This document shows, one piece after another, positions 1 to 64,000 of a DNA stretch of 64,000 nt (position 1 is the stretch's first letter; the number at the start of each line of letters is the position of its first letter). The position numbers and the translations under genes are program-made. The notes under the pieces were generated by a model, which saw only the letters and a program-made list of their open reading frames with translations, was not told the DNA's origin and did no database searches. Location of the stretch: the IMG/VR virus record IMGVR_UViG_3300040781_000350. The stretch is one strand, 5' to 3'. The DNA is from a virus. Taxonomy: Duplodnaviria > Heunggongvirae > Uroviricota > Caudoviricetes.

Positions 1-99
1 GAAAATACAATTACACAAGCACGTTTAGTTGTGAGCAGAATCAAAGCAAATGCAGCAGAGTATAGACGCGTTCATGGTTACTCACCATATTCAGATTAA
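1..99 (+). CDS. 3' end of a plus-strand gene (partial, C-terminal 32 codons)
   Basis: Open frame 1 from the window edge to TAA at 97-99 (…RVHGYSPYSD*). The upstream part lies outside the window. Confidence 0.35.
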   Translation, partial: ENTITQARLVVSRIKANAAEYRRVHGYSPYSD

Positions 100-112
100 A
101 CATAAATAATGT

Positions 113-601
113 ATGCCCTGGATATCGTCAGAAATTCATTATGAACGAGTAAATATCAAGAAGAAAACGATCTTTGGTTGGAGACGTAAATTAGGATATC
201 GTTTAACAAAAGATCTCAGATATAAAGCTGGTGATGGTGTTTTTTATGTTTTAAAACGTGGTTATATTTGGGACGGCCCATCATACCCAAATTGGCTTAG
301 TTGGATTATAGGTGATAAAACAACGGATGGTGCATTAGCTGCATCAGCATTCCATGACATTCATAATAAGATACCAGCTCGTTATGTTACATATAACAGT
401 GATAAATCACAAAAAATGTATTATGTAACAATGTCTATTAAAGATGGTGCTGCATTTTATGATAAACTGCTTGATGAATGGCCGGATAGTAACCAAACAG
501 TGAAAGGATGGCAATCCAACACACAACGATTTGGTTTAATAGTTTTTCAGCCAATATATCGTCTGTTGAATGATAATGAAGATTGGCTACTGGATGAATA
601 A
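113..601 (+). CDS. hypothetical protein (162 aa)
   Basis: Long ORF. [8 protein letters not shown] element at 103-110, 2 nt before the ATG, matching the other plus-strand and structural genes. No recognisable domain. Confidence 0.5.
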   Translation: MPWISSEIHYERVNIKKKTIFGWRRKLGYRLTKDLRYKAGDGVFYVLKRGYIWDGPSYPNWLSWIIGDKTTDGALAASAFHDIHNKIPARYVTYNSDKSQKMYYVTMSIKDGAAFYDKLLDEWPDSNQTVKGWQSNTQRFGLIVFQPIYRLLNDNEDWLLDE

Positions 602-609
602 ATAATTAT

Positions 610-807
610 ATGAGCATGTTAAGAAAAATAAAACGTTTTTTCAATCTTCCGATCGTTGAATGGGTTGAAAACACACAAAAAAATACAAGTAATGAAGCTG
701 ATGAATATCTTTATATTTTTTCACCAACTGAAGGTGACCTTATGTTAACAATCGGAGATGTTAAAGCAGCTAAAAAGCTCGCAAGTAAAAATAACGAGGA
801 TAAATAA
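610..807 (+). CDS. hypothetical small protein (65 aa)
   Basis: ORF immediately after the previous gene. Overlaps ORF 758..970, and which of the two is real is unclear. Confidence 0.3.
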   Translation: MSMLRKIKRFFNLPIVEWVENTQKNTSNEADEYLYIFSPTEGDLMLTIGDVKAAKKLASKNNEDK

Positions 808-974
808 TATTATGCCATTACATACAACACTAGTACCACCTGCATCAGGTGGAAGCATGACAACGGGTTATCTAGAAGATTTCATGAACACCACGGTAAC
901 TGCAGCTTCAGGGACTTTGATTCAAGTACTTGACGCAAGTGGTCGTCTTCTTCTTGTATGGTCTGATTAAACCT

Positions 975-2738
975 TTAAGCTACTGGCTCTTCTGGCACCG
1001 GTTCACCAACCGGTGTCTCCGGCTCTACTGGTATATCTTCAGTACCCCCTGCATCAGCTGGAGCTCCTCCGAAGTCAGGGATTCCGCCACCTCCTCCGCC
1101 GAGGTCCGCTCCGCCGAGATCACCTTCTGCTCCTTCAACACCTTGCTCCATATTTTCTCTCCAGTCAGGACCACCTGCAGTAATTTGTGCAATTTCCCAA
1201 TCAGTTTCAGCATCTTTACGACGTGCATGTCTATTAGCTTTAATACGGTCATCATCCCAACCAAGATAAAGCTTTTGTGCAAATGTTGGTGATATACTTT
1301 CATTACCAGCAATAGCATTAAAGTTGTCCATTCGTAGAGACAATTTCTGACTTTCACGCATTTCGTAAAAGTTAGTCGGTACATTCATTGTAATATCAAT
1401 GTTATGCGCTTTGATATCAAATTTCTTATCTAGCTTTTTAAGCTTAAGATGAGCAATAAATCCGTTTTTAAGACCGTTAGCAAACTGCTGCTGTAATCTG
1501 ATAATAAAATTAGCAAATCTAAGTTCTTGTCTTAAGATTTCATTACCATCAGAAAAACCTTGTTCTGGGTTTATACGAGTACCTGGCACTTTAAGTGCTT
1601 TGTAAAGCTTTTCGACGAAGTAAAGCAAGTCTGTAAGCTCACCGAGGTTTTGACCACCTTCAAGTTGTGTAACGGATGTACCTTCACTACCAGTACGCTT
1701 TGCGAACCAGAAACTATCTAGCATACTTTGAGGATTGAATTTTTGTACTTGACCTTCTTGATTCGTGTCAAACGTCTTTTTGCTCCAATACTGCTGAATT
1801 AATTTACGGAGATAAGCTTCTGCTTTTGGTGGCGGAAGGTTACCGGTATCAACATTGAATACTAGACGTTCTGGTGCACGAACTAGACGATAGATTACAA
1901 TAGAATCTTCAATAAGAGACAGCTGTCTATATGCACGTCTACCGTTTTCAATATGCGGCATTCTAAACGTCTTATCGTGATTCCAAACACCAGAGTGTAC
2001 ATATGTAATTTGATTTTCTTCCATCGGAATCAAATCGTATCCGACAACCTTTTCAGGCTTCTGTGGATCAAAGATTGGTTTACGTAAAATATACCCTTTG
2101 ATCATCATGTTTTGAATATTATCAAAAATAGGATCAATCAACTCACATGGTAATGTTACAGCACCTAAAATACCTTCATCTATATGATTGTTATGAATGA
2201 TGTGTTCAAAATAAACTTCCCCTTCAATTAACAACTGTCTGAAATACTCGAACCCTTTCTTCTCTAACTCGAAATGATCTACATATTTTTGAAATTCTTC
2301 TTTAAGTAAAGTTTCATATTCTGAATCGATTTCAGTATTTTTAATTTTAAGATAAGCTACACGACCTTCATCATCAAGGTTAACACACTCATCGCAAATT
2401 TCATCTAGTGCTGTTGCAACTTCAGCAAAGGCAGCCATAACTCTATACTCAGATAATCTACCACCTTTATTCTCATCGATATTAGAATAAACAAGCTGCG
2501 CATAATCACCATCTCTTGAAATAGCTGCTGCTCCTTGTTCATTATACCCGTTGTTATAAAATATACTATTCTTAGCTAGTGCTTCATTGCGATCCATGCC
2601 CAATTGCTGGAAAGCTGGGTATTTTGGATTCAGGTTGCCGAACACATTATCAAAGTCTACCGGTTGATATGGTAGTTTGTTTGTTAAATTCTTGAATAGG
2701 TCAGATTTAAAGAATCCTTTTTTATCGTCTTGAGCCAT
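975..2738 (-). CDS. portal vertex protein, T4 gp20-like
   Basis: 587-aa ORF. Remembered similarity to T4 gp20: EICDECVNLDDEGRVAYLKIK vs T4 [21 protein letters not shown], and LEKKGFEYFRQLLIEGEVYFEHII vs [33 protein letters not shown] lies 4 nt upstream of the ATG. Unusual Gly/Pro/Glu-rich C-terminal tail. Confidence 0.85.
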   Translation of the reverse strand: MAQDDKKGFFKSDLFKNLTNKLPYQPVDFDNVFGNLNPKYPAFQQLGMDRNEALAKNSIFYNNGYNEQGAAAISRDGDYAQLVYSNIDENKGGRLSEYRVMAAFAEVATALDEICDECVNLDDEGRVAYLKIKNTEIDSEYETLLKEEFQKYVDHFELEKKGFEYFRQLLIEGEVYFEHIIHNNHIDEGILGAVTLPCELIDPIFDNIQNMMIKGYILRKPIFDPQKPEKVVGYDLIPMEENQITYVHSGVWNHDKTFRMPHIENGRRAYRQLSLIEDSIVIYRLVRAPERLVFNVDTGNLPPPKAEAYLRKLIQQYWSKKTFDTNQEGQVQKFNPQSMLDSFWFAKRTGSEGTSVTQLEGGQNLGELTDLLYFVEKLYKALKVPGTRINPEQGFSDGNEILRQELRFANFIIRLQQQFANGLKNGFIAHLKLKKLDKKFDIKAHNIDITMNVPTNFYEMRESQKLSLRMDNFNAIAGNESISPTFAQKLYLGWDDDRIKANRHARRKDAETDWEIAQITAGGPDWRENMEQGVEGAEGDLGGADLGGGGGGIPDFGGAPADAGGTEDIPVEPETPVGEPVPEEPVA

Positions 2739-2780
2739 TGTAATTATTTAATTGTAACCACTGTTTTAATCAATACTATG

Positions 2781-3956
2781 TTATAGATCGTATGATATAT
2801 AGTTACCAGAGAGGTCAGTTATAACCTGATCGAGATAAGTCACAATACCGATACCACTGTCTAACATCATAATATTCGTATCACCAGCACTGAAAGATTG
2901 TGTATTTAGCGTGTAACTACTATCTGTGTATCCAGCATCATTAATTGTAACAAACACCACATCAAATGACGATGCTGCACTTAATGATGGCAAGTCAAAC
3001 ATCAAAATATTATCATTTAAAACTGTCGGTATAATCTCTTGACCTGAAACCGGTGCTTGTTGAGATGTGAATCCTGATACCGTTTTAACACTAGAGTACA
3101 CATCCGGGTTATTCGATGATAATAATACAGTTTCAACATGATTGAAACCATACCCTTCAAGAGTTATATTACCTGTTGTACCGTATGCTAATGGTAATCT
3201 AGTGAAAAGCTGTCGTTGACCGTAGTATATGCTTGTTATTTCAGGTGCACCGCTCAATACACGACGACTAATATCACCAGTATCAAGATCAGCTGATGTA
3301 ATTAGATTAACATCGTAAAAGTTTTGTCTTATATTATGAATTTCACCTACTGGATCAGCTGTATCTTTAAACAACCATCCTTTAAGAGTGAAGTTCGTTT
3401 CAGAAACAACTCTATCCTTTTTTGATGAATCTCTATTTAGTTCATGCGTCGTTGATATATCACCGCTCCACAACACCGTTGTTCGAATTTCCTGTATGTT
3501 TGGAAGTTTAAATTGTATTGGCACCGGCCAACTTATAATAACATACGGGTCACAAAAAGGTATGAAATTCGATATAATCTGATCCATATCAGTATCATAA
3601 CGCGACATAATTGCCATCGATATCTCAATATTTACCGGTACAGGGGCTTTAATATGTGAATGACTTGCTGCTTCAGTTAAATCACTAAAGTACCCGCCGT
3701 CGATCTTATTACGTTGTCTGACGCTATCACGTTTTAACCCAGTCATATTAACACTCACAACCGGTAATGTAAGTGTTTTATTCTCATTAACAATGTCGTG
3801 CATCACACGTTCTTTCGGTGCATACACGTATCTTACACTGATTCGATCTTGTTCAGAACGATTTTTGTTATAGCGACCAATAACTATATCATCGAACGCA
3901 GCACAAAACTGCGTGATAATATCTGAAATTTCAAAATAGAATGGACGGGACTTCAC
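2781..3956 (-). CDS. putative tail tube protein (gp19-like N-terminus) with C-terminal Ig-like extension
   Basis: Lies immediately upstream of the portal, as T4 gene 19 does. N-terminal RPFYFEISDI resembles T4 gp19 RPNLFQVEISYL. GTG start 3 nt after TTAAATAAT. The C-terminal about 100 aa look like an Ig-like domain. At 391 aa it is larger than a canonical tube protein, so the call is tentative. Confidence 0.4.
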   Translation of the reverse strand: MKSRPFYFEISDIITQFCAAFDDIVIGRYNKNRSEQDRISVRYVYAPKERVMHDIVNENKTLTLPVVSVNMTGLKRDSVRQRNKIDGGYFSDLTEAASHSHIKAPVPVNIEISMAIMSRYDTDMDQIISNFIPFCDPYVIISWPVPIQFKLPNIQEIRTTVLWSGDISTTHELNRDSSKKDRVVSETNFTLKGWLFKDTADPVGEIHNIRQNFYDVNLITSADLDTGDISRRVLSGAPEITSIYYGQRQLFTRLPLAYGTTGNITLEGYGFNHVETVLLSSNNPDVYSSVKTVSGFTSQQAPVSGQEIIPTVLNDNILMFDLPSLSAASSFDVVFVTINDAGYTDSSYTLNTQSFSAGDTNIMMLDSGIGIVTYLDQVITDLSGNYISYDL

Positions 3957-3964
3957 ACAATTAT

Positions 3965-4429
3965 TTAATCAACTTCCCACGGGAAGTGAATCCAACTAGT
4001 GCCTGCATTTCCGCAGTGATATGTTTTAATATCAAATGTTGTATCATCACGTCTTAACAATGAGCAATATGTTACATTTATTTGAGGGTAAAATGTGGAT
4101 AAAAATACAGAAACTTTTCTGAATGTTTCTCCGGAATCATTAATATCATCCACAACAATAACATTTTTAAACATGTCTAATTGCGGTGTCTGTTTAATAC
4201 ACCCAGCACCATCTCTCAAGCTAACTGAGAAATTAACGAGTTCATTACAACCGAACTTGTATGCTAACATAGTGGCAGGAATTAAGCCGCCTCTACCTAT
4301 TCCGATAACACAGTCAGTTTCAATCTCGTCAACTTTAAGTTGATTATGTAAATCAGTGATGTAATGATCTACATATTCCCATGGTAAAGAAAACTTATCA
4401 TGCGGTTTTTCAGTTTTAAATAAATGCAT
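3965..4429 (-). CDS. gpt: xanthine-guanine phosphoribosyltransferase-like (PRTase type I)
   Basis: 154 aa. PRPP-binding motif VIVVDDINDSGETF, GIGRGGLIPATMLAY resembling Gpt AVSRGGLVPGALLAR, and a C-terminal WIHFPWE as in E. coli Gpt. Confidence 0.7.
   Translation of the reverse strand: MHLFKTEKPHDKFSLPWEYVDHYITDLHNQLKVDEIETDCVIGIGRGGLIPATMLAYKFGCNELVNFSVSLRDGAGCIKQTPQLDMFKNVIVVDDINDSGETFRKVSVFLSTFYPQINVTYCSLLRRDDTTFDIKTYHCGNAGTSWIHFPWEVD
3971..3984 (-). terminator. possible short hairpin terminator between gpt-like and tube-like genes
   Basis: CTTCCC-ac-GGGAAG 6-bp stem followed on the minus strand by TTGATTAAATAATT. It overlaps the TTAAATAAT element of the next gene, so the function is ambiguous. 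Confidence 0.3.
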
Positions 4430-4456
4430 ACTCTAAATTATGGAGTAAAGATACAC

Positions 4457-4831
4457 TTAATCCATGTATGCATCATATGTATTTTTAAAGTGTTTTAATA
4501 AAGACAGCTTATCATCAACTGCATAAACACCATTATCAAGCATACGCTTAATATCTTCAACACATCTTCGCATCAAATTTTCCAACTGTTCTAATCTCAT
4601 TGAACCGTACCCTGGTACAAGAATTTCACTACTGTCGGAAATTTCTGATTCCTGCTCTACACCTGTACTTGCACTGTATGGTGATCCTTCCACTTTACCT
4701 TTACCTTGGAGACCAGGAAAAGCACTGGATGGTCCTTGACTATGAGGTGCATATTGACTATTTTGTCTTGTTTGATTGTATGCACCAGGATAATTTTCCA
4801 TGATTAATTCGTTATCGCTCTTTTCGATCAT
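4457..4831 (-). CDS. hypothetical protein (124 aa)
   Basis: ORF in the packed minus-strand series with no recognisable motif. Confidence 0.45.
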   Translation of the reverse strand: MIEKSDNELIMENYPGAYNQTRQNSQYAPHSQGPSSAFPGLQGKGKVEGSPYSASTGVEQESEISDSSEILVPGYGSMRLEQLENLMRRCVEDIKRMLDNGVYAVDDKLSLLKHFKNTYDAYMD

Positions 4832-4842
4832 ATCATTACTTA

Positions 4843-5292
4843 TTAGAAAAAGTCATCTAATCTTGATGCAATTTTTTCCCATTCTTTACATTCATGTTCA
4901 TATTTGTTATTTGCATATTTATCATGATCAATATCATCATTAGAGTCCGGAACGTAATCGACTACATCTCTTACAGGTGCTCTATCAATGTTGCATTGTA
5001 TCCAGTGTTTAAATTCATGTACAATAGTCTGTATAACGAACTGTCGCTTTGTACGGAACACTCGAGCACCATAAAATTCGTCCCCAATCTGAATCTCGTT
5101 TGTACCCCATATATACCCAGAAACTGGTCCTGGTACGACAGAAATACTCAACGTATAAAACCAAATTTTAGTTGTTCTCTTATGATGATTAGCAAGAAAT
5201 GATAGACAATTTTCTAAACGATGCTTCTTAATTCCGTATTCCTTTAGAAGTTTTCTAAACTTTGCATCATATTCTATCGAAATAACTATCAC
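4843..5292 (-). CDS. hypothetical protein with HExxH motif (possible metallopeptidase)
   Basis: 149 aa, HEFKH motif. GTG start overlapping the stop of the upstream gene (GTGA). Confidence 0.4.
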   Translation of the reverse strand: MIVISIEYDAKFRKLLKEYGIKKHRLENCLSFLANHHKRTTKIWFYTLSISVVPGPVSGYIWGTNEIQIGDEFYGARVFRTKRQFVIQTIVHEFKHWIQCNIDRAPVRDVVDYVPDSNDDIDHDKYANNKYEHECKEWEKIASRLDDFF

Positions 5293-5687
5293 AGACTTTC
5301 AGTTCTATTTTCTTTTAAAACATCGATAAGTGTTCTGAATGATTTTCTTCCTGCTTCTTCAGCAGCTTCTTTACTTTCAAACCCGAAATTGTACTTATCA
5401 GGGGGATATTGTTCTTTCTCAGATTCTGTTTCGTCTTTTACTGTATCGACTTTAAGGTATTTGAATGCCCATTGAGCACCTGCTATAAATGCCTTGTGAG
5501 CTTCCGTGGTAAACATGTCACCATCTTCAACCTTATCCATGCCGTTTTCTTCGCTATACTCATCTATGCCATAGCACATAGCGGTCCAATCATCAATAAA
5601 AAGATCTCCTTTTTTATAACACTCCTTACGACACTCTTCCCAGATTCGTATAAATCGTTCATCTGTAATTGGCTTCATATTTTCCAT
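5289..5687 (-). CDS. hypothetical protein (132 aa)
   Basis: ORF with TATAAT 6 nt upstream of the ATG (leaderless geometry). Confidence 0.5.
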   Translation of the reverse strand: MENMKPITDERFIRIWEECRKECYKKGDLFIDDWTAMCYGIDEYSEENGMDKVEDGDMFTTEAHKAFIAGAQWAFKYLKVDTVKDETESEKEQYPPDKYNFGFESKEAAEEAGRKSFRTLIDVLKENRTESL

Positions 5688-5712
5688 AACTCTATTATAA
5701 TATATTTTTATA

Positions 5713-6315
5713 TTATGTCCACATTTGCTTACGATTTCTGATAATCCAGCTCATGTAAAATTCTTCTTGTTTGTTTAGCTTTTCTTCAAGCTTATCATGG
5801 TGACTATAGCATTCTTCATATGAAAACTTAGATGGTTTCAATTTCTTTAATGATAGTTGATCGTCAATTTTACATGGTTCATCTTCCCATTCAAGTGGTC
5901 CAGCTTTATTCGTTGCAGCTGTGAGTGCATCATCTATTTGTTTCTGTAATTTCGGTCGGCGAACCTTCACAAAATCATAACAATCTGTAAGTTCTTTTGC
6001 AAACTTCTTATGATCATCACAATCATCATATGCGACCCGTTCAAAACATTCTTCACCTTCTACGAAATGAATAACACAACCGAATAAAAATTCCTCGATA
6101 AGATAATCTTTATCATGCCATTCATATTTCGGAATGTATGTTCGTACCCAACGTTGTGGTGACTTGAAGAACTGCTTAATGTAATCAAGCCAGTTCATTC
6201 GATATCGGGGTAGAATGAATCCCCACACATCATCAACGAAGAAGTCGTAAACATCATATACGAATTTCGGAAGATTATACATCCTCCATTCCATTTTGAA
6301 TTTAAAATCGTTCAT
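5713..6315 (-). CDS. hypothetical protein (200 aa)
   Basis: ORF with ATGA overlap to the downstream gene. Confidence 0.5.
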   Translation of the reverse strand: MNDFKFKMEWRMYNLPKFVYDVYDFFVDDVWGFILPRYRMNWLDYIKQFFKSPQRWVRTYIPKYEWHDKDYLIEEFLFGCVIHFVEGEECFERVAYDDCDDHKKFAKELTDCYDFVKVRRPKLQKQIDDALTAATNKAGPLEWEDEPCKIDDQLSLKKLKPSKFSYEECYSHHDKLEEKLNKQEEFYMSWIIRNRKQMWT

Positions 6316-6596
6316 TATGTTATTGGTTCAATTTCAAAACATTCGAGCCTTTGAAACAATTCGTTTTGTGATACAACCGTGATACCTTTTCCAGACAAGC
6401 TGAAAACATAAACATATAATGCGTGTATACCTCTGCTTCCAACAGTACGTTTGAATTCACATGTAAAGTAGATACAATCACCTTCTTTAATATCACAAAA
6501 ACCATAAGCTGTTGTTTTCTTTTTGATTGCAGTTACCCTATACTGGCCTGATTGAAATGGTATTGTTAATTCTTCCATATAAAAGGTGAGGTTCAA
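6315..6596 (-). CDS. hypothetical protein (93 aa)
   Basis: ORF with a motif-like element just upstream. Confidence 0.45.
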   Translation of the reverse strand: MNLTFYMEELTIPFQSGQYRVTAIKKKTTAYGFCDIKEGDCIYFTCEFKRTVGSRGIHALYVYVFSLSGKGITVVSQNELFQRLECFEIEPIT

Positions 6597-6802
6597 GAAC
6601 CGAAGTTCAACGAAAAGTTTCGCTGCTAAGTTTTTTGTTTTACGATTTTCGTTTTACAGTTTACAGAAGCTAAATTTTGTATTTTAGATGTCGATATCTG
6701 TATATATACGAAGTCCGATTGGACCAGTTCATCAAGTCTCCGAAGAGAGTATGATAAGTGCTACTTGCTTTTCATACCCGCCCGATTCTATCCCCTCATA
6801 AA

Positions 6803-7246
6803 CTAAATTGATGTTGTTGCGTTGAAATCATCGACCTCGTCTTGAAGATCATTGATCTCTTCTTTGATCACTTGCAATCTTGCGTCAACATCATCTTGGG
6901 TAACAAAAGCTTCAAACACATCATATTCTTCAGGTGCATCGCGCGTGAATCGAGATTTACTAAACTTACCTTCTTTTGTGTCGAGGCATTCGAAAAAGCC
7001 TAGCTGTCCTTTGAGTTCAGCCATTCTGATCAGCTTAACTGCAATTGGTGCAGTTGCAACTTGAATTGCAGCCTTGAGACTAATCAGTTGAGCAAGTTTA
7101 TCATCAAGTTGAACGAACGACTCACTAACTTTAGTATGATTAAACTTATCTTCAAGCTGTGAATTCTCACGGTTAATGATAGATTTAACTGTGTTGATCT
7201 CACCTACAAGGCGATTTTTAACTTTTAATGCTTTGCTTAATTTCAT
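6803..7246 (-). CDS. hypothetical coiled-coil protein (147 aa)
   Basis: ORF with a conserved promoter element (attatatcgttgttcc) at 7254-7272 directly upstream. Confidence 0.5.
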   Translation of the reverse strand: MKLSKALKVKNRLVGEINTVKSIINRENSQLEDKFNHTKVSESFVQLDDKLAQLISLKAAIQVATAPIAVKLIRMAELKGQLGFFECLDTKEGKFSKSRFTRDAPEEYDVFEAFVTQDDVDARLQVIKEEINDLQDEVDDFNATTSI

Positions 7247-7368
7247 AGTTGTATTATATCGTTGTTCCTATTATTTTTTACCCTTTTCGTAAATTTCTTT
7301 CATTGTTCTTTTACATCCCACACAGTATGTTTTACACCTGCTTAGTTCACATTTTCGAATGCACTGTT

Positions 7369-7665
7369 TCATACATGTCTATCCCAGAATATTCCACCTA
7401 ACCATAGAAAGATGCATGAACGAGCTGTTTTTCTAATACGGAATTGATTTCTCGATACACGCTCGGTTGAACTTGGCGGGAATTTATCGCGAGTTATTTC
7501 AAAATTATTCCAAAATATCAGCGGAAGAATTTCCATCCCCGCTTCGATATTACCTTTACTGGTATAGAAATTAGCAACTGCAGTATTGCGGTTCTTCCAA
7601 CCATAAAACTCGAACAATTCAATCTCGATAAATCTACCAGACTTCGTTGTAATATTCCACTTCAT
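7369..7665 (-). CDS. hypothetical protein (up to 98 aa)
   Basis: ORF in an operon with the upstream gene. The C-terminal extent is uncertain. Confidence 0.35.
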   Translation of the reverse strand: MKWNITTKSGRFIEIELFEFYGWKNRNTAVANFYTSKGNIEAGMEILPLIFWNNFEITRDKFPPSSTERVSRNQFRIRKTARSCIFLWLGGIFWDRHV

Positions 7666-8115
7666 TTACTCTGCTTCTTTTACCATAGCATCAAAGTCAA
7701 TTGCATTAACAGCATTAACGATGATTACAGGTTCTTTCGTCTTTACACTGATATCTCGTTCAGTAAGAAGCTTTCTCTTTACGTCTCCCATAGCGTTAGC
7801 AATGGTCTCCACTGGAATCTTCATGCCTTTACGTGTGAGATTGTGTTCAGCTGCTGCTTCTTTAATGCGTTTCACAACATCAACATGCGGAACACTTTCA
7901 GGCGTCTGAACAATATACATTGGAATTTCAGCAATGTTTTCATCTTCACTCAATGCAACAATTACGAATTGCTTCGGCTCTTTTGGGAGAGGCGGCTCTT
8001 TTGCTGCTTCTTGTTCAGCTTCTGCTTTGCTGATAATTTCTGCTCGTGTCGGCAAGTCGAGTTGCGGATAATCTGCTAGGACGCTTTCGAATATTTCTTT
8101 GTCTATTTTTTTCAT
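7666..8115 (-). CDS. hypothetical protein (149 aa)
   Basis: ORF with a degenerate promoter element (attgtaacactgttcc) upstream. Confidence 0.5.
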   Translation of the reverse strand: MKKIDKEIFESVLADYPQLDLPTRAEIISKAEAEQEAAKEPPLPKEPKQFVIVALSEDENIAEIPMYIVQTPESVPHVDVVKRIKEAAAEHNLTRKGMKIPVETIANAMGDVKRKLLTERDISVKTKEPVIIVNAVNAIDFDAMVKEAE

Positions 8116-8164
8116 AAATTCTAAATGATTGTAACACTGTTCCTTCTTGAATAAATAATAAAAT

Positions 8165-9478
8165 ATGACAATTACAAAATTTAGTCAGCTCGTAAAGCTC
8201 GTAAATGAAGAGTTTTACAAAGATGGTGATACATTAAAGTTTACAACAGATTCAAACGATGATAATGTATTGAAATTTACTGATTCTTTAACAACAGTTA
8301 AAGGTGATAATTCAACATTTATAAGAAACAGGGGATTATCTCAAGGTAATTGGCATAGAGTGTATTATGGGTATGATGTTGTGGACGATACCGATATGAG
8401 AAAAAGTGTTATGAGAATACCGAAGACATTTACATCGGGTTCAGCTGATCCAAAATCATACGATTCAAACATAAATACAACACATTATGATTATGATGCA
8501 TTTACTGATAAGGAATATCAAATGTTAATAGATAGAGCAATTGATGGGTTCGTATCAAAACCATACACAGCTAAGACGCATTATAATTTAATTGTGTATC
8601 CGAGTAGTAGATCACCTCATGTTATGGATATTGTACAGTCAATTCAAAATAAAATTGGTTATGAATTACCAGCTATAGAACACAAAAAAATTCCTAATAC
8701 AACAACAGGTTGGAAACAAATATTTGGATTAAATGACCCAGATAACAGTAAAAATATTGTCAATACGCTGTACAATAAAATCTTCGGAGATGCTAATCAT
8801 TCCAGTAATGTAGCAGCTACTGCAAAAACAGAAATAAATGATGCTGCAAATGCGGTAATGACAAACCATAAAAGCAATGACGATAAATACATTTCAGTTG
8901 CAACTCATTTACGCGGTGCAGGTGAGCCGGTTTTAATACAACAAATAATCGATGCGTTAAACCAAAATGGGTTCTTCGAAAAATTTCCAGGTGCTAAACA
9001 ACCTAAGCTAGGTGGTCATTTAGATCAATATGCAACTAATTCTGTATTCAGACAAGAAAGACTGAACAAAAAGCTTGGTGAGGATCAGCTTAATATTTTA
9101 TTTGTGGATGATAATATTAATACAGGGGATACGTATAAGCAGTTACAAGCTGTAATTACAAAATCGCCTGATCAGCATTGGGATTTCTTTTACCTTATTA
9201 AAAAGGAAAGTTATGGAAATACAGAAGGTGATATTGGTACTGGGGAAATCGAACAGCTTGAATCACAAAAAGTTAGTATTTCAAAAACGATTTCCGATCT
9301 CAACCTTAGGCTCAAAAAATTGAACGATGTTGAAAATTTCTCTTCTATGGACCTTGGTTTGAGCGATATGAGACGAGAAAAGGAGCAAAAGGAAAAGACA
9401 AATCAGTTAGAATCACTTACAAACCAGCTTGCTGAACTTGAAAAGAAGATCAAGCAACTAAGCTGGCAGAGGGAATAG
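8165..9478 (+). CDS. hypothetical 437-aa protein with PRTase-like PRPP-loop motif and C-terminal coiled coil
   Basis: Isolated plus-strand ORF. ILFVDDNINTGDTY fits the type-I PRTase PRPP-binding loop. C-terminal heptad-rich segment. ATAAATAAT lies 5 nt before the ATG. Confidence 0.55.
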   Translation: MTITKFSQLVKLVNEEFYKDGDTLKFTTDSNDDNVLKFTDSLTTVKGDNSTFIRNRGLSQGNWHRVYYGYDVVDDTDMRKSVMRIPKTFTSGSADPKSYDSNINTTHYDYDAFTDKEYQMLIDRAIDGFVSKPYTAKTHYNLIVYPSSRSPHVMDIVQSIQNKIGYELPAIEHKKIPNTTTGWKQIFGLNDPDNSKNIVNTLYNKIFGDANHSSNVAATAKTEINDAANAVMTNHKSNDDKYISVATHLRGAGEPVLIQQIIDALNQNGFFEKFPGAKQPKLGGHLDQYATNSVFRQERLNKKLGEDQLNILFVDDNINTGDTYKQLQAVITKSPDQHWDFFYLIKKESYGNTEGDIGTGEIEQLESQKVSISKTISDLNLRLKKLNDVENFSSMDLGLSDMRREKEQKEKTNQLESLTNQLAELEKKIKQLSWQRE

Positions 9479-9659
9479 TTTAATCCCAATTCCAGGTTTC
9501 ATAATACAAATCATCAACCTCGAACTCATCCCAGAATTCTTTACCGCATGTAGGACAGGTACCATATAATGTCTTCCAATGACCAGGTTTATTAGGATAT
9601 CCGGTCATACCACTTGTTCTAACCTTCATTTTAAGATCTTTATGTCCGCAATAATCGTT

Positions 9660-9866
9660 CTAGATCGTTTCAATTTCCTGTACGACTTGTTGCTGAACCT
9701 TCTTGATTAGATCTTGTTTATCATTTGTGGTATTAATTTGTAGTTGCAAGTAAAAATGATCTTGTTTACGGTGATCTACCGTAAACTTATCTTCCATCAA
9801 AGCATTCACATTTTTGACATGCACAAACCCTGTCTCTGAGATAGTTCTCCAATCAAATTTTCTCAT
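9660..9866 (-). CDS. hypothetical small protein (68 aa)
   Basis: Starts MRKFDW with ATGA overlap to the thyA stop. The longer 91-aa version in the ORF track would overlap thyA by 73 nt. Confidence 0.4.
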   Translation of the reverse strand: MRKFDWRTISETGFVHVKNVNALMEDKFTVDHRKQDHFYLQLQINTTNDKQDLIKKVQQQVVQEIETI

Positions 9867-10762
9867 ACTGCAACCTCCGCCTTGATTGTACCCTGATGAT
9901 TGTAATCGACGAGCTTCGAGTCTGAAAACTCCCAATCAAATACACTTGTAAAATTATCTGTCTGAAGCGTAGGCAACGCAAGCGGGCTACGTGACAGCTG
10001 TTCTCTTGCTTGTTCCACATGGTTCTCATACAGGTGTAAATCAGCTAGTGAACCACTTAGAACACCTGGTTTGAGACCTGCTTCTTTTGCTAGCAAATCT
10101 AGTAGCAAAGCATACGATGCAAGATTGAATGGTACCCCAAGGAATGTATCACAACTGCGCTGCGTCCAAACAAGGTCGAGATATTCACCACGCTTCATAA
10201 CTTGCCAAGAAAAATGACACCATGCAAGTGCTGTATGATCTAGACCGAGAGGATTCCAAGCAGTACAGACCATTCGACGACATTCAGGATTGTTATGAAG
10301 TCGATAAACAATACTTTTTAATTGGTCAACACTTTGATGACCTTCATTACCGTAATGTCTTGCAGATGGATCATGAAAATCTCTCCAACTAGCTCCATAA
10401 ATACATGGACCGAGATCGTCTTCGGCTTTCATTTTAGCTTTAGTTTCATCATCGTTACCATATAGTACTTTATCTGGGTTACACCATTCATCCCAAATCT
10501 TACATCCACGATCTTGAAACCATTTCTTAGATGTAACACCTTTAATGAACCCCTCGAGCTCAACCGCCATTGTTTTAAATGCAAGACGTTTTGTTGTAAG
10601 TGCCGGAAATCCTAAACTCATATCATGTTGAATCATACGAGGTGGGATTTTATAAGTAGCTACACCGGTACGGTTTTGCTGAATGACATCTGTATCAAGA
10701 AGGTCTTGAAGAATTTGTAGGTATTGTGTTTCTGCGTTCATATTAATCTTTAAAGTGTTCAC
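9863..10762 (-). CDS. thyA: thymidylate synthase
   Basis: 299 aa with canonical ThyA sequence throughout, including the active-site region LAWCHFSWQVM and the C-terminal DYNHQGTIKAEVAV. It is uninterrupted, with no intron, unlike T4 td. Confidence 0.9.
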   Translation of the reverse strand: MNTLKINMNAETQYLQILQDLLDTDVIQQNRTGVATYKIPPRMIQHDMSLGFPALTTKRLAFKTMAVELEGFIKGVTSKKWFQDRGCKIWDEWCNPDKVLYGNDDETKAKMKAEDDLGPCIYGASWRDFHDPSARHYGNEGHQSVDQLKSIVYRLHNNPECRRMVCTAWNPLGLDHTALAWCHFSWQVMKRGEYLDLVWTQRSCDTFLGVPFNLASYALLLDLLAKEAGLKPGVLSGSLADLHLYENHVEQAREQLSRSPLALPTLQTDNFTSVFDWEFSDSKLVDYNHQGTIKAEVAV

Positions 10763-11210
10763 GTACGGTATTTTCCATAATCTGCTTTAGCTGACTATCG
10801 ATATTGAACCGTTTGCTGTTGATATCCAAACTGGTGCGGATATTACCGTTTTTATTTCGTTGCGTAGCTGCTTTCCAGTCTGCAAGCATCTCGAGCAAAT
10901 CGAGGAGTGTCATGTCATTAACACCATTCTCCCAGTGTTCAGGGTGGTGCCGGTTCTTTGCATAGTGGTTGTCAATAGCAGGTTGTACCTGCTTGAGAAG
11001 CTCATCATACTCAGGAGAACCATATTCTGTCTTAGCTAGTTCAGGAGTCTTTTCAGCAAAGATTGCTAGCTCCGGATCAACAAACTTACTATCATCATGC
11101 TTTTGACCACGATCAATCAGATCATGTACAAACAAATTCAGATTCATTTGTACTTGACGGACATGTTTATGCGTCTCGTTCAGACAGTTTAATGTTTTAT
11201 TATTGCTCAT
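10743..11210 (-). CDS. hypothetical protein, possible HD-domain phosphohydrolase
   Basis: 155 aa. H..H…HD…D spacing (HKHVRQV…FVHDLIDRGQKHDDSKF) resembles the HD metal-binding motif. Confidence 0.35.
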   Translation of the reverse strand: MSNNKTLNCLNETHKHVRQVQMNLNLFVHDLIDRGQKHDDSKFVDPELAIFAEKTPELAKTEYGSPEYDELLKQVQPAIDNHYAKNRHHPEHWENGVNDMTLLDLLEMLADWKAATQRNKNGNIRTSLDINSKRFNIDSQLKQIMENTVREHFKD

Positions 11211-11216
11211 ATTGTT

Positions 11217-11396
11217 TCATTCCTTCCGGTTTTGTATCCGACGACGGATAGCAGCTTCAATTCCGTCTTGTTCATCTGTTAACATTGCTTTAGCGTTATG
11301 TAAGATACTTTCAATATCATTTTCATCAAACCATTCTCTATCAACATCTAACCAACCAAGAATGTATTCTGCAATTTCAAATTTAGTAAATTTCAT
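11217..11396 (-). CDS. hypothetical small protein (59 aa, not in ORF track)
   Basis: Hand-translated as MKFTKFEIAEYILGWLDVDREWFDENDIESILHNAKAMLTDEQDGIEAAIRRRIQNRKE. ATGA overlap with the upstream gene. Confidence 0.3.
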   Translation of the reverse strand: MKFTKFEIAEYILGWLDVDREWFDENDIESILHNAKAMLTDEQDGIEAAIRRRIQNRKE

Positions 11397-11671
11397 TTTG
11401 TCTTACGATACATATCTGGATGATCCTTTTTATATTGTTCGAATTCCTCCTTTGTCATGTTCCATGGATCTGTTGGATCAGGAGCAAGATGATCAAGAAT
11501 TTCTTCCGGGGAGTCACCGATCATGTAATACGGAATTGTACGATCACAAAGATTGTCTTCCTTACCTCCTTCGTCTTCTTGTTTGAGTCGAGCTCGAGCA
11601 TGACGGCGAAGCATCTTTTTATCGTTCATGTCATCCCGCTCAATAAGAGATCCGCGCTTGAATTTATCCAT
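11393..11671 (-). CDS. hypothetical protein (92 aa)
   Basis: ORF in the packed series. Confidence 0.4.
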   Translation of the reverse strand: MDKFKRGSLIERDDMNDKKMLRRHARARLKQEDEGGKEDNLCDRTIPYYMIGDSPEEILDHLAPDPTDPWNMTKEEFEQYKKDHPDMYRKTK

Positions 11672-11691
11672 ACTGTATTATAGAAGTGTTC

Positions 11692-12807
11692 CTACAGATC
11701 TTCACGCCCAATGTCAACCATAACCGGAAAACGTGGAATACCATCTGGTGTAAGGTTCTGATATCGAATTGTAGCAAGCTTACCAATGTATTTGTCTTTG
11801 TTAACAAGCAGCTCGGTAAACAATTCATCATTACCACGACCACTAGCTCCAAATTCTTTACCATCTTTTGTTTGACAAATCAACCGACCCATCATACCTG
11901 CACGTCGCCCATTACCTGGTGTGATATCAAGCACTAAAAATTCATCATCATCGAATGCTTTATACTTCTGCAAATGTTTTGTACGTGTGAAAATATACGG
12001 CTCGCTCGGATTCTTCAACATGATACCTTCATACCCATCCTCGATATAACTTGCATGAGCTTCTTCAATTGTTTCAATTGTCGGCTCGTACATAATATTC
12101 TCAACAATCTTAATCATTGAATCAATACCTGCAACTTCCATATGAAGAAACTCTTGACGTTCAATTGTGGTCATATCAGGTCGATCTGAATCAAACATAT
12201 CGAATACATGAAACTGTAACTTGCTTGCTGCTTCAGCTAAGTCAGCTGATGTAGGTTTCTTTTTACGTGTTAAACTGATTATTTTGTTGAAATCAGTATT
12301 GTATTCATGATTATAAATTTCACCATCAAGACGTACTGTTGGAAACTTCTCAAAGAAGCTTCCGAGCGCATCAAACAAATGACCAAGTGTGAAGTATGGT
12401 TTATTATTACGACTTACTGCTTCATTTTTGTCAATGATACACCGTAACCCGTCCAGCTTTGGGGAGATAAATACATGCTTCTCAAGATGCTTAGGTTGAT
12501 ATTTCTGTGCTAGGGTAGGACTAAAGTTTGTCTGTGTATCATCTGGCACATCATCAACATTTTCAACATACCCTTTATTTACATGGTCATCCCACTGCTT
12601 TTGTGCGCGTTCCATCGCAACTGTTTGAGGAGTCTTTTCGTTTGCTTTACCAAAGTTATTTCCTTTAGCATAGGTCGGTGTACTCGTTGTCGTTTTTCCA
12701 CCTACCTGACCATACTCGGTCCAGAAATGATCATCTTCCCAGAACATTGTCCAGTGCTGAATACTTCCGTTTTTATTGCGTTTAAATAGCGTTGGTAAAT
12801 TTTGCAT
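11692..12807 (-). CDS. ATP-dependent DNA ligase
   Basis: Adenylation motif I KLDGLR (SPKLDGLRCII). Size and motif order match small phage ATP-dependent ligases. Start set at MQNLPTLF (12807) because a promoter element (12816-12833) lies directly upstream. The ORF track extends it 12 codons further. Confidence 0.8.
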   Translation of the reverse strand: MQNLPTLFKRNKNGSIQHWTMFWEDDHFWTEYGQVGGKTTTSTPTYAKGNNFGKANEKTPQTVAMERAQKQWDDHVNKGYVENVDDVPDDTQTNFSPTLAQKYQPKHLEKHVFISPKLDGLRCIIDKNEAVSRNNKPYFTLGHLFDALGSFFEKFPTVRLDGEIYNHEYNTDFNKIISLTRKKKPTSADLAEAASKLQFHVFDMFDSDRPDMTTIERQEFLHMEVAGIDSMIKIVENIMYEPTIETIEEAHASYIEDGYEGIMLKNPSEPYIFTRTKHLQKYKAFDDDEFLVLDITPGNGRRAGMMGRLICQTKDGKEFGASGRGNDELFTELLVNKDKYIGKLATIRYQNLTPDGIPRFPVMVDIGREDL

Positions 12808-12815
12808 AATGATAT

Positions 12816-12833
12816 ATATTGTATTACAGTTCC
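12816..12833 (-). promoter_or_regulatory. conserved early-type promoter-like element (variant), DNA ligase
   Basis: Copy of the conserved early-type promoter-like element, reading tatattgtattacagttcc. It ends 8 nt before the ligase ATG and overlaps the stop of the RlmN-like gene. Confidence 0.5.
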
Positions 12834-13768
12834 TTTGGTGCATGGACTTTTTCTAATCCATGACCTTTTGTCTTTTTAATTTTGTCTTTGTTTTTGTTCA
12901 TCCAGTCTTGAACATACCAAAGTTGACCGCATCCACCGCCAATATCATCTTGACCGGCTGGATTGAAAACACGGACGTTGTAACCTGCTTGTAACATCTT
13001 GGATGAAAAATCTTGTGCTAACTTCCGTTGCCGTTCATTTGCTGTGGCAATATTTTCATCGCGTTCACAAATAACTGATATTGTTGACTGCCAGATTGAC
13101 GGATCGAAATGTTTGACTAATCGATCAACATCTTCCTGTGAATCATTTTTATCATGAACACAATAATTAAAGAATGGTTTTCTACCACAAGCTTTATACC
13201 ATTCAACACCGGTTTCAGAAATCTGTTTTAGCGTCATTGTAGGGCTTGGAATTAACTTCTTTCTAGCTTCATCTGTCGATTCATGAACTGAAAACTGTAA
13301 CCCGATGGTTTGGATCCATTTAGAGATTTTATTCAACTCCTCGAAAGCTTTTATTCCGCCGATTGGAGCTGATGTTGAAATCAGAAGTGAAGCTGTAGGA
13401 TACATTGCATAAAGCGTACCGAGTGCTTTTGATAACTCATTAAAATTCAACATTGGTTCACCCATTGACATAAACATGATTTGCAGCTTATCGATATCAT
13501 TCGGATTACAATCGATCTCATTTTCCAACAAGTGTATTGATTGTGATGCAATCTCTTCACCTGTGAACGATCTTACGAAGTAGTCACCGGCGCCACAAAA
13601 CCGACACCCTACCGGACAACCAGATTGTGTAGAACAACAGATAACTGTTCGATCTTTGTATGTCGGATACTTATACAATACCGATTCTGCAACACCATTG
13701 TCCTGAGTGTAAACATACTTGTTTACATTTTCATCACTAGATGTTATTTTTTTAATATTATCCCACAT
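12824..13768 (-). CDS. RlmN/Cfr-family radical SAM RNA methyltransferase-like protein
   Basis: 314 aa. CCSTQSGCPVGCRFCGAG matches the RlmN signature S-Q-x-G-C-x3-C-x-F-C (radical SAM CX3CX2C). LQFSVHESTDEARKKLIP resembles RlmN ALSLHAPNDELR. C-terminal GGGCGQL matches the RlmN catalytic-Cys motif ACGQL. It lacks the N-terminal accessory domain of bacterial RlmN. Confidence 0.75.
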   Translation of the reverse strand: MWDNIKKITSSDENVNKYVYTQDNGVAESVLYKYPTYKDRTVICCSTQSGCPVGCRFCGAGDYFVRSFTGEEIASQSIHLLENEIDCNPNDIDKLQIMFMSMGEPMLNFNELSKALGTLYAMYPTASLLISTSAPIGGIKAFEELNKISKWIQTIGLQFSVHESTDEARKKLIPSPTMTLKQISETGVEWYKACGRKPFFNYCVHDKNDSQEDVDRLVKHFDPSIWQSTISVICERDENIATANERQRKLAQDFSSKMLQAGYNVRVFNPAGQDDIGGGCGQLWYVQDWMNKNKDKIKKTKGHGLEKVHAPKEL

Positions 13769-13780
13769 ACCGGTATTATA

Positions 13781-14365
13781 TTACAGTTCCAAAATCTTTT
13801 TCGATGTCGGTACCCAATCAGGATCAGTTTTCAACTTCATTGAGACTTTACGAAACAAATCAGCTGTTGAACCTTGCATTGTTGTTGGTACCGTATCTTG
13901 AACGGTCGAAAGACCAAAACTCTCAATCACACTAATGTAAGGTTTCTGTTCACCTTTCCAGTTCGTTGTAACACCAGCAACTCGTACTGCTGGAAATTCA
14001 CGGCCTATCCAATCATTACGAATATGTGGCTGAACAACAATTGCTGTTCGCATGTATAGTGAGCTGCCGCATCGACCAGGGTAGGATATAATTTGTCCTC
14101 GTTCAATCGGTTTACTGTATAAATCTGTAATATTATTAATAATTGCTTTTTTTGTTAAAAATTCTACTGCTTCTTCCATTGTTAGAACCTTTGCATTTTT
14201 ACCTTTTGGTCTTTGCATTGATTCAATTTTTTCTTGTTCGTTATTATAAAGACATCCTGAGCAAGTCCAACCCCCGAACATGCCGGGAGGGCATGAACCT
14301 CTTCCCTTCGAACATTTTTCAATGTTACCCTCCCGGCAGATACCACCTTGGTGTAAATAAACCAT
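13781..14365 (-). CDS. hypothetical protein with N-terminal Cys-rich (zinc-ribbon-like) region
   Basis: 194 aa, with C-x5-C…C-x…C-x2-C at the N-terminus. Confidence 0.5.
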   Translation of the reverse strand: MVYLHQGGICREGNIEKCSKGRGSCPPGMFGGWTCSGCLYNNEQEKIESMQRPKGKNAKVLTMEEAVEFLTKKAIINNITDLYSKPIERGQIISYPGRCGSSLYMRTAIVVQPHIRNDWIGREFPAVRVAGVTTNWKGEQKPYISVIESFGLSTVQDTVPTTMQGSTADLFRKVSMKLKTDPDWVPTSKKILEL

Positions 14366-14671
14366 TTACATAAACCAAGTTATAACCCAACCAAAAAGCA
14401 ATGCAAAAGCAGGCTTTAATACAGCAACCACAATACTAAAAATTATCTTTTCTTCTGACGTACGAGTATCTTCCGGTTCGTTACCGGAATAACCTTTAGT
14501 TAGATAATTTATAATTATCGCAATTCCGACTGCTACCGGGATTGTTAATGATGCAATACCAAATGTAGAAACGATAAACCATTCCCATAAGATGGTTAAT
14601 GCGTATCCGCTCCAGATTATACCGAGCGGTGTAATTAGTAATGCAATTACTGCTAGTGCTATTGTTTTCAT
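14366..14671 (-). CDS. small membrane protein (101 aa)
   Basis: Two or three hydrophobic helices. Confidence 0.5.
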   Translation of the reverse strand: MKTIALAVIALLITPLGIIWSGYALTILWEWFIVSTFGIASLTIPVAVGIAIIINYLTKGYSGNEPEDTRTSEEKIIFSIVVAVLKPAFALLFGWVITWFM

Positions 14672-14680
14672 ATTTTTGTT

Positions 14681-15412
14681 TTATTGCTTTGTAGTGGGCA
14701 TTAACCACATGTTATTGTTTGAGAAAACTTGCTCCTTGATCATGCTGTAGTATTCAAGCCGTGACAAGGTCAACATAGTATCAGCCTTGAAACACTTGAA
14801 CAATTCCTCACGGATACGCTCTTGTGAAACGTTCTTTAGACCACTTACGAACTCCATGTAGATCATGCAGCGATGAATATCCTGATGTAGGTTGAATCCC
14901 TTGGTGATTGAAAACCTGAAGTAGCGTAACATACGAAGGTAATCTTCCTTGATTCGATCTTCAGCATTTCCAACTGCACGGATAAGCTTCATATTAAGGT
15001 CATCCACCCCATGAAAAGGATCGATAATAGTACCATCAGCAAGATCAATAGCAATTGCATTTACAGTTGCGTCACGACGAGCAAGGTCATCTTCGATACA
15101 ATCAGCAATGTGGGTTACATCAGGCCGACGACCATCACTGTATTCACCATCCTTACGAGCAAGAGCAACATCAACTGCACCGAGTCCAGGAATGTTGCAT
15201 CGTAGAGTCAAAAACCCTTCAGTTGCAAGAAAGACCTCACCACCGATATCTTCAACAGCCTTCACCATGTCAGCAAAGGTAGGAGCTACCATACACAAAT
15301 CCAAGTCCTTAGGCTTGCTATTTGCGTCGATCAACTTATCACGTACCCACCCACCAACGATGTACGTTGGGAAGGGTAGCTTAATGTTAGGAATGTCTAA
15401 TACTGCTTGCAT
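14681..15412 (-). CDS. cca: tRNA nucleotidyltransferase (CCA-adding enzyme) / poly(A) polymerase family, head domain
   Basis: 243 aa. Signature GGxVRD (IVGGWVRDKLI) with DLDL catalytic carboxylates shortly after, then an RRD motif (DDLARRDATVNAIA). Confidence 0.8.
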   Translation of the reverse strand: MQAVLDIPNIKLPFPTYIVGGWVRDKLIDANSKPKDLDLCMVAPTFADMVKAVEDIGGEVFLATEGFLTLRCNIPGLGAVDVALARKDGEYSDGRRPDVTHIADCIEDDLARRDATVNAIAIDLADGTIIDPFHGVDDLNMKLIRAVGNAEDRIKEDYLRMLRYFRFSITKGFNLHQDIHRCMIYMEFVSGLKNVSQERIREELFKCFKADTMLTLSRLEYYSMIKEQVFSNNNMWLMPTTKQ

Positions 15413-15433
15413 ATGGTAATTATATGATTGTTC

Positions 15434-15805
15434 CTATCCGAAATACGGTTCGCTTTTTTTACTGAAAGGGTGCATTGCATCCCAATGTTTTTTATATGCT
15501 TCAGGATCTTTTTTCTTCATACGTTCTACTTCTTCAGCATATCGCTTCAACGGACGATTTGCAATCTCATTGAATTCATCCTGTGTAATGTTATTGAGAT
15601 TGATTTCAATATTTCGTAACTCAGGGCATCCAGTCTGCTCACCGCCAAACCGACGCTGTTCAGCACCTTCAGGGCTGAGATCGATCCCGTATTTGCAGTC
15701 ACATGTTGAAGGTTCTTTTTCGAACATCATACCGTCATAACTACATTTCGTGCGGCGAAGCAGATGGATGTATTTTCTGAGTGTTTCTATGTCTGTTGTA
15801 AACAT
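15434..15805 (-). CDS. hypothetical protein (124 aa)
   Basis: Start moved to MFTTDIE (15805). The upstream residues in the ORF track are the in-frame translation of the promoter element. Confidence 0.45.
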   Translation of the reverse strand: MFTTDIETLRKYIHLLRRTKCSYDGMMFEKEPSTCDCKYGIDLSPEGAEQRRFGGEQTGCPELRNIEINLNNITQDEFNEIANRPLKRYAEEVERMKKKDPEAYKKHWDAMHPFSKKSEPYFG

Positions 15806-15809
15806 AATA

Positions 15810-16493
15810 TTATAGCGGATTCTGAGTATCCTTACCGTGATGATCTGGAGCACTTCCATTTTGCTTATCCATGAACTTTCTCAGATCAGCAAAGTTGATC
15901 GGGTAATCATTCTCTTCAACGCTAACTTCGTAGCACTTCATCTTGGAATTCTTGTAAAGACGTCCGAGTTCAGACTTAACGAGAGTTCCATGAACATGAC
16001 TGTAAAGCATGTAAGACCCTCCGCCTTGACCATTCCAACTCAACACTGGGTAATGACTCAAGCACACAGCTTGACCATTGACAAATGCTTCGAAGTAGTT
16101 TGGAGTAAACACAACTTGCTTACCCCCGAGATCGAGAACATTTTCATCAACACCGCTAAAGCTTTGATGCCAACCCGCATAGTGATTACCAGCAGGTAGG
16201 TAAAGAGTCTTGAAGCTCAATCGGTTCAGCAATTCTTCGAATGCTTCCTTCCCACCTGCGCCGAACATAGTATCACCAAGTAGGAAACCAACAGTATTCT
16301 CATTAGCTACTTCGTTCCAACGTTGGATCAAAGTCTCTCTATGATCAAGAACGGAATCAAATCCGCGCATCTTCCATAGCGGTACCTTCCACTTTGGATC
16401 ATGATTAGCATGCAAGCATCCCCAGAACAGAACTTCCTTAGGATCTGCCTTAACCTTAACTGGCTTGTAAAATAAATCTTTTAAATTCGACAT
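15810..16493 (-). CDS. calcineurin-like metallophosphoesterase (putative)
   Basis: 227 aa. GCLHANHD, GDTMFG and AGNHYAG resemble phosphoesterase motifs I-III. Start set at MSNLKDL (16493), directly after a promoter element at 16497-16515. Confidence 0.5.
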   Translation of the reverse strand: MSNLKDLFYKPVKVKADPKEVLFWGCLHANHDPKWKVPLWKMRGFDSVLDHRETLIQRWNEVANENTVGFLLGDTMFGAGGKEAFEELLNRLSFKTLYLPAGNHYAGWHQSFSGVDENVLDLGGKQVVFTPNYFEAFVNGQAVCLSHYPVLSWNGQGGGSYMLYSHVHGTLVKSELGRLYKNSKMKCYEVSVEENDYPINFADLRKFMDKQNGSAPDHHGKDTQNPL

Positions 16494-16500
16494 ATGCGTA

Positions 16501-16941
16501 TTATAAATGTGTTCCTGTTGCAAGTTGAACATAAAATGGTACAAGAGCAATAAGCGTTACTGCGTGAATAAGCTGATCGATTCCAATTGTATTCCAAAAT
16601 GCTTTATATTGATCACGTTGCCAGAATCGAGCTGTAAGTCTACTTGTACACCAATCTGTTGCAAAATGTGTTACAAAAATATAAAAATATATTAACATAT
16701 GAAACGAAAATGATCCCCAAAATCCCATATTAGGCAGCTCTGTTACAAAGCAAAGCGGCATCAAGATAAAAAGAAAAATCATCATGAATACAGTCCCTGT
16801 ATAAATCGTAACGTGATCTAACATAACCCTGTTATCTGAGATTTTTTGTGTACCTATTTTTCTACTCTGAAGTAGAAAATCTCCGATATAATGCCCACTA
16901 AGTAAGACAGCTATAAAATAAATTGTAATATATTCAATCAT
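16501..16941 (-). CDS. small membrane protein
   Basis: Hydrophobic 147-160 aa protein. Start tentatively at MIEYITIY (16941), which has the GGAG Shine-Dalgarno-like sequence (GGAGAAGATT) 7 nt upstream. Alternative starts up to 16983. Confidence 0.4.
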   Translation of the reverse strand: MIEYITIYFIAVLLSGHYIGDFLLQSRKIGTQKISDNRVMLDHVTIYTGTVFMMIFLFILMPLCFVTELPNMGFWGSFSFHMLIYFYIFVTHFATDWCTSRLTARFWQRDQYKAFWNTIGIDQLIHAVTLIALVPFYVQLATGTHL

Positions 16942-17069
16942 AATCTTCTCCAATTCCAACTGTTCGATGTGCATATCTCTCACCGCAAGAATATTCAGCG
17001 AGCTCTGAACTGCATAGAGATAATGTTCCGTCCTTCACTCTCTGAAAAAACAGATCGATCTCTAATTCC

Positions 17070-17906
17070 TCAATCATGGTCTTCGAGATCGATGTAAATT
17101 TTGTCGTTGAACCATGACCAATCTTGTTTAAAGACTGGCGTCTCGTTATCAATGTACCATTTTGTTCTGACAGGTACCTCACCGATTTTAATATCTGGAT
17201 GCATATCAGGAAATGCTACTGTTTCAAATTTCTTATAACAAGACGAACCATGCTGTTTGGTAACTGGTAGTTCATACCAATCAGCGTCATCATCTTCATT
17301 TGACATTAACATCTCTTTAAGCTTAGCTGTATTCTTACCTTGTAACTCTTTATGTGAGTAATAAGCTCGAGCTTGCATCTGAACACTGTTTTTTGCAGCA
17401 TCTTGCATTCTCCACCACAAGCAGTTTAAAACTTCATAACGTTGTGATAGTGGAAACACACGAGCATCGAATTGAGCTTGTTTCATTACCATTGCATCAG
17501 CTACAGCAGTTTCATCTAACTGATTACCATAATCAGGTGTTATAGCACGAACCATTCGCAACTGATTAAACTTACTTGTTGCAAGACTTGCAGCAACACT
17601 TGTGATCTTTTGGATGTTTCCGCCAAACCAGATATCAGCTTCACGGCTCATCAGGTCAGTAAACACGATTGTGATATCATCTGATTGTGTATAACCAAAC
17701 TGCGCACCCTGGATATTCTCACAAAGAAACTTCATCGTCTCTTGCATATCTTCGATCATACCTTCATCGAATGGTCGATCCAACCCTTTTGTATAGGTAT
17801 GAAATGCTTTACCATCGATGCGTAGCACGTAATATTGTTTTGGTGAAAGATATGTACGAGTGATATTCTCGTAACCTTTCATGCGATCTCCTAATTCATC
17901 ACTCAT
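17070..17906 (-). CDS. tRNA-His guanylyltransferase (Thg1)-like 3'-5' nucleotide polymerase
   Basis: 278 aa. YYVLRIDGKAFH matches the Thg1 motif RIDGRxFH. GYTQSDDITIVF matches the Thg1 catalytic motif GQSDEYSF. Confidence 0.75.
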   Translation of the reverse strand: MSDELGDRMKGYENITRTYLSPKQYYVLRIDGKAFHTYTKGLDRPFDEGMIEDMQETMKFLCENIQGAQFGYTQSDDITIVFTDLMSREADIWFGGNIQKITSVAASLATSKFNQLRMVRAITPDYGNQLDETAVADAMVMKQAQFDARVFPLSQRYEVLNCLWWRMQDAAKNSVQMQARAYYSHKELQGKNTAKLKEMLMSNEDDDADWYELPVTKQHGSSCYKKFETVAFPDMHPDIKIGEVPVRTKWYIDNETPVFKQDWSWFNDKIYIDLEDHD

Positions 17907-17912
17907 GTTGTT

Positions 17913-17932
17913 ATAATATCGTTGTTCCTATT
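17913..17932 (-). promoter_or_regulatory. conserved early-type promoter-like element (variant), Thg1-like gene
   Basis: Copy of the conserved early-type promoter-like element, reading ttataatatcgttgttcc, 6 nt from the ATG. Confidence 0.5.
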
Positions 17933-18069
17933 TTACCAACAAAACCATCCGCCGCATTTATTACATTTAACACCACCACGTGGTTGTGCTTGGATATCAT
18001 GATCACATTCTGTATCAGCATCCCAAAGTTCATCTAATTCTGAGACGTTTTCTTTTATTTCATCACCCA

Positions 18070-18486
18070 TTACAGCTTAATGTTATTGAGGATCTTCTCC
18101 TTTTGCTTTGCAACTACCTCAGCAGGTACCCCATGTACGTTTTCACTCCCATGCAAGTTCTGAACAACATAGCTCACAACTACATAACCATGCTTTTCAG
18201 CAAGTTCGATATACGGCTTACGTTCTTTACCTGTTGTATTGGTGTTGTCAACAATGATACATGCAGTTCTTTTCAACATATTCAGCTCGACCTGATCTTT
18301 GCACCAAGCATGAGCTTGGCCGAGTTTACTCGGATCGAAATCATAACCATCACCCCAGAATAAATCAGCACTACATATTTCACAATCTGGGTGCAAAGTT
18401 TCGATGAACTTGCTAAAGGTAGACTTACCGCTGCCTGACGCTCCGACAGGCAGGATAAGTACTTTGTTTTGAATTAATGGATTCAT
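18070..18486 (-). CDS. P-loop polynucleotide kinase-like protein (kinase domain only)
   Basis: 138 aa. Walker A GASGSGKST at the N-terminus, as in the T4 Pnk kinase domain. Context of RNA ligases and phosphoesterases. Confidence 0.6.
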   Translation of the reverse strand: MNPLIQNKVLILPVGASGSGKSTFSKFIETLHPDCEICSADLFWGDGYDFDPSKLGQAHAWCKDQVELNMLKRTACIIVDNTNTTGKERKPYIELAEKHGYVVVSYVVQNLHGSENVHGVPAEVVAKQKEKILNNIKL

Positions 18487-18509
18487 ATAGCTATTATGTT
18501 AATGTTCCT

Positions 18510-18710
18510 TTACTTGCTTACTCGCTCACGAATTTCTGCAAGAGAATGCTCGATCAAAAGCTCCATAAGGTCATCAGAACTTTGAATCCTAGCTTCAATA
18601 ACCTCTGTTGGCTCGTTATGGTAAATTGCTCCGGCAGCAACATGTACCTCACCACCACTGAATACATGGCGATTGAAATTAATATGCTTGTTTTTTTCTA
18701 GTTTAATCAT
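18510..18710 (-). CDS. hypothetical protein (66 aa)
   Basis: ORF in an operon. Confidence 0.4.
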   Translation of the reverse strand: MIKLEKNKHINFNRHVFSGGEVHVAAGAIYHNEPTEVIEARIQSSDDLMELLIEHSLAEIRERVSK

Positions 18711-18721
18711 AATTGTTTTGT

Positions 18722-18928
18722 CTATTTAAATTGTGTATCCATGTTGATATTAAACGAACGGAAAACATAGTATAGTGATCCGATGTAAAATATCACCCAA
18801 GTACTCCATGTTGCAAAAACGAAACTATTCCAAGGTAGTTCATATATCACACCTGTAGACCACAGGGTAGCAAAAAACATCAATATGGAAATGAATTTAT
18901 GTTTATGTTTTAAAAATCGTCGTATCAT
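18722..18928 (-). CDS. small membrane protein (68 aa)
   Basis: Two hydrophobic helices. Promoter element at 18934-18952. Confidence 0.4.
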   Translation of the reverse strand: MIRRFLKHKHKFISILMFFATLWSTGVIYELPWNSFVFATWSTWVIFYIGSLYYVFRSFNINMDTQFK

Positions 18929-18932
18929 ATGT

Positions 18933-19715
18933 TTATATTACTGTTGTTCCTTTTTTACATCTACCTTTGAACCACCCGTTTGGTATTTCAGTTTTGGTTA
19001 AATCAACTTGTTTCATTGTTACACCATTGGTAATCCAATTTGTTCCTTTCTTCGCTTCACTCATTCTTTTTCTTGTACTAGTCTTTTTTGCAATACCTTT
19101 CTGTTTTATGCTTATTTTACGTTTAACATCATCAGGACGCTGTTTACCATAATGACCATTATTCGCGCCTTTATTTTTACCTTTCATGCTTTGTGAGATT
19201 TTTCTACAATGATCTTTAGAAAATTTCTTGCCTTTGTTAGTACCGGTTCGACCAATATTTGTTTCACTTATTCTTTTTTTATGTCTTTCAGTCATTCCTC
19301 TCACCCAACCTTCAGGTATATTTTTCAGTTTACACCATTTTTCATTATTACCATCGTTTATTAATACTAAACCATCACGTGCATGTTTCATACTTTCTCG
19401 CCATCGAACCCTGTAATACTCAAACATTCTTGATGATGTAATACGACCTACACCGTTAATACCAGTTTTAAAAAAAGATAAAGCGGATAGAGCTCTTAAC
19501 ATTTTATAATACTCAACAGAGCCTTTTATTTGCATTTTTACTAGTAGTAAATGCGCAATAAAATGTTCTCTCGGAGATAATAAAACTATATTACTATGTT
19601 TATTATCTCCACCAATACTTTTTGGTATAATATGATGTCTTTCAGCATGGCATGATGTTGATGGATCTGATTTGCGTTTTTTGACAAGTGATTTGTAAAC
19701 AGTATGATAATTCAT
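18933..19715 (-). mobile_element. HNH homing endonuclease with C-terminal NUMOD3-like DNA-binding repeats
   Basis: 260 aa. HNH motif HHIIPKSIGGDNKHSNIVLLSPREHFIAH. Four C-terminal repeats of the pattern [KR]xISxxxKG (RHKKRISETNIG, HCRKISQSMKGK, VKRKISIKQKG, TRKRMSEAKKG). Inserted between the kinase and the RNA ligase genes. Confidence 0.85.
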
Positions 19716-19729
19716 ACTATTATTTATAT

Positions 19730-20740
19730 TCAGCTTTCGGTATACTGGTAATTGATCGTTTTGAAGCTTAGATCTTTGTTAAGTCGTTCACTATAAAGAT
19801 GATTGCGAAGTCTCCATACAAGCCCTTCAGCAGTTGCACCATTAGCATACTTCACTTTCTTCGCTTCTTCGACAAGATCATCAGCTGTTTCCCATTTGAA
19901 TGGACCTTCATAGTAAAGATCAACCATAGGAATACCAAGCGTAGTGCAGATTTGAACTGATTCATTCCAGTCGCAAAGAATACGACGATCAAGCTTCCAA
20001 ACATTGAACACCCGGGCGTCAACACCTTTAAGCTTTTCTGGATTCTTTTGAATACCTTCACCTACAAGCTCCAACTGGAGACCAATACCCACAGGTAGCT
20101 TCTCTTTAAGGTTGTACTTGAATACAGGTTGCCAATATTTGCTGTTTCCTGATTCTTTGATTTCGAGATTACGAGAGCAAACTTTGAAACCGTCTTCGGC
20201 ATGATTAACGATAGTTACAGAACTACCATCATGCTTAACAGTTGCAACAACATCTCGCCCTTTCATCATTTCGATAATATCAGGCATATTCTCAAGACGT
20301 TCTTCATCGGTCTTTGGTACAAGATGTGTCGGAAACGACCCAGCTACGTCACCACTTTCATACGATACAGGTTTTTCGTATTTCTCAACACCGAGATATT
20401 CACCCACATCAGTATCAATCAAATCATTCGGGTCGACATCATAATAGCTTGCTGGGAGATATTTCATAAGCTCACCAAGAGGCATAATTAGTCCATTGCT
20501 GTATTCACCACGAAGCTTGATAATATTAATCCTGAACTTCTTATTTTCTAGGAAGCTGAATTCTGGTTTATCTTTCGGCGCAATAGTATCGACCGGGATA
20601 TAAACGACGAGATCATCCACTTTGAAATCAACTGCGCTAATTACACGCCAGCTGAGACCATACATCTTAAAGATGGTGAGTGAATCTGCATTTGGATGCT
20701 CAATAACATCCGAGATTTTTTGTATTGTTGCTAGTTTCAT
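19730..20740 (-). CDS. RNA ligase (nucleotidyltransferase motif KHDGSS) with N-terminal OB/tRNA-binding-like domain
   Basis: 336 aa. N-terminal IEHPNADSL resembles the tRNA-binding OB domain (HPDADKL). Motif I KHDGSS sits mid-protein, an architecture like DraRnl/NgrRnl (Rnl5-type). Confidence 0.6.
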   Translation of the reverse strand: MKLATIQKISDVIEHPNADSLTIFKMYGLSWRVISAVDFKVDDLVVYIPVDTIAPKDKPEFSFLENKKFRINIIKLRGEYSNGLIMPLGELMKYLPASYYDVDPNDLIDTDVGEYLGVEKYEKPVSYESGDVAGSFPTHLVPKTDEERLENMPDIIEMMKGRDVVATVKHDGSSVTIVNHAEDGFKVCSRNLEIKESGNSKYWQPVFKYNLKEKLPVGIGLQLELVGEGIQKNPEKLKGVDARVFNVWKLDRRILCDWNESVQICTTLGIPMVDLYYEGPFKWETADDLVEEAKKVKYANGATAEGLVWRLRNHLYSERLNKDLSFKTINYQYTES

Positions 20741-20749
20741 ATTATATTT

Positions 20750-21091
20750 TTATTTTTGTTTCTTGTAGTTAACAAAGTCTCTACGTAAAACATTTCCAGT
20801 TTTTTGAAAATTTCTGATGAACATTAAGTTGTAGTTTTTTAGACTCTTCTGTTTATCGTAATACCCGAATACCTTTGCATTAAATTTTACAACATCACCT
20901 GAACGGAATTTAAAGCCAGCAGGTGCAGTGATCCAAACATGATCTGCAACATCAATATCTTTATGTATCACGTCTTTAATCAAAAGATAATGACCACCGA
21001 TCTTGCGTGGATTAATTGTTTGTATAGTTGCAGTTACTTCGATCAATTGACCTTTGAACTGCTCCATTGCTTCTCTGAATTTACTTTTCAT
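20750..21091 (-). CDS. hypothetical protein (113 aa)
   Basis: ORF overlapping the Rnl1 stop by 11 nt. Confidence 0.45.
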   Translation of the reverse strand: MKSKFREAMEQFKGQLIEVTATIQTINPRKIGGHYLLIKDVIHKDIDVADHVWITAPAGFKFRSGDVVKFNAKVFGYYDKQKSLKNYNLMFIRNFQKTGNVLRRDFVNYKKQK

Positions 21092-22178
21092 CCAATACTG
21101 ATTTGATTATTTTTTTGATTGTTTGGTTTGGTATTTCCATTCCTTTACGTTTCTTAAATGCAACATCTTTCCATGGATTTCTGTACGTCATTTGCATTAA
21201 GAACGCAAAATCCTTATCCGAAAGATTTTTGTGCATTTGTGCATATTCATCGATTTTGTTGATTGAAACATCAACAGATTTTTTAACTTCATCTAGATTT
21301 TGAACAAGTTCCTCAACCATGCACCAGCATTCATAATCAAATGTGTTTTTGATATATTTTTTAAATGCTTTGAATGATGGAAAATCCTGATCAGCATAAA
21401 GATTAAGAATATTCTTTTCAGTTGCATTTGATTTAAACGAATGTAACTTGAGATACTCTGCTGATTTTACTTTCCATAAATCATTACCTTGGTATATGAC
21501 ACAACCTTCAATACCAGATGCTTTTTCGATCGTAGATAGAAGTTCGCTCAGGTCATTGAACTCATATTTCTTCGGACGTGGCACAAGCATCTCCATTGCA
21601 AATGAATCAAGCATTACCTGAGATTCTAGCTCGTATGTATTCTTGTTAATTGCTCCGATCAGATACAAATCGATTTCGGGGTAGTCCAAAACAATCCGCT
21701 GATTAGGTGTTACAATTTCGAAAAGTAATGATAAATGAGTATGGTTCTGCATCCAAGGACGGATGTTATAGTACTTGTCAAGAGCAACATCGAAATCAGC
21801 GCTATTGTCTAAAGTAACGTAGCTTTCAGTACCTCTGGTACGAACGTTGAACATGTTCTCACATGCATCGACAATCATTAACGAGCCATCCTCTTTAGAT
21901 ACAATTCTCGAATCTAACAGATCAGTTGGAGGCGGAAAGTTACCAGGGTTTTCACCAAAATTAACGAACTTAGGAAAGCCGCAGCTTAAGGGCTGAAAAT
22001 CTGACTTACGGTAAATAAGTGAGCGTAAAAATTTATTTTCCTGCGTCCATTCGACACTAGGCAGACCTGGAGTAATTAAACATGCCTCATCGCCAAAGAA
22101 TGTAATATCTCTTTGTATAAATTCCTCGATTGGTACACTTTTGAGTGCAGCCTCTACGCGTTTTTGTGCTAAGTTCAT
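21081..22178 (-). CDS. rnlA: RNA ligase 1 (T4 RnlA-like)
   Basis: 365 aa against 374 aa for T4 Rnl1. KFVNFGENP vs T4 KFFNLNENP. Motif I IVSKEDGSLM vs T4 ILTKEDGSLV. LLFEIVTPNQRIVLDY vs T4 ANFEFVAPTNRIVLAY. IEGCVIYQGNDLWKVKSAEYLKLHSFKS vs T4 [29 protein letters not shown]. Confidence 0.9.
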   Translation of the reverse strand: MNLAQKRVEAALKSVPIEEFIQRDITFFGDEACLITPGLPSVEWTQENKFLRSLIYRKSDFQPLSCGFPKFVNFGENPGNFPPPTDLLDSRIVSKEDGSLMIVDACENMFNVRTRGTESYVTLDNSADFDVALDKYYNIRPWMQNHTHLSLLFEIVTPNQRIVLDYPEIDLYLIGAINKNTYELESQVMLDSFAMEMLVPRPKKYEFNDLSELLSTIEKASGIEGCVIYQGNDLWKVKSAEYLKLHSFKSNATEKNILNLYADQDFPSFKAFKKYIKNTFDYECWCMVEELVQNLDEVKKSVDVSINKIDEYAQMHKNLSDKDFAFLMQMTYRNPWKDVAFKKRKGMEIPNQTIKKIIKSVLDEK

Positions 22179-22468
22179 ACTAACTCCAAGCTATAATTTG
22201 CTCCCCGTTTATTGAATTTGAACACCCCTTTAACAACCCCGTTAACCATATGCGGTACAACCTTTTCAAACTCTGCTAATCTGAATGTGTATACAGTTCC
22301 ACGAACACCAACATGTTTAAATTTGAAGTTACATGCTGATCGACCTCGATTTGCTCCCACAAATTCAAGCTCAGCTGGAAAGGGTCCAGGAATCTCAAGC
22401 ATTTCATACCCGCCATAACTTTCATAGGTTAAGTATTCGTTTTTTTCTTTGTTGTATGGTACTTTCAT
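22175..22468 (-). CDS. hypothetical protein (97 aa)
   Basis: ATGA overlap with the rnlA start. Confidence 0.45.
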   Translation of the reverse strand: MKVPYNKEKNEYLTYESYGGYEMLEIPGPFPAELEFVGANRGRSACNFKFKHVGVRGTVYTFRLAEFEKVVPHMVNGVVKGVFKFNKRGANYSLELV

Positions 22469-22469
22469 A

Positions 22470-22802
22470 TTATTTTTTTCTAATTGGAATTAATGGTACT
22501 GGTGATGCTTTACAATCACATGAGAAATCTTTTGTTTTGTCAAATTCTTTTTTACAAACCGTACATTGCCAAATGTTCCAATGTATTTTGCGTTCGTATT
22601 TTTCTTCTAATAATGCCTCTGATGGCCACTTTGGTGGATCAACTTGACTTTTTGGTGGAATATAACTACCTGTTCGAACAGGTTCATTATGACAATCGCA
22701 TGGACATTTATGATTTTTACGAATCTTTACAAATATCCACAAAGCTATCGGCAATAAAGCAACAGCAATTGGACTACAACTTGAACATGCTAAAACGATC
22801 AT
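22470..22802 (-). CDS. hypothetical Cys-rich (zinc-finger-like) membrane-anchored protein
   Basis: 110 aa with an N-terminal hydrophobic segment and CxC / CxxC clusters. Confidence 0.45.
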   Translation of the reverse strand: MIVLACSSCSPIAVALLPIALWIFVKIRKNHKCPCDCHNEPVRTGSYIPPKSQVDPPKWPSEALLEEKYERKIHWNIWQCTVCKKEFDKTKDFSCDCKASPVPLIPIRKK

Positions 22803-23011
22803 ACTTCTTTAAATTCAATTTCAAATGTTGCAAGGCTATATTTTTCACCCGGTAAATTGCGACGAATGTTTACTAAATCATATTCAGCTTCCTCTTTATC
22901 TGATTTGAGATGTTTAAGCGGAACGGTTGGTGAAAAATATCCTCCCATTCGATGCGAGCAATAGTAAAACCCATCACAATCACGTTTGATGCAATACTGT
23001 TTAATAATCAT
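22799..23011 (-). CDS. hypothetical protein (70 aa)
   Basis: Promoter element at 23016-23034. Confidence 0.4.
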   Translation of the reverse strand: MIIKQYCIKRDCDGFYYCSHRMGGYFSPTVPLKHLKSDKEEAEYDLVNIRRNLPGEKYSLATFEIEFKEV

Positions 23012-23035
23012 ACAGCAATAATAATGATGTTCCTT

Positions 23036-23845
23036 TTATTGGAATTGTGTGTCGTGACTTAAAAAATGTTGTGTAATAACACCATTTTGTATAATTGCAT
23101 AGCTCATTTGCATACAGTCAATACAGTAGTTTTTTAAACCAATCCCATTTTTCTTTTCTCGTTTGATTTTACTGTTAATTGTAGTATGACCAACAACTTG
23201 TCTTACTTCATCAAGGGGCACGAATTCATAATTCCAATCAAGCCAAACAGGGCTCCCAACATCGCTCAGACCCATCCGACATGCACCGACATCCCATATC
23301 CAATGACCAGCTTCAAACATAAAATGATGTTTTGTTTTATCCCAGTCATCACTCAAACGTTGGATATTATCCAGTTCGCTCATGAATGGTTTAAAATGTG
23401 ATGTGTGAAATCCTGCATGTGAAACAACAATATCATCACCGATTTGTGTACAAAGCTTTAGCGATTCAACCCATTTTGGATCGATATCCTTATTAAAAGT
23501 TTTTGCTTTACTTTTTGACCAACCAGAGCAAAAATAGTCTGAATTTGATTTAGTGTTGATATAGTTTTTATTATATGATGCTAAGTATGCAACATCATGA
23601 TTACCAACATGCCAAATAGCGCGATCACCAAATTCTTCAAACCGTTCTCTGATCCATTCACATGTTGCACCAACACCATATATAATTGCTCCGTCTGGTG
23701 TTCTGAATGTATCGAAATAGTCACCGTTAAAGATTACAATCTCCCAATCACGTTCAGCTTCTAATACGAGGTCAGCAAAGCCACCAATGTTTTGGTGTAT
23801 GTCCGGAATTACTAGTACTTTTGTTTCTTTTGATATTTTTCTCAT
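23036..23845 (-). CDS. calcineurin-like metallophosphoesterase
   Basis: 269 aa with clear motifs: VIPDIHQN (DxH), FNGDYFDTF (GDxxD), HVGNHDVAY (GNHD). Last gene of the RNA-repair module. Confidence 0.7.
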   Translation of the reverse strand: MRKISKETKVLVIPDIHQNIGGFADLVLEAERDWEIVIFNGDYFDTFRTPDGAIIYGVGATCEWIRERFEEFGDRAIWHVGNHDVAYLASYNKNYINTKSNSDYFCSGWSKSKAKTFNKDIDPKWVESLKLCTQIGDDIVVSHAGFHTSHFKPFMSELDNIQRLSDDWDKTKHHFMFEAGHWIWDVGACRMGLSDVGSPVWLDWNYEFVPLDEVRQVVGHTTINSKIKREKKNGIGLKNYCIDCMQMSYAIIQNGVITQHFLSHDTQFQ

Positions 23846-23990
23846 TTTCTTTTAATCTCTCAATAAGTTGTTCGTCAATTTCTGCAGTTATTGTTCTCTG
23901 CATATCTTCTCGTGCTTCATCATCATTAAAGACAATACGCAACACTTCAAGACTATTATCTTCCATTCACTTATTATACATTAACAACCA

Positions 23991-24206
23991 CTAATTTCCA
24001 GTAATTTTAATACTATGAAAGCTGTTCATTGATCTAGTAAACCCCTTTTCATCCCGTGCAAGAAACGCAGCAGTAGGGGCATGCCATTCAACAACACCTA
24101 CAAAGATTGGATTCTTATAATCGTTACGCACTTCGCAGGTAATTTTATCACCTGCGCATACTTCTTGACCATTATCAGCAAATATTCCAGTTTGTTTATA
24201 TTTCAT
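23991..24206 (-). CDS. hypothetical protein (71 aa)
   Basis: ORF. Confidence 0.4.
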   Translation of the reverse strand: MKYKQTGIFADNGQEVCAGDKITCEVRNDYKNPIFVGVVEWHAPTAAFLARDEKGFTRSMNSFHSIKITGN

Positions 24207-24574
24207 GATTGGTGCTGAAAGCTATGCAGGTAACATTCTATATTCCTTTTACCTACTGGGTTCATACTATGACACATCCAATCTGATGTTAAATCAATAT
24301 TTTTGTTCATGCAGAATTTTACTAACCACTTTGCACAATCATAACCTGTCTTCTCGAGATCTCCATTCGCATTATCACCTGCAGCATAATGAACATCAGC
24401 TAGATCATGATCGAATGAGATAAAGTCTGGAAGTTCATTATATAAAATGAAGTGATCACTGATAGTTTTTACAAACTCATCATAATTACGGACAATTGTC
24501 CATGTACCAACATCTGGCAATTTCACATGGGTTGTGAATTGCGGGCTTCGTATATCATCTAAAAATAAGTTCAT
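24203..24574 (-). CDS. hypothetical protein (123 aa)
   Basis: ORF with ATGA overlaps on both sides. Confidence 0.45.
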   Translation of the reverse strand: MNLFLDDIRSPQFTTHVKLPDVGTWTIVRNYDEFVKTISDHFILYNELPDFISFDHDLADVHYAAGDNANGDLEKTGYDCAKWLVKFCMNKNIDLTSDWMCHSMNPVGKRNIECYLHSFQHQS

Positions 24575-24888
24575 TGCATAACCTCAATTATATAACATGA
24601 GTTCATAGTATTCAACACAGTTTCTGTTTTATTATCTTGTGGTACAATCTTTGTAACTGGAGACGATGTAAACAGACCAAGCGATTCAACACCATTGCGT
24701 TCTTCCCGTAGCACCCAAATAGATTTACCAACTTCAACATCCATTAATAATATACCTTTGATGGAATATTCAACCGGTACACCATTAAATCTAGCTCCAT
24801 CAACTTCTGATAAAGTGTCATTTTCGGTGTAATTTTCATCACTGATATGTTTCTTTTTATAAAGTTTAACTGTTTGTAATTTTTTCAT
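24571..24888 (-). CDS. hypothetical protein (105 aa)
   Basis: ORF. Confidence 0.45.
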   Translation of the reverse strand: MKKLQTVKLYKKKHISDENYTENDTLSEVDGARFNGVPVEYSIKGILLMDVEVGKSIWVLREERNGVESLGLFTSSPVTKIVPQDNKTETVLNTMNSCYIIEVMQ

Positions 24889-25271
24889 ATTTTTCTAAGT
24901 TCGTTGTTAAAACACTCCCATGCTACTGCTGAATTGATCGCAGCTCTGAGTGTAGGTCTCTTTTCCCCTTCACCAACCGAAACACCAAACATATCACGTT
25001 GTTCAGAACCTGCTTCCTCCAAAAAATCCAAGCGTTGTGTATCATTCAACGAATATCGAGCATAGTGCTCATCACGTAAAATAGTCGCTCGTTCTTTTGT
25101 TTCAAATGGTCCGATAACTTTGTAATTATGCGTCGGGTCCATGTAATAGAAACCAACTGTGGTGAAACCTGCACTTATTTCAAGATCAGTGGGATCATCA
25201 CAGTTTATCAATTCAAGTATTTCACTATAATTGCTGTTTATACTTCTTGTTCTATGTTGGTTAACTTCCAT
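24885..25271 (-). CDS. hypothetical protein (128 aa)
   Basis: ORF. Confidence 0.45.
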   Translation of the reverse strand: MEVNQHRTRSINSNYSEILELINCDDPTDLEISAGFTTVGFYYMDPTHNYKVIGPFETKERATILRDEHYARYSLNDTQRLDFLEEAGSEQRDMFGVSVGEGEKRPTLRAAINSAVAWECFNNELRKI

Positions 25272-25771
25272 TACTTTGTTATTATTTCGTATTCTGTTAA
25301 GTCTGTAAACCCCATCCTACCGTAACAACGTTTAGTATATGCTTTACCACCATCCACAGATGTCTCACCACAGACACATGTTACAAAATCATGTTGATGT
25401 TTTGATTCGATTATTGTATGACATACATTACATTCAACTTTGTTATGTAAGATCTCTTTTCGGGTTGTTTCACAATAAAGAACAATTTTGTTAATATCAT
25501 CTTTTTTGACAGCTTTACGGATTTGTACACAGGTTTTATGAATAGATTTTGCTTCTTGAAATTGTTTCTTTGTAAGAAGCTTCTTTTCCGGTGCAAGAGT
25601 AGCATACTCAATAAGTGATATATGGTTGATATAGTTTATAGTATCTTCGGTAACACCATATCTGAGACTCAAACTAAGCTGTTTAAACAAAAATATAGCA
25701 TCATCAACAACTTTTGATATTGTCTCTACATATTGCTTGTCATAAAGCTGTTTAATTGAATTGCTCATCAC
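25271..25771 (-). CDS. hypothetical protein with C-terminal Cys cluster (zinc ribbon)
   Basis: 166 aa, with CNVCH…CVCGE. Confidence 0.45.
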   Translation of the reverse strand: MMSNSIKQLYDKQYVETISKVVDDAIFLFKQLSLSLRYGVTEDTINYINHISLIEYATLAPEKKLLTKKQFQEAKSIHKTCVQIRKAVKKDDINKIVLYCETTRKEILHNKVECNVCHTIIESKHQHDFVTCVCGETSVDGGKAYTKRCYGRMGFTDLTEYEIITK

Positions 25772-25992
25772 TTAATTATAAACGTGTGCCTGGTCTCGAC
25801 AAACTGTATGATTTTGTAATATTCATTCAAATCTTTATTCGGGTTGAGATGAATGCTCCTACCTATACCAGTTTTTAATGCACCCATCGCCATGCCTGGT
25901 GATTTATATGTAACTCTACCTTTGTATGACTGTATTAGCTCATCATTAGCTAAATTAACAATTGCATATCTAGTCTTCATGATTGAAATCAA
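25768..25992 (-). CDS. hypothetical protein (74 aa)
   Basis: ORF. Confidence 0.4.
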   Translation of the reverse strand: MISIMKTRYAIVNLANDELIQSYKGRVTYKSPGMAMGALKTGIGRSIHLNPNKDLNEYYKIIQFVETRHTFIIK

Positions 25993-26185
25993 ATGATTTG
26001 TTCATCCCTGCTACATAACCATGAATGTAATCATCATTGATACCTAGAGCTTGAAAGTATGTTGCCTCAATACCAACCTCTTGGAGTAGAAGTTGTTTAC
26101 TCCTCACTTCTGAATGTATACAGAGCCATAGTGCTGACCCTAAAAATGCAATTACTGCAATTATAACTTTTGTTTCTGTATTCAT
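25970..26185 (-). CDS. small membrane protein (71 aa)
   Basis: N-terminal transmembrane helix. Confidence 0.4.
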   Translation of the reverse strand: MNTETKVIIAVIAFLGSALWLCIHSEVRSKQLLLQEVGIEATYFQALGINDDYIHGYVAGMNKSFDFNHED

Positions 26186-26186
26186 A

Positions 26187-26606
26187 TTATTTTCCGTTTG
26201 TTAATTCATCAACGACATTACGTAATTTACTACGTTTTACAATGCGAGCCATGTTTAAATAGTGATCTTCCGGGCTTGGTTGCCAATTATTATACCATAC
26301 ATCTGGTAAACTACAAGCAGATCCTAAGATTTTTTCATATTGCTCATGATTAAGATTGTAGTTTCTGTGTATGAGTTCATGATAAATTGTAAAATACCGT
26401 CTTGATAACCACTGTAACTTATTGTAAAAGAATTTGTTATGGCCTGTATTAAGACAATACTGCTCAGGTATGTCAACATCTTCTACTGTTTTACCTTTTT
26501 CGATAAGCTTTCTTACCGCGGTAAAGATGCGAGGCAGTTCTTTATATTCTGCCATCAAATGTTTATTTGTAAGATACCCGGGTGATATTGTATTAATCCT
26601 CGTCAT
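26187..26606 (-). CDS. denV: endonuclease V, pyrimidine-dimer DNA glycosylase/AP lyase (T4 DenV-like)
   Basis: 139 aa against 138 aa for T4 DenV. MTRINTISPGYLTNKHLMAEYKELPRIFTAVRK vs T4 [33 protein letters not shown]. Confidence 0.85.
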   Translation of the reverse strand: MTRINTISPGYLTNKHLMAEYKELPRIFTAVRKLIEKGKTVEDVDIPEQYCLNTGHNKFFYNKLQWLSRRYFTIYHELIHRNYNLNHEQYEKILGSACSLPDVWYNNWQPSPEDHYLNMARIVKRSKLRNVVDELTNGK

Positions 26607-26907
26607 CTAATTTAAGCATATCTTCAGGTTTAAATGGCCAGCATGGACCATGCTGCGGGTATTGTTTTTCATTTTCGCGCGCACAGTGCCAGCAAGGCTT
26701 CTCCCAATATCTATAAAAATCTAGTTCTCCTGAACCGAATGTCAACCCGGTCCAGTCTTCATCATTATGGATACCACTGCTTACTTTACAGTTGCCTGGA
26801 TCAATACACTGTGTTTGCTCACCCATTAAAAGAACATCATGCAGATGTTGAATAGAATAACCAGCGTACCTGCTGTAACAATAACTGCTACAAGAGCAAC
26901 TGGCCAT
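26593..26907 (-). CDS. hypothetical Cys/Trp-rich protein (104 aa)
   Basis: ORF. Confidence 0.4.
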   Translation of the reverse strand: MASCSCSSYCYSRYAGYSIQHLHDVLLMGEQTQCIDPGNCKVSSGIHNDEDWTGLTFGSGELDFYRYWEKPCWHCARENEKQYPQHGPCWPFKPEDMLKLDDED

Positions 26908-27029
26908 GGCATATTTGCATCTGGATTCTCTTGCATGATTTGCAACAGCTTATCGAATGAATGATCGGTCCAAACAGTAAGTGCTGGGATCAGTCCGAGA
27001 ATAATTGTAAAAATTGATACGATGACCAA
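26826..27029 (-). CDS. small membrane protein (67 aa)
   Basis: Two transmembrane helices. Overlaps the previous ORF in another frame, so one of the two may be spurious. Confidence 0.35.
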   Translation of the reverse strand: MVIVSIFTIILGLIPALTVWTDHSFDKLLQIMQENPDANMPWPVALVAVIVTAGTLVILFNICMMFF

Positions 27030-27085
27030 TAATTCAATTAGTGTATAACCTTGGCAGGCTTTCAGTTACGCTTTATCCTTTAGTT

Positions 27086-27421
27086 TCATATTGTTTTATG
27101 TTTTTGTAGAGCATTTTTAATTTGCTCTTGTTCTTGTTTGAGTTTCTCTTGACGAGCTTTCAGTCTTGAAATTTCTTCTTGTTGTTCACGTTCTTTACGG
27201 CGTTCATTCAGATCTAACATTTCAGATCGTGGGTCTATACGTCGACGCTCTACTGTTTCATATTCGATGATAACAAACTCGAGCTGTTGAAGGCGGCTTC
27301 TATTAAACGCATCAGCAGCTTTGACAGCACCCGTGAGTGATTTCCATTGTTTACCGCGGTTATTGATACCATAATCGCCGAGAAATTTTTCAGTTTTTAT
27401 ATCTTGAACTTTATAAATCAT
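27086..27421 (-). CDS. hypothetical coiled-coil protein (111 aa)
   Basis: Promoter element at 27426-27445. Confidence 0.45.
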   Translation of the reverse strand: MIYKVQDIKTEKFLGDYGINNRGKQWKSLTGAVKAADAFNRSRLQQLEFVIIEYETVERRRIDPRSEMLDLNERRKEREQQEEISRLKARQEKLKQEQEQIKNALQKHKTI

Positions 27422-27433
27422 AACAGTATTGTA

Positions 27434-27712
27434 TCAATGTTCCTGTTTTAGAATTATACTACCTTTACCCAAATCTTTAAACGCCCAATCATATGGTACC
27501 GTAACTGTAAATTCTGTTACAACTTTCGGTATATCCTTACCAGAGAACATTTTATCATATAAATGCTTACGAGTAAACATTCGTTTCGTTTTAATGTTCA
27601 ACAGGTTAACCCCTTTAGGTGTAGATCGAATACACAAAAATACACTATCTGGTCTACCATATAGGCAGTATAAGTGTCCGATCTTCAATTTTATGTATTT
27701 AATCCGTATCAT
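27434..27712 (-). CDS. hypothetical protein (92 aa)
   Basis: ORF. Confidence 0.4.
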   Translation of the reverse strand: MIRIKYIKLKIGHLYCLYGRPDSVFLCIRSTPKGVNLLNIKTKRMFTRKHLYDKMFSGKDIPKVVTEFTVTVPYDWAFKDLGKGSIILKQEH

Positions 27713-28025
27713 TTTTATCTATATCTTTAGCAATAGCTTCAACAATAAAATCATACACAAATTTTGTCGCTTCTTGTTGTTCTTTATAGAATAGTAATCT
27801 TGTTATAATAACTGAAATCAGCAATGTAAAAAATGTAAATACAAAGGCAATGCAAAAAATAGTGAAACTACTGAGAACCTCTATAACAGAATAACCATAT
27901 GTAATACCCAAAAAAAGTTGAAATATATATACAGGCCATATTACAAGATCAGGATTCGTTTCAATCCACTCACCACAGAACGTATAAAATGTTCTGTCAT
28001 TAATTTCTATTCTCGTACGTGCCAT
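27699..28025 (-). CDS. membrane protein (108 aa)
   Basis: Hydrophobic. Confidence 0.4.
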   Translation of the reverse strand: MARTRIEINDRTFYTFCGEWIETNPDLVIWPVYIFQLFLGITYGYSVIEVLSSFTIFCIAFVFTFFTLLISVIITRLLFYKEQQEATKFVYDFIVEAIAKDIDKNDTD

Positions 28026-28417
28026 TACTTACGAAATCTATCTAGATATTCATCAAATGTTTGATCATGCGCATGGTTATAAACATAATCAAAAAGAAAT
28101 TCATTTGCATCTTCTGCATTAGTGAACTGTTCATCGAATCCATCCTCAGATAGTTGCGCATATAATTTATCGAAATATTCAGTCCGAACCTTTTCAAGTT
28201 CACCAATGAATGTTTTTACTCAATAGATTTCGTCTTCCCATTTACCTTTAATTTCCATACTATTATTCTGTTTCTTGTTCATCATAAAATGTTTCTAAGA
28301 TTTTCACGCTTGAAGCTGAGAAGTTGAGTTGTTCATAGATAAACTCTTCACAAGCTTCAACCATCTCAGCTTCTGTTTCATAACCATCCATGCAAAGTTC
28401 TATTAAAAATTTAGGCA

Positions 28418-29479
28418 TTATACGTCGTCATATTCAGGGTTAACTTTCATATCTTGTTTGTACTCATCAAATACATCAAGAACATCTTCATGCAAACGTT
28501 CAACTGTATGATAATTAACAAATTCGAAATAACTTTTGTTATCGATAAATTCGTCCTTGTAATATTGGATGAAATTACCTAGCTCTTTACCTTCCAAGCC
28601 AGTGATTTTCGAAATATCCCCACCGCTGAACTTCTTATTGGCGCGATCTCTTACATAAACATAGTTATATGCATCATCGACTTGCTTATAGAATGTATCA
28701 GGCTCCTTATTCAACTTACGTTCAGCATGTCGAATTGGGTCCCAAACAGGACTAGTTGCAGTATATTTCTTCTTATTGTTGATGAAATCTGCTAAGAATC
28801 TTTTAAACATAGGACGGTGTGTATCACGCTTGCGACTCTTTCGATTTTCACTATCAGCTTCAGTCACACCTTGCCAGATGTAATCGCTACTAAGTAGAAA
28901 ATCCATTACTACCTCTTCAGGAAGTTCGATATTCGAAAACAGACCTTTAAGTTCATCGCTATTATAACCAAGCACAGTGAGTGCTTCAGTAAAGTCGTTT
29001 GTCAAAAGCAACTTATTACCTTCAGGTAGCTTATACCACAGACCATCATGACCAAACATGTAACCGAGACTACGTGCAACCCGACCTAGGATCATACCAA
29101 AGTCACCAAAGCTTAGATAATTGCAATAGAACTCTTTCGTATCAGTTGTTGCGAAGATCAGATCGATTTGAAGCAAGTTATCCCAAAGCATGCTATAAAC
29201 ATTATGATTTGAGATGATAACACCAGCTTTCGGTTCATTGACTGAGATGTTTTTAAGCGTAGTCATCATATTGGTAACACGCTCATATTCACTACCACTT
29301 GCTGGTGGTACACAAACGATATCGATATCACCGAAGTCTTCTTTACCAGCAATATCTGCAGGAATTGTATAGTCGATATCATACTTTGCAAGCATTTCAC
29401 CCACTTCTTTACAAGCAGCACGATAGTATTCTGGTGATACCCTTACTGCTCCGAATTCTTTTAATGCGTTTCCACCCAT
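28418..29479 (-). CDS. hypothetical 353-aa protein, possible Pol-beta-superfamily nucleotidyltransferase fold
   Basis: N-terminal IAGKEDFGDIDIVCV loosely fits the G[GS]…DxD nucleotidyltransferase motif. This is weak. Confidence 0.3.
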   Translation of the reverse strand: MGGNALKEFGAVRVSPEYYRAACKEVGEMLAKYDIDYTIPADIAGKEDFGDIDIVCVPPASGSEYERVTNMMTTLKNISVNEPKAGVIISNHNVYSMLWDNLLQIDLIFATTDTKEFYCNYLSFGDFGMILGRVARSLGYMFGHDGLWYKLPEGNKLLLTNDFTEALTVLGYNSDELKGLFSNIELPEEVVMDFLLSSDYIWQGVTEADSENRKSRKRDTHRPMFKRFLADFINNKKKYTATSPVWDPIRHAERKLNKEPDTFYKQVDDAYNYVYVRDRANKKFSGGDISKITGLEGKELGNFIQYYKDEFIDNKSYFEFVNYHTVERLHEDVLDVFDEYKQDMKVNPEYDDV

Positions 29480-29485
29480 GATGTT

Positions 29486-29788
29486 TTATTTTAGTTTTTC
29501 GTAATAATTGAGAGATATGATCTCCCGACCATAACCTTCCTTTTCTAGAAGGTCATTATAATACTGTTCCTGCTCTTCAAGCTCAGCCAAGCTGTCTGAT
29601 GTGATAACTAAACGACCGGTTGATGTTGTTTGTTTAAACACTTCATATTGTCGTTCTTCATACGGTCTTGACCATTCAATACTAAGAATGTATTGCTTAT
29701 TCTTGTATCTAGGTCCTGGCGGATAGTGTCGTTCCTGCTTCATCTGTATATTTGTTGGTGTATACATGTGCAACGAATGATCCCTCAT
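29486..29788 (-). CDS. hypothetical protein
   Basis: The ORF overlaps its upstream neighbour. The real start is probably an internal Met (MYTPTN at 29767 or MKQERH at 29743). Confidence 0.4.
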   Translation of the reverse strand: MRDHSLHMYTPTNIQMKQERHYPPGPRYKNKQYILSIEWSRPYEERQYEVFKQTTSTGRLVITSDSLAELEEQEQYYNDLLEKEGYGREIISLNYYEKLK

Positions 29789-30044
29789 TAACGAGAACCG
29801 TCTTAAGGTATTCTGTTACCATTGTTTTACCACCATCATCTGTAGACGATTTAGGTGGAACGGCATCGCCAGTCATTACAACATGGTAGATATCCATACG
29901 GGTTTCCTTTTCGTCATCATCAACTTCATACCATACACAGATGTCAGCATACTGTGCATCAATATGCATAAACTTTGATCCAACAGGTACTTCAAGTTCA
30001 GCGATTAAACTTACAGGGAGTGAGTATTTATATATTCGTTTCAT
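29709..30044 (-). CDS. hypothetical protein (111 aa)
   Basis: ORF. Confidence 0.45.
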   Translation of the reverse strand: MKRIYKYSLPVSLIAELEVPVGSKFMHIDAQYADICVWYEVDDDEKETRMDIYHVVMTGDAVPPKSSTDDGGKTMVTEYLKTVLVNEGSFVAHVYTNKYTDEAGTTLSART

Positions 30045-30059
30045 AATTCTATTATAGTA

Positions 30060-30320
30060 TCAGTCTGATGTCCAATCAACTGTATCATCCAAAGGGTCAA
30101 ACATTAGCACCCAACCTAAAAAGTCTTCTTCAATTCGTCGTGGTGAACCATAGCTAACCCAATGCTTGGGACCGCAGTAATTTTCAACGTAATAACCTGG
30201 TTCGAGATCACCTCGTTTGTATTTAGTCCACTTAACTGTTACAGCACAAGCAGTTAGAGATTCTTTATGAACTGCAAGATATATACCTTCTCTTAGTAAT
30301 GGATTAGTTGTTAGTTTCAT
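30060..30320 (-). CDS. hypothetical protein (86 aa)
   Basis: ORF. Confidence 0.45.
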   Translation of the reverse strand: MKLTTNPLLREGIYLAVHKESLTACAVTVKWTKYKRGDLEPGYYVENYCGPKHWVSYGSPRRIEEDFLGWVLMFDPLDDTVDWTSD

Positions 30321-30324
30321 AATT

Positions 30325-31218
30325 TTAGTCTGTTATAAATGTTGGAGAGAACTCTTTATATTCTCTGAGTGCAATTTCACTTACACCTTCTACAATCTTC
30401 TTCTTGTCGCATGCATAGAGACCAGAGCAGCTAAATGCACCGACTTCTAAAACATATGGTTTCATACCAGCATCAAGACATACATCAAGAATCCATACTG
30501 AACACGGATTGTAATCAGTTGTATCAGCCAGCACACGATCAACGAATGCATTCAAATGCCCTGGAGCTTCTTTTCTATTTGGTTTACCATCCCATGAGTA
30601 TTGACTACTTGCAATAATCTTGCGATCACCAATAACATAACGATACTCACCAAGAATAACTTTCGGTGTTGATGCAACAACTAGATCAGTAGGTTGGCCA
30701 CCATAACCAATTACAGCATGCCAATCCTTATGAAAGTGTTTGCGTTCAAACAACTGACCGGTAAATGTTTTACGACCAGAAGACGGACGAATAAAAATTG
30801 TTTCATATGAACCAAGCCAATCATACAAATCATCAAGACGCCTTTCAACTTCGCCAAGAGGTAACATGATGTACTTATCATTGAACAAATAGTCTCCGAA
30901 AAACTGATAGTAATACTTACATGAAAATTGTTCAACATTATCCCAGATAGCAGGAAGCCAATCTGTATACTTGCAAATCCGTTCAGCGCTCTGAATAGAT
31001 GTTTGGGCAACAACACAACTATCTTGTTCAAAGTAATCGGTATACTCATCGCATGGGTTCGCAAGATCGGCTTCTTTAACATCATAACCGAGATCACGAG
31101 CTGCTTGAATTAACTCTTTCGTTGAATCATCATTTGCGATGTCTTCAATAAACCACTTTACAGTATTCTGTTTTGTCATTTTGCTTATTACAATTATGTT
31201 TATCTGCTTGTTGAGCAA
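30325..31218 (-). CDS. ATP-grasp domain protein (putative)
   Basis: 297 aa. A central block IFIRPSSGRKTFTGQLF resembles the ATP-grasp Lys/Gly-rich loop. Overall size fits phage ATP-grasp families. Confidence 0.5.
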   Translation of the reverse strand: MLNKQINIIVISKMTKQNTVKWFIEDIANDDSTKELIQAARDLGYDVKEADLANPCDEYTDYFEQDSCVVAQTSIQSAERICKYTDWLPAIWDNVEQFSCKYYYQFFGDYLFNDKYIMLPLGEVERRLDDLYDWLGSYETIFIRPSSGRKTFTGQLFERKHFHKDWHAVIGYGGQPTDLVVASTPKVILGEYRYVIGDRKIIASSQYSWDGKPNRKEAPGHLNAFVDRVLADTTDYNPCSVWILDVCLDAGMKPYVLEVGAFSCSGLYACDKKKIVEGVSEIALREYKEFSPTFITD

Positions 31219-31314
31219 ACATACTTGGACCTGTTGATGCTATTCTATAACCGCAATATTTACAGGTATGAATATTCAATGTACCGTTTAACGATTTAAA
31301 TTTGAAATCATCTC

Positions 31315-31770
31315 TCATGATGTAACAAAATCGATCAACTTTTCCTTTACAATTGCACTGATCTTTCCAGCATCGATACTTGCGCCAAACTCACCTTTAA
31401 TAGCACCGATAACTTTACCCATATCCCTGATCGATGTTGCACCTGTAATACTAATTGTCTTATCAGCAATCATTTCATAGTCGCTTTCATCAACCATTTC
31501 AGGTAGCAGTTCTTTACAAAGTTCAGCTTTCACTGTCATGTCAGAAGCAACTGTTGGTTGGGTTTTGCTATCTGCAAATGTAACAGCAGATTCCAAATAT
31601 GCCTTTTCCTCCTTCTTAATGAGAGCATAAATCTGTTCATCATTAAGATCTTTGTTAAGACGCGCTTCGCTTTCTTGAATAGCGCTTAAAATGCCTTGAT
31701 ATACAGTAAGCTTTTTATAGTCGCGGTCTCTACGAGCGCTTGTGATCTTATCCTGAATTTTAGTTTTCAT
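31315..31770 (-). CDS. GatB/YqeY-domain protein
   Basis: 151 aa. C-terminal GATSIRDMGKVIGAIKGEFGASIDAGKISAIVKEKL matches the YqeY/GatB C-terminal domain (…MKDMGKVMGA…GKADGKLVNQIVKELL). Confidence 0.7.
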   Translation of the reverse strand: MKTKIQDKITSARRDRDYKKLTVYQGILSAIQESEARLNKDLNDEQIYALIKKEEKAYLESAVTFADSKTQPTVASDMTVKAELCKELLPEMVDESDYEMIADKTISITGATSIRDMGKVIGAIKGEFGASIDAGKISAIVKEKLIDFVTS

Positions 31771-32039
31771 GTAGTTATTATATTATAGTTCCTCTAAACT
31801 AATACCAAGCCCCGCGCGCATATTAGAGCTCAATGAGCTTCTAATCCGCCTCTTAAGATTTTTGATAAGTTTTCGTATTTCATGTTTATTAGTGTGCGTA
31901 TCCTCACACGCATTACAAGCCCTAAATGTGAGTTTTTCTCACTTTTTTCTGCGGGTATTTTGGCCGTTTCGGCGGCTCCTCGAACCAGACGCTTCTGGTC
32001 AATTCCGTTCGCTCGTGCCTCGCTCTCTCCATGCCAGAG

Positions 32040-32384
32040 CTATTTGTTCTGGAGAAAAGTTTCTTTGTATTCTCGCCACTCTTCCATCGCTTGAGAGATT
32101 AGCCGGATGACTGTGCCTACTTCACCGTCGGATTCGACCGCCTGCCAGACTCCTGGCCATGTCGGGTGGTCGATGCGATGTATATCGAGCGTTGCCCATT
32201 CGCATGTAGAGCCTTGGCAGGTTCCACGCGATAGTTGAAATCCATTGAGTCGCAGTCCTTCTGCGATCATCTCCAGCTCACCCCACCCAGAACCAACCGG
32301 ATGGATCAACCCCTTAGCCTCGGCCTTATCTTCCCAATATTGGTGTTCTTCATCACTCATGTTTTCTATATCTTCTATGTTCAT
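32040..32384 (-). CDS. hypothetical protein (114 aa) in GC-rich island
   Basis: ORF whose GC content is clearly above its neighbours. Confidence 0.45.
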   Translation of the reverse strand: MNIEDIENMSDEEHQYWEDKAEAKGLIHPVGSGWGELEMIAEGLRLNGFQLSRGTCQGSTCEWATLDIHRIDHPTWPGVWQAVESDGEVGTVIRLISQAMEEWREYKETFLQNK

Positions 32385-32662
32385 TTGTCGGGGTTATCCT
32401 CCTCGGAGTTCTCAAGAATAGAAAACTCGCAGTAGTTGTTTTCTTGTCGACCTGTCTGTGTGAGCGAAAATCTAAACCCCTCCGGTTGTCGCAATCCCAT
32501 TTTGTCGATCTCTACCCTAGCCAATCGAAACATCTTATTTCTCTTGCCGTTGTAACCAATTGCTGCAACTTCATCGTCTCTAAACGATAGTCGGTATGTG
32601 GTCGTTTTTATGGTTTTTAATATCATAGTGTTGTCGGGTTTAGAACCAGCCGCCATACTCAA
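32381..32662 (-). CDS. hypothetical protein (93 aa) in GC-rich island
   Basis: ATGA overlap with the downstream gene. Confidence 0.45.
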   Translation of the reverse strand: MSMAAGSKPDNTMILKTIKTTTYRLSFRDDEVAAIGYNGKRNKMFRLARVEIDKMGLRQPEGFRFSLTQTGRQENNYCEFSILENSEEDNPDK

Positions 32663-32786
32663 TGCGAGGTAGGCCGCTGGATTTTCGTTAATATTTATCT
32701 ACCTCTGAGCTGCTAGGCTCGCATCGAGTAGGCTCGATGATGTAATGACTTCATTATTCGATAGTATAATTGCTGCGTATTTCATA

Positions 32787-33083
32787 TTATGAGAAGTTTA
32801 TTTGGTTTTGATAGATTTCTGTATCACCTGGATCAGCTGCTAGACCTAGCGTTTCACTTTTTCCATAACATGTACCATCAATGCTGATGAATCCAGCTGA
32901 TACCGGCTCTCTACGAACTCGGTGCCAATCACCATGCGTCTGGTTCTTAATAGCACCGAGCATCTCTGCCATAGCATCATGATCAACACTTTTCGGAAAT
33001 GTAAATATCTCAAGCTTATTATTATCAGGATTTTTTGTTTTGATGTATTTCATATTAAAAAACTTTAAAATTGCGAACCGCAT
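32787..33083 (-). CDS. hypothetical protein (98 aa)
   Basis: ORF. Confidence 0.45.
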   Translation of the reverse strand: MRFAILKFFNMKYIKTKNPDNNKLEIFTFPKSVDHDAMAEMLGAIKNQTHGDWHRVRREPVSAGFISIDGTCYGKSETLGLAADPGDTEIYQNQINFS

Positions 33084-33175
33084 ATGCTACAAAGGCAATG
33101 CTAATACCGACTCCTACAATGAAGCCAAACCAAAAAGATCCGTTAAATATCCATTGTGATATTGTAATTTCCATC

Positions 33176-33361
33176 TTATTCGTGTCCGTATAGTTCGATT
33201 AAAGATGTGCGAAGCTCATCAGCTGTTAGACCTTCTAGTGCTATTGAAATACCGGTCAGGAAACTCTTCTTAGTGAGGTCATCAATTGTCTTAGATGGTC
33301 CCATGTTATGTAATTTATGGTTTACTACATCAAGTAGCTTTTGTTGTTCATCTGTTAGCAT
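33176..33361 (-). CDS. hypothetical protein (61 aa)
   Basis: Promoter element at 33366-33385. Confidence 0.4.
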   Translation of the reverse strand: MLTDEQQKLLDVVNHKLHNMGPSKTIDDLTKKSFLTGISIALEGLTADELRTSLIELYGHE

Positions 33362-33382
33362 ATCTGTATTATATTATAGTTC

Positions 33383-33601
33383 CTATGACCTAGACCATTT
33401 TTGCTGACGAGTAAGCAAGCCATTGTGCTTAGCATTGCGCTTAATCATCTTGAGCTCTTGTTGCCCTTGCTCAAGTGTGATATCACCATCATGAATACGC
33501 TTCATAATTGCAGAACGTACTTCCATTGAATCAGCAATCTCACCACTACTATCAGCTTTGTTTAGTGCACTTCGCTTTCGTGATCTGGTTTCATCATTCA
33601 T
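33383..33601 (-). CDS. hypothetical protein (72 aa)
   Basis: ORF. Confidence 0.4.
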   Translation of the reverse strand: MNDETRSRKRSALNKADSSGEIADSMEVRSAIMKRIHDGDITLEQGQQELKMIKRNAKHNGLLTRQQKWSRS

Positions 33602-34059
33602 AATTCAGTTATTGTTATCTTATTAGTTACTATATATTTGACATTGACAGCAAACTTGCACTTACAGACGCAATTGATTGTCATGTGATGTTCATCTGTA
33701 AACACATCACCATACTCGGTGCTATCAAAAGGTGTTAGAGCACTGTAATGATATTCGCATTGTGGACACTGAAAGTCATATTCATCTTTAACACGAGGAC
33801 CGTATGTATTTGCATGCTCTTTGCTCTTGATTCCATCATACAACTTGTTCAGATTATCACTGAAGACAAACCGATCACATACAAAGAGGTTGTATTGTCG
33901 GATCTTAGATACCATCCAACCTGTATCAGGATCTTGCGGGTTGATATACCAGTCCTTGTTATCATTGAGCTCATACACCCTGTACTTACCACGAGGTAAC
34001 CATGATAGCGCACCATTACTATCCATCGGACATGCCATGAATCGTTTTAACTCATTCAT
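33598..34059 (-). CDS. hypothetical zinc-finger protein (153 aa)
   Basis: CPQCE…C-x-C-K-C clusters. Confidence 0.45.
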   Translation of the reverse strand: MNELKRFMACPMDSNGALSWLPRGKYRVYELNDNKDWYINPQDPDTGWMVSKIRQYNLFVCDRFVFSDNLNKLYDGIKSKEHANTYGPRVKDEYDFQCPQCEYHYSALTPFDSTEYGDVFTDEHHMTINCVCKCKFAVNVKYIVTNKITITEL

Positions 34060-34341
34060 CTTTTAAAATATCTATGTTGTGGTGCATGATTACACTCAGT
34101 GATTTATTTGCAACTGTCCACCAACCACAGCACATCTGTTCATGAAGAGAATAATAACCAATGAACTCATCATGAAGCATGTCATAGAACATCTTATCGA
34201 AGATTCTCTCAGCATGTTGTTCATTGCATGCATGAGGTGGTAATAAGCCCAGCTAGTTGCGCTTCTGCATCCGCTTTACAGATTTGCGTTTTACATCGAT
34301 AATCGCTGGTAACCGGATAAACTCCTCATATGTCATTTCGT

Positions 34342-34599
34342 TCATAATACTTCTACATTATCATATGCATGATAGACAATACCTGTTTCCTTTTCAGTAA
34401 ATAGCAATTCAAGATTACCACAACTTAATTCCACCTTGTCCACCACAATTGTTCGTTCACCAGATTCATGTCTACTCCAGTGCCATCCCAGGTACCCACG
34501 AATAGCTTTACCTTCGAATGTGCTCTTTGCCCATGCAAGGTATGAATCACGCATTGCTTTATGCGCTGTCTCTTGTACTTGTTTAATGCTTACGTTCAT
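34342..34599 (-). CDS. hypothetical protein (85 aa)
   Basis: ORF. Confidence 0.45.
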   Translation of the reverse strand: MNVSIKQVQETAHKAMRDSYLAWAKSTFEGKAIRGYLGWHWSRHESGERTIVVDKVELSCGNLELLFTEKETGIVYHAYDNVEVL

Positions 34600-34919
34600 G
34601 AGAAGATCTCCGTATCACCTTTCAAATCAAAGATTGTACCGCAATCAGAGCCCTGCGCGTATGATTCATGTCCATATTGAGCCCCGCCACAGTGGCGAGT
34701 CACCTTATAACCTTTCTGAGAGATACCAATAGTATATTCAGCATCATCACCACCTCTTGCGCGCTCATATTGGAGCATGGCAATAAACTCAGCCAACTCA
34801 TATTTTGTCATCCGTGCACTGGTAACAGAGACGAATGGTTTAATCTTAGCTAGTCTTGGACCTGTTTTACTCATATAACTAGTATATGGTAGTTCCTTAA
34901 ACATGGAGAAACCTTCCAT
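34596..34919 (-). CDS. hypothetical protein (107 aa)
   Basis: ORF. Confidence 0.45.
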   Translation of the reverse strand: MEGFSMFKELPYTSYMSKTGPRLAKIKPFVSVTSARMTKYELAEFIAMLQYERARGGDDAEYTIGISQKGYKVTRHCGGAQYGHESYAQGSDCGTIFDLKGDTEIFS

Positions 34920-34947
34920 TTCTGAAAGGCCTTTCCGTAAAGCTAGT

Positions 34948-35310
34948 TTACATTACTGCTCTGCTTCTAATAAGAGCCTGGCTCATGAGCTTGCTCATGT
35001 GAGTTAGTGCTTTTTGAAGCTCTTCAGAGTCTATATTTCTCTCATCAATTGCCATCTCTGCTTCACCATGAAGTAGATCATAGAAGAACTGCTCTGGTTC
35101 TTCAGCAAGAGTCTTCATTAACTGAGCTGCAACAAGATCGAAATACTCTTCTTCAGGCGATATACTATCAGGCTCTGAGTAGCGCGGATCTCGAGGGTCA
35201 TATTTCGGCTTACGTGCATTTTCCTGTGCTCGTAGTAAATCTGCTGGTGCATCTTCTAAACCACTGTAGGCTTCGTAAATTAGTTTGCTGTCATTGTTGA
35301 TTGTGCTCAT
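34948..35310 (-). CDS. hypothetical acidic protein (120 aa)
   Basis: ORF. Confidence 0.45.
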   Translation of the reverse strand: MSTINNDSKLIYEAYSGLEDAPADLLRAQENARKPKYDPRDPRYSEPDSISPEEEYFDLVAAQLMKTLAEEPEQFFYDLLHGEAEMAIDERNIDSEELQKALTHMSKLMSQALIRSRAVM

Positions 35311-35549
35311 AATATTATTTAATGCGGGGTAGGGCGGGATCTGTATAATCTGCGAATAGCGGGGGTCTTAGTAATCTGCGAGGGATCTGCTCCCGGTTTT
35401 TTGTTTGGCATGCAGATATAACCCTAGTTCCAAAACGGCTCAGATAGTAAAGCGTTCCAACGGTTAACCTTCTCAGACCGGGTTCCTCTGAGCACAAAAG
35501 TTTCTCTAGTTCCAACCCACCTCTCGCTAGACCACTTTGGTTCTCTCTG

Positions 35550-35741
35550 CTACTTCCTCTTTCTATTCGCCTTACGCCTCCTTCGCTCGTTCTTATTCTT
35601 TCTTTTGTTGTTAGGCTTACCCACCTTAGGACTAAATGCATTCATCCATTTACTGTAGTCAGCATTAGCTCTAGCTAAGTCATGACCACTGAATGAAAAT
35701 GTAGGCGCTCCGCTCATGTTACTATTATATGTCTGTTCCAT
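35550..35741 (-). CDS. hypothetical protein with extremely basic C-terminus (63 aa)
   Basis: Ends NNKRKNKNERRRRKANRKRK, a nucleic-acid-binding-like tail. Confidence 0.4.
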   Translation of the reverse strand: MEQTYNSNMSGAPTFSFSGHDLARANADYSKWMNAFSPKVGKPNNKRKNKNERRRRKANRKRK

Positions 35742-35938
35742 TACCTGATAGCAGCTTTGATATCACCTATAGTGTTTACACCTTGCTGTGAGTTATCAAT
35801 AGCGATCACTTCTGTATCGTCTGGTAGTAAAGATGCAATTGGGTTAGTCCATCTCATTCCATTACTACGAAAAGCTACCTCTTCTACATTATCTGGATCG
35901 TTTTTAGTTGGCGCTTTGACTGCAAATGTTGTACTCAT
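35741..35938 (-). CDS. hypothetical protein (65 aa)
   Basis: First gene of the small-gene array. Promoter element at 35941-35961. Confidence 0.45.
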   Translation of the reverse strand: MSTTFAVKAPTKNDPDNVEEVAFRSNGMRWTNPIASLLPDDTEVIAIDNSQQGVNTIGDIKAAIR

Positions 35939-35961
35939 ATGTATATTATATCAGAGTTCCA

Positions 35962-36207
35962 TTACTTAGCTGGCGGCCATGTTAGGCCTGCCTCTTGTAG
36001 CTTAGGTACATCTTCGTCAGCAATATCGAACTCATCCTGAGTAGTGTAGTTAGCTTGTTGATGCTCTCCTAATGTGTCGAAGACCATCTGCTCTGGAATG
36101 AACCACCCATAGTCATTACTACTACCTTTAAAGTACACCCTGACCATATTACGGTCATTGATATGATTGACTGATGCGCTCTTATGCTCTGTGATTTGTA
36201 TTACCAT
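35962..36207 (-). CDS. hypothetical protein (81 aa)
   Basis: ORF in the small-gene array (35.9-45.7 kb), where genes follow a conserved promoter element ending 3-7 nt before the ATG or are operonic. This one is operonic with the gene upstream. Confidence 0.4.
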   Translation of the reverse strand: MVIQITEHKSASVNHINDRNMVRVYFKGSSNDYGWFIPEQMVFDTLGEHQQANYTTQDEFDIADEDVPKLQEAGLTWPPAK

Positions 36208-36217
36208 AATTATCCGA

Positions 36218-36403
36218 TCATGCTTGATGCTCTACACTCTTTGCTTCCTGGACCTGCTTCTGGCGCAGGACAAACTCTTCTACCTCGTCAGCTCTGATGC
36301 TGTACGTCGGTATGTGACGATCATGAAACTCCACTCGATAGAACTCACCTTGTGTGGTTGTTAGCGTGACTTCTTTTAGCTCGATTGTATTTGCTTTGCT
36401 CAT
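36218..36403 (-). CDS. hypothetical protein (61 aa)
   Basis: ORF in the small-gene array. Promoter element at 36407-36426. Confidence 0.4.
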   Translation of the reverse strand: MSKANTIELKEVTLTTTQGEFYRVEFHDRHIPTYSIRADEVEEFVLRQKQVQEAKSVEHQA

Positions 36404-36426
36404 GTCGATATTATATCAAGGTTCCA

Positions 36427-36696
36427 TCACAGCATCGGATTGTGCGGAACGTCATTATCTTCTTCCTCACAAATCTCGTGATAGGCACATCCTCTTAGTA
36501 CGCTATTAGCTTTGTACCGAACTGTACCGGTGAATGCTTCTCGCTTTTCCTTCTTGAGTCCAGCTGCTCGAACGTATCGTTCAGCTTGCTCCCGGGTGTT
36601 AAATGTCGCAACTATCTCTTCTTGTTCTTCAGTCTTGAACTGACCTCCGATATGTGAAAGAAAAACGTGCTCTGTTATACCTATTAGCTTTACCAT
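36427..36696 (-). CDS. hypothetical protein (89 aa)
   Basis: ORF in the small-gene array. Promoter element at 36700-36719. Confidence 0.45.
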   Translation of the reverse strand: MVKLIGITEHVFLSHIGGQFKTEEQEEIVATFNTREQAERYVRAAGLKKEKREAFTGTVRYKANSVLRGCAYHEICEEEDNDVPHNPML

Positions 36697-36725
36697 GTAA
36701 TTATTATATCGTGGTTCCGTGAGTG

Positions 36726-37016
36726 CTAATAAACCGCTACCATACGGTGGCTGAACATTGCAGAGAGCTCTCTCAGATTGAGTGGCTTCTCAGCGATCGT
36801 CAAGAACGCATAACCTTCCAGCTCTTCCTGAACCTCTTCTAAATAAACCTCATCACCTTCCCAATCACCTGACTCATCATTGAACGTCACGCGCTCAAAC
36901 GTCATCAAATTGCTATTGCGATCGAGCGTCATGTCGATGTCTTCGTTCTCGCCTAGGTGCACAAACACCATCATATCGTTGCTGCGCATTGCTGGTAATT
37001 CATTTTTCATATTCAT
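36726..37016 (-). CDS. hypothetical protein (96 aa)
   Basis: ORF in the small-gene array. Start at MNMKNELP. The upstream residues in the ORF track (LEPSYNIV) are the promoter element read in frame. Confidence 0.45.
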   Translation of the reverse strand: MNMKNELPAMRSNDMMVFVHLGENEDIDMTLDRNSNLMTFERVTFNDESGDWEGDEVYLEEVQEELEGYAFLTIAEKPLNLRELSAMFSHRMVAVY

Positions 37017-37187
37017 AACAATATTATATGATGGTTCCAATACGGCTATCCGATCAGTCCGACTGCGTTTGCAATCATCACTGCTACAAGCACGACAATA
37101 CCGAACAGTACAACTTTTGCTATTGTTTTGAAGCTCCAACTATTATTTGGTCCAATCATTTTATTTCCCTTTGTTTTTGTTATTTGT

Positions 37188-37577
37188 TTATGCAGCAGTC
37201 TCTTCTACTAACTGCTCTCCATGAAAGCGTCGTGCCCACACCTCTTTGATATGCTCTTTCTGCTCTCTTGTAGATGAAAGGGATACGTACTGCAATCGTA
37301 GCAGGCGCTTGTAACCGCTAAGGTCTTCTACGATGTTGCCATCACCATCGTGCTGCTTTTCATGACGAACCAGACCTCGGCCCTTCTTCGAAACATACTC
37401 AGCGAGGAACTTCTCGTAACTGTTGTCGTATTTCTTCTCAATCAAGCCAGCTAGATACTTGTGATGGAATGCATTTTCCTCACCGGTAACAGTGCACTTG
37501 ACTTTGACCGTGCAGTTAAAAGCTTGCTTACCATCAGCAAACTCGTAGTTGTATAATTTTTTAGCTTTCTTTTCCAT
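37188..37577 (-). CDS. hypothetical protein (129 aa)
   Basis: ORF in the small-gene array. Start at MEKKAKK, 4 nt after the stop of the upstream micro-gene. Confidence 0.45.
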   Translation of the reverse strand: MEKKAKKLYNYEFADGKQAFNCTVKVKCTVTGEENAFHHKYLAGLIEKKYDNSYEKFLAEYVSKKGRGLVRHEKQHDGDGNIVEDLSGYKRLLRLQYVSLSSTREQKEHIKEVWARRFHGEQLVEETAA

Positions 37578-37581
37578 AATG

Positions 37582-37668
37582 TTAAACGTCAATTGCAAAG
37601 TACATCACCATCGCTGCATAGGCTGCAACTACTGTAATGACTGCTATGTGAATGATTAAATGTTTCAT
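37582..37668 (-). CDS. 28-aa hydrophobic micropeptide (putative)
   Basis: ORF in the small-gene array. Sequence MKHLIIHIAVITVVAAYAAMVMYFAIDV, a single transmembrane helix. Promoter element at 37671-37690. Confidence 0.35.
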   Translation of the reverse strand: MKHLIIHIAVITVVAAYAAMVMYFAIDV

Positions 37669-37670
37669 AC

Positions 37671-37690
37671 TGATATTATATCGAGGTTCC
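37671..37690 (-). promoter_or_regulatory. conserved early-type promoter-like element
   Basis: Copy of the conserved early-type promoter-like element, reading tgatattatatcgaggttcc. Its TATAAT hexamer also supplies the TAA stop of the upstream gene. Confidence 0.55.
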
Positions 37691-37849
37691 GAAAAGGTAC
37701 TCATCATATGCTGCCTCATCAGAAGCTTCATATTCTGCTTTATGTAGTGCAATTTCATAATCTGCTTCATCTCGCAGAAATTGCGCTGCTTCAGCTGCTT
37801 GCCATGTATCAATATATTGATCGCGATCGTGTTCTTCTAGATGTGCCAT
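37676..37849 (-). CDS. hypothetical acidic protein (57 aa, not in ORF track)
   Basis: ORF in the small-gene array. Hand-translated as MAHLEEHDRDQYIDTWQAAEAAQFLRDEADYEIALHKAEYEASDEAAYDEYLFGTSI. Its TAA stop lies inside the TATAAT of the next promoter element. Confidence 0.35.
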   Translation of the reverse strand: MAHLEEHDRDQYIDTWQAAEAAQFLRDEADYEIALHKAEYEASDEAAYDEYLFGTSI

Positions 37850-37870
37850 ACCAATATTATATCAGAGTTC

Positions 37871-38143
37871 CTAGAGGGAGTTACGTTTAATGCATCCTGC
37901 TTGGTACTGAAGACGATCTGTATCTTTCAACCAATTCGCAACGAATGTCTTGAGAGGGTACTCAGCATACAATCCATCTTTCCTTCCGCCGATGTGATGA
38001 AAGCCATAATGAGCATTCACATCAATACCTTCGCTGGTAAGAAAGTCAAGATGGGTTCCGAGATCCCATTCCGGATGAATCAGAGTGCTTTGAGCTACCG
38101 AAACTTTTGCTAAATCGAATGTCTGTATTTGCGTTTTTATCAT
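37871..38143 (-). CDS. hypothetical protein (90 aa)
   Basis: ORF in the small-gene array. Promoter element at 38144-38165. Confidence 0.45.
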   Translation of the reverse strand: MIKTQIQTFDLAKVSVAQSTLIHPEWDLGTHLDFLTSEGIDVNAHYGFHHIGGRKDGLYAEYPLKTFVANWLKDTDRLQYQAGCIKRNSL

Positions 38144-38165
38144 ACCAATATTATATCAGGGTTCC
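38144..38165 (-). promoter_or_regulatory. conserved early-type promoter-like element
   Basis: Example copy of the conserved promoter-like element found before nearly every minus-strand gene start in the window. On the plus strand it reads (acc)aatattatatcagggttcc. In minus-strand sense it is GGAACC-CT-GATATAAT-ATTGGT-ATG, an extended -10 (TGnTATAAT) ending 6 nt before the start codon. This copy reads ccaatattatatcagggttcc. Variants occur with 0-6 substitutions. Confidence 0.6.
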
Positions 38166-38259
38166 GAGATGTGATTAGCACCATACTAGCTGTTCAGCAT
38201 CAACATCTAGCTTACGAAGATACTCTTCACGTGCATATCGTTCCTGACGAGCCTTCACT

Positions 38260-38775
38260 TTACGATCGCGCTCTTCTTGAGCTAGTCGACGAGCTTCCTT
38301 CATCCTTAGCAACTTGCTCGTTACCAACAATGATCTCAGCTGCAAGTTCCTCATCGAGCGTCTTCAACCATGCTCGGAACTCCTCGCAATCTTCCTTTGA
38401 TGTCTTAACGACAGCCCATGCATCGTTAAAGTCAACACTCTTATCGAACTTTACGATATGACCAGGGCTGCAACCGCATGAACATCCAGCATTGCGTGAG
38501 TAATGAATACTCTTCACATCAGAAAGAATTTCCTTGATTGCTGCATTAACTGCACGATTGCACTTGCGAAGAACTTTGTTCCAAGTCTTGCACTTAAAGT
38601 CTAGATTATAAATCTTCTTTTCATTGAACCAATCATCTGCGATCGTCATCACACTTTCTTCCTCTTTAGGTGTCTCAGTGTAGATGACCGCTCGGGTGCT
38701 GTGTGAAGGAGCCCAACCATTGCGGCTCTTTGACATCATTTTGTTTCGAATTTCTGCTGTGGTGTTATTTTTCAT
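38260..38775 (-). CDS. hypothetical protein (171 aa)
   Basis: ORF in the small-gene array. Promoter element at 38778-38797. Confidence 0.45.
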   Translation of the reverse strand: MKNNTTAEIRNKMMSKSRNGWAPSHSTRAVIYTETPKEEESVMTIADDWFNEKKIYNLDFKCKTWNKVLRKCNRAVNAAIKEILSDVKSIHYSRNAGCSCGCSPGHIVKFDKSVDFNDAWAVVKTSKEDCEEFRAWLKTLDEELAAEIIVGNEQVAKDEGSSSTSSRRARS

Positions 38776-38777
38776 AC

Positions 38778-38797
38778 CAATATTATATCAGGGTTCC
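38778..38797 (-). promoter_or_regulatory. conserved early-type promoter-like element
   Basis: Copy of the conserved early-type promoter-like element, reading ccaatattatatcagggttcc. In this copy a TTGATC -35-like hexamer sits 18 nt upstream of the TATAAT. Confidence 0.6.
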
Positions 38798-38807
38798 AAT
38801 ACGGCGA

Positions 38808-39128
38808 TCAACCTGCGTCCCAACCATATGGCTTGCAAAGGAACGGCTTACCATCTACATCAACCAGATCACCTACTGATACGCTATACAGAGGACCATC
38901 ATCAGCTCGGAACTTTTCTTCGAAGCGAGCTTCTTCGCTGTCCATGTCCATAAAATCACGTGGCTTGTTTGTAGCTGTGAACACCCACTCAGCAGCCTTT
39001 TCCTGCTCGACCACTCCGTCTGGAAGATCATACTCAAATACTAAGTGGCGAGTTAGGTTATCGAGCTCCTCATCGGTTGCTCCAAATGCTTGGCGTGTGT
39101 CGGTTGGTCGGTATAATTTAATTTTCAT
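38808..39128 (-). CDS. hypothetical protein (106 aa)
   Basis: ORF in the small-gene array. Promoter element at 39131-39150. Confidence 0.45.
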   Translation of the reverse strand: MKIKLYRPTDTRQAFGATDEELDNLTRHLVFEYDLPDGVVEQEKAAEWVFTATNKPRDFMDMDSEEARFEEKFRADDGPLYSVSVGDLVDVDGKPFLCKPYGWDAG

Positions 39129-39130
39129 AC

Positions 39131-39150
39131 TGCGATTATATCAGGGTTCC
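39131..39150 (-). promoter_or_regulatory. conserved early-type promoter-like element
   Basis: Copy of the conserved early-type promoter-like element, reading tgcgattatatcagggttcc. The upstream flank CACATCTC is shared with the copy at 38144. Confidence 0.6.
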
Positions 39151-39159
39151 GAGATGTGG

Positions 39160-39339
39160 CTAGAGTCGAATCTTGATCATCTGTTCCAACCAAGCATGGA
39201 CCTCTTCAATAGTGTCAGCATCTTCTGCACCTTCAACATGATCCATAAACACATCCTCATACCATGTCTCAAAGCTTCCGCTCATCAACAGATTGTAAAC
39301 GCCTTTTGCAACTTCTTCTGTGGTGTGTGTATCTTTCAT
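39160..39339 (-). CDS. hypothetical protein (59 aa, not in ORF track)
   Basis: ORF in the small-gene array. Hand-translated as MKDTHTTEEVAKGVYNLLMSGSFETWYEDVFMDHVEGAEDADTIEEVHAWLEQMIKIRL. Promoter element at 39342-39361. Confidence 0.35.
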   Translation of the reverse strand: MKDTHTTEEVAKGVYNLLMSGSFETWYEDVFMDHVEGAEDADTIEEVHAWLEQMIKIRL

Positions 39340-39360
39340 ATTGATATTATATCGAGGTTC

Positions 39361-39690
39361 CTAGAAGTGATAGAGCGTTGAGCTCTTGTTGTCCTTATCG
39401 ATGCAATTCGTATGCCAATTGTGCATGTAAGCTGGGGTATACTTCTTGCGATGCTCATCGTATTTGTCTTTGCGGCAAATACGCACCTTACCGTAGAAAG
39501 TTCCTAGAGCGCCATACCCGCGATCCTTTTGCGTGACTTTTGTCTTGAACTGTTTGCGATTCTCTTTAAGCCAATCAGTAGCTTCCTTTCTACTCTCAAA
39601 GCCAAGATCGTACATGAGGTAGTTCGTATTGCGTCCAGTGATGCCTTCTGCATAGGCATTTGTATAAGTCATCCAAATAATATATTTCAT
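39361..39690 (-). CDS. hypothetical protein (109 aa)
   Basis: ORF in the small-gene array. Promoter element at 39694-39713. Confidence 0.45.
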   Translation of the reverse strand: MKYIIWMTYTNAYAEGITGRNTNYLMYDLGFESRKEATDWLKENRKQFKTKVTQKDRGYGALGTFYGKVRICRKDKYDEHRKKYTPAYMHNWHTNCIDKDNKSSTLYHF

Positions 39691-39719
39691 ACAATTATTA
39701 TATCAGGGTTCCGTGAGGG

Positions 39720-39974
39720 CTACACACCTGGCAGCTCGAACTTCACATACCAGTGTGATTGATTTGCGAGCGATGCTCCTCCTCGGAACGGCTTCCATTT
39801 ATCGCCGGTAGCAAGAATGATTGCTTCTGGGAAAGCTTTCCTTACTTTCTCCTCGAGCATCTCTGATGTGTACCCATTTCGGTAAAAGTAACCTTTGCGT
39901 ACTGTAAAGATGCCTTTGCTCTTGCTGACGTGGTTTCCGATCTTTTCTTCGACTTGACGTGATGTAATTTTCAT
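39720..39974 (-). CDS. hypothetical protein (84 aa), MKxIT N-terminus family
   Basis: ORF in the small-gene array. Starts MKITSRQVEEK. Promoter element at 39977-39996. Confidence 0.45.
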   Translation of the reverse strand: MKITSRQVEEKIGNHVSKSKGIFTVRKGYFYRNGYTSEMLEEKVRKAFPEAIILATGDKWKPFRGGASLANQSHWYVKFELPGV

Positions 39975-39999
39975 ATGGTTATTATATCGAGGTTCCATG

Positions 40000-40509
40000 C
40001 TAGATGTTGTGGATGATCTTACCTGCAATTTTGATCTTGCGAAGTGATGATATTTTGTAATCACGTTCTGGTATTTCCTTCTCGATGCCTACTGCTTGCT
40101 GAGTAGCTGTTGGTGCTGCTTTAGGCAAGAATGGCTTTAGTTCCGCTAGAGGAATCTCAACTCCAGTCTCCTTATCGATGTAATAAGTTTTGCCGTTCAG
40201 CTGTTGAGGCTTGACGCTCAAGTATTGCTCACCTTTATGATGAATGATGAAGCGATGTTCCTCATCACGAACACCCCAACGACGAGGCTTAGCTTTGAAA
40301 ATAGCTTCCTTCCCCTCACGTTCGAGCTGACGATTAACGCCTGCTTCGTAGTTAGTTCCGATCAAGCCGCCAACGAATGCAACCTTGATGACGCGTCCAA
40401 AGTATGGATTGTTCGTCTTGTTCATGCGAGGCTCGGTATGAGCTTCGAATGAGATTGGTGTAGTGCCATTATTGGCATTTTCGATGATGTGGTGTACGAT
40501 GTTTTTCAT
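40000..40509 (-). CDS. hypothetical protein (169 aa)
   Basis: ORF in the small-gene array. Promoter element at 40513-40532. Confidence 0.45.
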   Translation of the reverse strand: MKNIVHHIIENANNGTTPISFEAHTEPRMNKTNNPYFGRVIKVAFVGGLIGTNYEAGVNRQLEREGKEAIFKAKPRRWGVRDEEHRFIIHHKGEQYLSVKPQQLNGKTYYIDKETGVEIPLAELKPFLPKAAPTATQQAVGIEKEIPERDYKISSLRKIKIAGKIIHNI

Positions 40510-40530
40510 AATCAGATTATATCTAGGTTC

Positions 40531-40722
40531 CTAGACGTCCAGTCTGTATGCTGTAACTACTAGATCATCGATCTCACTCTCTTTCTGAGCAATTTGCTTC
40601 TCTAAATAAGCTAGTGCATCATCAGGTGCATCCTTATTCATCGCAAGTGTATGATAATATTCATGCAAGATGCTCAATTGTGCCTCAGCATGCTCCAATT
40701 TTTGTAGTGGTGTCTTTTCCAT
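40531..40722 (-). CDS. hypothetical coiled-coil protein (63 aa)
   Basis: ORF in the small-gene array. Start at MEKTPLQ. Promoter element at 40725-40744. Confidence 0.4.
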   Translation of the reverse strand: MEKTPLQKLEHAEAQLSILHEYYHTLAMNKDAPDDALAYLEKQIAQKESEIDDLVVTAYRLDV

Positions 40723-40833
40723 ACCAACATTATATCTAGGTTCCAAGACATGAAAGGACTCGAGCCACACCACATAACTCGAGTCCCGACCCCCTTGGGT
40801 CAACCACCTTTTGCCAACCACGGCACATGAAAA

Positions 40834-41049
40834 TTATTCTTCCGGTTCCTTAAAAATTTCGTCTTGCTCTCCTGGCAAAAGACCAGTCATAAGAAATTCT
40901 CGCTCAGTTGCATTGAGCATCGGAAAGGCTTCCTGAATCATCATGCCGTCTTTCCATTTTTTGTTGCACTCGAGAAACTCTTGCGAGCTAATATTGAGAT
41001 GCATCTCATTTGTTTTGCCTGTCAGTGGATTGGTTTTTGTGATCTTCAT
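40834..41049 (-). CDS. hypothetical protein (71 aa)
   Basis: ORF in the small-gene array. Promoter element at 41053-41072. Confidence 0.4.
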   Translation of the reverse strand: MKITKTNPLTGKTNEMHLNISSQEFLECNKKWKDGMMIQEAFPMLNATEREFLMTGLLPGEQDEIFKEPEE

Positions 41050-41061
41050 AATGTTATTATA

Positions 41062-41349
41062 TTACTGTTCCGTTTCAGCAAGACGCTCGTTATATTTTGC
41101 AAGAATATGATCTTCAACCCTCTTGTATGAACCCCAGCAACTTGATGGCACATGATTGTAGATGAATACAATGAGCTTTCTGAGCTCATCACTCTCTTGA
41201 GGACAATTATCATATCGTCCGTAAGCACCGAAGAGATCATTTGCAAGTACTGCATTGATAAACCCTCCTGGCTCATAACCATTCTCGATATAGTCCATCA
41301 TCGTCTGAGCAAACCGTTTCGGACACTTGTTGTAATCTATTTCAAACAT
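41062..41349 (-). CDS. hypothetical protein (95 aa)
   Basis: ORF in the small-gene array. Promoter element at 41352-41371. Confidence 0.45.
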   Translation of the reverse strand: MFEIDYNKCPKRFAQTMMDYIENGYEPGGFINAVLANDLFGAYGRYDNCPQESDELRKLIVFIYNHVPSSCWGSYKRVEDHILAKYNERLAETEQ

Positions 41350-41375
41350 ATATTATTTTATCAGGGTTCCGTCAC

Positions 41376-41612
41376 CTAAACGTTGTTCGGTCCAGTACCA
41401 ACTCGATCAGATACTTTATCGAGATAGTCATAAAGGAATTCAATTTGCGCTAATCGAGCGAGATCCATATTGTTATCGAGATTCGCTTCGCGTTCGAAAC
41501 TGTTGAGTTGTTCCTCGAGAGCTTCAAACATATATGTCATATGCATCTGACGCTCATCAGTTGACATTTGTTTGTACTTTGTAGTGTATTTAATTTTCTG
41601 TGCTTGATTCAT
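41376..41612 (-). CDS. hypothetical protein (78 aa)
   Basis: ORF in the small-gene array. Promoter element at 41615-41634. Confidence 0.45.
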   Translation of the reverse strand: MNQAQKIKYTTKYKQMSTDERQMHMTYMFEALEEQLNSFEREANLDNNMDLARLAQIEFLYDYLDKVSDRVGTGPNNV

Positions 41613-41638
41613 ACTACGATTATATCAGGGTTCCGAAA

Positions 41639-41917
41639 TTAGAACTCCTTCTTAAAGCTGATGCATGTGACTGTTTGGCCGCGCATCCATCGAGCGGAAC
41701 GATTGATCTCATGATCATATACCTCGAATGTATAAAGCTCGAATGCTTTGGTGAGCATGTCTTTGATCATGCGCTTTGCTGCATCATCGTAGTTACAATT
41801 CGTTTTGATGCGAACTGTTCCGTCTTTGCGTACATCTCGGAAATAATTTCCTGGTGTAACAGTGCGTGTTGACGCGATTAATACTCGAATGTCTCTAATG
41901 GTTGGTGCTGTAATCAT
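41639..41917 (-). CDS. hypothetical protein (92 aa)
   Basis: ORF in the small-gene array. Start at MITAPTIRD. Promoter element at 41918-41939. Confidence 0.45.
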   Translation of the reverse strand: MITAPTIRDIRVLIASTRTVTPGNYFRDVRKDGTVRIKTNCNYDDAAKRMIKDMLTKAFELYTFEVYDHEINRSARWMRGQTVTCISFKKEF

Positions 41918-42001
41918 ACTATTATTATAAGAAGGTTCCAAGAATGGAAAGCTGCCAGCTCTTTCGAACTGACAGCCCAAGTCGTTTCCGCCCTCCATTC
42001 A

Positions 42002-42514
42002 CTAACCGAAATGCGCTGTCAATACTTTGTTCATGCATACTCGAAGTTCCTTCAAGTCAGCAATCAGCGCATCTCGTGAGTAAAGTTCCAATACCTTCAC
42101 TACATCATGCTTGTACGAATCAAGCTTGCTTACTAGCGTAGGTTTGTCTTTGATAAAATCGTAGTAGTCACCATCAGCTTTGACTGTTCCGTCTCTCTCG
42201 TTGATAGCATACTCCATGTAATTACAGACCTCTTTGTCATAACCAAGTACTTCACAAACGGTGTAAATTCGCATGCGATGACTCAGATCGCAATCACCGG
42301 TAACAAGTTCCTTAGCAAGGTTGTAACCGGAACGTTTTGTTGGCCAAGGACCATCTTTTACATATTTAAATGCTCCTTCTTCAACTTCCAAATTGTTCCA
42401 GAACTTCCAATGATCGTATGGGTAAGTATTCTCCCATGCCCCATCGGAGAGCTGCCCGAGAATCTCATGTTCGAAAAGAGCTTTGAGCCGTTTTGGTAAT
42501 GTCAATATATTCAT
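42002..42514 (-). CDS. hypothetical protein (170 aa)
   Basis: ORF in the small-gene array. Here the promoter element (42548-42566) sits about 30 nt upstream, so this gene has a leader. Confidence 0.45.
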   Translation of the reverse strand: MNILTLPKRLKALFEHEILGQLSDGAWENTYPYDHWKFWNNLEVEEGAFKYVKDGPWPTKRSGYNLAKELVTGDCDLSHRMRIYTVCEVLGYDKEVCNYMEYAINERDGTVKADGDYYDFIKDKPTLVSKLDSYKHDVVKVLELYSRDALIADLKELRVCMNKVLTAHFG

Positions 42515-42579
42515 AATGTGTGCGGTTGTTATTGCTTAATTGCAACTATATTATAAAAGGGTTCCGTTCTGGCTAACCC

Positions 42580-42702
42580 CTAAATTGATGCAAGTAGCAC
42601 GATACCTAAACCGATTGCGAGGCCGATTAGCCAGCTACCTAGCAAGGCACCTATGCAAGTTAAAAAGGCGACAAATGCGAGAGCGTTTGGATTAATATTC
42701 AT
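42580..42702 (-). CDS. 40-aa hydrophobic micropeptide (putative, not in ORF track)
   Basis: ORF in the small-gene array. Hand-translated as MNINPNALAFVAFLTCIGALLGSWLIGLAIGLGIVLLASI, with one or two transmembrane helices. Confidence 0.3.
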   Translation of the reverse strand: MNINPNALAFVAFLTCIGALLGSWLIGLAIGLGIVLLASI

Positions 42703-42811
42703 AATGTGTTCCGTGTTCTAGATAATGTTTAATTGTTCCTGCTTCCTCTTCATCGATGCAGTGACTGATTAAAGGATCTATAATCATTTGTTCAATACAG
42801 GAACGTTCCTG

Positions 42812-42846
42812 TTCCAGTTCCGTGGCGGCGGCTATTACCCTTACTG
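42812..42846. repeat. perfect 11-bp GC-rich inverted repeat flanked by GGAAC/GTTCC repeat clusters
   Basis: GTGGCGGCGGC-tattacccttact-GCCGCCGCCAC. Upstream is ggaacgttcctgttccagttcc (42789-42811). Downstream is ctgttcctgttccactaaacgttccagttccagttcc (42857-42892). Confidence 0.7.
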
Positions 42847-42901
42847 CCGCCGCCACTTGTTCTATCTGTTCCTGTTCCACTAAACGTTCCAGTTCCAGTT
42901 C

Positions 42902-43240
42902 CTACACTCGTTGTGGATCGAAAATATGGAACACTGTCACTTGTGTGTTCCGCATAATATCACTCACATTATACTTCGGGTCATCTTTCAAGGAACTGAT
43001 GCCAAACCCTCGCAGGTATTGAGAGATTGCCAATGTGTGGCCAGCTGTAACAACTGCACTGACATTCAATCGTGATAGTTCCTCTACTACCTTCTCGAGG
43101 ATCGATAACGGAACAACCTTCTCGATCTTAATACGATACCGACCATCTTGATGACGATCATTATAATGAGTAACACAAGTCAAATCGACTCCATGTTTCT
43201 CAATTGCATTGCGAACTTCTTTATATGTGATGTTTTTCAT
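42902..43240 (-). CDS. hypothetical protein (112 aa), MKNIT N-terminus family
   Basis: ORF in the small-gene array. Start at MKNITYKEV. Promoter element at 43241-43262. Confidence 0.45.
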   Translation of the reverse strand: MKNITYKEVRNAIEKHGVDLTCVTHYNDRHQDGRYRIKIEKVVPLSILEKVVEELSRLNVSAVVTAGHTLAISQYLRGFGISSLKDDPKYNVSDIMRNTQVTVFHIFDPQRV

Positions 43241-43263
43241 ATCGATATTATAAAAGGGTTCCA

Positions 43264-43788
43264 TTACGCTGCAATCAGCTCTCTAACAATCAGCTTGCCG
43301 AGAGTTTCATGCTTCTTTCCGATCATGTACCGATCTCTGTTGATCTTGTTGAGCTGGAACCCTTTTGGTATGCGAGCTTTTTTCGCATAGATGACTCCTG
43401 TTTCAACATTCATGATAGCATATAAGAGCTTTTTACGACTGCGAGCAACAACATGTTCTGTAATATCTGTTTTGCCATTTGCAAGACGTGTAGGAGATGC
43501 TCCAATTTCTCTACAGATGCGCTTCCAACGATAGTCATGCCTGCAGCATTCACCATGACGATGATAAGCAAGTGCGTGAGCGATCTCATGCAGCATCGTA
43601 TCGAGAACCTCTTCCTCTTTACCAACACGGCACAATGTTTGATTGATTGCGAGAGTGCGATCGCGGTAGCGGCATTGACCGTATGTACGATAAGCACTCT
43701 TCTTTAGCAACCGCGGGCGCCATCCATGTTTGTCGAGGCCGTGCTGCTCAATTAACTTTCTGTACGTTGTTAGTGGTGTCATCATCAT
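43264..43788 (-). CDS. SprT-like zinc metallopeptidase domain protein (putative)
   Basis: ORF in the small-gene array. 174 aa. HEIAHALAYH contains the HExxH motif, with a C-x-H…C cluster downstream, in a SprT-like layout. Start at MMMTPL. Promoter element at 43791-43810. Confidence 0.4.
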   Translation of the reverse strand: MMMTPLTTYRKLIEQHGLDKHGWRPRLLKKSAYRTYGQCRYRDRTLAINQTLCRVGKEEEVLDTMLHEIAHALAYHRHGECCRHDYRWKRICREIGASPTRLANGKTDITEHVVARSRKKLLYAIMNVETGVIYAKKARIPKGFQLNKINRDRYMIGKKHETLGKLIVRELIAA

Positions 43789-44015
43789 ACTACGATTATA
43801 TCTGGGTTCCAAAAAGGCAAAACCATTTAAGATCATCGCAAATCTCTATAGAGGCGAGCCGCTAAGCTCGGGTTTTAACCCCTCAGTATCAGTAGGTCGA
43901 TGCAGTCACCTATCATCAGCTTTAATTTAAAGACGAGCTGGTTCGATTGCGTCTCCATCCGCGTTTAGGGTCTGTGATGGGTTCGACCTTGCGATAAATT
44001 ATTGTATCAGTGTTC

Positions 44016-44192
44016 CTATTCAACAACTGCTTCAATGCCATGATCAACTGCTTCACTGACCTTAACACCATTACGCATATGGTTAAGAGCAATCTGCTGC
44101 GCTTTGTTCATCTGTGTTAGTGTTAGCACAACAGCAAAGTCATTGCGTGCAACTTGTTCAATTGTCTGTAGGCTGGCGTCTCTAATTTTCAT
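44016..44192 (-). CDS. hypothetical protein (58 aa)
   Basis: ORF in the small-gene array. Start at MKIRDAS. Promoter element at 44195-44214. Confidence 0.4.
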   Translation of the reverse strand: MKIRDASLQTIEQVARNDFAVVLTLTQMNKAQQIALNHMRNGVKVSEAVDHGIEAVVE

Positions 44193-44261
44193 ACGGTTAT
44201 TATATTGTGGTTCCATGCACATATTTAATGTGAACAACCGATTAAATATGCATCCATAATA

Positions 44262-44519
44262 TTATCGATTAGTTGCGAAGCGAGGAACAAAGCAGTTCTC
44301 AACCACTCCAGTTCGGCGGTTCATGTTTGTGACAATACCACAAATGTCATGCATAAATTCAACTCGTGGAGCTTCATGTAAACGCTCCCAATTCATTCCC
44401 ATATCATCTGCATTGAGCAGATCCATGACAAGTGTCATGCGGTCAATTTTGATGCCCATCTCGGTGAATTCATCTTCAGCGCGATCAGCTACTTTGGTCA
44501 TTATTTCTAGTGGTCTCAT
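44262..44519 (-). CDS. hypothetical protein (85 aa)
   Basis: ORF in the small-gene array. Promoter element at 44522-44541. Confidence 0.45.
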   Translation of the reverse strand: MRPLEIMTKVADRAEDEFTEMGIKIDRMTLVMDLLNADDMGMNWERLHEAPRVEFMHDICGIVTNMNRRTGVVENCFVPRFATNR

Positions 44520-44540
44520 ACTCAGATTATAAGAAGGTTC

Positions 44541-45014
44541 CTACCTGTGCTTGACTGCTAATGTAACACTTGCATGATAGTTACAAGGCATGACCTGTAC
44601 GCTATGTACATTAACTGGCTCGGAAAGTTCCATCCATTGCTGTAATGCTGGAACTAAATCTTCATTTGGATCATCCCATGTACCTGTATTGATATCAAAG
44701 CTGATGTTCACGCTTCTAATTTCGCGATTAGGCTTAGGTAGTTCTATTTCCTTACCTTGTTCAAAGCGAAGACCATAGCATGATTGCGAAGCAAGAGCAA
44801 TTGCGATGTCAGCAACATGACCTTTAAATGTTCCAAGCTGCTTAGTAGTGCGACCTTCACAGTCACCTTCTGTTGTAACCTTCCATATACCTTCTGGAGG
44901 ACCGACAGTGTCTTGCATTTTGTTCCAGATATCACGCTGTCGTTCGACAGCACTATCTCGGCGTTTAAGTTCCTGAGCTAGCTGCTCAGATGTAAATTGT
45001 TTAAGGCTATCCAT
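44541..45014 (-). CDS. hypothetical protein (157 aa)
   Basis: ORF in the small-gene array. Operonic with the gene upstream (TAA-T-ATG junction). Confidence 0.45.
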   Translation of the reverse strand: MDSLKQFTSEQLAQELKRRDSAVERQRDIWNKMQDTVGPPEGIWKVTTEGDCEGRTTKQLGTFKGHVADIAIALASQSCYGLRFEQGKEIELPKPNREIRSVNISFDINTGTWDDPNEDLVPALQQWMELSEPVNVHSVQVMPCNYHASVTLAVKHR

Positions 45015-45015
45015 A

Positions 45016-45171
45016 TTAGCCTACGATCTTATATTCGTCGCGCATGCTATCTGCTAATGACATCTTGACCGACTTAAGAGTGATGCCCGGAACTTTGCAT
45101 AGTGCATATTCTTCACGTGCACGTTCGGTCACAAGCTTGTTAAATTCTTTCTGTGTGATGGTTGTTTTCAT
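45016..45171 (-). CDS. hypothetical protein (51 aa, not in ORF track), MKTTIT N-terminus
   Basis: ORF in the small-gene array. Hand-translated as MKTTITQKEFNKLVTERAREEYALCKVPGITLKSVKMSLADSMRDEYKIVG. Variant promoter element at 45174-45194. Confidence 0.35.
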   Translation of the reverse strand: MKTTITQKEFNKLVTERAREEYALCKVPGITLKSVKMSLADSMRDEYKIVG

Positions 45172-45195
45172 AAGTGGTATGTTAAGAGGGTTCCA

Positions 45196-45420
45196 TTATG
45201 GCTCTTTACGAAGAGATGGATGACATGTCTCATTAAAGCCTTCAAACCATGCAGCATTTTCGAGCTCATTTTGTTCGACCTTCTTAGTCATCTCTGGTGT
45301 ATCATGTCTTCTATGACCTAAACGAAATGGTCCACCTGGTGTGTAATCCCAGTTCTCAGAACCATCAAACTTAAGACCGGTCAGGCGACCATCTTTGTAT
45401 GCTTTAATGTTTGATTTCAT
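45196..45420 (-). CDS. hypothetical protein (74 aa)
   Basis: ORF in the small-gene array. Variant promoter element at 45424-45444. Confidence 0.45.
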   Translation of the reverse strand: MKSNIKAYKDGRLTGLKFDGSENWDYTPGGPFRLGHRRHDTPEMTKKVEQNELENAAWFEGFNETCHPSLRKEP

Positions 45421-45446
45421 GTCGCTATGTTAAGAGGGTTCCAAGA

Positions 45447-45641
45447 TTAATCATCACCGAATAAGTTGTCATTGTCCCATTGATCACAAGCACGAACTAG
45501 ATCAGTGATGACCTGCTCACGACCAACATTGAATGCGAAGCGAATGAATGTTAAACACCCATGATCATATACACCTGGTATGTTCCGGCCGCGTGCTTCA
45601 GCGAGTGATTCGATTGCTTGTTCGTATGTGATTGTTTTCAT
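45447..45641 (-). CDS. hypothetical protein (64 aa), MKTITYE N-terminus
   Basis: ORF in the small-gene array. Start at MKTITYEQAIE. Variant promoter element at 45642-45662. Confidence 0.45.
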   Translation of the reverse strand: MKTITYEQAIESLAEARGRNIPGVYDHGCLTFIRFAFNVGREQVITDLVRACDQWDNDNLFGDD

Positions 45642-45678
45642 GCCTCTAGTATAGAGAGGTTCCAATCCAGCTCAGAAC

Positions 45679-45694
45679 GGAACAGTGATATAAT
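45679..45694 (+). promoter_or_regulatory. promoter-like element in plus-strand orientation (P1) at the edge of the noncoding region
   Basis: GGAACAGTGATATAAT read directly on the plus strand. This is the same element as the minus-strand family but inverted. No ORF follows it. Confidence 0.5.
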
Positions 45695-45790
45695 ATGTGT
45701 ACAGCCAGATCGTGTCGTGAGCGAAATGCAGAGCCCGAGGGGTTGGCGAGAACTCCCTTGAGATATGGACCTGCTCCATCTCGGAAAAAA

Positions 45791-45806
45791 GGAACTGTGA
45801 TATAAT
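45791..45806 (+). promoter_or_regulatory. promoter-like element in plus-strand orientation (P2)
   Basis: GGAACTGTGATATAAT on the plus strand, followed by about 340 nt of GC-rich ORF-free sequence. Confidence 0.5.
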
Positions 45807-45809
45807 TGA

Positions 45810-46150
45810 TGTGCTCCACCTACCTGCCTAACAAGGATTGCCGGGATGGAAGGAGCAGAGATCTAGAGCTAGAGAGCAAACTACTCACCCTAGAGCGGAA
45901 AAGACCGGATGGGTTGCTAATGAAGAGTTTATAGGCCCCCACGCCTAGGCGGATCCAAACGGTCCAGCTATGCTTCTCTATAGAAATCCAGCTAAAAATG
46001 CTGGTAATGCGCCAGGTGCATAGGGAGTTAGAAGATTCTAACTTCAGGGTCGCCCGTCCGGATTCTCGCCCGGGTGAATTTACGCCCGTTTTGCCGCTCT
46101 GTAACTCGTTGAGAGGGTATGAGTTTACAGCCGATCCTGGCACGTAGTTC
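45810..46150 (+). ncRNA. candidate structured noncoding RNA (GC-rich, ORF-free) downstream of plus-strand promoter P2
   Basis: No ORF of 60 aa or more on either strand apart from compositionally implausible Ser/Leu/Arg-rich ones. Many short hairpins (CCAGCtaaaaatGCTGG, TTAGAAgaTTCTAA, CCTAGG palindrome, three CGCCCG repeats). GC content is far above the local mean. Its identity is unknown. Confidence 0.35.
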
Positions 46151-46151
46151 T

Positions 46152-46167
46152 GGAACCATGATATACT
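46152..46167 (+). promoter_or_regulatory. promoter-like element in plus-strand orientation (P3, degenerate -10)
   Basis: GGAACCATGATATACT on the plus strand, followed by an ORF-free AT-rich then purine-rich region. Confidence 0.4.
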
Positions 46168-46385
46168 AGTGTTTTAATTTAACAGTGAGATAGCAGCCAT
46201 GTAATAGATACACATAATAATATACGTAGACGTGCATATGAAGCGCTATATATGAAGCGCTTAGGGCTCTCCGAGAGCCACGTAAGGATATATACGTGGG
46301 GTAATAATAAATGCCCGGGATAGCCAGGACGAATCTGCTATTGCAAGCGGGCTCAACTTGTGCGTATAGCTAGAAAGGAACACCT

Positions 46386-46490
46386 GCGCGGGAGATCGCG
46401 AGAGAAAGTGCGGGAGAGATAGCGCGCAGTGCGATAAGAGAGCGAGCGCGGGTGGGAGGGAGAAAATTTGAGCGGGAGACCTAACCAAAT
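46386..46490 (+). repeat. purine-rich degenerate repeats (GCGGGAGA motif about 5 times)
   Basis: gcgcgggagatcgcgagagaaagtgcgggagagatagcgcgcagtgcgataagagagcgagcgcgggtgggagggagaaaatttgagcgggagacc has a strongly GA-rich plus strand. Confidence 0.6.
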
Positions 46491-46735
46491 ACCCGCTTAG
46501 ATTCTATCATTTCCGTGCCCTCATATACCTCTCCTCACATAACCCTCTTGACTTTTCATACCTTGCTTAGCCTCTCCTCTAGGCTATTGCTCACATCAAC
46601 AACAACCCTGCATCCATCATTAGTAGATATTACATTCACACTTATATGTTCATCCTCTATCTCCACACCATGATTTTTCATCATGCTCTTTACCCTCTCT
46701 TTTATACCGCTTTTAAAATTATCATCTACCATTTT

Positions 46736-46810
46736 ATTACTCTTTCTATTAGTATTGTTATTGATGTTACTATTTCTAATATTACTCTTTCTATTGTTAT
46801 TAGTATTGTT
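46736..46810. repeat. iteron-like direct repeats in AT-rich DNA
   Basis: attactctttctattagtattgtt at 46736-46759 recurs as attactctttctattgttattagtattgtt at 46781-46810. A related ttactatttctaat lies between them. Confidence 0.55.
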
Positions 46811-46946
46811 GTTATTAATACCCTGCGGGTGGGCTCATTTCCTTCACTGGTGAGATATCGGGCTGTATACTAATGCCATTCCAGTTCCAAAAATACTTCC
46901 ACACATCTTTCTCTTTTCTACACCATATCAATACCATAATTATACT

Positions 46947-47156
46947 TCAGTTCCTTTTTGTATACACCATCCACACACCATCTCTTTTACTCAATGAAAC
47001 ACATTCAAACAACATCTTACCATTCACAATTTCATATGGTACGCCAGCTACAATAAGTATTGCACATACTTCATCCTCAGTCAAGTCACAAACATATTCC
47101 TTTTTACATGCTTGTTCACACATATTTAAAATGCTTTTAATATCATCAATCTTCAT
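46947..47156 (-). CDS. hypothetical protein (69 aa)
   Basis: First minus-strand gene after the 1.3 kb noncoding region. Confidence 0.4.
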   Translation of the reverse strand: MKIDDIKSILNMCEQACKKEYVCDLTEDEVCAILIVAGVPYEIVNGKMLFECVSLSKRDGVWMVYTKRN

Positions 47157-47160
47157 TATA

Positions 47161-47574
47161 TTACCCAGATAATCTTTTTGTTTTAATTAAACCATTTGTA
47201 TCTCTATAAACCATGAACCGGTGTGTTACAACAATACCAAATCTCACACTATTATACACTCTATATGATCCACACTTAGTCTGTGTGAAATCAAATTCAG
47301 CAATTGCATGCTTTGGTACAATAATTAGTCTCTTGTTATCATCTCTATAATGGTATTCATCTGTGTATTCCACCACATGCTCTGATTTTGGATTACATAA
47401 CCCCCAGTGACGCAAGTTACCTATGAATACATTTTGTGTTTGTATCCAGTGGTCTTGACCAATAATCTTAATCTTTACAGTCAGCTTGTGTACATCTTTA
47501 CGCTGAACTTCATAGAACCTGTGTTTAAAAAATTGTTTGATCTTATTCATCCACCGGAACATAATATGTTTCAA
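47161..47574 (-). CDS. hypothetical protein (up to 137 aa)
   Basis: Start is either 47574 (31-nt overlap with the upstream gene) or MNKIKQ at 47553. Confidence 0.45.
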   Translation of the reverse strand: MKHIMFRWMNKIKQFFKHRFYEVQRKDVHKLTVKIKIIGQDHWIQTQNVFIGNLRHWGLCNPKSEHVVEYTDEYHYRDDNKRLIIVPKHAIAEFDFTQTKCGSYRVYNSVRFGIVVTHRFMVYRDTNGLIKTKRLSG

Positions 47575-47860
47575 CTACTGTGCGGGTGCGCTGCTCTACC
47601 ACCTTGGCACCATCCAATATTTCGCACGGCATAACACAATCATACCAATCATTATCACCATCTGCATGTACCTGGTAAAAGCTCACGAACACATCACATA
47701 ACTTAGCAACCTTTGGTGTGATTGAATACCATCTATGATTATCTGTCTCACCATTAGTCACTGATTCAGTTTCAAACATCAGCATAGATGCTAGACCCTC
47801 ATCACTACACACTTCATTTTCTAATTCAAAATGTTTCTTTATCAGTTCTCTTATATTCAT
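47543..47860 (-). CDS. hypothetical protein (105 aa)
   Basis: Start at MNIRELIKK. Promoter element at 47862-47885. Confidence 0.45.
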   Translation of the reverse strand: MNIRELIKKHFELENEVCSDEGLASMLMFETESVTNGETDNHRWYSITPKVAKLCDVFVSFYQVHADGDNDWYDCVMPCEILDGAKVVEQRTRTVVETYYVPVDE

Positions 47861-48069
47861 AATTGTATTATACCTCTGTTCCTTTTTCCTCAATATGCTT
47901 CTTCACTATCCACAGATCATCACCTATTTGTCTTAACCATTAACTCTTATGTGCTTACTATTATTTTCCAGTATTTCTACCATGTATCTTCATTACTTCG
48001 CGGAAGCTCCTCTGTCTAATTCTCTTGTTCTACTATACTCTCTCATGGAACCCCTGGTGGGAACAGCTA

Positions 48070-48285
48070 TTATTCATCAACCCATAGCAAAATATCGATG
48101 ATACACATGATACACACATAAAACCAAATAATAATATATATCCAACCTTCTACTAAATTAATAGTAGGATCATCTGAGATGAAGTCAGGTTTTGAATAAC
48201 ATAACAATACCATTACAGCAAGTGTATAAAGAATATTAGTTTTCATAATTAACCTAACGTACAACTTAACCCGATAAGGAACCAT
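48070..48285 (-). CDS. small membrane protein (71 aa)
   Basis: Two transmembrane helices. Confidence 0.4.
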   Translation of the reverse strand: MVPYRVKLYVRLIMKTNILYTLAVMVLLCYSKPDFISDDPTINLVEGWIYIIIWFYVCIMCIIDILLWVDE

Positions 48286-48434
48286 CCGATAATACCTAAC
48301 ATATACACTGTCCCAGCAGCGCTATCATCTGCATCGCTCAGTGGTTTTTTATCAAGCAATGATGATAATGAGATTGTAACATGAAATGTTAGTGCCCAAA
48401 TCAGAAGGGGTATAAAATTGATTATATCCATCAC
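48249..48434 (-). CDS. small membrane protein (61 aa)
   Basis: Two transmembrane helices. Promoter element at 48436-48455. Confidence 0.4.
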   Translation of the reverse strand: MMDIINFIPLLIWALTFHVTISLSSLLDKKPLSDADDSAAGTVYMLGIIGWFLIGLSCTLG

Positions 48435-48520
48435 TTATTATAAGGTTGTTCCTTCTTACATTCACTTGCTGGTACTACTTTTCTGAATCTCTACATATAA
48501 TATATATGCTACAATTTCGT

Positions 48521-49018
48521 TCATAGTGTTGGGAGCTCCCATCCATCCTCGTTCATGATGTCGGCGGCTTCTTTGGCACCGGCTTGTGAGGTGAATAATG
48601 ATGTAAGATCTTGTGAAAGAATATGGGGACCAGCACACCGGAGGCGGTGGCGGGAATCGAACCAGATGGAATACCGAGAGTAAGTTGCTTCATGCTTCGC
48701 ATTCATCTCCATAGCCAGCGAGTAGTATCGCTGGTAGAAGGTGAAGAACTTGGAAGCTTGTTCGGCAGCATTTCGGGTTGGGAAGGTTCTACCAGCTCTT
48801 GGGTGATGAGGGCGGTCGCCAGCACTGTGACAGATCCAACCATTATAGGTAACTGTATACATACCACCTTTCGGATCCCATGGTGTGACCGGATCAGGTG
48901 TTTCTTTAATAATCCTGTTAATTTGAGCTTTAACTGAAGCAATACGTTCAGTCTGACGAGCAGACTCTTTTGTAAGTTCACCTAGCTGTTCTAATAGTAC
49001 TTTCATTTCATCTTTCAT
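48521..49018 (-). CDS. hypothetical protein (165 aa), GC-rich gene
   Basis: ORF with noticeably higher GC than its surroundings. Confidence 0.45.
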   Translation of the reverse strand: MKDEMKVLLEQLGELTKESARQTERIASVKAQINRIIKETPDPVTPWDPKGGMYTVTYNGWICHSAGDRPHHPRAGRTFPTRNAAEQASKFFTFYQRYYSLAMEMNAKHEATYSRYSIWFDSRHRLRCAGPHILSQDLTSLFTSQAGAKEAADIMNEDGWELPTL

Positions 49019-49020
49019 AA

Positions 49021-49227
49021 TTAATAATTCCTTTCACAACCATTAAAGATTATATTGTTACAATCTTGGTTTTCATGCTCTACTTGATTGTATGCATAGT
49101 GTTCTTCATCACCATTTTTGTATTGAGCCTCTATTGAGACACTCATTTCTGTCCCATCATCATACTCGACCGTGAAATGATATGAATATTCATCTTCTCT
49201 ATTTTTCATCTTGTGTAAAATATACAA
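49021..49227 (-). CDS. hypothetical protein (68 aa)
   Basis: ORF. Confidence 0.4.
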   Translation of the reverse strand: MYILHKMKNREDEYSYHFTVEYDDGTEMSVSIEAQYKNGDEEHYAYNQVEHENQDCNNIIFNGCERNY

Positions 49228-49459
49228 ATTCTGTTATTGGTTTATTGGTATCCTCATCAATTATTAATATCCAATCACCTAAACCTTGCTCGAAATGTTC
49301 GTTTTTAATTTCATTACGGATATATTCATCCATTGCTACTGTATACATTATAACAGCAATAACCATAATCGGAAGCGATCCCATCTGTGTGCTTTCTGCA
49401 CCAGCACATGCTAAGATAACAAAGAATATCATACTAAAAATAAAAAGAAATAACATCAT
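49199..49459 (-). CDS. small membrane protein (86 aa)
   Basis: N-terminal transmembrane helices. Promoter element at 49462-49482. Confidence 0.4.
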   Translation of the reverse strand: MMLFLFIFSMIFFVILACAGAESTQMGSLPIMVIAVIMYTVAMDEYIRNEIKNEHFEQGLGDWILIIDEDTNKPITEFVYFTQDEK

Positions 49460-49466
49460 AACAACA

Positions 49467-49814
49467 TTATATTAAGGTTCCTGTATGATCGCGGCGTTCA
49501 TAAATGATAATACCTGCTCTTGTAGCTTCTTTCATCATTGAAGCAGTACCCTTGCCTCCAGGAAATAAAACAACAGCATCAGCATATTGTGCCATTTCTC
49601 TATTACGAATAGGACCTGCAGCACGCCCATGCTTATCCCAATCAGCTTTGAATACTTTAATAGGTATACCCTTAGCCTGAGCGAATGCTTCACCACCACG
49701 ATCTGCTCCTGTTGCACCACCACTCACAACTTCAGTTATCAGGAGACTAGATAGGAATTTAACATCGTCATGATTAAGTTGATAATCTCTACCACCTGCA
49801 ATGATTGTTTTCAT
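49467..49814 (-). CDS. SLOG-superfamily (DUF2493/YspA-like) nucleotide-binding protein (putative)
   Basis: 115 aa. IIAGGRDY, VVSGGATGADRGGEAFA and LFPGGKGT are glycine-rich loops in the order seen in LOG/DprA/DUF2493 Rossmann-like proteins. Confidence 0.4.
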   Translation of the reverse strand: MKTIIAGGRDYQLNHDDVKFLSSLLITEVVSGGATGADRGGEAFAQAKGIPIKVFKADWDKHGRAAGPIRNREMAQYADAVVLFPGGKGTASMMKEATRAGIIIYERRDHTGTLI

Positions 49815-50446
49815 TTTCTATTACGGAATGACTCTTTGAGATCAAAACCAGCACTTTCGATCTTATCTTTATTAGTCATCTCAGGAATGTGTGGTTCATT
49901 TGCACCTAGAACTGATCCGATATCTTGAAAGATTTCCCATGTGGATGCAGGGCAACCAAGGTCTTTAAGCTGTGGGTTAAATTCAACATTACGTGCTTTA
50001 TATTGTCGTTCCCTACCCCAGAAGATCATTATAGGAGCATACTTCTGACATAGTGCGACTGCATTCTCGTTACGTTCCCCACTTACAAGCTTACTATAAT
50101 GTCTAGCTAGGTACTTTTGTTCCTTAACGGCTTTGTCAAAATAATCATATGGTGTTTTAAAGTCATACACAAACGGTTCACCAGCCACATTTGTGAATGG
50201 GTAAGCTTTACCTCCAATTAGAAGTATATTACATTCACCTTCATAATTAGATTTGGTTTTACTATTCCATTCCCATGTCAAAGGTCCCCATGTATATAGT
50301 TTATGAAACTTAAGTAGGTCGCTATATCTATTAGGATCACAGCTAATATCAAGAACTTGTCTTTTACGATTATACACAACCTTCTCATCTCTGTACTGAT
50401 GAGCAAAGTAGTCATAATAATCTTTAAATTTTGAATTGATAATCAT
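49811..50446 (-). CDS. hypothetical protein (211 aa)
   Basis: ATGA-coupled to the SLOG-like gene. Confidence 0.45.
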   Translation of the reverse strand: MIINSKFKDYYDYFAHQYRDEKVVYNRKRQVLDISCDPNRYSDLLKFHKLYTWGPLTWEWNSKTKSNYEGECNILLIGGKAYPFTNVAGEPFVYDFKTPYDYFDKAVKEQKYLARHYSKLVSGERNENAVALCQKYAPIMIFWGRERQYKARNVEFNPQLKDLGCPASTWEIFQDIGSVLGANEPHIPEMTNKDKIESAGFDLKESFRNRK

Positions 50447-50653
50447 TTAGTTTGAAATACTTCTAATAATCATTGCAAGAATCTCTGGTCGTTTTGTTAC
50501 GAGAGATCCTATTACTTTACGTTCTACCGCAAACTTATCATGCTGACCGCAAGGTAGTTCATCTGGTGCTTTGCGAAACATATAGCAGTAATCAGACCCT
50601 TCACCTTTACCTTGATGACGACACCCATCATAACTATTTGTTTCATTTTTCAT
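50447..50653 (-). CDS. hypothetical Cys-rich protein (68 aa)
   Basis: Promoter element at 50657-50677. Confidence 0.4.
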   Translation of the reverse strand: MKNETNSYDGCRHQGKGEGSDYCYMFRKAPDELPCGQHDKFAVERKVIGSLVTKRPEILAMIIRSISN

Positions 50654-50665
50654 ATAGTGATTATA

Positions 50666-50866
50666 TCATTGTTCCACTGCTTGGCGAATAGCTTGTCTAA
50701 ACACCCATTCATCACTAACTTCAGTACTATCGAGTGGTGGATAACTTATTGTACGTTGAATATAACCTTCTTCATTTACCCAACTGAGATGACCACATTT
50801 ATGTATATCAATCCGCCATGTTTCAAGATTCTCAGCTACCCATTTAATCATTTCACTATCTGTCAT
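50666..50866 (-). CDS. hypothetical protein (66 aa)
   Basis: Start at MTDSEMIKW. Promoter element at 50869-50889. Confidence 0.4.
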   Translation of the reverse strand: MTDSEMIKWVAENLETWRIDIHKCGHLSWVNEEGYIQRTISYPPLDSTEVSDEWVFRQAIRQAVEQ

Positions 50867-50966
50867 TACACTTATTATAATATTGTTCCTACACTGAATA
50901 TTCTTCACCTGATTTCACATCTTCAACATTCACCACATCTATTTGAACCTAGTATTACTTATATTG

Positions 50967-51446
50967 TTATGATAAAAGTAAACCAGCTTGATATTGGATT
51001 GCAGTTAAACTAGCAGTATCTGTATTACAATTAGCAATTTCGTCAATGAACTTACGATATTTTTCATTATCCTCAAGTTCTCTAAGCTTGATTCGAGCAA
51101 CTGTTCGATCTTTTCGTCCAGTCTGAACACCACTAAACCAATAATCATCAGCCTTTTCAAACAGTATAATAGCACCTGTTTTAGTTGACACATCTTCATT
51201 AATTACAGCATTCAGTAAATCTTCAATATCCGCAAGTGATTCAAATGAGAATTGATGCTTCTTAATGTATTCTTGTGCATCGAATTTAGCTCGTTGAGCT
51301 TTACCACATTCTTCTGCTGCAAGAGCAATTTCTTGTAGTGCATCGATCTCAGTATCACTATACTGCGACACATCGATCTCGATCGGTTTCTTCGTTACTG
51401 AATCAACAAGTGCTTTACAAATTAATTTACCATCTTTTATTTCCAT
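50967..51446 (-). CDS. hypothetical protein (159 aa)
   Basis: ORF. Confidence 0.45.
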   Translation of the reverse strand: MEIKDGKLICKALVDSVTKKPIEIDVSQYSDTEIDALQEIALAAEECGKAQRAKFDAQEYIKKHQFSFESLADIEDLLNAVINEDVSTKTGAIILFEKADDYWFSGVQTGRKDRTVARIKLRELEDNEKYRKFIDEIANCNTDTASLTAIQYQAGLLLS

Positions 51447-51450
51447 AATT

Positions 51451-51828
51451 TTACTTTCGTTTGATAGTCAGATATTTACAATCTTCATCATTAGGCATAC
51501 TATATACCAGATCATAATCATCAGCTCTCATGAGTTCCCAATCATATATATGCAGAGTGTGACCATTACTAGCAACAGCAGCAACTAAAAGATTCTTTAG
51601 ATGCTCTTTATCTGTTACAATTACATCTGGTATTGGTTCAATGCGTTCTTCTCCATAACGGTCTTTGAACACTTTTCGCATCCCTTTACCATCATGGTAC
51701 TCAACACAGGTACAGCTAACAATTACTTGGTGTGATACATAAAGATGGAAATCTTTTAATACGATATCTTTAATATCTTTTTGTTTACGTTCAGGTAACA
51801 AATCAGCTGTTGTTAATATTAAATTCAT
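51451..51828 (-). CDS. hypothetical protein (125 aa)
   Basis: Promoter element at 51834-51852. Confidence 0.45.
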   Translation of the reverse strand: MNLILTTADLLPERKQKDIKDIVLKDFHLYVSHQVIVSCTCVEYHDGKGMRKVFKDRYGEERIEPIPDVIVTDKEHLKNLLVAAVASNGHTLHIYDWELMRADDYDLVYSMPNDEDCKYLTIKRK

Positions 51829-51833
51829 AGTTG

Positions 51834-52250
51834 TTAGTTTATAAAAGTTCCATTATCACCCCATGTTGTAACCTGGTCTAAAAACGCTTTTGTTGCTTTA
51901 CTAATACTGTCGGAATACCGCAGTTGTTTCTGCAATTCTTGAGTAACGATTTTACTAAGCTGCTCACGAATACACTTACCCATATATTCCATGACTGTTG
52001 CTTCTGTTTCTCTAGCTGCATGTGGTATATCATCTACAAATATTTCACCACTAAACACATCTTCTTTTGTTCCAAGGATAAAATTACATCTATATTTGAA
52101 AGATGGTGTGTATTTAACACTATGACCTGTATATGCAACCCATTCACCTGATACAATTGACGATTCAAACTTGCGTGTGAACAGGATACGATCGGGTACA
52201 TCCTGTTCGATCTCTCTATACAGCTTATGATATTCGTAGACGTCTTTCAT
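51834..52250 (-). CDS. hypothetical protein (138 aa)
   Basis: Start at MKDVYEY, 1 nt after the upstream stop. The longer ORF-track version would overlap the upstream gene. Confidence 0.45.
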   Translation of the reverse strand: MKDVYEYHKLYREIEQDVPDRILFTRKFESSIVSGEWVAYTGHSVKYTPSFKYRCNFILGTKEDVFSGEIFVDDIPHAARETEATVMEYMGKCIREQLSKIVTQELQKQLRYSDSISKATKAFLDQVTTWGDNGTFIN

Positions 52251-52251
52251 T

Positions 52252-52644
52252 TTAATGTAAGTCATCAGGATGAATACCGAACAGCTCTGACATTGGGGCT
52301 CTGAGTGCATCTTTCAGCTCATTATATGCTGTTTTGTAATATTCAAGTTCGATTTCAGTAGATGTTTCTTCAACTTTAACATCATTGTATACATCTTGTG
52401 CGATCCTTTCAGCAATAGCGACAACACCCGGATCAGCATATGAAAGATCTCCGAAGCCGCTTACTGAATAGCCAATGAGCTGGGCAAATTGCATACGATC
52501 TTCTTGTGTGAAAGATTTGTATGCAATGTCGTTCATATCTATACCACCATTTGTAAGAATGTAGTCAACTATTTCGTTCGTTTTAAACCGTACAGTACCT
52601 GATTCAGTCTTGACGATTGGTTGCATTGGTTGTTTAGTATTCAT
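52252..52644 (-). CDS. hypothetical protein (130 aa)
   Basis: ORF. Confidence 0.45.
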   Translation of the reverse strand: MNTKQPMQPIVKTESGTVRFKTNEIVDYILTNGGIDMNDIAYKSFTQEDRMQFAQLIGYSVSGFGDLSYADPGVVAIAERIAQDVYNDVKVEETSTEIELEYYKTAYNELKDALRAPMSELFGIHPDDLH

Positions 52645-52647
52645 AAT

Positions 52648-52842
52648 TTATCTAATATTTGAAATATCACAGCATGCTCCACAAGCTGATTTAAATCGTA
52701 CCCATATCTTATCTTCGATTCCTTCTTTGATCGTCGAAACATGCCCAACTTCACAATCTGGATGACTTGCATCACCATTTGCATGATTTGGGATATAGGT
52801 CACCGGATCACCAACAGTATAGTCACTAGCTTTTTTGTTCAT
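52648..52842 (-). CDS. hypothetical protein (64 aa)
   Basis: ORF. Confidence 0.4.
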   Translation of the reverse strand: MNKKASDYTVGDPVTYIPNHANGDASHPDCEVGHVSTIKEGIEDKIWVRFKSACGACCDISNIR

Positions 52843-53105
52843 ATTTTACCCTGCTCTAAAATGTTTAACAATTGCAAGAATTTCTGGATCATCAGTTTCT
52901 TCTTTTGGAAAATCAACATTAGATGAACATAAAAAACTGTCAACATCTTTTAGTTCATCACTATCAACAAAAAGTTCATTGTATTCTTCTTTGTTGAAAC
53001 AGTATATCGATAATCACCCCACTCAATAACTAAACCATTTGGTTCAACTGTAGCCCATGCCATAGGATGATTTCTTGTTTTGTTAAGTTTTTGTTTTTTC
53101 ATAAT

Positions 53106-53885
53106 TTACAAATCCAAGTCCCAATATGTCACGACCAGGTAACCTTCACGTACCTTAGCAAGCACTATAGGATCATCTCGTCGCAGTGATTGTCGTTCAG
53201 CTTCTTGATTCAGCCAAGCACTATATGTAAGTTTTCTGCTACCTCTAGCATGAGACAGATCTTGCTTGAAAAGCTCTCGTGTACCTGCTACAAGTAATGA
53301 CCGTTTCGGTTCATCAACTTCTTGTTCAAGATAATCATCAAGATAAATTGAGCCAGGTATCAAACCTCTGAGTGCTGCTTCTGCATGAACTGATTCAAAT
53401 GACCTTGCAGTATCACCTTTCAGGAACTTACCACCAACTTTGTTAATGATGTTCTGGACGTGAGTATCCTCCATTGTAGCAATGAGATGATACACACCAT
53501 CTTTTGATCTCCAGTATCGTTCAGGTGATTTTTTATCTTCAATTGATGTAGTTGTATCATCTTCAATAAGAACAATTTTGTTTTGTCCAACAGTTTCGTT
53601 CATGAACTTGATAATATCACCAGCATTCTCTTGCGGTACAATACCGGTAAAGTTTTCAACCCCACTCCAGAACAGATCATGTTTGAAGCACAGAAACTCT
53701 ACCTGCTCTTCGGTAAGGAACGACAAGCCAATACGCCGATATGAGTCAGCAAATCGCTGCTCATTCTCAGTAAGCTCTGGTGTTACATTCTGTGTAAATC
53801 CAAAACTTGACAAATCATACTTCTTTGCATGAAGCTCTTCATGCTTATCAGATAGTGTTGTAAAGTCTTTGTGTATTGTATTCAT
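53106..53885 (-). CDS. hypothetical protein (259 aa)
   Basis: ORF. Confidence 0.5.
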   Translation of the reverse strand: MNTIHKDFTTLSDKHEELHAKKYDLSSFGFTQNVTPELTENEQRFADSYRRIGLSFLTEEQVEFLCFKHDLFWSGVENFTGIVPQENAGDIIKFMNETVGQNKIVLIEDDTTTSIEDKKSPERYWRSKDGVYHLIATMEDTHVQNIINKVGGKFLKGDTARSFESVHAEAALRGLIPGSIYLDDYLEQEVDEPKRSLLVAGTRELFKQDLSHARGSRKLTYSAWLNQEAERQSLRRDDPIVLAKVREGYLVVTYWDLDL

Positions 53886-53888
53886 AAA

Positions 53889-54410
53889 TTAGTTCTGTGT
53901 TGCAAGCTCAACATTTTTCTGAGCCTTGTAAAGATATTTTTCGAAGCCATGCTTTTCAGTACCATAAGCAGCCCATTCATACCGCTTACCATCAACGACT
54001 TTTTTGTCATCAACTTTGAGTACGTTCACAACACCAACTTGCTTTCCGCCTCGGAACAGCTCATACTCTCGCGTGTTATGCTTCTGCCATTCGATGGTGA
54101 GCGATTTTGATTGCTGTACATCTTCTTCATAGACTTCACCTGGCTTCAATTTACGTTTAAACGATGGTGCTGAAAGCTTACCATCGACTAATGTCATTGT
54201 TGACTTGTAATGCTTCTTAGCAAATTCTTTAAGCTGCTTGACGATTTCTTTGCGCGTCTTACCCTTAACAGCAAGTGTTAAACCTAACCCCTCACAATGC
54301 GGTTTTGCTAAAAGATTGGCATATGTTTCGGCACCTTCATCTGTCGATGTTTTAATGATGTGTGCCATCGATACTAAATACATTGCTTCTTCTCTGGTGA
54401 TGTTTTTCAT
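53889..54410 (-). CDS. hypothetical protein (173 aa), MKNIT N-terminus family
   Basis: Start at MKNITREEAMY. Promoter element at 54413-54432. Confidence 0.45.
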   Translation of the reverse strand: MKNITREEAMYLVSMAHIIKTSTDEGAETYANLLAKPHCEGLGLTLAVKGKTRKEIVKQLKEFAKKHYKSTMTLVDGKLSAPSFKRKLKPGEVYEEDVQQSKSLTIEWQKHNTREYELFRGGKQVGVVNVLKVDDKKVVDGKRYEWAAYGTEKHGFEKYLYKAQKNVELATQN

Positions 54411-54492
54411 ACTATGATTATATCGAGGTTCCTTCACCAGAAAAGCCTGCTACCGATTAAAGTAGCAGGCTTGAAAAATTATTCTGATCAGA

Positions 54493-55485
54493 TTACTGAG
54501 TTGACTTTGAATCTAGTTGAAACAAGAATGGGTTCTGCGATCCGCCACCAACAGTGACAAACTTTGGTACTTCACCATTCCATTTTTCAGAGAAGTTAAG
54601 CAATGCTTCAGCTTTCATACGCTGTACATCAACTTCAACTTGCTTCTTACGTGCTTCAGCTGCTTTAGCGAACTCTTCTGCTTGCTTACGTTCATTAACC
54701 GCAATACTTAGCAAACGCAAATTCTCTTGCTCTTGAGCAATCTTTTGCTGTTCCTTACGCTTAATATCCATTTCAGCAGTATATGCAAAGTTGATAGCTT
54801 CCTGAATTTCGTCATCAACATATGTCAAACCTTCTGCAAGACCAAACGATGTAATTGTAATACCGTATTCTTTAAAGTGCGATACGATATGTTGTCGTAC
54901 CTTTTCAAAGATCTCATTCTTCTTAAGCTTGCACTCTTGTAGATTATATGCTCCAAAGCCTTCTGATAGTTGAGTTTGAATTACACCACGTACATTGCTG
55001 TCGATAATCTTACTAAGTGGTTGTGATCGATAGTAATATAGAAACGTTGCTGTATCAGATTCATCTACATATGCTGAGATATTTGTCCCAACTTTAAATC
55101 CGAGGCTATCCAATGATTCAACTTCAATTGCAGCTGTTTCAGCTCCGCCTCGACTTTGTTCTGTATCACTTGTCCACTCACGTGTTACTGGAGATCGGTC
55201 AACTGTTACAACACGAATTGTAGGAATCCATTCATAATCGTACCACATACGACCCAAGCTTCGCTTCTTGATCGGAATTGTAATACGCTTCGTAGCGACT
55301 TTCTGAGATTCCAAGAATTGGATACTCTCAAATTGCTGCTGGTTACTTGTCTTACCTTCGAGAGGGATAACAAATGCTGTTTCATTTGTATCGATCTCAT
55401 CGATCGGTTCAACCGGTGCTGGTCCGAAACAACCTGTAAAGAATACAGTTGAAACGAAACCGAGGATTAGTACTAGTTTTTTCAT
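54493..55485 (-). CDS. SPFH/band-7 domain lipoprotein (putative)
   Basis: 330 aa. N-terminal signal peptide with lipobox (VFFTGC). A central SPFH-like core is followed by a long Ala/Glu-rich coiled coil (AEEFAKAAEARKKQVEVDVQRMKAEA), as in HflK/HflC and flotillin-type proteins. Confidence 0.5.
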   Translation of the reverse strand: MKKLVLILGFVSTVFFTGCFGPAPVEPIDEIDTNETAFVIPLEGKTSNQQQFESIQFLESQKVATKRITIPIKKRSLGRMWYDYEWIPTIRVVTVDRSPVTREWTSDTEQSRGGAETAAIEVESLDSLGFKVGTNISAYVDESDTATFLYYYRSQPLSKIIDSNVRGVIQTQLSEGFGAYNLQECKLKKNEIFEKVRQHIVSHFKEYGITITSFGLAEGLTYVDDEIQEAINFAYTAEMDIKRKEQQKIAQEQENLRLLSIAVNERKQAEEFAKAAEARKKQVEVDVQRMKAEALLNFSEKWNGEVPKFVTVGGGSQNPFLFQLDSKSTQ

Positions 55486-55493
55486 TTTTATTA

Positions 55494-55742
55494 TTATTGT
55501 GTTTTTGTTAGCTTGGTTTTAATTGTGTTAAACCAAATTGTTAGAATCATTGCCAAGTATGCAACTGTTCCTAAGAACGGGATACTACCTTGAGAGAATT
55601 TTTCAGCTGCACTATAGACAACGATTGAATCTTCAACCTGTCGAACTGCAATTGATGCTTCTGTTGCGCTTCCAAAAGTGCTCCATGCATATAGAAATGC
55701 AATATATGCAAGTGTAATTAGTATTGTAGTTAGTTTTTTCAT
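55494..55742 (-). CDS. small membrane protein (82 aa)
   Basis: Two transmembrane helices. Confidence 0.45.
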   Translation of the reverse strand: MKKLTTILITLAYIAFLYAWSTFGSATEASIAVRQVEDSIVVYSAAEKFSQGSIPFLGTVAYLAMILTIWFNTIKTKLTKTQ

Positions 55743-55745
55743 AAA

Positions 55746-56000
55746 TTAATATTGTCCTGTTGCTTTGAGCTCTTTCGTTGTCATCATTGAATATGGACGT
55801 TCATTCATTAATCCATCTGCATCCAATGCATTGAAACGAGCTTCATGTTCTTCTTGTAAGCATGATTTACCGAGTGGTTTGAGAATAAACTCACCATCAA
55901 TTTCAATAACATCATAAATACCTGACATCGTTTTGTTAGACATTGGTATGAATATACCTGCGACTTCTTTACGTGCTATAATACGGCCTAAATGTTTCAT
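55746..56000 (-). CDS. hypothetical protein (84 aa)
   Basis: Promoter element at 56005-56025. Confidence 0.45.
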   Translation of the reverse strand: MKHLGRIIARKEVAGIFIPMSNKTMSGIYDVIEIDGEFILKPLGKSCLQEEHEARFNALDADGLMNERPYSMMTTKELKATGQY

Positions 56001-56027
56001 ATGTTTTTATTATACGGTAGTTCCTCG

Positions 56028-56222
56028 TTACATCACATTAAGGTAACTCATAATCCAATCCTTGGACAATCTAGTCAGTGAAGGGCTTGTATCATAGATA
56101 TGCTGAAGCTCATCTTTATTGAAAATTGTATCAAGAGCAACTGGTTTAACAGTACCGGTATCACCAAATACAAGCTTGTTAAACTCCGACTCTGTCAGAT
56201 CAGTTATGTTTGTTGTATCCAT
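56028..56222 (-). CDS. hypothetical protein (64 aa)
   Basis: ORF. Confidence 0.35.
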   Translation of the reverse strand: MDTTNITDLTESEFNKLVFGDTGTVKPVALDTIFNKDELQHIYDTSPSLTRLSKDWIMSYLNVM

Positions 56223-56388
56223 TGTTTGATATTTCTTCGACTATATTTTGTACTTCATTACGAACCATTTGACCTACACATTCTTTGCTGTAATTTTTTG
56301 GGTTTCCAAAATCATCAGTAATGTCTAACAGCCAAACACGAGCAGTAGCTTTTTCAATAATGTCTAACATTTGCTCGTCTATTTTCAT
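56200..56388 (-). CDS. hypothetical protein (62 aa)
   Basis: ORF. Confidence 0.35.
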   Translation of the reverse strand: MKIDEQMLDIIEKATARVWLLDITDDFGNPKNYSKECVGQMVRNEVQNIVEEISNNGYNKHN

Positions 56389-56564
56389 TATATTGTGCTT
56401 GAGTCATTATCAATATCATCACCCCATGTATGAATATCGTTTGACAATGTCATAATTTTATGATAGACCGGATATAAAAACCGTGCAGTGCAATCAAACC
56501 GTAAAAATGTTCTTGCAATCAGATCACCGGTATAAAAGAGGATGTTTGAAATGAGATATTTCAT

Positions 56565-56897
56565 TCACCCCGCTTTTCGATATTCTTCAGTGGTCATATA
56601 CTTGCGACCGTTCCATAACGTTTGTGCCCTAAGTTTACGTTGTTGATGAGCAAGATTAAATGCATCATCACTCAACATAACACATGTTGTGGCTCTAAGT
56701 GCAGCATCTCTGCTACAAATTCGTTCATACCGAATAAACCCATCATCATTCCATTGCTTTGCAATTTCACGATCACCATCGTTCATATGTGCACTATCTA
56801 CTTTACCGCTATAGTCTACTGCTCGTGTTTCAAGGTACAGCAAAAGGCTGCGTTCATCTCGTGACATTTCTTCTAGTTTTTTCATAGTGTTTCCCAT
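56565..56897 (-). CDS. hypothetical protein (110 aa)
   Basis: ORF. Confidence 0.45.
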   Translation of the reverse strand: MGNTMKKLEEMSRDERSLLLYLETRAVDYSGKVDSAHMNDGDREIAKQWNDDGFIRYERICSRDAALRATTCVMLSDDAFNLAHQQRKLRAQTLWNGRKYMTTEEYRKAG

Positions 56898-57097
56898 TGA
56901 CTGTTAATACATTTGATAAACGTGATAGCATCTACACCTTCAGGTGGGTAAGCAACTTTATGATCAATCACACCTTCAATTGAAAACGGGTTCGTTTCAA
57001 GCAGCATAACACATGGATACTTCTTAGGGTAGCTGTGCGGTTTATGTTTGTAATCATATGTTTTTTCAAATTCTTCCTTGTTATGTATGACTTTCAT
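56882..57097 (-). CDS. hypothetical protein (71 aa)
   Basis: Promoter element at 57102-57120. Confidence 0.4.
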   Translation of the reverse strand: MKVIHNKEEFEKTYDYKHKPHSYPKKYPCVMLLETNPFSIEGVIDHKVAYPPEGVDAITFIKCINSQWETL

Positions 57098-57487
57098 AAG
57101 GATATTATAGTATTGTTCCTTTCAGGACATAAATATAAATATGACACAACGTTTTGATAAATTAGTAGAAAGTTTCTCTCTTAATGACGACAATAGCCGA
57201 GAATGAGATGAAACTGAAACACCTGATGAATATTATCAGTATGAAAATGACGATCTTGAAATTGGTGGTAAGTCACTTTGGGTGAAAGCATCTGTTAATT
57301 ATGAGCTATCAAGCAACGATGATACAGGAGAAGGTTTCATTGATGTTCATAGCGTTGAGTTGAGCTATGTTGGTGTGTTAAATGATGTACAAGATGATTT
57401 TGTACCAATCGATTTACAAACATTATCACCTGAGGATCGTGAGACTATTGAAGCTGCAATTCAGCAAGATTTTCTCGATAGAGAACA

Positions 57488-57946
57488 TTACCGATAAACA
57501 ATTACATTATCAGGTAGATTCTCGATGATCGGAAGCACATCATCATATTGTAACCTACCAGCACCAATGCCTGGAAAATTTAAATGGAATGTATAGTCGC
57601 TTAAAAGTGCTAAAAATGACAGCATTTTCATACTCTTACGAATAATATCCAAATCTGCATCATCGCTATAATAGCGTTTCACTTGGAAGGCTCCTACAAT
57701 CTGATCGGGAGAAATATTTGCAAATATGATACCATAATCACCTTGTCTGAACTTTATCATACATTGTTTGATATACTCACCAATCTGTGCATCGACACCA
57801 GGGAATGCATCTCTCACCTGCTTAGCCGCTCCGCGACCCATGACCAACACATCACCTGATTTAAGCGTGTTGTTGCCTGTAAACATATAAACATCGGGTT
57901 TCGACCATGCTTTGGAATAGTCAAGTAATTGTTCTTTTAATATCAT
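57488..57946 (-). CDS. hypothetical protein (152 aa), weak macro-domain-like features
   Basis: FTGNNTLKSGDVLVMGRGAAKQV and FPGIGAGRL vaguely resemble the macro-domain glycine-rich loops (NAAN…GGGV, GIxGYP). This is speculative. Confidence 0.3.
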   Translation of the reverse strand: MILKEQLLDYSKAWSKPDVYMFTGNNTLKSGDVLVMGRGAAKQVRDAFPGVDAQIGEYIKQCMIKFRQGDYGIIFANISPDQIVGAFQVKRYYSDDADLDIIRKSMKMLSFLALLSDYTFHLNFPGIGAGRLQYDDVLPIIENLPDNVIVYR

Positions 57947-58146
57947 GCTCCTAAATAGTATCTTGTTTGTTCAGCTGAACATTCATCCCATACACCAATG
58001 TATGGATACATTCTCACACCATGGATAACTTCACTCTTTTTAAACATGCATTTAAAGTCCTCATCTGAAATATCCTCTGGTAATTGATCTTCATATTCAT
58101 ACTGCAGCGCACAAACATCGTAATCGTACTCACATGATTCCATCAT
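57943..58146 (-). CDS. hypothetical acidic protein (67 aa)
   Basis: ORF. Confidence 0.35.
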   Translation of the reverse strand: MMESCEYDYDVCALQYEYEDQLPEDISDEDFKCMFKKSEVIHGVRMYPYIGVWDECSAEQTRYYLGA

Positions 58147-58330
58147 CTAGCATTTCTAAGTTTATCAAACAAATGACATTGCTACGATCACTCGCTACAT
58201 AAAAAAGATGATCAGCTGCTTGAGTAATACTCAAATTATCACATCTACAATAGTATCCACTTTGCGCGTATTTTTCACTGAAATATTGATTTATAATGTT
58301 TTTCAGTATTGGATCGATTTGCTTTGTCAT
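58130..58330 (-). CDS. hypothetical protein (66 aa)
   Basis: ATGA overlap with the upstream gene. Confidence 0.35.
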   Translation of the reverse strand: MTKQIDPILKNIINQYFSEKYAQSGYYCRCDNLSITQAADHLFYVASDRSNVICLINLEMLDDGIM

Positions 58331-58506
58331 TTCTGTTCAAACAGTTTCGTCATATTTTCTAATAGGCGGTCGAGTGTTTGTTTACACTGTTCTGTATCAC
58401 CGCTCTTCAAATCATCAATACCTTTTTGTAAAGTTATGATCATTTGAGCGTTAACAAATTCTTGGATGTTATCAGACATAGTAACAGTATTTAATCCACT
58501 CACCAT
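58327..58506 (-). CDS. hypothetical protein (59 aa)
   Basis: Start at MVSGLNTV (58506), 20 nt after the upstream stop. The longer ORF-track form would overlap. Confidence 0.35.
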   Translation of the reverse strand: MVSGLNTVTMSDNIQEFVNAQMIITLQKGIDDLKSGDTEQCKQTLDRLLENMTKLFEQK

Positions 58507-58526
58507 AATAGTTTTGAACTGCTGTA

Positions 58527-58715
58527 TTAAACTGACTTGAGATATTCGCTGATGTAACAGCATTCAATCTCAAAATCTTTACGTGATTTGCATACGATGC
58601 TTTGTTCGTATACAATCTCATCATTATTTTTAACAATGATTTTTGGGTGTTCATCCGCACACTGATACGAATATTCATTCCCGTTCATCACAATGTCAAA
58701 TTTTGTATTTTCCAT
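58527..58715 (-). CDS. hypothetical protein (62 aa)
   Basis: ORF with an AT-rich TAAATAAT-like element upstream. Confidence 0.4.
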   Translation of the reverse strand: MENTKFDIVMNGNEYSYQCADEHPKIIVKNNDEIVYEQSIVCKSRKDFEIECCYISEYLKSV

Positions 58716-58923
58716 ATGTTATGTTATTTTTGTTATTATTTACTACGGTTTGAATTGATATCTTTATCAATTTTTTGCGTAACTTTAACTCCGACATGCT
58801 CATTAAACACAAGCGGTCCATAAGACCTCCCCATTGTTTTACCAGCATTCATCACTTTTGTTCTTCCTTTTAGGGTTCGTTTTGCCATAAGTTAATTTCT
58901 TCTATTTTAGTATACGTTTTTAT

Positions 58924-59214
58924 TTAATCAACTGGTTCATCTGAGTACCATTCCAATTTTTTGAATTCTGATATACGCATTGAATGCTCTTTGACTATTT
59001 TACGGTTAGCGTCTAGTTCAGTGAGCAGACACCAATTTTCTTTGATATCTCGCACTATATAAAAGAAGCATTTCTCGCTTGGATCGTGTTCGAACGGGTT
59101 GTAATGATAGTTTTTTACTAACCGTGTTTGACCAACTTTAACAAGGTTTCTTTCCTCTTCTTCTTGAAGATTATATGTACACCAATTAGTAAACTTATCC
59201 CAAATCTTACCCAT
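58924..59214 (-). CDS. hypothetical protein (96 aa)
   Basis: ORF. Confidence 0.45.
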   Translation of the reverse strand: MGKIWDKFTNWCTYNLQEEEERNLVKVGQTRLVKNYHYNPFEHDPSEKCFFYIVRDIKENWCLLTELDANRKIVKEHSMRISEFKKLEWYSDEPVD

Positions 59215-59657
59215 TACATTGCCTTACGTTTCTTCTTAAGAATTTTATCAGTTACATTTCCATTACGGGTAACACCTGCTTTGTTGAAAAATGACTGATT
59301 ACCACTGTGTTCAAAAACACTAAGTCGTTTCTTCTTTGACACAATGAATGCTTTTTTAAGCATTGCTGTTGCAACACCTTTTCGACGATAACGTACTAGT
59401 GTATAGCATTGATATTCTGTATTGAAATCTGTATAAACAATCGCCCATCCGACTAGATTTGTACCATTATGCGCAACAATCACAAACCCGTTTCTTTCAA
59501 TGATCTTATCTTCAAGAGTATCGGCCATCAACCCATCACCTCTCACTGTATTGTCAGCAACACGACCGCTGTTGAAATTATTACGCTTACAAAACATCTT
59601 AATATCGTCAGGAAGGTTTTGTGTCTTCAAATTGTATGTTTTTGTATATGTTCTCAT
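59214..59657 (-). CDS. GNAT-family N-acetyltransferase (putative)
   Basis: 147 aa. YTLVRYRRKGVATAMLKKA matches acetyl-CoA-binding motif A (R/Q-x-x-G-x-G/A). Confidence 0.55.
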   Translation of the reverse strand: MRTYTKTYNLKTQNLPDDIKMFCKRNNFNSGRVADNTVRGDGLMADTLEDKIIERNGFVIVAHNGTNLVGWAIVYTDFNTEYQCYTLVRYRRKGVATAMLKKAFIVSKKKRLSVFEHSGNQSFFNKAGVTRNGNVTDKILKKKRKAM

Positions 59658-60217
59658 TCGTAGTAATCTGGAATTAGTTCGATGTTTGAATTAAAGCACA
59701 ATGGTGAACCCATTGAAATATATTCACCGAATATGCTCATAAGATACCATAATTGAAACTTCGACCATCCATCTTCATCCACTTTTGGTGTACTGATTTC
59801 ACTAACTCGTAGATATTTTGAATGATGCTGTATGTATTTTCCAATACCATACTCTGTGAGTTTCACTCGCACATCATGATTGATGTTGAATTCATTTTTT
59901 TCCGGCTTGTTCATGACAGCTACTCTATGCGCTTGTCGTGTAACCTTTTCGAAATCATTAATTTCAACTCGAACAGATTTATCTGTCATTGATATGATTT
60001 TACCTTCTTGTGGAAATACACTACCGTACTGTGTAGGAGATGTCATACATACAACAGTATCTCCTACATACATTTTTATTCCTTTATGATCTTTAAGATA
60101 TTTTACACTCATTTGTTTGTTCTTGTTCGTATGATTCTGGCCACTTATTATAATGTTGTTCCATTTCTTCTGCTGCTGAATAGGCAGTAACGATAGCACA
60201 TTCGATTCCACCAGCAA
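59654..60217 (-). CDS. hypothetical protein (187 aa)
   Basis: ORF. Confidence 0.45.
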   Translation of the reverse strand: MLVESNVLSLLPIQQQKKWNNIIISGQNHTNKNKQMSVKYLKDHKGIKMYVGDTVVCMTSPTQYGSVFPQEGKIISMTDKSVRVEINDFEKVTRQAHRVAVMNKPEKNEFNINHDVRVKLTEYGIGKYIQHHSKYLRVSEISTPKVDEDGWSKFQLWYLMSIFGEYISMGSPLCFNSNIELIPDYYE

Positions 60218-60347
60218 CAGGTTCGAGAAAATCTTTATGTAGATAGTTAGTCTTCGCCATCATCCGAAACTCATGACGGATATCAGACAACTGATCGCGT
60301 AGTTCATGAATACGTTCATGTTGTTTTTTGAATTTTTCTTCACTCAT
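60093..60347 (-). CDS. hypothetical protein (84 aa)
   Basis: Overlaps the previous gene in another frame, so assignment is uncertain. Confidence 0.3.
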   Translation of the reverse strand: MSEEKFKKQHERIHELRDQLSDIRHEFRMMAKTNYLHKDFLEPVAGGIECAIVTAYSAAEEMEQHYNKWPESYEQEQTNECKIS

Positions 60348-60382
60348 ATTCTTTATGCACTGTTGTTTTCGTTTTATACATT

Positions 60383-60577
60383 TTAGTACCCATAACAGAT
60401 TCTAGATAGTCGTTTACACACATCTGAGCCGTTGAGACGTTCAAATCTCATCCCAAATTGTTCTTCTTCATTTAACATACCTCCATACTTTCGTACTTTG
60501 GTTAACCGTCGTGATAACTCATCACGCATGCTTTCAGCCTGTTCAAGTTTTTGTTTAAGTTCTTCTACTTCGCTCAT
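60383..60577 (-). CDS. hypothetical coiled-coil protein (64 aa)
   Basis: ORF. Confidence 0.35.
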   Translation of the reverse strand: MSEVEELKQKLEQAESMRDELSRRLTKVRKYGGMLNEEEQFGMRFERLNGSDVCKRLSRICYGY

Positions 60578-60580
60578 ATA

Positions 60581-60925
60581 CTATTTTGGTTTGTTTGTTG
60601 TGAAGTAATATGGATCGTTTAATATCTCAAAATCATATTTGGTTACAAGACTACCTTCTACAAATGGTTTCATAGAGTATGTACCGTCTTCATTCTTGAA
60701 AAACTCGACACCGTCTTTGACTCTATAGATAACATCTGAACCTGGGTGTAAAGTGTGCGGAAACAAAACATAATAACCATGATTCAAAAACACTCCTTGG
60801 AACCGTTTTATATCACTCTTTGTGGCAGCTTTTTCACCCATAACATGCTCAAACATCACATCATCACAAGTAAAGTGGTCAACATTGAGATCACTTTTTC
60901 TAAGTTTTAACTCATTCATATACAC
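60581..60925 (-). CDS. hypothetical protein (114 aa)
   Basis: ORF. Confidence 0.45.
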   Translation of the reverse strand: MYMNELKLRKSDLNVDHFTCDDVMFEHVMGEKAATKSDIKRFQGVFLNHGYYVLFPHTLHPGSDVIYRVKDGVEFFKNEDGTYSMKPFVEGSLVTKYDFEILNDPYYFTTNKPK

Positions 60926-61124
60926 TACCTTTCTGTCCTGGTTCGTTACTATTTGTACAATCTAAATTATGATCACTTGCATGAGGACAACGCTTGTTAC
61001 CACATTTCGGGCATAAGATCATCTGTGCTCGATTTAGCGGAATAACCCAACCATGTAAATCATATACAAGCTTATGCTCTTCGATACACTTATGACAAAT
61101 ACACTGTTTATTTTCTTGGACCAT
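60912..61124 (-). CDS. hypothetical zinc-ribbon protein (70 aa)
   Basis: CICHKC…CPKCGNKRC. Confidence 0.4.
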   Translation of the reverse strand: MVQENKQCICHKCIEEHKLVYDLHGWVIPLNRAQMILCPKCGNKRCPHASDHNLDCTNSNEPGQKGSVYE

Positions 61125-61398
61125 ATGGAGTTGAATCGAGTCTCATATCCCAAAGCTCATCAGAACGCTTATAACCAAGCTTCATTGCTTCTTCAACAGA
61201 ATCAATTTCGTCGAAGATTTCAGATGCTGATGTTGCTAAGCAATACTTGTTTGGATCACGACCAACACTTGCATCCATAACAGTCTCTTGCTTACGGATC
61301 GTCATGTAGAACGTTTTGTAGTCCTTACATTCCCAAACATTAAACTCACCTAACTTGATAAACTTCTTACGAGTTGGATCTGATGATAATTTGCTCAT
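61108..61398 (-). CDS. hypothetical protein (96 aa)
   Basis: ORF. Confidence 0.45.
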   Translation of the reverse strand: MSKLSSDPTRKKFIKLGEFNVWECKDYKTFYMTIRKQETVMDASVGRDPNKYCLATSASEIFDEIDSVEEAMKLGYKRSDELWDMRLDSTPYGPRK

Positions 61399-61568
61399 TA
61401 GTTGTAACGTACGTTTTGTTTTGTTGATTGAAAAAGTAATTCAAACGTTGCTGGTTTCTTCCAATTTTGATATGGTATTGATGGAAACTTGCGTCTTTTT
61501 TCACAATACTCGATAAGGTCCTCCTTTTTAATAAAGGTTTTCCTCTTATCATCGCCGTTTGAATTCAT
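61398..61568 (-). CDS. hypothetical protein (56 aa, not in ORF track)
   Basis: Hand-translated as MNSNGDDKRKTFIKKEDLIEYCEKRRKFPSIPYQNWKKPATFELLFQSTKQNVRYN. A promoter element (61571-61590) lies directly upstream. ORF-track 61367..61552 in a different frame is probably spurious. TAATG overlap with the downstream gene. Confidence 0.35.
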   Translation of the reverse strand: MNSNGDDKRKTFIKKEDLIEYCEKRRKFPSIPYQNWKKPATFELLFQSTKQNVRYN

Positions 61569-61592
61569 ACAGCAATGATAAGAGGGTTCCGA

Positions 61593-62633
61593 TTACGCTA
61601 CCTTAGTTAGCTCGATCGCACGAGCTCCTCGCTCGATCGTTTCAGCAAACTTATCTTCTTGCGTTACAACATCCCAGAACTGAATCTTACCAGTACGGCC
61701 AATTCCGAACTCACTCGATACGAATTGGATAGCCTTATCAGCTCCGAAACCTCGTGTAGATGAATGTGTGTAGTAATCAGTTACTGCACTGAACGCATCT
61801 GCGACTGTTTCACCGCGGTTACCAGCACCGTTCTGGAAGAGATCCATCAAATGACCGATCCGATTGGTGCTGCGTGTACTTACACCCTTTTCAAGATCCT
61901 TCATGCTCTTATGACGAAGGACAAACCCTGTGAACAACCGTTGAGTATCACCCTCATTGATCTTCTGACTATGAAGAATGTCGAACTGCTTGCGGAAATG
62001 CTCCTGCGTTCCAAGATATGCATCAAGAGCTTTGCTCATATCAACAATCTTTTCATCCATATTACCACGGTGAACTGCTTTTGCAACTGCGCCGGTACGG
62101 AAGTTGTATGTAAATGTGTTATCACATACAGTGCAGACATTTGTGTTGTTGACCCAGATCGTTGAACTTTGATCGTGTGAATTACCGAAGTTCAGAAAGT
62201 CATTAAATGTACGACCACCTGCTTGGAACGTATCATGACCTTTGATCTTAACCGTGACGAACACTCGACCACGATTACAAACACTACCAACACTCACAAC
62301 TTCAGCGCCTTTAATAGCATCTATTGCTGAACGAACCAGATCAAGAAATGTCGCATTGGTAACTGGTTTGTATGTTTTAGTCATCGGACGACCGATTGGC
62401 ATACAATCATCAGTTGCGACGATCATATCAAATTCGGTAGGCTCTCCACCTGGAAGGTAAAGACCACGACGATCAATATCCCACTCTGTGAGCCAATTAT
62501 TATTGACATCAATTGTATCTTCAACTTCTGTCAAGCCGTGCCATGCTTGTTTGACACCTTGTTGTTTATCTCTTGCTGTTATATTATGACTCATTGTATT
62601 ATTTGTTTGTGTTAATTTTATTGTGCTTATCAC
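61593..62633 (-). CDS. hypothetical protein (346 aa), possibly DUF932-like phage/plasmid protein
   Basis: Large ORF. Its size and composition are reminiscent of the phage/plasmid DUF932 family, but I cannot verify this. The promoter element (62643-62662) lies about 10 nt upstream of the start (short leader), unlike the leaderless array genes. Confidence 0.5.
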   Translation of the reverse strand: MISTIKLTQTNNTMSHNITARDKQQGVKQAWHGLTEVEDTIDVNNNWLTEWDIDRRGLYLPGGEPTEFDMIVATDDCMPIGRPMTKTYKPVTNATFLDLVRSAIDAIKGAEVVSVGSVCNRGRVFVTVKIKGHDTFQAGGRTFNDFLNFGNSHDQSSTIWVNNTNVCTVCDNTFTYNFRTGAVAKAVHRGNMDEKIVDMSKALDAYLGTQEHFRKQFDILHSQKINEGDTQRLFTGFVLRHKSMKDLEKGVSTRSTNRIGHLMDLFQNGAGNRGETVADAFSAVTDYYTHSSTRGFGADKAIQFVSSEFGIGRTGKIQFWDVVTQEDKFAETIERGARAIELTKVA

Positions 62634-62727
62634 TTCTATTCCCCTATTATAAGAGTGTTCCTATAACCGAAACATTTAATCGATGTTCTTTTCGTAGATA
62701 TATTACATTCAATTAAATAATAGTATA

Positions 62728-63828
62728 ATGTTGACCAGAATTGAAGATTTAATTAGACAAGGCATATTTGATATACCTCTTGACACTAATGACCCGACGT
62801 CCGGAATTGGTGTTTATGCAGGCAACGGTGCTTTTGGATATGCTCCTAATGGAACGAGATGGGTGAAAGTTGGTAGCAGTAATAATGATTGGAAGCAATT
62901 TTTATTCGTATCTGATGTTACATCCGGTAACACCACATTCAATACAATATCAGCAACAACGATACACACCACAACGATTCATGCTGTTTCCTCATTTGTT
63001 GATGTTATTGATATTAAACAGTATGAACTATCAGGTTTTGATGTAGAAGGTAATGTTACTATCGATGGTAATATAAATGTTACAGGTACTGTTGATGGTA
63101 GAGACATTGCTAGTGATGGGTCTAAGATCGATACTCTAATATTAGACGTTTCGTATCTTTCAGCTAATATTGATTCTAATTTCAATCTTCAAACTGCAAC
63201 TGATAACTATCTATCTGGTGCAATTGATTCTAATTTCAATCTTCAAACAGCAACCGACAATTATCTTTCAGCTAATATTGATTCTAATTTCAATCTTCAA
63301 ACAGCAACTGACAATTATCTTTCAGCTAATATTGATTCAAATTTCAATCTTCAAACTGCAACTGATAACTATCTATCTGGTGCAATTGATAATACAGATG
63401 CTGATATAACATTCTTAAGTGGTGCAATTGATTATAATTTCAATCTTCAAACAGCAACCGACAATTATCTTTCAGCTAATATTGATTCAAATTTCAATCT
63501 TCAAACTGCAACTGATAACTATCTATCTGGTGCAATTGATTCTAATAACACATCTATTACCAATCTCAACTCAACTGTAAGTTCAAATAGTGCTGATTGG
63601 AGCGATAAAAGAATTATCAACACTGTTAATTCTGCAGTTGCAACACCATTATCCGGATTATCAGAGAATGAAGCAGCTGTAAGAAACATCGATAACATTA
63701 TTATTATGGATATAAACATCGGTAACACAGTACGATCTATTATTGTTGGAACTACGACATCAACAGAAGACATAGTAACATTTAACAATGAGCAAGTCTT
63801 CTTTAATGGTGAATTTGTAATTATATAG
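62728..63828 (+). CDS. tail fibre-like protein with internal 20-aa (60-bp) tandem repeats
   Basis: 366 aa. Its N-terminus (MLTRIEDLIRQGIFDIPLDTNDPTSGIGVYAGNGAFG) is shared with the next gene. About six copies of IDSNFNLQTATDNYLS(A/G)(N/A). TTAAATAAT lies 6 nt before the ATG. Confidence 0.6.
   Translation: MLTRIEDLIRQGIFDIPLDTNDPTSGIGVYAGNGAFGYAPNGTRWVKVGSSNNDWKQFLFVSDVTSGNTTFNTISATTIHTTTIHAVSSFVDVIDIKQYELSGFDVEGNVTIDGNINVTGTVDGRDIASDGSKIDTLILDVSYLSANIDSNFNLQTATDNYLSGAIDSNFNLQTATDNYLSANIDSNFNLQTATDNYLSANIDSNFNLQTATDNYLSGAIDNTDADITFLSGAIDYNFNLQTATDNYLSANIDSNFNLQTATDNYLSGAIDSNNTSITNLNSTVSSNSADWSDKRIINTVNSAVATPLSGLSENEAAVRNIDNIIIMDINIGNTVRSIIVGTTTSTEDIVTFNNEQVFFNGEFVII
63154..63545 (+). repeat. 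in-frame 60-bp tandem repeat array inside the tail-fibre-like gene
   Basis: The unit gctaatattgattctaatttcaatcttcaaacagcaactgacaattatctttca and close variants run as four contiguous copies. A diverged spacer follows (ATDNYLSGAIDNTDADITFLSGAIDYNFNLQ…), then two more copies. Confidence 0.85.
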
Positions 63829-63869
63829 ATTAAAAATGGAAAATCAAAAATAGTGATTAAATAATTAAA

Positions 63870-64000
63870 ATGGCAAAGCTAGCAGATTTAATTAGAGACG
63901 GTATATTAGATATCGAACTTAATACAACCAATCCATCAACTAGTGGAGCTGGTGTGAGTGCTGGTGATGGTGCTTTTGGTAAAGCAACTGATAATACAAG
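63870..64000 (+). CDS. tail fibre-like paralog (partial, N-terminal 43 codons)
   Basis: MAKLADLIRDGILDIELNTTNPSTSGAGVSAGDGAFG parallels the N-terminus of the preceding gene. TTAAATAAT lies 4 nt before the ATG. Confidence 0.5.
   Translation, partial: MAKLADLIRDGILDIELNTTNPSTSGAGVSAGDGAFGKATDNT

Follow-up and report, generated by a model that had tools for sequence, protein, structure and literature searches.

What a Thg1-like protein (TLP), a predicted 3'-5' nucleotidyltransferase, might do for a tailed phage is the question raised by one gene in the 64-kb stretch of viral DNA analysed here (the window). The window belongs to a distant T4-like myovirus, as the first-pass annotation had supposed: its portal protein matches phrog_213 (E=4e-99), a tail-sheath stabiliser and a gp63-type RNA ligase are also encoded, and the best phage matches, at ~30% identity, are to T4-like cyanophages and Vibrio phages. 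A megablast search of positions 14000-21500 against GenBank phages gave zero matches, and the phage therefore has no close sequenced relative. The gene in question is the following.

17070..17906, minus strand: Thg1-like protein (TLP), 278 aa, predicted templated 3'-5' nucleotidyltransferase (Pfam, PHROG, PDB, AF2, Foldseek and catalytic-residue mapping)

Family, fold and active site of the protein

The gene is an intact open reading frame, ATG to TGA, that occupies exactly 17070-17906 and encodes 278 residues. An identical protein is recorded on four metagenomic contigs, the longest of 221,420 bp, and bears the JGI name 'tRNA(His) 5'-end guanylyltransferase'. Both hallmark motifs on which the first-pass annotation had based its assignment are present, RIDGKAFH as residues 29-36 (window 17799-17822) and GYTQSDDITIVF as residues 71-82 (window 17661-17696). 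Profile searches agree with that assignment: the protein matches Pfam PF04446 (Thg1) with E=3.7e-27 and 95.3 bits against a gathering cut-off of 29.2, the match covering profile positions 2-129 of 130, and PHROG 4717 with E=1e-78, while no NCBIfam model matches it. The Bacillus thuringiensis Thg1-like protein (BtTLP, PDB 4kgk) is matched with E=1.4e-48 across residues 3-273, as compared with 5.8e-6 for another characterised TLP (5axk) and, among eukaryotic Thg1 structures, 2e-3 for 3wbz and 2e-2 for 3otb. The segment aligned to HINNLYN, which we take to be the mark of eukaryotic Thg1, reads AKNSVQM (residues 171-177). The absence of this motif and the far stronger match to 4kgk than to 3wbz or 3otb group the protein with bacterial TLPs rather than with eukaryotic Thg1. 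The AF2 model is confident (pLDDT 90.1, pTM 0.88), has the palm-plus-fingers fold typical of Thg1 and finds BtTLP as its best Foldseek match, with a TM score of 0.87-0.89 normalised by target length; all 32 PDB matches at E<=1e-3 are Thg1 or TLP structures, and GGDEF domains follow at E>1e-2. The product of 17070-17906 is a bacterial-type TLP of the Thg1 family; direct observation extends to the family it belongs to, its fold, the conservation of its active site and its gene context.

Residue roles assigned in BtTLP (PMC3701042) were mapped onto the protein and onto two samples of relatives, of 121 and 151 sequences. The two metal-binding aspartates are present as D31 and D76 (D30 and D75 in BtTLP, D29 and D76 in the human enzyme), and their positions are conserved in 121/121 and 148-150/151 relatives. 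The residues that hold the triphosphate in BtTLP (R28, K99, R131 and R16) are identical in R29, K100, R149 and R17, E12 and R147 are retained as E13 and R166, and S75 and H36 are likewise identical to their role-bearing counterparts. All of these positions are invariant or nearly so in both samples except those of R17 and H36, which vary across the broader sample. Thus, two of the three carboxylates proposed for checking are in place; the third, E76 in BtTLP and E77 in the human enzyme, has undergone a conservative change to aspartate (D77). Glutamate occupies this position in 271/271 other sequences, and aspartate is found in the window protein only. Neither outcome that the first-pass annotation had named as refuting its assignment, the lack of a significant profile match or the loss of the catalytic carboxylates, was obtained, the third carboxylate being present as aspartate.

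Of the RNA contacts described for MaTLP, R136 and N137, which touch the tRNA 5' end, are kept as K172 and N173, and the elbow-binding R215 is kept as R247, carried by a β-hairpin with strands 221-229 and 246-253. The MaTLP residues that read the His anticodon (F174, N179 and R188) align to M201, D209 and Q218. The 120 closest matches at first suggested a unique loss of this site (N209D, K218Q, N211Y, R219H). This suggestion was reduced to a weak hint, because an exhaustive search showed the positions to vary among 50%-identity representatives: they vary family-wide, and the aspartate and the glutamine are minority states found in 30/151 and 22/151 sequences. The segment is the most acidic among the sequences compared, with a net charge of -5 against a median of 0, and includes an acidic run at 203-209.

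The RNA-repair island and related loci

The TLP gene lies in a ~10-kb island, from 14.7 to 24.6 kb, in which eight RNA-end-processing genes share one strand. The CCA-adding enzyme and RNA ligases reported nearby by the first-pass annotation are there, and the island is larger than had been noted. Its other features are as follows.

14681..15412, minus strand: class-II tRNA nucleotidyltransferase of the CCA-adding type, a short form of 243 aa with no more than the head and neck domains
15810..16493, minus strand: phosphoesterase, 227 aa, candidate 3'-end healing enzyme (phrog_547 'phosphoesterase', E=7.2e-31)
18070..18486, minus strand: Pnkp-like kinase, 138 aa, weak homology (Pfam AAA_33, E=2.7e-10; tRNA_lig_kinase, E=1.2e-3)
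18933..19715, minus strand: HNH/NUMOD3 homing endonuclease, inserted in the island (phrog_655, E=6.2e-36; Pfam HNH and NUMOD3)
19730..20740, minus strand: Rnl5-type ATP-dependent RNA ligase, 336 aa, N-terminal OB plus nucleotidyltransferase domain
21081..22178, minus strand: T4 Rnl1 (gp63)-type RNA ligase, 365 aa (phrog_562, E=8.4e-37)
23036..23845, minus strand: calcineurin-like metallophosphoesterase of 269 aa, also a candidate for end healing (passes the Pfam PF00149 cut-off, E=1.3e-10)
24203..24574, minus strand: cREC (cyclic-phosphate processing receiver) domain protein, 123 aa (Pfam PF20274, E=1.5e-20)

The ligases, kinase, phosphoesterases and cREC protein make up a putative heal-and-seal set on one strand within 10 kb. 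The Rnl5-type ligase is assigned by Pfam RNA_ligase (E=1.6e-18), PHA02142 OB (E=7.8e-14), the Naegleria RNA ligase 5cot (E=2.5e-31) and the TIGR02306 DRB0094 family (E=1.3e-38), and the Rnl1-type ligase by TIGR02308 (E=2.2e-12) and T4 Rnl1 itself (2c5u, E=1.1e-8). The CCA-adding enzyme matches the Pfam PolyA_pol head (E=4.1e-24), phrog_24229 over its full length (E=1.8e-45) and NF009814 CCA tRNA nucleotidyltransferase over its N-terminal half only (E=1.3e-37). The kinase has the C. thermocellum Pnkp kinase domain as its best PDB match (4gp7, E=4e-5) and scores E=5e-9 against the N-terminus of TIGR04075 Pnkp, far under the full-length cut-off; a tryptophan aligns with the C. thermocellum arginine three residues past the aligned catalytic aspartate. 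The 227-aa phosphoesterase, whose start is taken as the ATG of the JGI gene call (the mechanical reading frame extends to 16550), is assigned by PHROG only and has no match in Pfam, NCBIfam or PDB sequences, and a PDB sequence search with the calcineurin-like metallophosphoesterase gave no match. The cREC domain has been tied to the processing of 2',3'-cyclic phosphate ends (PMC7824862). The homing endonuclease is a mobile element that stands outside the repair function. When the island was scanned for promoters and terminators, scores were at or below shuffled expectation and set no operon boundaries, and no structured RNA or tRNA gene was found in the 64-kb window by Rfam at the gathering threshold or by ARAGORN.

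Related loci show how far this arrangement is shared. In one related phage (L004) the TLP is 54% identical and six of the eight RNA-end-processing genes occur as orthologues in a different order, among them the 227-aa phosphoesterase (36% identity) and the calcineurin-like metallophosphoesterase (60%). Among 52 dereplicated viral TLP loci, tblastn finds one or more repair-type neighbours within 10 kb in 21 and none in 31; the neighbours are an Rnl5-type ligase in 12, a phosphoesterase in nine, a CCA enzyme in eight and a kinase in five, and the control genes thymidylate synthase, portal and DNA ligase lie near TLP in two, zero and eight of the same loci. The association of TLP with repair genes across viral loci is thus only moderate. 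It is almost absent from the 80 closest cellular-genome loci, where a homologue of the kinase occurs once and a Walker-A reading frame adjoins the TLP gene in four. The published linkage of Thg1 with polynucleotide kinase was expected and was seen in only 5/52 viral and 1/80 cellular loci, counts that are lower bounds because a single-sequence tblastn with the window's kinase is insensitive.

Proposed role and its alternatives

Phage-directed repair of tRNA 5' ends was what the first-pass annotation had read into the neighbourhood. That RNA-repair genes surround TLP is confirmed, and repair itself is the most reasonable inference from it. Because the gene stands in an RNA-repair island of which six genes are conserved in L004, the best reading is the templated 3'-5' rebuilding of tRNA 5' ends, and it is somewhat probable that TLP works within a tRNA-repair island of the phage and restores truncated tRNAs in this way. 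Two earlier studies (PMC2904730 and PMC7824862) independently arrived at this reading, which strengthens it. What we infer is which RNA the protein acts on, its catalytic activity and its use against defences, with the mechanism modelled on BtTLP and MaTLP. ATP or GTP would activate the 5'-monophosphate of a 5'-truncated tRNA at the two-metal site of D31 and D76. An incoming NTP, paired to the 3' strand of the acceptor stem and with its triphosphate held by R29, K100, R149 and R17, would then attack the activated end through its 3'-OH. The new 5'-triphosphate would enable further additions, which would stop at +1 once the β-hairpin with R247 no longer reaches the tRNA elbow. The adjacent Pnkp-like kinase may first phosphorylate the 5'-OH ends made by nucleases, the Rnl1- and Rnl5-type ligases may reseal loop breaks and duplex nicks, the phosphoesterases and cREC protein may heal 3' ends and the CCA-adding enzyme may restore the tRNA 3' tail. 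The island would keep the tRNA pool usable in infection, most plausibly against host tRNA-cleaving defences. Several observations count against this reading: the replacement of an otherwise invariant glutamate by D77, the modest link of TLP to repair genes in viral loci and its near absence from cellular ones, and the weak match of the kinase to Pnkp. Moreover, a search for known anti-phage nucleases that shorten tRNAs on the 5' strand gave none; those described cleave in the anticodon, in the T or D loop, at the CCA tail or in the acceptor stem on its 3' strand.

The name carried by most homologues, tRNA-His guanylyltransferase, suggests instead that TLP maintains G-1 of a host or phage tRNA-His by adding G opposite C73, rather than serving in general repair. 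BtTLP does add G-1 opposite C73 in vitro, but it favours 5'-truncated tRNAs by 5-160-fold and accepts any tRNA identity, not tRNA-His alone (PMC3061083). MaTLP has a second binding mode that depends on the His anticodon (PMC4820378); at that site, D209 and Q218 of the window protein replace the majority N and K, a weak point since the positions are variable. Arrays of tRNA genes lie near TLP in some related phage loci and three of them include tRNA-His, yet in all three of these tRNA-His genes the G at -1 is already encoded, opposite C73, and the window has zero tRNA genes. A G-1 function is therefore rather unlikely.

The tRNA arrays, which lie within 5-7 kb of TLP in L004 and in another related locus (L006), also bear on the possibility that TLP is a housekeeping enzyme for maturation or quality control of phage-encoded tRNAs, not for counter-defence, for example in repair after imprecise RNase P cleavage or in 5'-editing of acceptor stems with mismatches, as in amoebal mitochondria. 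The only proven physiological roles of TLPs are indeed mitochondrial tRNA maturation and 5'-editing (PMC11957112; PMC6471195), and tRNA genes occur within 10 kb of TLP in 16/52 dereplicated viral loci. However, the 7-bp acceptor stem is fully paired in 112 of the 118 distinct phage tRNA genes found in TLP loci, and a mismatch at pairs 1-3 occurs in only one, a tRNA-Met(CAU). Bacterial initiator tRNAs typically have a mismatch at 1:72. The survey thus reveals no editing-type substrates among the phage tRNAs and leaves a need for 5'-editing unsupported. As the window is without tRNA genes and the partners of TLP are repair-type ligases, kinase and phosphoesterases rather than tRNA-processing enzymes, a housekeeping role is judged unlikely.

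The repair reading can also be carried further. TLP and the kinase could be the 5'-end arm of a complete system that covers both ends and the loops and counters an undescribed immune nuclease that takes nucleotides off the 5' strand of the acceptor stem, and D77 and the acidic patch at 203-209 could then reflect a way of using NTPs or metal, or of binding substrate, that is specific to the phage. This extension is speculative and improbable as a whole.

Reduced or altered activity is possible because at D77 an otherwise invariant glutamate is replaced, and the protein might be catalytically impaired or drifting. In BtTLP this glutamate is salt-bridged to R147 and packs on R28, two residues that matter for activity, but it does not ligate metal (PMC3701042), and its exchange for aspartate is conservative. 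The reading frame is intact and of full length, all other functional residues are retained, the AF2 model is confident, the same sequence recurs on four contigs and the protein deviates from the family consensus at eight positions, fewer than the 13 in BtTLP, a proven enzyme. Impairment is accordingly very unlikely. ATP-dependent ligases adenylylate their own substrates by their established mechanism, and a helper would be unnecessary. For this reason, and because the tRNA 5'-end and elbow contacts of MaTLP are conserved, it is highly improbable that TLP acts on non-tRNA RNAs or mainly 5'-adenylylates ends for its two RNA ligase neighbours, even though ligation through a 5'-App intermediate has been raised as a possibility (PMC2904730) and RNA recognition is broader in TLPs than in Thg1 (PMC6471195).

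Precedents and comparison with known systems

The first-pass annotation was not aware of tRNA 5'-end repair having been described within a phage anti-defence toolkit. Novelty is not supported, since the family is already named as PHROG 4717, at least 164 GenBank phages and at least 534 IMG/VR contigs have homologues (those of the GenBank phages mostly under the name tRNA-His guanylyltransferase), and phage Thg1 was proposed as an anti-defence RNA-repair enzyme by Anantharaman et al. in 2010 (PMC2904730) and Iyer et al. in 2021 (PMC7824862). According to a 2025 preprint, functions have been established for only two TLPs, both from Dictyostelium (PMC11957112); phages go unmentioned in a review of the family from 2019 (PMC6471195), and no experimental study of any phage TLP was found in the literature. 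Phage repair islands provide circumstantial evidence that 3'-5' polymerisation rebuilds damaged tRNA 5' ends in vivo and suggest that host defences may attack the tRNA 5' end, an idea already present in the comparative-genomics literature. The window adds one more instance, unusually complete, together with one odd active-site substitution. Cultured TLP-carrying phages, such as Bacillus phage Bcp1 and its relatives, Vibrio phage 1.170.O and Caulobacter phiCbK-like phages, would be better test systems than the uncultured phage of the window.

The closest characterised protein is BtTLP (PDB 4KGK/4KGM), which repairs 5'-truncated tRNAs in vitro by templated 3'-5' addition (PMC3061083). The two share homology over their full length (33-36% identity in Foldseek alignments), the same fold, the two metal aspartates and the binding residues for both the activating and the incoming NTP. 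The window protein differs in its aspartate as third carboxylate, in insertions at ~123-143 and in the hairpin loop at ~230-245, in its acidic run, and in being encoded by a phage inside a large repair island, its activity being predicted. Eukaryotic Thg1 (human 3OTB, C. albicans 3WBZ) has the same palm-domain fold and two-metal site but only weak sequence similarity to it (E=2e-3 to 2e-2), and AKNSVQM stands at the HINNLYN position.

The phage members of PHROG 4717, which include Bacillus phage Bcp1 gp164, Xanthomonas phage XacN1 ORF126/585 and Vibrio phage 1.170.O gp208, belong to large virulent phages and often have a CCA-adding enzyme or metallophosphatase near the TLP gene. The window protein is of the same family and 30-44% identical to GenBank copies by one comparison, with at most 42% identity to any GenBank copy by another; the region has no nucleotide match, and its repair context is unusually complete, whereas the Bcp1 copy lies among hypothetical genes. 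The repair toolkits of jumbo phages (PMC7824862) and the published Thg1, kinase and ligase neighbourhoods (PMC2904730) have the same components (ATP-dependent RNA ligases, polynucleotide kinase, phosphoesterases, cREC, CCA-adding enzyme and Thg1) and the same counter-defence logic. The window genome, unlike the surveyed jumbo phages, is that of a T4-like phage of ~221 kb, and linkage to a homologue of its kinase is, unlike in the published neighbourhoods, confined to the few viral and cellular loci counted above.

The T4 pathway of Pnkp and Rnl1, which counters PrrC, is likewise a phage heal-and-seal system for tRNA restoration, and its Rnl1-type ligase, kinase and phosphoesterase activities have counterparts in the window, where two unrelated proteins, from different families, supply the kinase and the phosphatase. 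The T4 pathway is not known to include a Thg1-like or a CCA-adding enzyme. The extra end-rebuilding enzymes of the window point to the repair of nucleotide loss, beyond that of breaks alone.

Family, fold and active site of the phage TLP

The Thg1-like protein (TLP) gene is an intact ORF of 278 codons, ATG-to-TGA, on the minus strand (window 17070-17906), and its boundaries agree with an independent JGI gene call. Both motif blocks quoted in the first-pass annotation are confirmed, RIDGKAFH at residues 29-36 and GYTQSDDITIVF at residues 71-82. An identical protein (P0001) occurs on four metagenomic contigs, the longest of 221,420 bp, and is named 'tRNA(His) 5'-end guanylyltransferase' in the JGI record. 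The Thg1-family membership proposed from the motifs is borne out by profile search, with matches to Pfam Thg1 (PF04446; E=3.7e-27, 95 bits, cut-off 29) and PHROG 4717 'tRNA-His guanylyltransferase' (E=1e-78). In a PDB sequence search, TLP matches Bacillus thuringiensis TLP (BtTLP, 4kgk) over residues 3-273 with E=1.4e-48 and an archaeal TLP (5axk) with E=6e-6, while eukaryotic Thg1 structures reach 2e-3 to 2e-2 only. The AlphaFold model, with 64 homologues as input, is confident (pLDDT 90.1, pTM 0.88); Foldseek gave 32 significant PDB matches to it, every one a Thg1/TLP structure, headed by BtTLP (TM 0.87-0.89, target-length normalised). The stronger matches to BtTLP and 5axk than to eukaryotic Thg1, together with the matches of the modelled fold, place TLP with the bacterial-type TLPs rather than the eukaryote-type Thg1 enzymes, and its membership of the family is secure. 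The protein is divergent, at most 60% identical to anything on record and at most 42% to any GenBank phage, and at the nucleotide level the TLP region has no match among GenBank phages.

In BtTLP, D30 and D75 coordinate both metals, R28, K99', R131 and R16' grip the incoming NTP by its triphosphate, E12 links R28 to R131, and the activating NTP is contacted by S74 and H35; E76, the third carboxylate, turns away from the metals, packing against R28 and making a salt bridge to R147 (PMC3701042). TLP was compared with its 120 closest relatives and, from an exhaustive search, with 150 sequences that each represent a 50%-identity cluster. The BtTLP functional residues kept identically are D31, D76, R29, K100, R149, R17, E13, S75, H36 and R166. 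Of the three catalytic carboxylates that the first-pass annotation expected, D31 and D76 are thus present, and the third is Asp (D77, codon GAT, window 17676-17678) where the other sequences have Glu (271/271). E77D, at a position otherwise invariant, is a genuine oddity, and it is a conservative, second-shell change that costs no metal ligand; the carboxylate loss named as evidence against the assignment was therefore not found. Residue 167, which adjoins the Arg whose BtTLP counterpart pairs with the third carboxylate, is Met in TLP and Q in 120/120 other close relatives and 127/151 diverse ones; D77 and Met167 may be a coupled change. The E77D change keeps alive the reading that TLP is degenerating, but this is unlikely given the intact ORF, the confident model and the count of consensus deviations, 8 in TLP against 13 in the active BtTLP.

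The RNA-repair island and its recurrence

The window phage is a distant T4-like myovirus, as had been proposed: its portal matches phrog_213 (E=4e-99), with best matches of ~30% identity in T4-like cyanophages and Vibrio phages, and it encodes a tail-sheath stabiliser, a gp63-type ligase, thymidylate synthase and DNA ligase. Also in the window are a pyrimidine-dimer DNA glycosylase (Pyr_excise, cf. T4 denV; 26187-26606), an R2K-clade ATP-grasp protein (30325-31218) and a weak radical-SAM-like protein (12824-13768), whose gene adjoins that of the DNA ligase. Every gene at ~14.7-24.6 kb lies on the minus strand in tight packing.

Genes of the RNA-repair island, in the direction of transcription
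24203-24574, minus: cREC 'cyclic-phosphate processing receiver' protein (Pfam E=1.5e-20), first
23036-23845, minus: calcineurin-like phosphoesterase, second
21081-22178, minus: T4 Rnl1-type ligase (phrog_562 E=8e-37; 2c5u E=1e-8)
19730-20740, minus: Rnl5-type ligase (Naegleria ligase 5cot E=2.5e-31)
18933-19715, minus: HNH/NUMOD3 homing endonuclease, between Rnl5-type ligase and kinase
18070-18486, minus: P-loop kinase, 138 aa (top PDB match 4gp7, E=4e-5)
17070-17906, minus: TLP, after the kinase
After TLP, minus: DUF3307 membrane protein
After the DUF3307 protein, minus: PHROG-547 phosphoesterase
14681-15412, minus: CCA-adding-type nucleotidyltransferase, 243 aa, last

The island is unusually complete. 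It holds the CCA-adding enzyme and both RNA ligases that the first-pass annotation had placed near TLP; the cREC and calcineurin-like phosphoesterase genes, just upstream of the ligases, extend that gene list. The 4gp7 structure is the kinase domain of the RNA-repair enzyme Pnkp of C. thermocellum. In the alignment with it, the island kinase retains the P-loop as well as the aligned Asp, taken here to be the general base, and has Trp for the Arg three residues on; it matches the N-terminal half only of phrog_2071 (282 positions). The CCA-adding-type enzyme consists of head and neck, without the tRNA-binding body and tail of the ~400-aa bacterial enzymes. It matches phrog_24229, a 245-position phage family profile, end to end, its orthologue in the related locus L004 has 237 aa, and it is apparently a minimal form conserved in phages. 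A JGI-called ORF of 66 aa (18510-18710) weakly resembles the N-terminal part of ribose-phosphate pyrophosphokinase (phrog_619, E=1e-4) and is perhaps what remains of a gene beside the homing endonuclease. Small ORFs flank TLP on either side, at 17933-18070, with a TAATG stop/start overlap with the kinase, and at 16934-17077, whose start overlaps the TLP stop codon (ATGA). The one of 45 aa has a Cys-rich stretch close to its C-terminus (KCNKCGGWFCW) and is perhaps a zinc ribbon; tblastn against the related loci gave no homologue of either ORF. Promoter and terminator scans of the island were uninformative.

A related phage, represented by L004 and L005, carries a TLP 54% identical to that of the window and orthologues of six island genes in a different order (Rnl5 65%, Rnl1 58%, CCA enzyme 52%, Metallophos 60% and phosphoesterase 36% identity), and its inserted endonuclease is LAGLIDADG in place of HNH. 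In L002 the TLP gene is paired with a metallophosphatase, and in L007 it occurs with a PHA02142-OB protein, RlaP and an AAA_33 kinase. Among 52 dereplicated IMG/VR loci, at least one repair-type neighbour was found by tblastn within 10 kb in 21, a lower bound (Rnl5 12, phosphoesterase 9, CCA enzyme 8, kinase 5), against 0 to 8 for control genes in the same loci; among the 80 closest loci from cellular genomes the association is nearly absent. The island context is thus genuine and recurs among phages, but it is moderate in strength and does not hold for the family as a whole. Homing endonucleases lie in or beside repair genes as HNH/NUMOD3 in the window, LAGLIDADG in L004 (6970-7923) and GIY-YIG in L006 (10347-11042) and L007 (9192-10139), and the island looks like a hotspot for different families of them. 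Arrays of tRNA genes lie 5-7 kb from the TLP gene in L004 (3 tRNAs, 15002-15288) and L006 (11, 14017-16536).

tRNA contacts and the proposed repair role

A profile alignment with MaTLP, a TLP with mapped tRNA contacts, recovers the residue numbering of its paper (PMC4820378). The tRNA 5'-end contacts R136/N137 are kept as K172/N173, and R215, the conserved hairpin Arg at the tRNA elbow, as R247. The modelled hairpin has strands 221-229 and 246-253 and a longer, less confident loop than that of BtTLP. The MaTLP His-anticodon site, F174/N179/R188, is needed for G-1 addition to tRNA-His and dispensable for general repair (PMC4820378); it aligns with M201/D209/Q218. An acidic two-residue insertion brings the net charge of the TLP segment to -5, where the median is 0 in the 120 closest hits. 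The segment had looked uniquely altered against these hits, a view weakened by the diverse sample, in which the aligned positions vary (D at 209 in 30/151, Q at 218 in 22/151). The state of the site speaks only weakly against a role specific to tRNA-His.

Dedicated G-1 addition to tRNA-His is likewise not favoured, since the 64-kb window has no tRNA gene and all three phage tRNA-His genes in TLP loci already encode G-1 opposite C73. Those of L041 and L059 (L059 3855-3929), with G-1 opposite C73, show T-T mismatches at acceptor pairs 4 and 5. There is no support for 5'-editing of phage tRNAs in the mitochondrial manner, as acceptor stems are perfect in 112 of 118 distinct phage tRNA genes and the sole mismatch at pairs 1-3 is 1:72 in a tRNA-Met(CAU), a mismatch typical of bacterial initiator tRNAs.

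With family, fold, residues and context established, tRNA repair by TLP is a reasonable reading, for which we infer substrate, activity and purpose. BtTLP prefers truncated tRNAs 5-160-fold and is active beyond tRNA-His (PMC3061083). On the model of BtTLP and MaTLP, TLP would activate the 5'-phosphate of a 5'-shortened tRNA with ATP or GTP, add nucleotides singly with the 3' strand of the acceptor stem as template, and stop at +1. The neighbouring kinase would make 5'-OH ends usable for TLP. Between them, the two ligases, the phosphoesterases with cREC, and the CCA-adding enzyme would take care of broken loops, nicked duplexes, blocked 3' ends and lost 3' tails.

Standing among known systems

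The suggestion that tRNA 5'-end repair by a Thg1-like protein is new to the phage anti-defence toolkit does not hold. The family comprises 3,747 clusters at 50% identity (E<=1e-10), with homologues in at least 164 GenBank phage records, mostly named tRNA-His guanylyltransferase, and at least 534 IMG/VR stretches. The repair prediction is already published: Thg1 neighbourhoods with polynucleotide kinase and RNA ligase were described by Anantharaman, Iyer and Aravind in 2010 (PMC2904730), and in the jumbo-phage RNA-repair toolkits of Iyer et al. 2021 Thg1 is listed next to the CCA-adding enzyme (PMC7824862). A 2019 review of the Thg1 field leaves phages unmentioned (PMC6471195), a 2025 preprint regards the majority of TLP functions as still undefined (PMC11957112), and no experimental study of any phage TLP was found in the literature. 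The interest of the present TLP lies in its unusually complete repair island and in its unique substitution of Asp for Glu at an active-site position that is otherwise invariant. Among described anti-phage tRNases, none truncating the tRNA 5' strand was found; their targets are the anticodon, the T or D loops, the 3' strand of the acceptor stem, which is cut by retron Eco2, and the CCA tail, which is cut by Cas12a3.

Follow-up and report, generated by a model that had tools for sequence, protein, structure and literature searches.

A promoter-like cassette adjoins start codons in an array of tiny genes from an uncultured marine T4-like phage

Within a 64,000-nt stretch of viral DNA (hereafter, the window), a block of very small genes is organized around a 25-nt cassette, GGAAC(C)-N4-TATAAT-N5-T-ATG, that ends at the start codon and is present for 26 of the 32 genes lying between positions 35741 and 45665. 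The explanation we favor, and regard as fairly probable when taken as a whole, is that the block represents the hyperplastic part of an uncultured marine T4-like myophage genome, where small non-structural genes are gathered, that its genes are mostly expressed from minimal leaderless cassettes, and that the N-terminal coding sequence forms part of the signal. The phage genome is about 200–220 kb, and its T4-like character, proposed in an earlier note on this DNA, is borne out by the presence of portal gp20, gp15, gp13, gp23, and the prohead protease.

A cassette that ends at the start codon

With the start codon at +1, the GGAAC(C) box occupies positions −22 to −17 and TATAAT positions −12 to −7. 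The 4-nt spacer between them often forms a TGn extended −10, and a 6-nt discriminator ending in T completes the element. The window contains 33 instances of the pattern GGAAC-N5-TATAAT-N6-ATG, every one on the minus strand, against 0.00 expected from shuffles, and a repeat finder independently recovers the cassette as a dispersed family of 17–21 copies. Of the 44 GGAAC-TATAAT sites within the window, 33 have the ATG exactly 6 nt past TATAAT, as do 219 of 300 such sites in related contigs, where T is found at −1 in 235 of 298 cases.

This placement makes the A of the ATG the seventh base past the −10 hexamer, with a pyrimidine before it. Because bacterial transcription starts most often at this distance from the −10 hexamer, we predict the start codon to be the transcription start. 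Transcription would then begin on the start codon itself, and the −10-to-ATG spacing by itself predicts that the mRNAs of cassette genes are probably leaderless. Such mRNAs would be translated by 70S ribosomes without a Shine–Dalgarno (SD) sequence. Few open reading frames (ORFs) are preceded by SD-like 4-mers, their number being close to a rough estimate of the base-composition expectation.

Other expression signals are sparse. Pairs of sigma-70 −35 and −10 elements are not enriched (32 versus 25.5±5.4 expected), nor are intrinsic terminators (11 versus 8.1±3.3), of which two clear cases and one weak candidate were recognized. Intergenic spacers measure only 21–32 nt, such that the cassette takes up the whole spacer. 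Thus, the earlier proposal that each gene has its own promoter holds for the 26 cassette-bearing genes, but the genes do not appear to be separate transcription units, because terminators are rare and the spacers are filled by the cassette. For the same reasons, the array would be expected to yield nested, overlapping transcripts, with each gene 5′-proximal on its own mRNA.

Structural genes, including those for portal, gp15, gp13, and the prohead protease, among others, instead carry a T4-late-like [AT]TAAATA motif 5–6 nt before the start codon, a placement kept in relatives and in Pelagibacter phage HTVC008M. Because this motif lies in the same register, the promoter-next-to-start design looks genome-wide.

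Gene content of the array

The interval 35741–45665 holds 32 minus-strand ORFs of 28–174 aa, in agreement with the roughly 30 tiny genes previously noted, and a 33rd (35550–35717) directly adjoins it. Codon-frame scores are best and positive in the called frame for all 33, including the five micro-ORFs called by hand in the earlier note (37676–37849, 39160–39339, 45016–45171, 37582–37668, and 42580–42702), and are near zero for ORFs in the ORF-poor stretches flanking the array. The view that the block consists mostly of ORFans is also sustained, with 27 of the 33 proteins matching no Pfam or PHROG family. No cassette precedes six of the genes, and in one other gene the cassette is followed by a leader of 26 nt.

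Read along the minus strand, the array begins with g45641 (64 aa, MKTITYEQ...; 45447–45663), whose cassette is GGAACCTCTCTATACTAGAGGCATG and whose codon score is +0.62. Variant cassettes precede g45420 (74 aa; 45196–45442; GGAACC-N4-TAACAT-N6-ATG) and the hand-called micro-ORF g45171 (51 aa; 45016–45194; TAACAT with a 7-nt gap; codon score +0.36). There is no cassette for g45014 (157 aa; 44541–45014), which starts 2 nt past the preceding stop. Its product represents a conserved family with an invariant VTTEGDCEGR sequence (phrog_7661, E=5.5e-21; 41 homologues), and its AF2 model (pLDDT 90.7) has no fold match in the PDB. Cassettes are present for g44519 (85 aa; 44262–44541), a DUF6874 protein (PF21779, E=1.6e-19), for g44192 (58 aa; 44016–44214), and for g43788 (174 aa; 43264–43810), a zinc metalloprotease for which the SprT-like assignment made earlier is upheld by an HEIAH motif and by matches to PF10263 (E=1.7e-12) and NF003421 (1.5e-5). 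The next cassette gene, g43240 (112 aa, MKNITYKEV...; 42902–43262), is a true orphan that has no homologue except itself among 5.8e9 proteins.

An uncertain 31-aa ORF follows (42692–42787), which database callers lengthen to 62 aa with a GTG start; the short form has the higher codon score (+0.39 versus +0.11). It is overlapped through ATGA by the hand-called g42702 (42580–42702; codon score +0.29), which has no cassette and encodes a 40-aa single-helix membrane micropeptide. Two such micropeptides had been counted in the array, but three are present, the others being the 28-aa product of hand-called g37668 (37582–37690; perfect cassette; codon score +0.13) and the 37-aa product of g37159 (37046–37159; no cassette). 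The gene with the leader is g42514 (170 aa; 42002–42565; weak match to phrog_24869), and its leader of ~26 nt contains no SD sequence.

Cassettes with supporting codon scores are found for g41917 (92 aa; 41639–41939) and g41612 (78 aa; 41376–41634), while g41349 (95 aa; 41062–41370) has a variant, TAAAAT with a 5-nt gap. The cassette gene g41049 (71 aa; 40834–41071; phrog_20898) has homologues in six related contigs, as does g39128 (106 aa; 38808–39150; cassette). Between them lie five further cassette genes: g40722 (63 aa; 40531–40744; codon score); g40509 (169 aa; 40000–40531), from a large uncharacterized family, whose predicted model includes an Sm/WYL-like beta-barrel; g39974 (84 aa, MKITSRQ...; 39720–39996; codon score); g39690 (109 aa; 39361–39712; codon score); and the hand-called micro-ORF g39339 (59 aa; 39160–39361), conserved in related contigs L021 and L062. 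The 3′ end of g38775 (171 aa; 38260–38797; cassette; weak match to phrog_26333) is overlapped by a 42-aa ORF (MKEARRLAQEERDRK...; 38175–38303; codon score +0.24) that is called in contig L164 and is a probable additional gene.

The remaining cassette genes are g38143 (90 aa; 37871–38165), g37016 (96 aa; 36726–37038), g36696 (89 aa; 36427–36718), and g36403 (61 aa; 36218–36425), each with codon-score support; hand-called g37849 (57 aa; 37676–37871; codon score +0.70), whose stop codon falls within the next TATAAT; g35938 (65 aa; 35741–35960), with a homologue in contig L003 that is 65% identical; and g35717 (55 aa; 35550–35739), which has a highly basic tail and lies just beyond the range of the earlier note. 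Neither g37577 (129 aa; 37188–37577; also without SD) nor g36207 (81 aa; 35962–36207) has a cassette.

Non-coding elements in and beside the array

One cassette-like promoter, GGAACACTGATACAAT, lacks an ATG and is followed, within 43836–44016 (minus strand), by about 170 nt without coding signal (an ORF at 43875–43958 scores −0.34), which is possibly a small RNA or a decayed cassette. At 42790–42902 on the same strand, eight GGAAC pentamers recur with a period of 6 and without a −10 element, flanking an 11-bp GC hairpin (GTGGCGGCGGC/GCCGCCGCCAC). This cluster is a candidate set of binding sites for a GGAAC-recognizing factor, and a second −10-less GGAAC cluster is located at 35431–35513. Terminator-like hairpins on the minus strand include one at 41940–41978 (−24.8 kcal/mol, with a T-rich stretch after it) and one read by eye at 40745–40787 (GGGACTCGAG...CTCGAGTCC followed by TTTCATGTCTT).

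The ORF-free boundary region at 45670–46560 carries three cassette-type promoters without ATG on the opposite (plus) strand, with GGAAC at 45680, 45791, and 46153, and z=−2.4 for 45813–46150. Candidate non-coding RNAs may be produced there from these ATG-less cassettes.

A possible recombination role and a possible promoter class

Cassettes might serve primarily as homology patches that shuffle single-gene units between co-infecting phages, with the shared N-terminal codons marking recombination junctions. We give this possibility a little less than an even chance. It would be in keeping with the repeat family described above, some pairs of which have 30–35 nt in common, including the upstream flank and first codons, and with a precedent in the promoter-early stem-loop (PeSL) modules of other T4-type phages (PMC4122927). 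The array also differs from its surroundings in GC content (42–44% versus 35–38% outside) and in cassette subtype, of which there are two, with GGAACC in 23 of 27 copies inside the array versus 3 of 18 outside. Moreover, homologues of g41049, g39339, and g39128 occur in another order and neighborhood in contigs L021 and L030. However, 25 nt makes a short target for homologous recombination, PeSL's stem-loop half is mostly missing here, and the other copies of this phage, all 99.99–100% identical, are too close to reveal indels bounded by cassettes. A recombination role would not conflict with the leaderless-promoter explanation and may represent the evolutionary aspect of it.

A second possibility, plausible but on balance improbable, is that these are middle-type promoters that need a phage RpoD-like sigma or a MotA-like activator of GGAAC, which would make the array delayed-early or middle rather than immediate-early and driven by host sigma. 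The missing −35, a conserved box placed one helical turn away from the −10, and the existence of two subtypes are consistent with this arrangement, and the −10-less GGAAC clusters suggest a separate binding protein. Related IMG/VR marine phage contigs hold 198 unique cassette-driven proteins, whose median length is 71 aa (L021 has 21 such genes of 53–118 aa within 10 kb). Two of these contigs, L030 and L170, have this cassette ahead of a gene for an RpoD-like sigma, homologues of which occur in L043–L045. The −35 recognition helix of this sigma looks canonical (VTRERIRQIEAKAIRKL), and thus the protein does not account for the GGAAC box. Against a dedicated middle class, a search of 74 kb (the window and the 10 kb to its left) yielded no homologue of sigma, MotA, or AsiA, extended −10 promoters can function with host sigma-70 alone, and the array region shows no enrichment of another promoter class that might be the true early one. 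For leaderless expression as we envisage it, the polymerase would be a sigma-70-type holoenzyme, either that of the host or one with a phage RpoD-like sigma as in the relatives, and the GGAAC box would probably be read by a further factor.

The N-terminus as a proposed part of the signal

The earlier note proposed a diversifying family of paralogues sharing an MK(N/T)IT N-terminus. The shared N-terminus is real, with five proteins observed versus 1.07±0.93 expected by column shuffle (p about 0.001), but the likeness ends near residue 9, and because it is limited to these first residues it lends no support to a paralogue family. It looks instead like a by-product of the initiation signal. Codons 2–8 are 50% A and 12% G, compared with 32–35% A and 22–23% G further in, and K, N, T, and I make up 51% of residues 2–6 versus 24% elsewhere. 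The same A-rich, G-poor start is seen in the 198 non-homologous cassette-driven proteins of related phages. The exact pattern MK[NTI]?[IT]T is rarer there (2 of 198), and therefore composition alone fails to explain its excess here. We propose that A-rich, G-poor first codons, read as MK or MN, I, and T, would form part of the initiation signal, and that a cassette subset with ~15 nt of common coding sequence (ATGAAAAACATCAC) would give MK(N/T)IT without protein paralogy.

It is quite unlikely, by comparison, that the N-terminus is a remnant of ancestry in a family devoted to early host takeover or anti-defence. Three members do fit MK[NT]IT[YR][EK][EQ][AV], g43240 and g41917 give a marginal Smith–Waterman z of 2.1, and the small orphan genes of T4-type hyperplastic regions are an established source of anti-defence proteins (PMC4122927). 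However, all-versus-all BLASTP of the array proteins gives no paralogues (best E=0.086), Smith–Waterman scores of the MK(N/T)IT candidates past residue 10 are shuffle-like (z −1.0 to 1.7), the candidates range widely in length (51–173 aa), and their common part coincides with nucleotide identity contiguous with the promoter. Furthermore, searches of Pfam, PHROGs, and NCBIfam matched none of the array proteins to a recognized anti-defence family.

We similarly see little prospect that the motif works as RNA within long polycistronic messages, either by marking processing sites or by loading ribosomes independently of SD, and not as a promoter: the lack of an SD signal would call for another means of start selection, the distance to the ATG is fixed, and A/T-rich upstream sequence can boost SD-independent initiation, as is established for Bacteroidota, but TATAAT is the exact sigma-70 −10 consensus, often with TGn, ATG-less copies lie on the opposite strand of an ORF-free region, structural genes have the T4 late consensus, a gp55 DNA signal, at the same position, and array genes without a cassette still possess starts.

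Relation to known promoter systems

T4 middle promoters resemble the cassette in lacking a −35 and in joining a conserved upstream box to a sigma-70 −10 ahead of non-late genes. In T4, the MotA box TGCTTtA is centered at −30, sigma is appropriated by AsiA and MotA, and leaders bear SD sequences. Here the box is GGAAC at −22 to −17, and no motA or asiA homologue was detected in the sequence examined. Late promoters of T4, KVP40, and cyanophages (TATAAATA / NATAAATA) depend on gp55 (PMC2984593) and are matched by the [AT]TAAATA of the structural genes, although the motif lies 5–6 nt from the start in this phage and HTVC008M versus 22–27 nt upstream in cyanophage Syn9.

In Deinococcus, a −10 motif 6–7 bp before ORFs has been shown experimentally to give leaderless mRNAs (PMC12340547). 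The Deinococcus-Thermus design shares with the cassette this −10 hexamer spacing and the absence of −35 and SD, but there it is host-wide, in another phylum, and without a conserved upstream box. For Thermus phage phiYS40, Sevostyanova et al. (2007) reportedly found the middle and late transcripts to be leaderless as well. To our knowledge, no T4-like phage or marine host has been described with −10-adjacent leaderless expression.

The PeSL cassette consists of a stem-loop, a −35 box, N17, a −10 box, an SD sequence, and the start codon (Arbiol et al. 2010, PMC2839356; Comeau et al. 2014, PMC4122927). As with PeSL and PmSL, short conserved promoter modules occupy nearly every hyperplastic intergenic space, the downstream genes are small and mostly orphan, and gene content is shuffled among relatives. 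Unlike PeSL, the cassette described here dispenses with the −35 and the SD and has almost no stem-loop, 4 nt separate its GGAAC box from the −10, and its start codon would be at +1. PeSL is the closest known analogue, and this phage's cassette would be a leaderless variant of it that lacks both −35 and SD. The most informative point, which was absent from the earlier note, is that the promoter abuts the start codon.

A putative promoter cassette directly before the start codons of most small genes

A notable feature of the small-gene array (35741-45665, minus strand) is a conserved putative promoter cassette that carries neither a −35 box nor an SD and that predicts leaderless mRNAs. Its presence became apparent because the same peptide, EPRYN..M, is translated ahead of many genes in the ORF list, which pointed to a DNA motif. 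When aligned, this motif reads GGAAC(C)-N4-TATAAT-N5-T-ATG. The window contains 33 copies of the pattern GGAAC-N5-TATAAT-N6-ATG, compared to 0.00 in 100 shuffles; all are minus-strand copies, with 22 located in 35.7-44.6 kb. A repeat finder independently recovers the cassette as a dispersed family of 17-21 copies. The −10 element is perfect in the aligned cassettes and no −35 box is conserved among them; sigma-70 −35/−10 pairs are likewise not enriched (32 vs. 25.5±5.4 expected). Readings of the motif as a sigma-54 (−24/−12), ECF (GGAAC as −35, 16-17-bp spacer), archaeal TATA/BRE or Bacteroidota −7 (TAnnTTTG) promoter are not fitted by its spacing or sequence.

The earlier note proposed that each array gene has its own promoter element and is its own transcription unit. 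The first proposal holds for most genes, since 26 of the 32 in this range have their own cassette copy when the variants TATACT, TAACAT and TAAAAT are counted, but the remainder lack one. For g42514 (array ORFs are named by start coordinate), the cassette is followed by a 26-nt leader, itself without an SD, and then the start codon. The second proposal fails. Intrinsic terminators are not enriched (11 vs. 8.1±3.3 expected), and two clear hairpin terminators (41940-41978 and 40745-40787) plus one weak candidate were found for 26 cassettes. Moreover, the cassette takes up the 21-32-nt gaps between array genes and often shares bases with a stop codon, either as TAGGAAC or as a TAA inside TATAAT. 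Therefore, the array genes mostly have their own promoters, but not their own transcription units.

The region 32000-46000 is a compositional island with a GC content of 41-44%, compared to 35-38% elsewhere. The form of the box also differs, being GGAACC in 23 of 27 array cassettes and GGAACA or GGAACT in 15 of 18 cassettes elsewhere in the window. These differences could reflect a distinct temporal subclass or import from another lineage.

Cassette mRNAs are predicted to be leaderless

An ATG lies exactly 6 nt past TATAAT at 33 of the 44 GGAAC-TATAAT sites in the window and at 219 of 300 in related contigs, such that the A of the ATG is the seventh base after the −10. Sigma-70 preferentially starts at this seventh base, favouring a purine there (+1) and a pyrimidine just before it (−1); T occupies −1 in 235 of 298 related sites. 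The 6 nt separating the −10 from the ATG leave no space for an SD. SD-like 4-mers precede a small minority of window ORFs, which by a rough estimate is about what base composition predicts, and genes lacking the cassette have A-rich upstream sequences.

A second motif, distinct from the array promoter class, occupies a similar position. The sequence [AT]TAAATA(AT), whose core [AT]TAAATA is the late-promoter consensus of T4 and cyanophages (PMC2984593), is found 5-6 nt before the start codons of the genes for portal, gp15 (GTG start), gp13, prohead protease, other structural proteins and some further proteins (window 1-5000, 8151, 19727, 62713 and 63857; locus L168, 1-9900). Relatives also carry this motif close to the start codon, as does Pelagibacter phage HTVC008M (TATAAATAG-N4-ATG). 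In cyanophage Syn9, unlike in this phage, it lies 22-27 nt upstream of the start. Thus, the predicted T4-type late promoter here also abuts the start codon. The next gene below the array (35310-34948) is preceded by a late-type motif, ATTAAATAATATT-ATG.

Genes of Deinococcus with a −10 motif 6-7 bp upstream of the ORF and no −35 have been found experimentally to give leaderless mRNAs (PMC12340547). Like these "−10 adjacent to ORF" genes, the cassettes have TANNNT 6-7 bp before AUG or GUG (spacing from PMC12340547), no −35 and no SD. Because of the ATG spacing, the T at −1, the lack of an SD, the late motif in the same register and the Deinococcus precedent, we consider it quite probable that the cassette mRNAs are leaderless.

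T4-type phages are the textbook case of leadered mRNAs with an SD. The literature searched did not yield any account of T4-like phages with leaderless expression, an absence that is no proof of novelty. From sequence comparison, the cassette appears to be paired with late promoters of the same register and to be common to a clade of marine T4-like phages. We tentatively extend this to a wider model, in which an abundant marine uncultured T4-like clade (including, for late genes at least, the SAR11 phage HTVC008M) would express essentially its whole genome leaderless from two start-codon-abutting promoter classes. One, the GGAAC box plus −10, would serve nonstructural genes, and the other, a gp55-type ATAAATA, would serve structural genes. 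A phage factor, acting with a phage RpoD-like sigma, would recognise the GGAAC box, and the 25-nt cassette would be a portable unit that shuffles single orphan genes.

Comparison with known promoter elements

Among described systems, the nearest is the PeSL cassette from hyperplastic regions of T4-type phages, which comprises a stem-loop, −35, −10, SD and start codon, is repeated between orphan genes and has been implicated in modular shuffling (PMC4122927; PMC2839356). The present cassettes are likewise repeated and located in intergenic spaces. However, three of the four defining PeSL features (stem-loop, −35 and SD) are missing. With few exceptions, the cassettes have no stem-loop terminator directly upstream of the promoter, they have only the −10 rather than a sigma-70 −35/−10 pair with ~17-bp spacing, and no SD precedes the start codon in which they end. 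In addition, they contain a GGAAC box and a start codon at +1, which PeSLs do not. The two elements may also share PeSL-type shuffling, for which gene order, in distant relatives only, gives a hint.

Mechanistically, the cassettes are similar to the leaderless genes of Deinococcus-Thermus in which the −10 lies next to the ORF. There is also a formal likeness to T4 middle promoters, which likewise combine a box with a −10, but both box and distance differ: the MotA box is TGCTTtA ~12 bp upstream of the −10, whereas the cassette has GGAAC(C) 4 bp upstream.

Related loci and a candidate GGAAC-binding factor

Related IMG/VR contigs, with portal proteins 65-69% identical to that of this phage, appear from our reading of the IMG sample identifiers to come mostly from marine samples. 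An exact-pattern scan of IMG/VR yielded 65 loci, 35 of which have 2-20 strand-specific copies of the cassette. In one locus (L021), cassettes drive 21 genes of 53-118 aa within 10 kb. Taken together, the loci encode 198 unique cassette-driven proteins, whose median length is 71 aa, and 86% of them are no longer than 120 aa. A scan of 185,579 species genomes for the motif gave single chance matches only and pointed to no host.

In several related contigs, a gene for an RpoD-like sigma of 377-387 aa with regions 1.2-4 stands behind a cassette with a 7-nt gap (L030:2887-4020; L170:10001-11164, on a 191-kb contig; L045, a 197-kb contig; L043, L044 and L002). This sigma has many close homologues in marine metagenomes and none among cultured phages. 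Its best PDB matches are proteobacterial RpoD proteins, which may be taken as a weak hint to the host. The −35-recognition helix is canonical by eye, so the relatives' sigma does not explain the GGAAC box. No sigma gene was found for this phage in the window plus 10 kb to its left (74 kb).

Two observations suggest a separate GGAAC-binding factor. First, GGAAC occurs 117 times on the minus strand compared to 55 expected. Second, there are GGAAC clusters that lack a −10. At 42790-42902 (minus strand), eight GGAAC copies, some of them in tandem every 6 nt, surround a GC hairpin of 11 bp (GTGGCGGCGGC...GCCGCCGCCAC), and at 35431, 35458, 35486 and 35513 (minus strand), four copies recur at ~27-nt spacing. 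The former looks like a candidate binding-site cluster for the factor recognising this box; in database gene calls it is translated as part of a GTG-started 62-aa ORF.

The array as a probable hyperplastic region of an uncultured T4-like myophage

The left end of the window encodes the portal gp20 (Portal_T4, Pfam E=3.8e-97) and a T4-gp15 sheath stabiliser, and Gp23, a prohead protease (Peptidase_S77) and gp13 are encoded just left of the window. The array thus lies in a genome with the T4 core gene set, as a hyperplastic region (HPR) would. Among 50,697 phage records, the portal reaches only 31-33% identity to that of any cultured phage, and megablast with the array gives no match. The phage sequence recurs at 99.99-100% identity in six metagenome or SRA assemblies, as contigs of 201-221 kb, and therefore derives from a real, clonal, uncultured T4-like myophage.

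Elsewhere, the window includes genes for nucleotide metabolism and RNA repair. They encode thymidylate synthase, DNA ligase, a radical-SAM protein, a CCA-adding enzyme, a Thg1-like protein, RNA ligase, a PNK-like kinase, denV and cREC_REC. An RNA-repair/tRNA cluster at 13000-24600 groups the radical SAM, CCA-adding and Thg1-like proteins with a PNK-like AAA_33 protein, an RNA ligase with an OB domain, a metallophosphatase and cREC_REC. Its gene content suggests a possible countermeasure against host tRNA-cleaving defences. Searches for tRNA and tmRNA genes and for Rfam families were negative, also when the ORF-free flank was scanned at E≤1.

Between 45641 and 35741 there are 32 minus-strand ORFs of 28-174 aa, and a 33rd lies at 35717-35550. 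With a codon-frame log-odds score trained on 19 long genes outside the array, all 33 score positive and highest in the called frame, whereas ORFs of the ORF-poor flanks score about 0. The array of about 30 tiny genes described in the earlier note is thus borne out, as are its five hand-called micro-ORFs, all of which are positive (+0.13 to +0.70) and best in the called frame. Homologues of g39339, g41049, g39128 and g35938 exist in related contigs. In all, relatives have homologues of only four to five array genes, with a different gene order; this is the case for g41049, g39339 and g39128. A charged 42-aa ORF (MKEARRLAQEERDRKVKARQERYAREEYLRKLDVDAEQLVWC; 38303-38175, in the region 38175-38354, minus strand) also has a coding score; it is read in a different frame from g38775, with whose final 43 nt it overlaps. 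It may be either an overlapping gene or the frameshifted C-terminus of g38775.

Matches in Pfam or PHROGs are lacking for 27 of the 33 proteins; this and the dense small ORFs in a T4 core genome agree with the proposal that the array is a hyperplastic small-gene region, which we adopt. Six proteins match a family: g43788 (SprT-like, Pfam), g44519 (DUF6874, Pfam), g45014 (phrog_7661), g41049 (phrog_20898) and, weakly, g38775 and g42514 (PHROGs). NCBIfam adds nothing to these. The assignment of g43788 as SprT-like is secure (PF10263, E=1.7e-12, 47.6 bits vs. a cutoff of 25.6), and its HEIAH sequence is the HExxH motif. Single-helix micropeptides are indeed present, but number three (28, 37 and 40 aa) rather than two. 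The protein g40509 is a member of a family that comprises 1423 clusters. For g45014 there are 41 homologues with an invariant VTTEGDCEGR motif, and its confident predicted model (pLDDT 90.7) has no fold match in the PDB. Among 5.8e9 proteins, g43240 has no homologue but itself. Known anti-restriction, anti-CBASS, anti-Thoeris and anti-CRISPR families gave no match in Pfam, PHROGs or NCBIfam, with structural searches covering two proteins only. An anti-defence role for array proteins would be a reasonable expectation.

A shared N-terminus as a probable part of the cassette

Several array proteins begin with MK(N/T)IT, which the earlier note took as the sign of a diversifying paralogue family. 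The pattern itself exceeds chance, since five cassette genes match MK[NTI]?[IT]T compared to 1.07±0.93 in column shuffles (p about 0.001), and three of these N-termini read MK[NT]IT[YR][EK][EQ][AV]. The bodies of the proteins, by contrast, share no similarity. All-vs-all BLASTP of array proteins reveals no paralogues (best E=0.086), and Smith-Waterman scores past residue 10 among the candidates are shuffle-like (z −1.0 to 1.7); g43240 and g41917 reach a marginal z of 2.1, uncorrected for 21 tests.

The bias lies in the start region. The first seven codons of cassette genes contain 50% A and 12% G, compared to 32-35% and 22-23% further in, and K, N, T and I make up 51% of residues 2-6 vs. 24% elsewhere. 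The same bias is present in the 198 unrelated proteins of relatives. The three most similar N-termini also have nucleotide identity in common that adjoins the promoter without a break (ATGAAAAACATCAC). Most simply, the first codons would be a component of the expression cassette, so that descent from one protein family is not needed to explain them. They could have been shaped by selection for an unstructured A-rich 5′ end, and cassettes may have been copied together with a few adjoining codons.

Non-coding stretches and gene annotation

The boundary of the array at 45670-46560 (plus strand) is ORF-free and GC-rich, and contains three opposite-facing cassette-type promoters (GGAAC at 45680, 45791 and 46153), none with an ATG at +1. 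Within it, 45813-46150 (338 nt) is more stably folded than any of 100 shuffles (z=−2.4), and three GCGGGAGA repeats lie at 46388-46480. With no Rfam or tRNA match, the stretch may encode phage non-coding RNAs or represent an origin-like region. At the lower edge, 35315-35550 (minus strand) is ORF-free for 235 nt. The segments 46175-46500 and 35315-35560 are neither significantly structured (z=+0.3 for 35315-35550) nor conserved among the related loci compared. Inside the array, at 43836-44016 (minus strand), a cassette-like promoter without an ATG (GGAACACTGATACAAT) precedes ~170 nt that show no coding signal, together with a weak hairpin and T-run. This stretch could be a small RNA, or what is left of a gene cassette since lost.

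Public gene callers place the starts of cassette genes wrongly, so that the promoter is translated, as seen in P0001, the database protein matching g43240, and in calls on other assemblies of the same phage (L162-L167). P0001 is g43240 preceded by MEPFYNID, the translated promoter, and the SprT-like protein is called at 190 aa in place of 174 aa. Micro-ORFs are missed or called inconsistently across assemblies of identical DNA.

Implications

Independently of gene callers, the cassette pinpoints true start codons with single-base precision, a rule by which the annotation of hundreds of small genes on marine phage contigs can be revised. The ~33 expressed-looking small proteins provide a candidate list for host-takeover and anti-defence screens that includes three membrane micropeptides, the SprT-like protease, an Sm/WYL-like protein and two conserved families that lack a solved fold. 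This minimal promoter-plus-start module may also act as the recombination unit of the hyperplastic region. If true, a T4-like lineage with leaderless expression would inform on translation in its marine host, and on how phages adapt their expression signals.

Follow-up and report, generated by a model that had tools for sequence, protein, structure and literature searches.

A predicted promoter element without a -35 box, positioned for leaderless mRNAs, in a distant T4-like phage clade

We analysed a 64-kb stretch of DNA, hereafter the window, which represents the visible part of a phage genome of ~200 kb and belongs to a distant T4-like myophage known from metagenomes only. A short element repeated before many of its minus-strand genes is likely the prereplicative (early or middle) promoter of a marine T4-like phage clade, one that would lack a -35 box and give leaderless mRNAs. 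Transcription would probably start at the A of the ATG, with the host's primary-sigma holoenzyme presumably reading the -10 hexamer and the upstream GGAAC presumably contacted in the spacer. Direct observation covers how the element is built and its statistics, as well as the fact that the clade conserves it and also places it before RNA genes. An earlier note on this DNA had recognised the motif array but overstated several details; the leaderless-promoter core of its interpretation stands, whereas its MotA analogy, its extended -10 label and its assignment of promoters gene by gene do not.

Searching for GGAAC-N5-TATAAT with at most one mismatch in the hexamer returned 54 copies on the minus strand of the window and four on the plus strand. 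An ATG lies exactly 6 nt past the hexamer in 40 of the 54 and at 5-8 nt in 46, and each ATG so coupled is the start of an ORF, bearing out the claim of a conserved promoter-like element before many minus-strand genes. There are 33 instances of the exact form GGAAC-N5-TATAAT-N6-ATG, all on the minus strand, against an expectation of ~0.001, and GGAACCYYGATATAAT, allowing two mismatches, has 31 matches against 0.15 expected. Seen from the hexamer, 37 of the 83 minus-strand TATAAT sequences have an ATG at exactly 6 nt; GGAAC accompanies 33 of these 37, as invariant as the -10 hexamer and reasonably regarded, as had been proposed, as a separate recognition element, and four genes have TATAAT-N6-ATG without it. 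The hexamer occupies -12..-7 and GGAAC -22..-18, 5 bp from the -10 and centred at -20. In the logo of the 40 sites, +1 is A and -1, a position absent from the search pattern, is T or C in 40 of 40, while no conservation was found at -35; this spacing and start dinucleotide fit the suggestion that transcripts begin at the ATG.

Other details vary in how well they hold. Coupled start codons are all ATG, and Pfam and PHROG domains begin at residues 2-16 of the coupled ORFs. Read in phase, the element does translate as E-P-R-Y-N-x-x-M, and stop codons are indeed embedded in the -10, the preceding gene's TAA falling within TATAAT in two cases (genes starting at 37668 and 49459); in five cases the preceding TAG is fused to GGAAC, and two cases show a 12-nt gap. 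Identity among copies extends over only ~22-25 nt, with identical cores of 16-22 nt recurring and flanks not conserved, and CACATCTC, said to be shared by many copies, has two exact copies and four with up to two mismatches. The description of GATATAAT as a textbook extended -10 suits a minority of sites, TG at -15/-14 being present in 10 of 40 window copies and 156 of 381 clade copies.

The densest run is an array of small genes at 35938-45700, which holds 25 copies (23 with a directly coupled ATG) and, in addition, two variants with a TAACAT hexamer; all lie on the minus strand and, unless stated, have N6 before the ATG. GGAACTCTGATATAAT is found at 35936..35960 (65-aa ORF) and at 37847..37871 (57 aa), where the previous stop TAG is fused to GGAAC, and GGAACCTTGATATAAT (36401..36425, 61 aa), GGAACCACGATATAAT (36694..36718, 89 aa) and GGAACCATCATATAAT (37014..37038, 96 aa) occur between them. 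GGAACCTCGATATAAT appears at 37666..37690 (28 aa, the previous gene's TAA inside TATAAT), 39337..39361 (59 aa) and 39972..39996 (84 aa), and GGAACCCTGATATAAT at 38141..38165 (90 aa), 38773..38797 (171 aa), 39126..39150 (106 aa), 39688..39712 (109 aa) and 41610..41634 (78 aa). Further along come GGAACCTAGATATAAT (40507..40531, 169 aa; 40720..40744, 63 aa), GGAACAGTAATATAAT (41047..41071, 71 aa), GGAACCCTGATAAAAT with N5 (41347..41370, 95 aa) and GGAACCTTCTTATAAT (41915..41939, 92 aa; 44517..44541, 85 aa). GGAACCCTTTTATAAT precedes a 112-aa ORF at 43238..43262, and at 42550..42565 it is a leadered copy, 35 nt from the ATG at 42514 and without a Shine-Dalgarno (SD) sequence. GGAACCCAGATATAAT (43786..43810, 174 aa) and GGAACCACAATATAAT (44190..44214, 58 aa) flank GGAACACTGATACAAT, which has no adjacent ATG (44001..44016); the variant GGAACCCTCTTAACAT occurs at 45169..45193 (51 aa) and 45418..45442 (74 aa), and GGAACCTCTCTATACT at 45639..45663 (64 aa) is the last copy of the array. 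A cluster of GGAAC noted earlier is present at 42790..42902 on the minus strand, eight copies around a 9-bp GC hairpin, yet it also reads in an ORF-compatible frame as E-L/E-Q repeats and is ambiguous.

Only inside ~35.9-45.7 kb does the element precede nearly every start codon, as had been claimed; across the whole window it is found on ~49 of ~138 minus-strand genes (~36%). On the minus strand at 7244..35739 there are 19 further copies, 17 of them ATG-coupled, with coupled GGAAC starts at 7268, 11692, 13790, 15434, 16515, 17928, 18508, 23033, 27443, 31792, 33383, 34896 and 35739 and leadered or offset copies starting at 8143, 12833 and 29570; the coupled copies precede radical-SAM, CCA/polyA-polymerase, phosphoesterase and Thg1-like genes, among others. 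Upstream of the array, 13 further minus-strand copies at 46939..62661 (GGAAC starts 46954, 47882, 48452, 49481, 50012, 50675, 50889, 54432, 56024, 57119, 60162, 61590 and 62661) mostly head multi-gene units whose internal genes have neither motif nor SD. Judged from the sequence, most genes of the window are internal cistrons and not individually promoted. Some 81 minus-strand genes of the window have neither motif nor SD, so leaderless initiation cannot be the sole mode of translation; the major capsid gene of a related locus (L017) has an A-rich leader.

The signals expected of conventional expression were not found. At random positions the mean anti-SD duplex energy was -1.81; non-motif genes averaged -1.19 and motif genes +0.7, and SD sequences were found at neither class of window genes. 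Between 33000 and 47000, -35-type promoters (37 versus 34.4) and terminators (14 versus 9.3) did not exceed shuffled expectation, and the scan of the same interval found no stem-loop at the element. These absences, together with a second promoter class of matching geometry, agree with the earlier suggestion of leaderless mRNAs without SD.

That the motif also precedes RNA genes supports its promoter nature. Plus-strand copies GGAACAGTGATATAAT (45679..45694; predicted +1 at 45701, with T at -1 and A at +1), GGAACTGTGATATAAT (45791..45806; predicted +1 at 45813) and GGAACCATGATATACT (46152..46167) have no ORF downstream, and the GC-rich, ORF-free plus-strand stretch that they would drive (45695..46500) holds candidate non-coding RNAs, with folding z-scores of -3.0 (45813-46160) and -2.0 (46174-46520); no Rfam match was found for the stretch, and the first RNA has a conserved core in another locus (L189). 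Elsewhere in the clade, a tmRNA-like RNA (RF00023, 63.4 bits) begins 8 nt downstream of the motif in L239, and tRNAs lie 31 nt (L038) and 44 nt (L182) downstream of it. The same architecture is present in at least 52 IMG/VR loci, where 279 sites give the consensus wAAGGAACtcTGATATAATAAtAgTATG with a pyrimidine at -1 in 273; one relative with 67% portal identity (L019) has 12 copies. When 185,579 species genomes were searched for GGAAC-N3-GATATAAT-N6-ATG, the matches listed were single ones only, bar one phage-like contig, and thus show no sign of a host lineage using the motif. L038 was binned in a Flavobacteriaceae MAG, a weak hint of a flavobacterial host. The flavobacterial primary sigma has a different -7 element and flavobacterial mRNAs are mostly leadered (PMC6847099), so such a host, if real, would count against our explanation.

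A second motif points to the same start site. In 609 kb of clade DNA, the TATAAT-to-ATG distance peaks at 6 nt (302 cases) and the TAAATA-to-ATG distance at 5 nt (120 cases, the background being at most 19). The nnTAAATA motif precedes orthologues of late genes, namely portal, gp15, gp13 and prohead protease. In the window, ATTAAATA is followed by N6-ATG at the portal gene (2739..2752, minus strand), by N5-GTG at a gp15-like gene (3957..3969, minus strand) and by N8-ATG at a tail-fibre-like gene (62712..62727, plus strand), and AATAAATA by N7-ATG at a 437-aa gene (8150..8164, plus strand). In T4, the late promoter TATAAATA spans -13..-6 (PMC1524935); given this geometry, nnTAAATA 5 nt before the ATG would place the start on the same A, and the two promoter classes would converge there with the 1-nt offset that T4 late geometry leads one to expect.

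We propose that GGAAC substitutes for the -35 box upstream of TATAAT, with TGn added in about a quarter of window copies; with the hexamer exactly 6 nt from the ATG and a pyrimidine at -1, RNA polymerase should start at the A, and the leaderless mRNA would be translated from its 5'-terminal AUG without SD. As intergenic terminators are lacking, each small gene of the array would need, and has, its own promoter; outside the array, a single promoter would head a tightly packed unit, its internal genes starting translation, without SD, at junctions that overlap or are rich in A, and late genes would likewise give leaderless mRNAs. How GGAAC is recognised is less clear. We tentatively prefer direct contact by RNA polymerase, as at the beta'-zipper Z-element. 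Somewhat doubtful, though a real contender, is the same leaderless promoter with GGAAC bound by a dedicated phage-encoded specificity protein (an activator at -20, a sigma-appropriation partner, or a phage sigma reading both GGAAC and TATAAT), which would make this a middle-type, phage-controlled class not read by unaided host polymerase. Such a protein would account for the near-invariance of GGAAC, its retention in phages whose portals are only ~65% identical and the lack of a motif-using host lineage among the matches listed, and the four genes without GGAAC could be a factor-independent class. However, a scan of ~50 proteins from the visible DNA revealed no transcription-factor, sigma, MotA or AsiA family, and the motif heads small genes of the hyperplastic region; these are immediate-early in other T4-like phages, so their transcription would need to precede all phage protein synthesis.

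Readings that deny the element a primary role as promoter fare worse. That the repeats are mainly recombination cassettes shuffling small genes, equivalent to PeSLs, with promoter function secondary, would suit their recurrent cores and their concentration among small ORFan genes, as for PeSLs in T4-like hyperplastic regions (PMC4122927); we consider it improbable, since the flanks are not conserved, the stem-loop is absent, the motif also heads conserved enzyme and RNA genes, and no element-bounded gene swap was found, the sole close pair (L017/L018) being 99.99% identical. Still harder to sustain is an element acting at the RNA level in long polycistrons, either as a non-SD signal for ribosome recruitment or re-initiation or as a processing site trimming transcripts to the AUG. 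The fixed distance to the ATG, the need for some initiation signal in a phage without SD and the read-through RNAs with internal copies that must exist without terminators speak for it. Yet the motif also precedes tRNA, tmRNA-like and ORF-free loci, which argues against a translation signal, its core matches the sigma-70 -10 hexamer perfectly and a Y/R start dinucleotide follows at canonical distance, the unrelated late-type motif is shifted by 1 nt, precisely as known promoter geometry predicts, and ~81 genes are translated without it.

Among known systems, the closest in layout are the leaderless genes of Deinococcus-Thermus and Actinobacteria, in which the start codon follows a -10 hexamer at 6-7 bp, there is no SD and the start site is inferred to fall on the start codon (PMC12340547, PMC4007540, PMC3160421); in Deinococcus, leaderless mRNAs are marked by such a -10 motif placed 6-7 bp ahead of the ORF (PMC12340547; PMC4007540). 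The window differs in that it is a T4-like phage of 35-43% GC, has full TATAAT rather than TANNNT, an invariant GGAAC and ATG starts only, and its second, late class obeys the same rule. Transcripts of the Thermus phage P23-45 may be leaderless too, though the paper on its promoters does not use that word (PMC3950348). Its middle and late promoters need no -35 contact and so keep working once sigma region 4 is inactivated, but they belong to the TG extended -10 class (PMC3950348); here, TG is present in only 25-41% of copies, and the phage lineages are unrelated.

For GGAAC itself, the nearest parallel is the Z-element (AACCT in T7A1, -22..-18), which can stand in for a -35 element beside a strong -10; both are 5-bp, AAC(C)-containing elements in the same position, and many window copies read GGAACCT (PMC3173786). 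The Z-element consensus is loose, however, with modest effects of substitution (PMC3173786), whereas GGAAC is far more invariant, its AAC core is offset by ~1 bp and its leading GG lies outside the Z-element. The earlier comparison was with T4 middle promoters, where a phage-specific upstream element also replaces the -35 box beside an excellent sigma-70 -10, but the MotA box, with its TGCTT core, is centred at -30, 12+/-1 bp away from the -10 (PMC2988021), a geometry that GGAAC does not share, and middle mRNAs of T4 carry SD-containing leaders; we rejected GGAAC as a MotA-like box, its position matching the Z-element instead (PMC3173786). PeSL cassettes likewise repeat a conserved promoter before nearly every small ORF of a variable T4-like region, in the order stem-loop, -35 box, N17, -10 box, SD and start codon (PMC4122927, PMC2839356), whereas the window element has no stem-loop, -35 box, SD or leader. 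The late-type motif, finally, resembles the T4 late promoter (PMC1524935) and precedes orthologues of late genes, but T4 late mRNAs have leaders with SD, whereas nnTAAATA only 5 nt before the ATG would make the late mRNAs of this phage leaderless as well.

The promoter-like element claimed in the earlier note is real and far above chance: with up to two mismatches, GGAACCYYGATATAAT has 31 matches where 0.15 are expected. The shared core, GGAAC-N5-TATAAT with at most one mismatch in the hexamer, is found in the window in 54 copies on the minus strand, which holds nearly all of the genes, and in four on the plus strand. The hexamer is followed by an ATG after 6 nt in 40 copies, after 5 nt in three, after 7 nt in two and after 8 nt in one, and every ATG at 5–8 nt opens an ORF; the exact arrangement GGAAC-N5-TATAAT-N6-ATG has 33 occurrences, all on the minus strand, against an expectation of about 0.001. 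Among the 83 TATAAT hexamers of the minus strand, 37 stand exactly 6 nt before an ATG, and GGAAC is present at 33 of these 37. All coupled starts are ATG, and none of the eight uncoupled copies has a GTG or TTG at the right distance. The range 35938–45700 contains 25 copies, 23 of them coupled to an ATG, as well as two TAACAT variants. The extreme compaction proposed for the array is also borne out, the previous stop codon falling inside TATAAT in two cases; a previous stop lies 12 nt before the ATG in two cases, and a stop codon is fused with GGAAC as TAGGAAC in five. Two other statements were too broad: the element, said to precede nearly every start codon, is found on only about 49 of the approximately 138 minus-strand genes of the whole window, and CACATCTC, thought to be shared by many copies, occurs twice, with nothing conserved upstream of −26.

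Aligned on their ATG, 40 window sites show GGAAC at −22 to −18, a preference for C at −17 and a weak one for T, G and A at −15, −14 and −13, then TATAAT at −12 to −7 and A at −6, with no information at the −35 position. Within the hexamer, T−12 is conserved in 39 sites and both A−11 and T−7 in all 40. Position +1 is A, and the base before it is T in 34 and C in 6 of the 40 sites, though −1 lay outside the search pattern; a pyrimidine followed by a purine is the usual transcription start dinucleotide. With a consensus −10 hexamer 6 nt from the putative start at A(+1), the layout is that of a sigma-70-family −10 promoter that would begin transcription at the A of ATG. An extended −10 is defined by TG at −15/−14, and the earlier reading of the element as such a promoter stands for its TATAAT hexamer but not for the TG, present in only 10 of the 40 window copies and 156 of 381 copies in the clade. 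Between 33000 and 47000, conventional −35/−10 promoters are not in excess (37 vs. 34.4 in shuffles), nor are intrinsic terminators (14 vs. 9.3), none of which is tied to the motif. Four minus-strand genes of the window (30056, 25780, 23978 and 5699) have TATAAT-N6-ATG without GGAAC and may form a separate, −10-only promoter class.

The architecture recurs in relatives. At least 52 IMG/VR loci (52 of the 124 examined) carry at least three copies, with a maximum of 21 in 12 kb, and 279 sites from these 52 loci give the consensus wAAGGAACtcTGATATAATAAtAgTATG, with no −35 box and a pyrimidine at −1 in 273. The ATG stands at 6 nt in 238 and at 5 nt in 44 of 355 strict copies in relatives, and L019, a 183-kb marine contig whose portal is 67% identical, carries GGAACnnTGATATAAT-AGTAGT-ATG 12 times ahead of its small genes. 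A BLAST search with a 34-mer consensus returned chance matches only; the one in Campylobacter phage NCTC12673 is an ordinary leadered promoter.

Domain matches in the motif-defined proteins begin at residues 2–16. In the DNA ligase ORF (window 12805–12843, minus strand), called from an ATG at 12843 with a 20-nt overlap with the upstream gene, a promoter copy at 12818–12833 precedes another in-frame ATG, at 12807, where the gene probably starts. The mean energy of the duplex with the anti-Shine–Dalgarno sequence is +0.7 for motif genes (n = 45), −1.19 for non-motif genes (n = 76), whose starts were set with a rough ORF heuristic, and −1.81 for random positions; Shine–Dalgarno-like tetramers are no more frequent than background. 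The motif genes have the hallmarks of leaderless genes, a −10 motif 6–7 bp before the start codon and no Shine–Dalgarno sequence. The non-motif genes are mostly internal to tight units, with start–stop gaps of −4 to +5 nt, and their upstream sequences are A-rich, notably at −3 and −5.

A second motif of the T4 late-promoter type, nnTAAATA, precedes the structural genes and every plus-strand gene of the window. It lies 4–8 nt (mode 5) before the ATG at 2738, 3956, 19715 and 35310 on the minus strand and at 113, 610, 812, 8165, 62728 and 63870 on the plus strand, and is found before ATGs in L019 and in another relative, L017, as well; the form nnTAAATA-N5-ATG stands before the portal, gp15, gp13 and protease genes. 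In 609 kb of clade DNA, the spacing between TAAATA and an ORF-opening ATG has a sharp maximum at 5 nt (n = 120), followed by 6 nt (n = 42), over a background of at most 19, and that between TATAAT and the ATG peaks at 6 nt (n = 302). The sigma-70 hexamer occupies −12 to −7. In T4, the late promoter TATAAATA spans −13 to −6 (PMC1524935), and a TATAAATA-like 8-mer is found at this position before the late-gene orthologues of our phage. The 1-nt difference in spacing between TAAATA and TATAAT is precisely the one that would let transcription from both classes begin at the A of ATG, and with the late motif most often 5 nt before the ATG, the late mRNAs would also be leaderless. Were the two motifs instead ribosome-binding or processing signals, this 1-nt difference would not be predicted. 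No genes for gp55 or gp33 are present in the 64-kb window. A perfect TATAAATA-N5-ATG also opens an HNH/NUMOD3 homing-endonuclease-like gene (18933–19715, minus strand) located between an RNA ligase gene and small ORFs. In L017 (18717–18820 and 20434–21342), the major capsid gene is an exception to the leaderless rule: its leader, AAAAGGAAAAAACGAAAAATT-ATG, is A-rich, and the late motif is not found next to it; the QueF-like gene adjoining it may point to 7-deazaguanine DNA modification.

The element also stands before genes that are not translated, which is a second argument for a promoter giving leaderless RNA. In one relative (L239), a copy directly after a textbook intrinsic terminator lies 8 nt before a 63-nt tmRNA-like RNA (914–976, minus strand; RF00023, 63.4 bits, E = 3e-22) that matches the two ends of the model and consists of the tRNA-like domain only, with no mRNA-like part; in two others, tRNA genes follow the element after 31 nt (L038) and 44 nt (L182). 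In the window, the plus-strand copies at 45679, 45791 and 46152 point out of the gene array, towards an ORF-free, GC-rich stretch of about 800 nt (45695–46500, plus strand; GC about 0.5 vs. 0.4), whose predicted folding is stronger than that of shuffled controls (z = −3.0 and −2.0) and which we regard as encoding candidate new phage non-coding RNAs, transcribed divergently from the array. Rfam has no match in the window, this stretch included. A further relative, L189, has tandem promoters in the same arrangement, and the core of the first RNA, AGCCCrAGGGGTTGGsGAGrACT, is common to the window and L189 (5754–5900); a search with the core pattern found L189 and one doubtful locus only, and blastn and nhmmer searches of the candidate against the clade loci matched the promoter only.

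The window belongs to a distant T4-like myophage. Among its products are a T4-type portal (975–2738; PF07230, E = 4e-97), a gp15-like tail sheath stabiliser and a set of enzymes: an ATP-dependent DNA ligase, two RNA ligases, thymidylate synthase, and CCA/polyA-polymerase-like and Thg1-like proteins. Genes for RNA repair and tRNA-related functions cluster on the minus strand (13766–22178 and 31315–31770): Thg1-like, CCA/polyA polymerase, two RNA ligases, phosphoesterases and a tRNA amidotransferase-like protein. No tRNA gene is found in the window, although relatives carry several. Megablast matched the region to none of 50,697 phage records, the best portal identities among cultured phages are 31–35% (cyanophages and Vibrio phages), and environmental portals at 62–68% identity, Tara Oceans sequences included, number in the hundreds; together, these comparisons place the phage in a large uncultured aquatic/marine clade. 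Metagenomic contigs 201 and 221 kb long have an identical portal, and a search for related loci with a 157-aa early protein found none. A portal-profile scan of GTDB genomes for a host link gave no relative, and a motif scan of genomes gave, among the matches listed, single chance matches only, except for L038 (CBFHVY010000069.1), a phage-like contig of 11.7 kb that carries the promoter four times and encodes ThyX, a RecA/KaiC-like ATPase and three tRNAs. Its binning in a Flavobacteriaceae MAG is the only, and weak, host hint; Flavobacteria have their own promoter type and mostly leadered mRNAs, a poor fit to the architecture of the window (PMC6847099).

We propose that a sigma-70-family holoenzyme would bind TATAAT and start at the A of ATG, and that the mRNA would be translated from its 5′-terminal AUG. 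Since there are no terminators and read-through RNAs would bury the downstream AUGs, each small gene of the hyperplastic region would need a promoter of its own. Look-ups of possibly transcript-derived contigs recovered metagenomic DNA assemblies only. The role of GGAAC is less clear. The likening of this half to the MotA box fails on position: that box, (a/t)(a/t)(a/t)TGCTTtA, lies 12 ± 1 bp upstream of the −10 and is centred at −30 (PMC2988021), while −35 to −26 is unconserved here and GGAAC stands 5 bp from the −10. A better guide is the Z-element, contacted by the β′-zipper, which resembles AACCT or AACAT (AACCT in T7A1), occupies −22 to −18 and can stand in for the −35 box when the −10 is strong (PMC3173786). 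GGAAC coincides with it in position, many copies read GGAACCT, and the element combines a strong −10 with no −35 box; by this analogy, RNA polymerase may contact GGAAC directly, a reading that we hold tentatively, at somewhat short of an even chance. GGAAC(C/A/T) overlaps AACC with a 1-bp offset, however, and GGAAC is invariant where the Z-element consensus is loose, which makes recognition of GGAAC by a dedicated phage protein, or by a phage sigma, a serious rival, possible if not probable. Neither MotA nor AsiA is among the approximately 50 proteins scanned, from 64 kb of a genome of about 200 kb.

Independence from a −35 box would also protect the promoters against any phage factor disabling sigma region 4, such as those of Thermus phage P23-45 (PMC3950348) and T4, where it is AsiA (PMC2988021). 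We think it unlikely, yet worth stating, that in this widespread, uncultured marine T4-like clade essentially the whole programme, early and late, is leaderless, with GGAAC at −20 read by a new phage-borne specificity factor and complete avoidance of the Shine–Dalgarno sequence as a strategy. If so, the phage would favour 5′-terminal AUGs and could disable the Shine–Dalgarno- or leader-dependent translation of its host, and the factor would be a functional counterpart of MotA, one helical turn closer. Apart from the promoters, eight copies of GGAAC, spaced 6 nt apart, stand on either side of a perfect 9-bp GC hairpin (GGCGGCGGC...GCCGCCGCC) at 42790–42902 (minus strand), directly after the stop codon of the upstream gene. 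The stretch reads in frame as E-L/E-Q repeats and may be either coding sequence or a protein-binding array; GGAAC clusters in relatives are conserved coding sequence.

Whatever reads GGAAC, the rule GGAAC-N5-TATAAT-N6-ATG / TAAATA-N5-ATG calls gene starts and temporal classes in abundant marine phage contigs; new phage non-coding RNAs, being marked by the promoter, are flagged by it too. The architecture predicts the translation biology of the host and offers for biochemical study a compact promoter, 25 bp long, that includes a candidate new −20 element.

Among known systems, the closest functional match is the leaderless genes of Deinococcus–Thermus and Actinobacteria, with a −10 adjacent to the ORF (PMC12340547, PMC3160421). 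A sigma-54 reading (GG ... 10 bp) is rejected, since the element lacks a GC at −12 and has the wrong geometry, and so is an archaeal TATA/BRE reading, which would place the TATA box at about −26. The closest genomic analogue is PeSL, the early-promoter cassette with a stem-loop from the hyperplastic regions of T4-like phages, which consists of the stem-loop, a −35 box, N17, a −10 box, a Shine–Dalgarno sequence and a leader (PMC4122927). Like PeSL, our element is repeated before the small ORFs of a hyperplastic region; stem-loop, −35 box, Shine–Dalgarno sequence and leader were tested for, and all four are absent from it. A PeSL-type gene swap was not found between L017 and another relative, L018, which are 99.99% identical, the apparent difference coming from gene calling. 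Neither the motif nor leaderless T4-like phages turned up in our literature searches. Some bacteria are known to have leaderless genes, and T4-like phages to have promoter arrays; what appears to be undescribed in the papers searched is two promoter classes of different geometry, both placed to start on AUG with no Shine–Dalgarno sequence, in a T4-like lineage.
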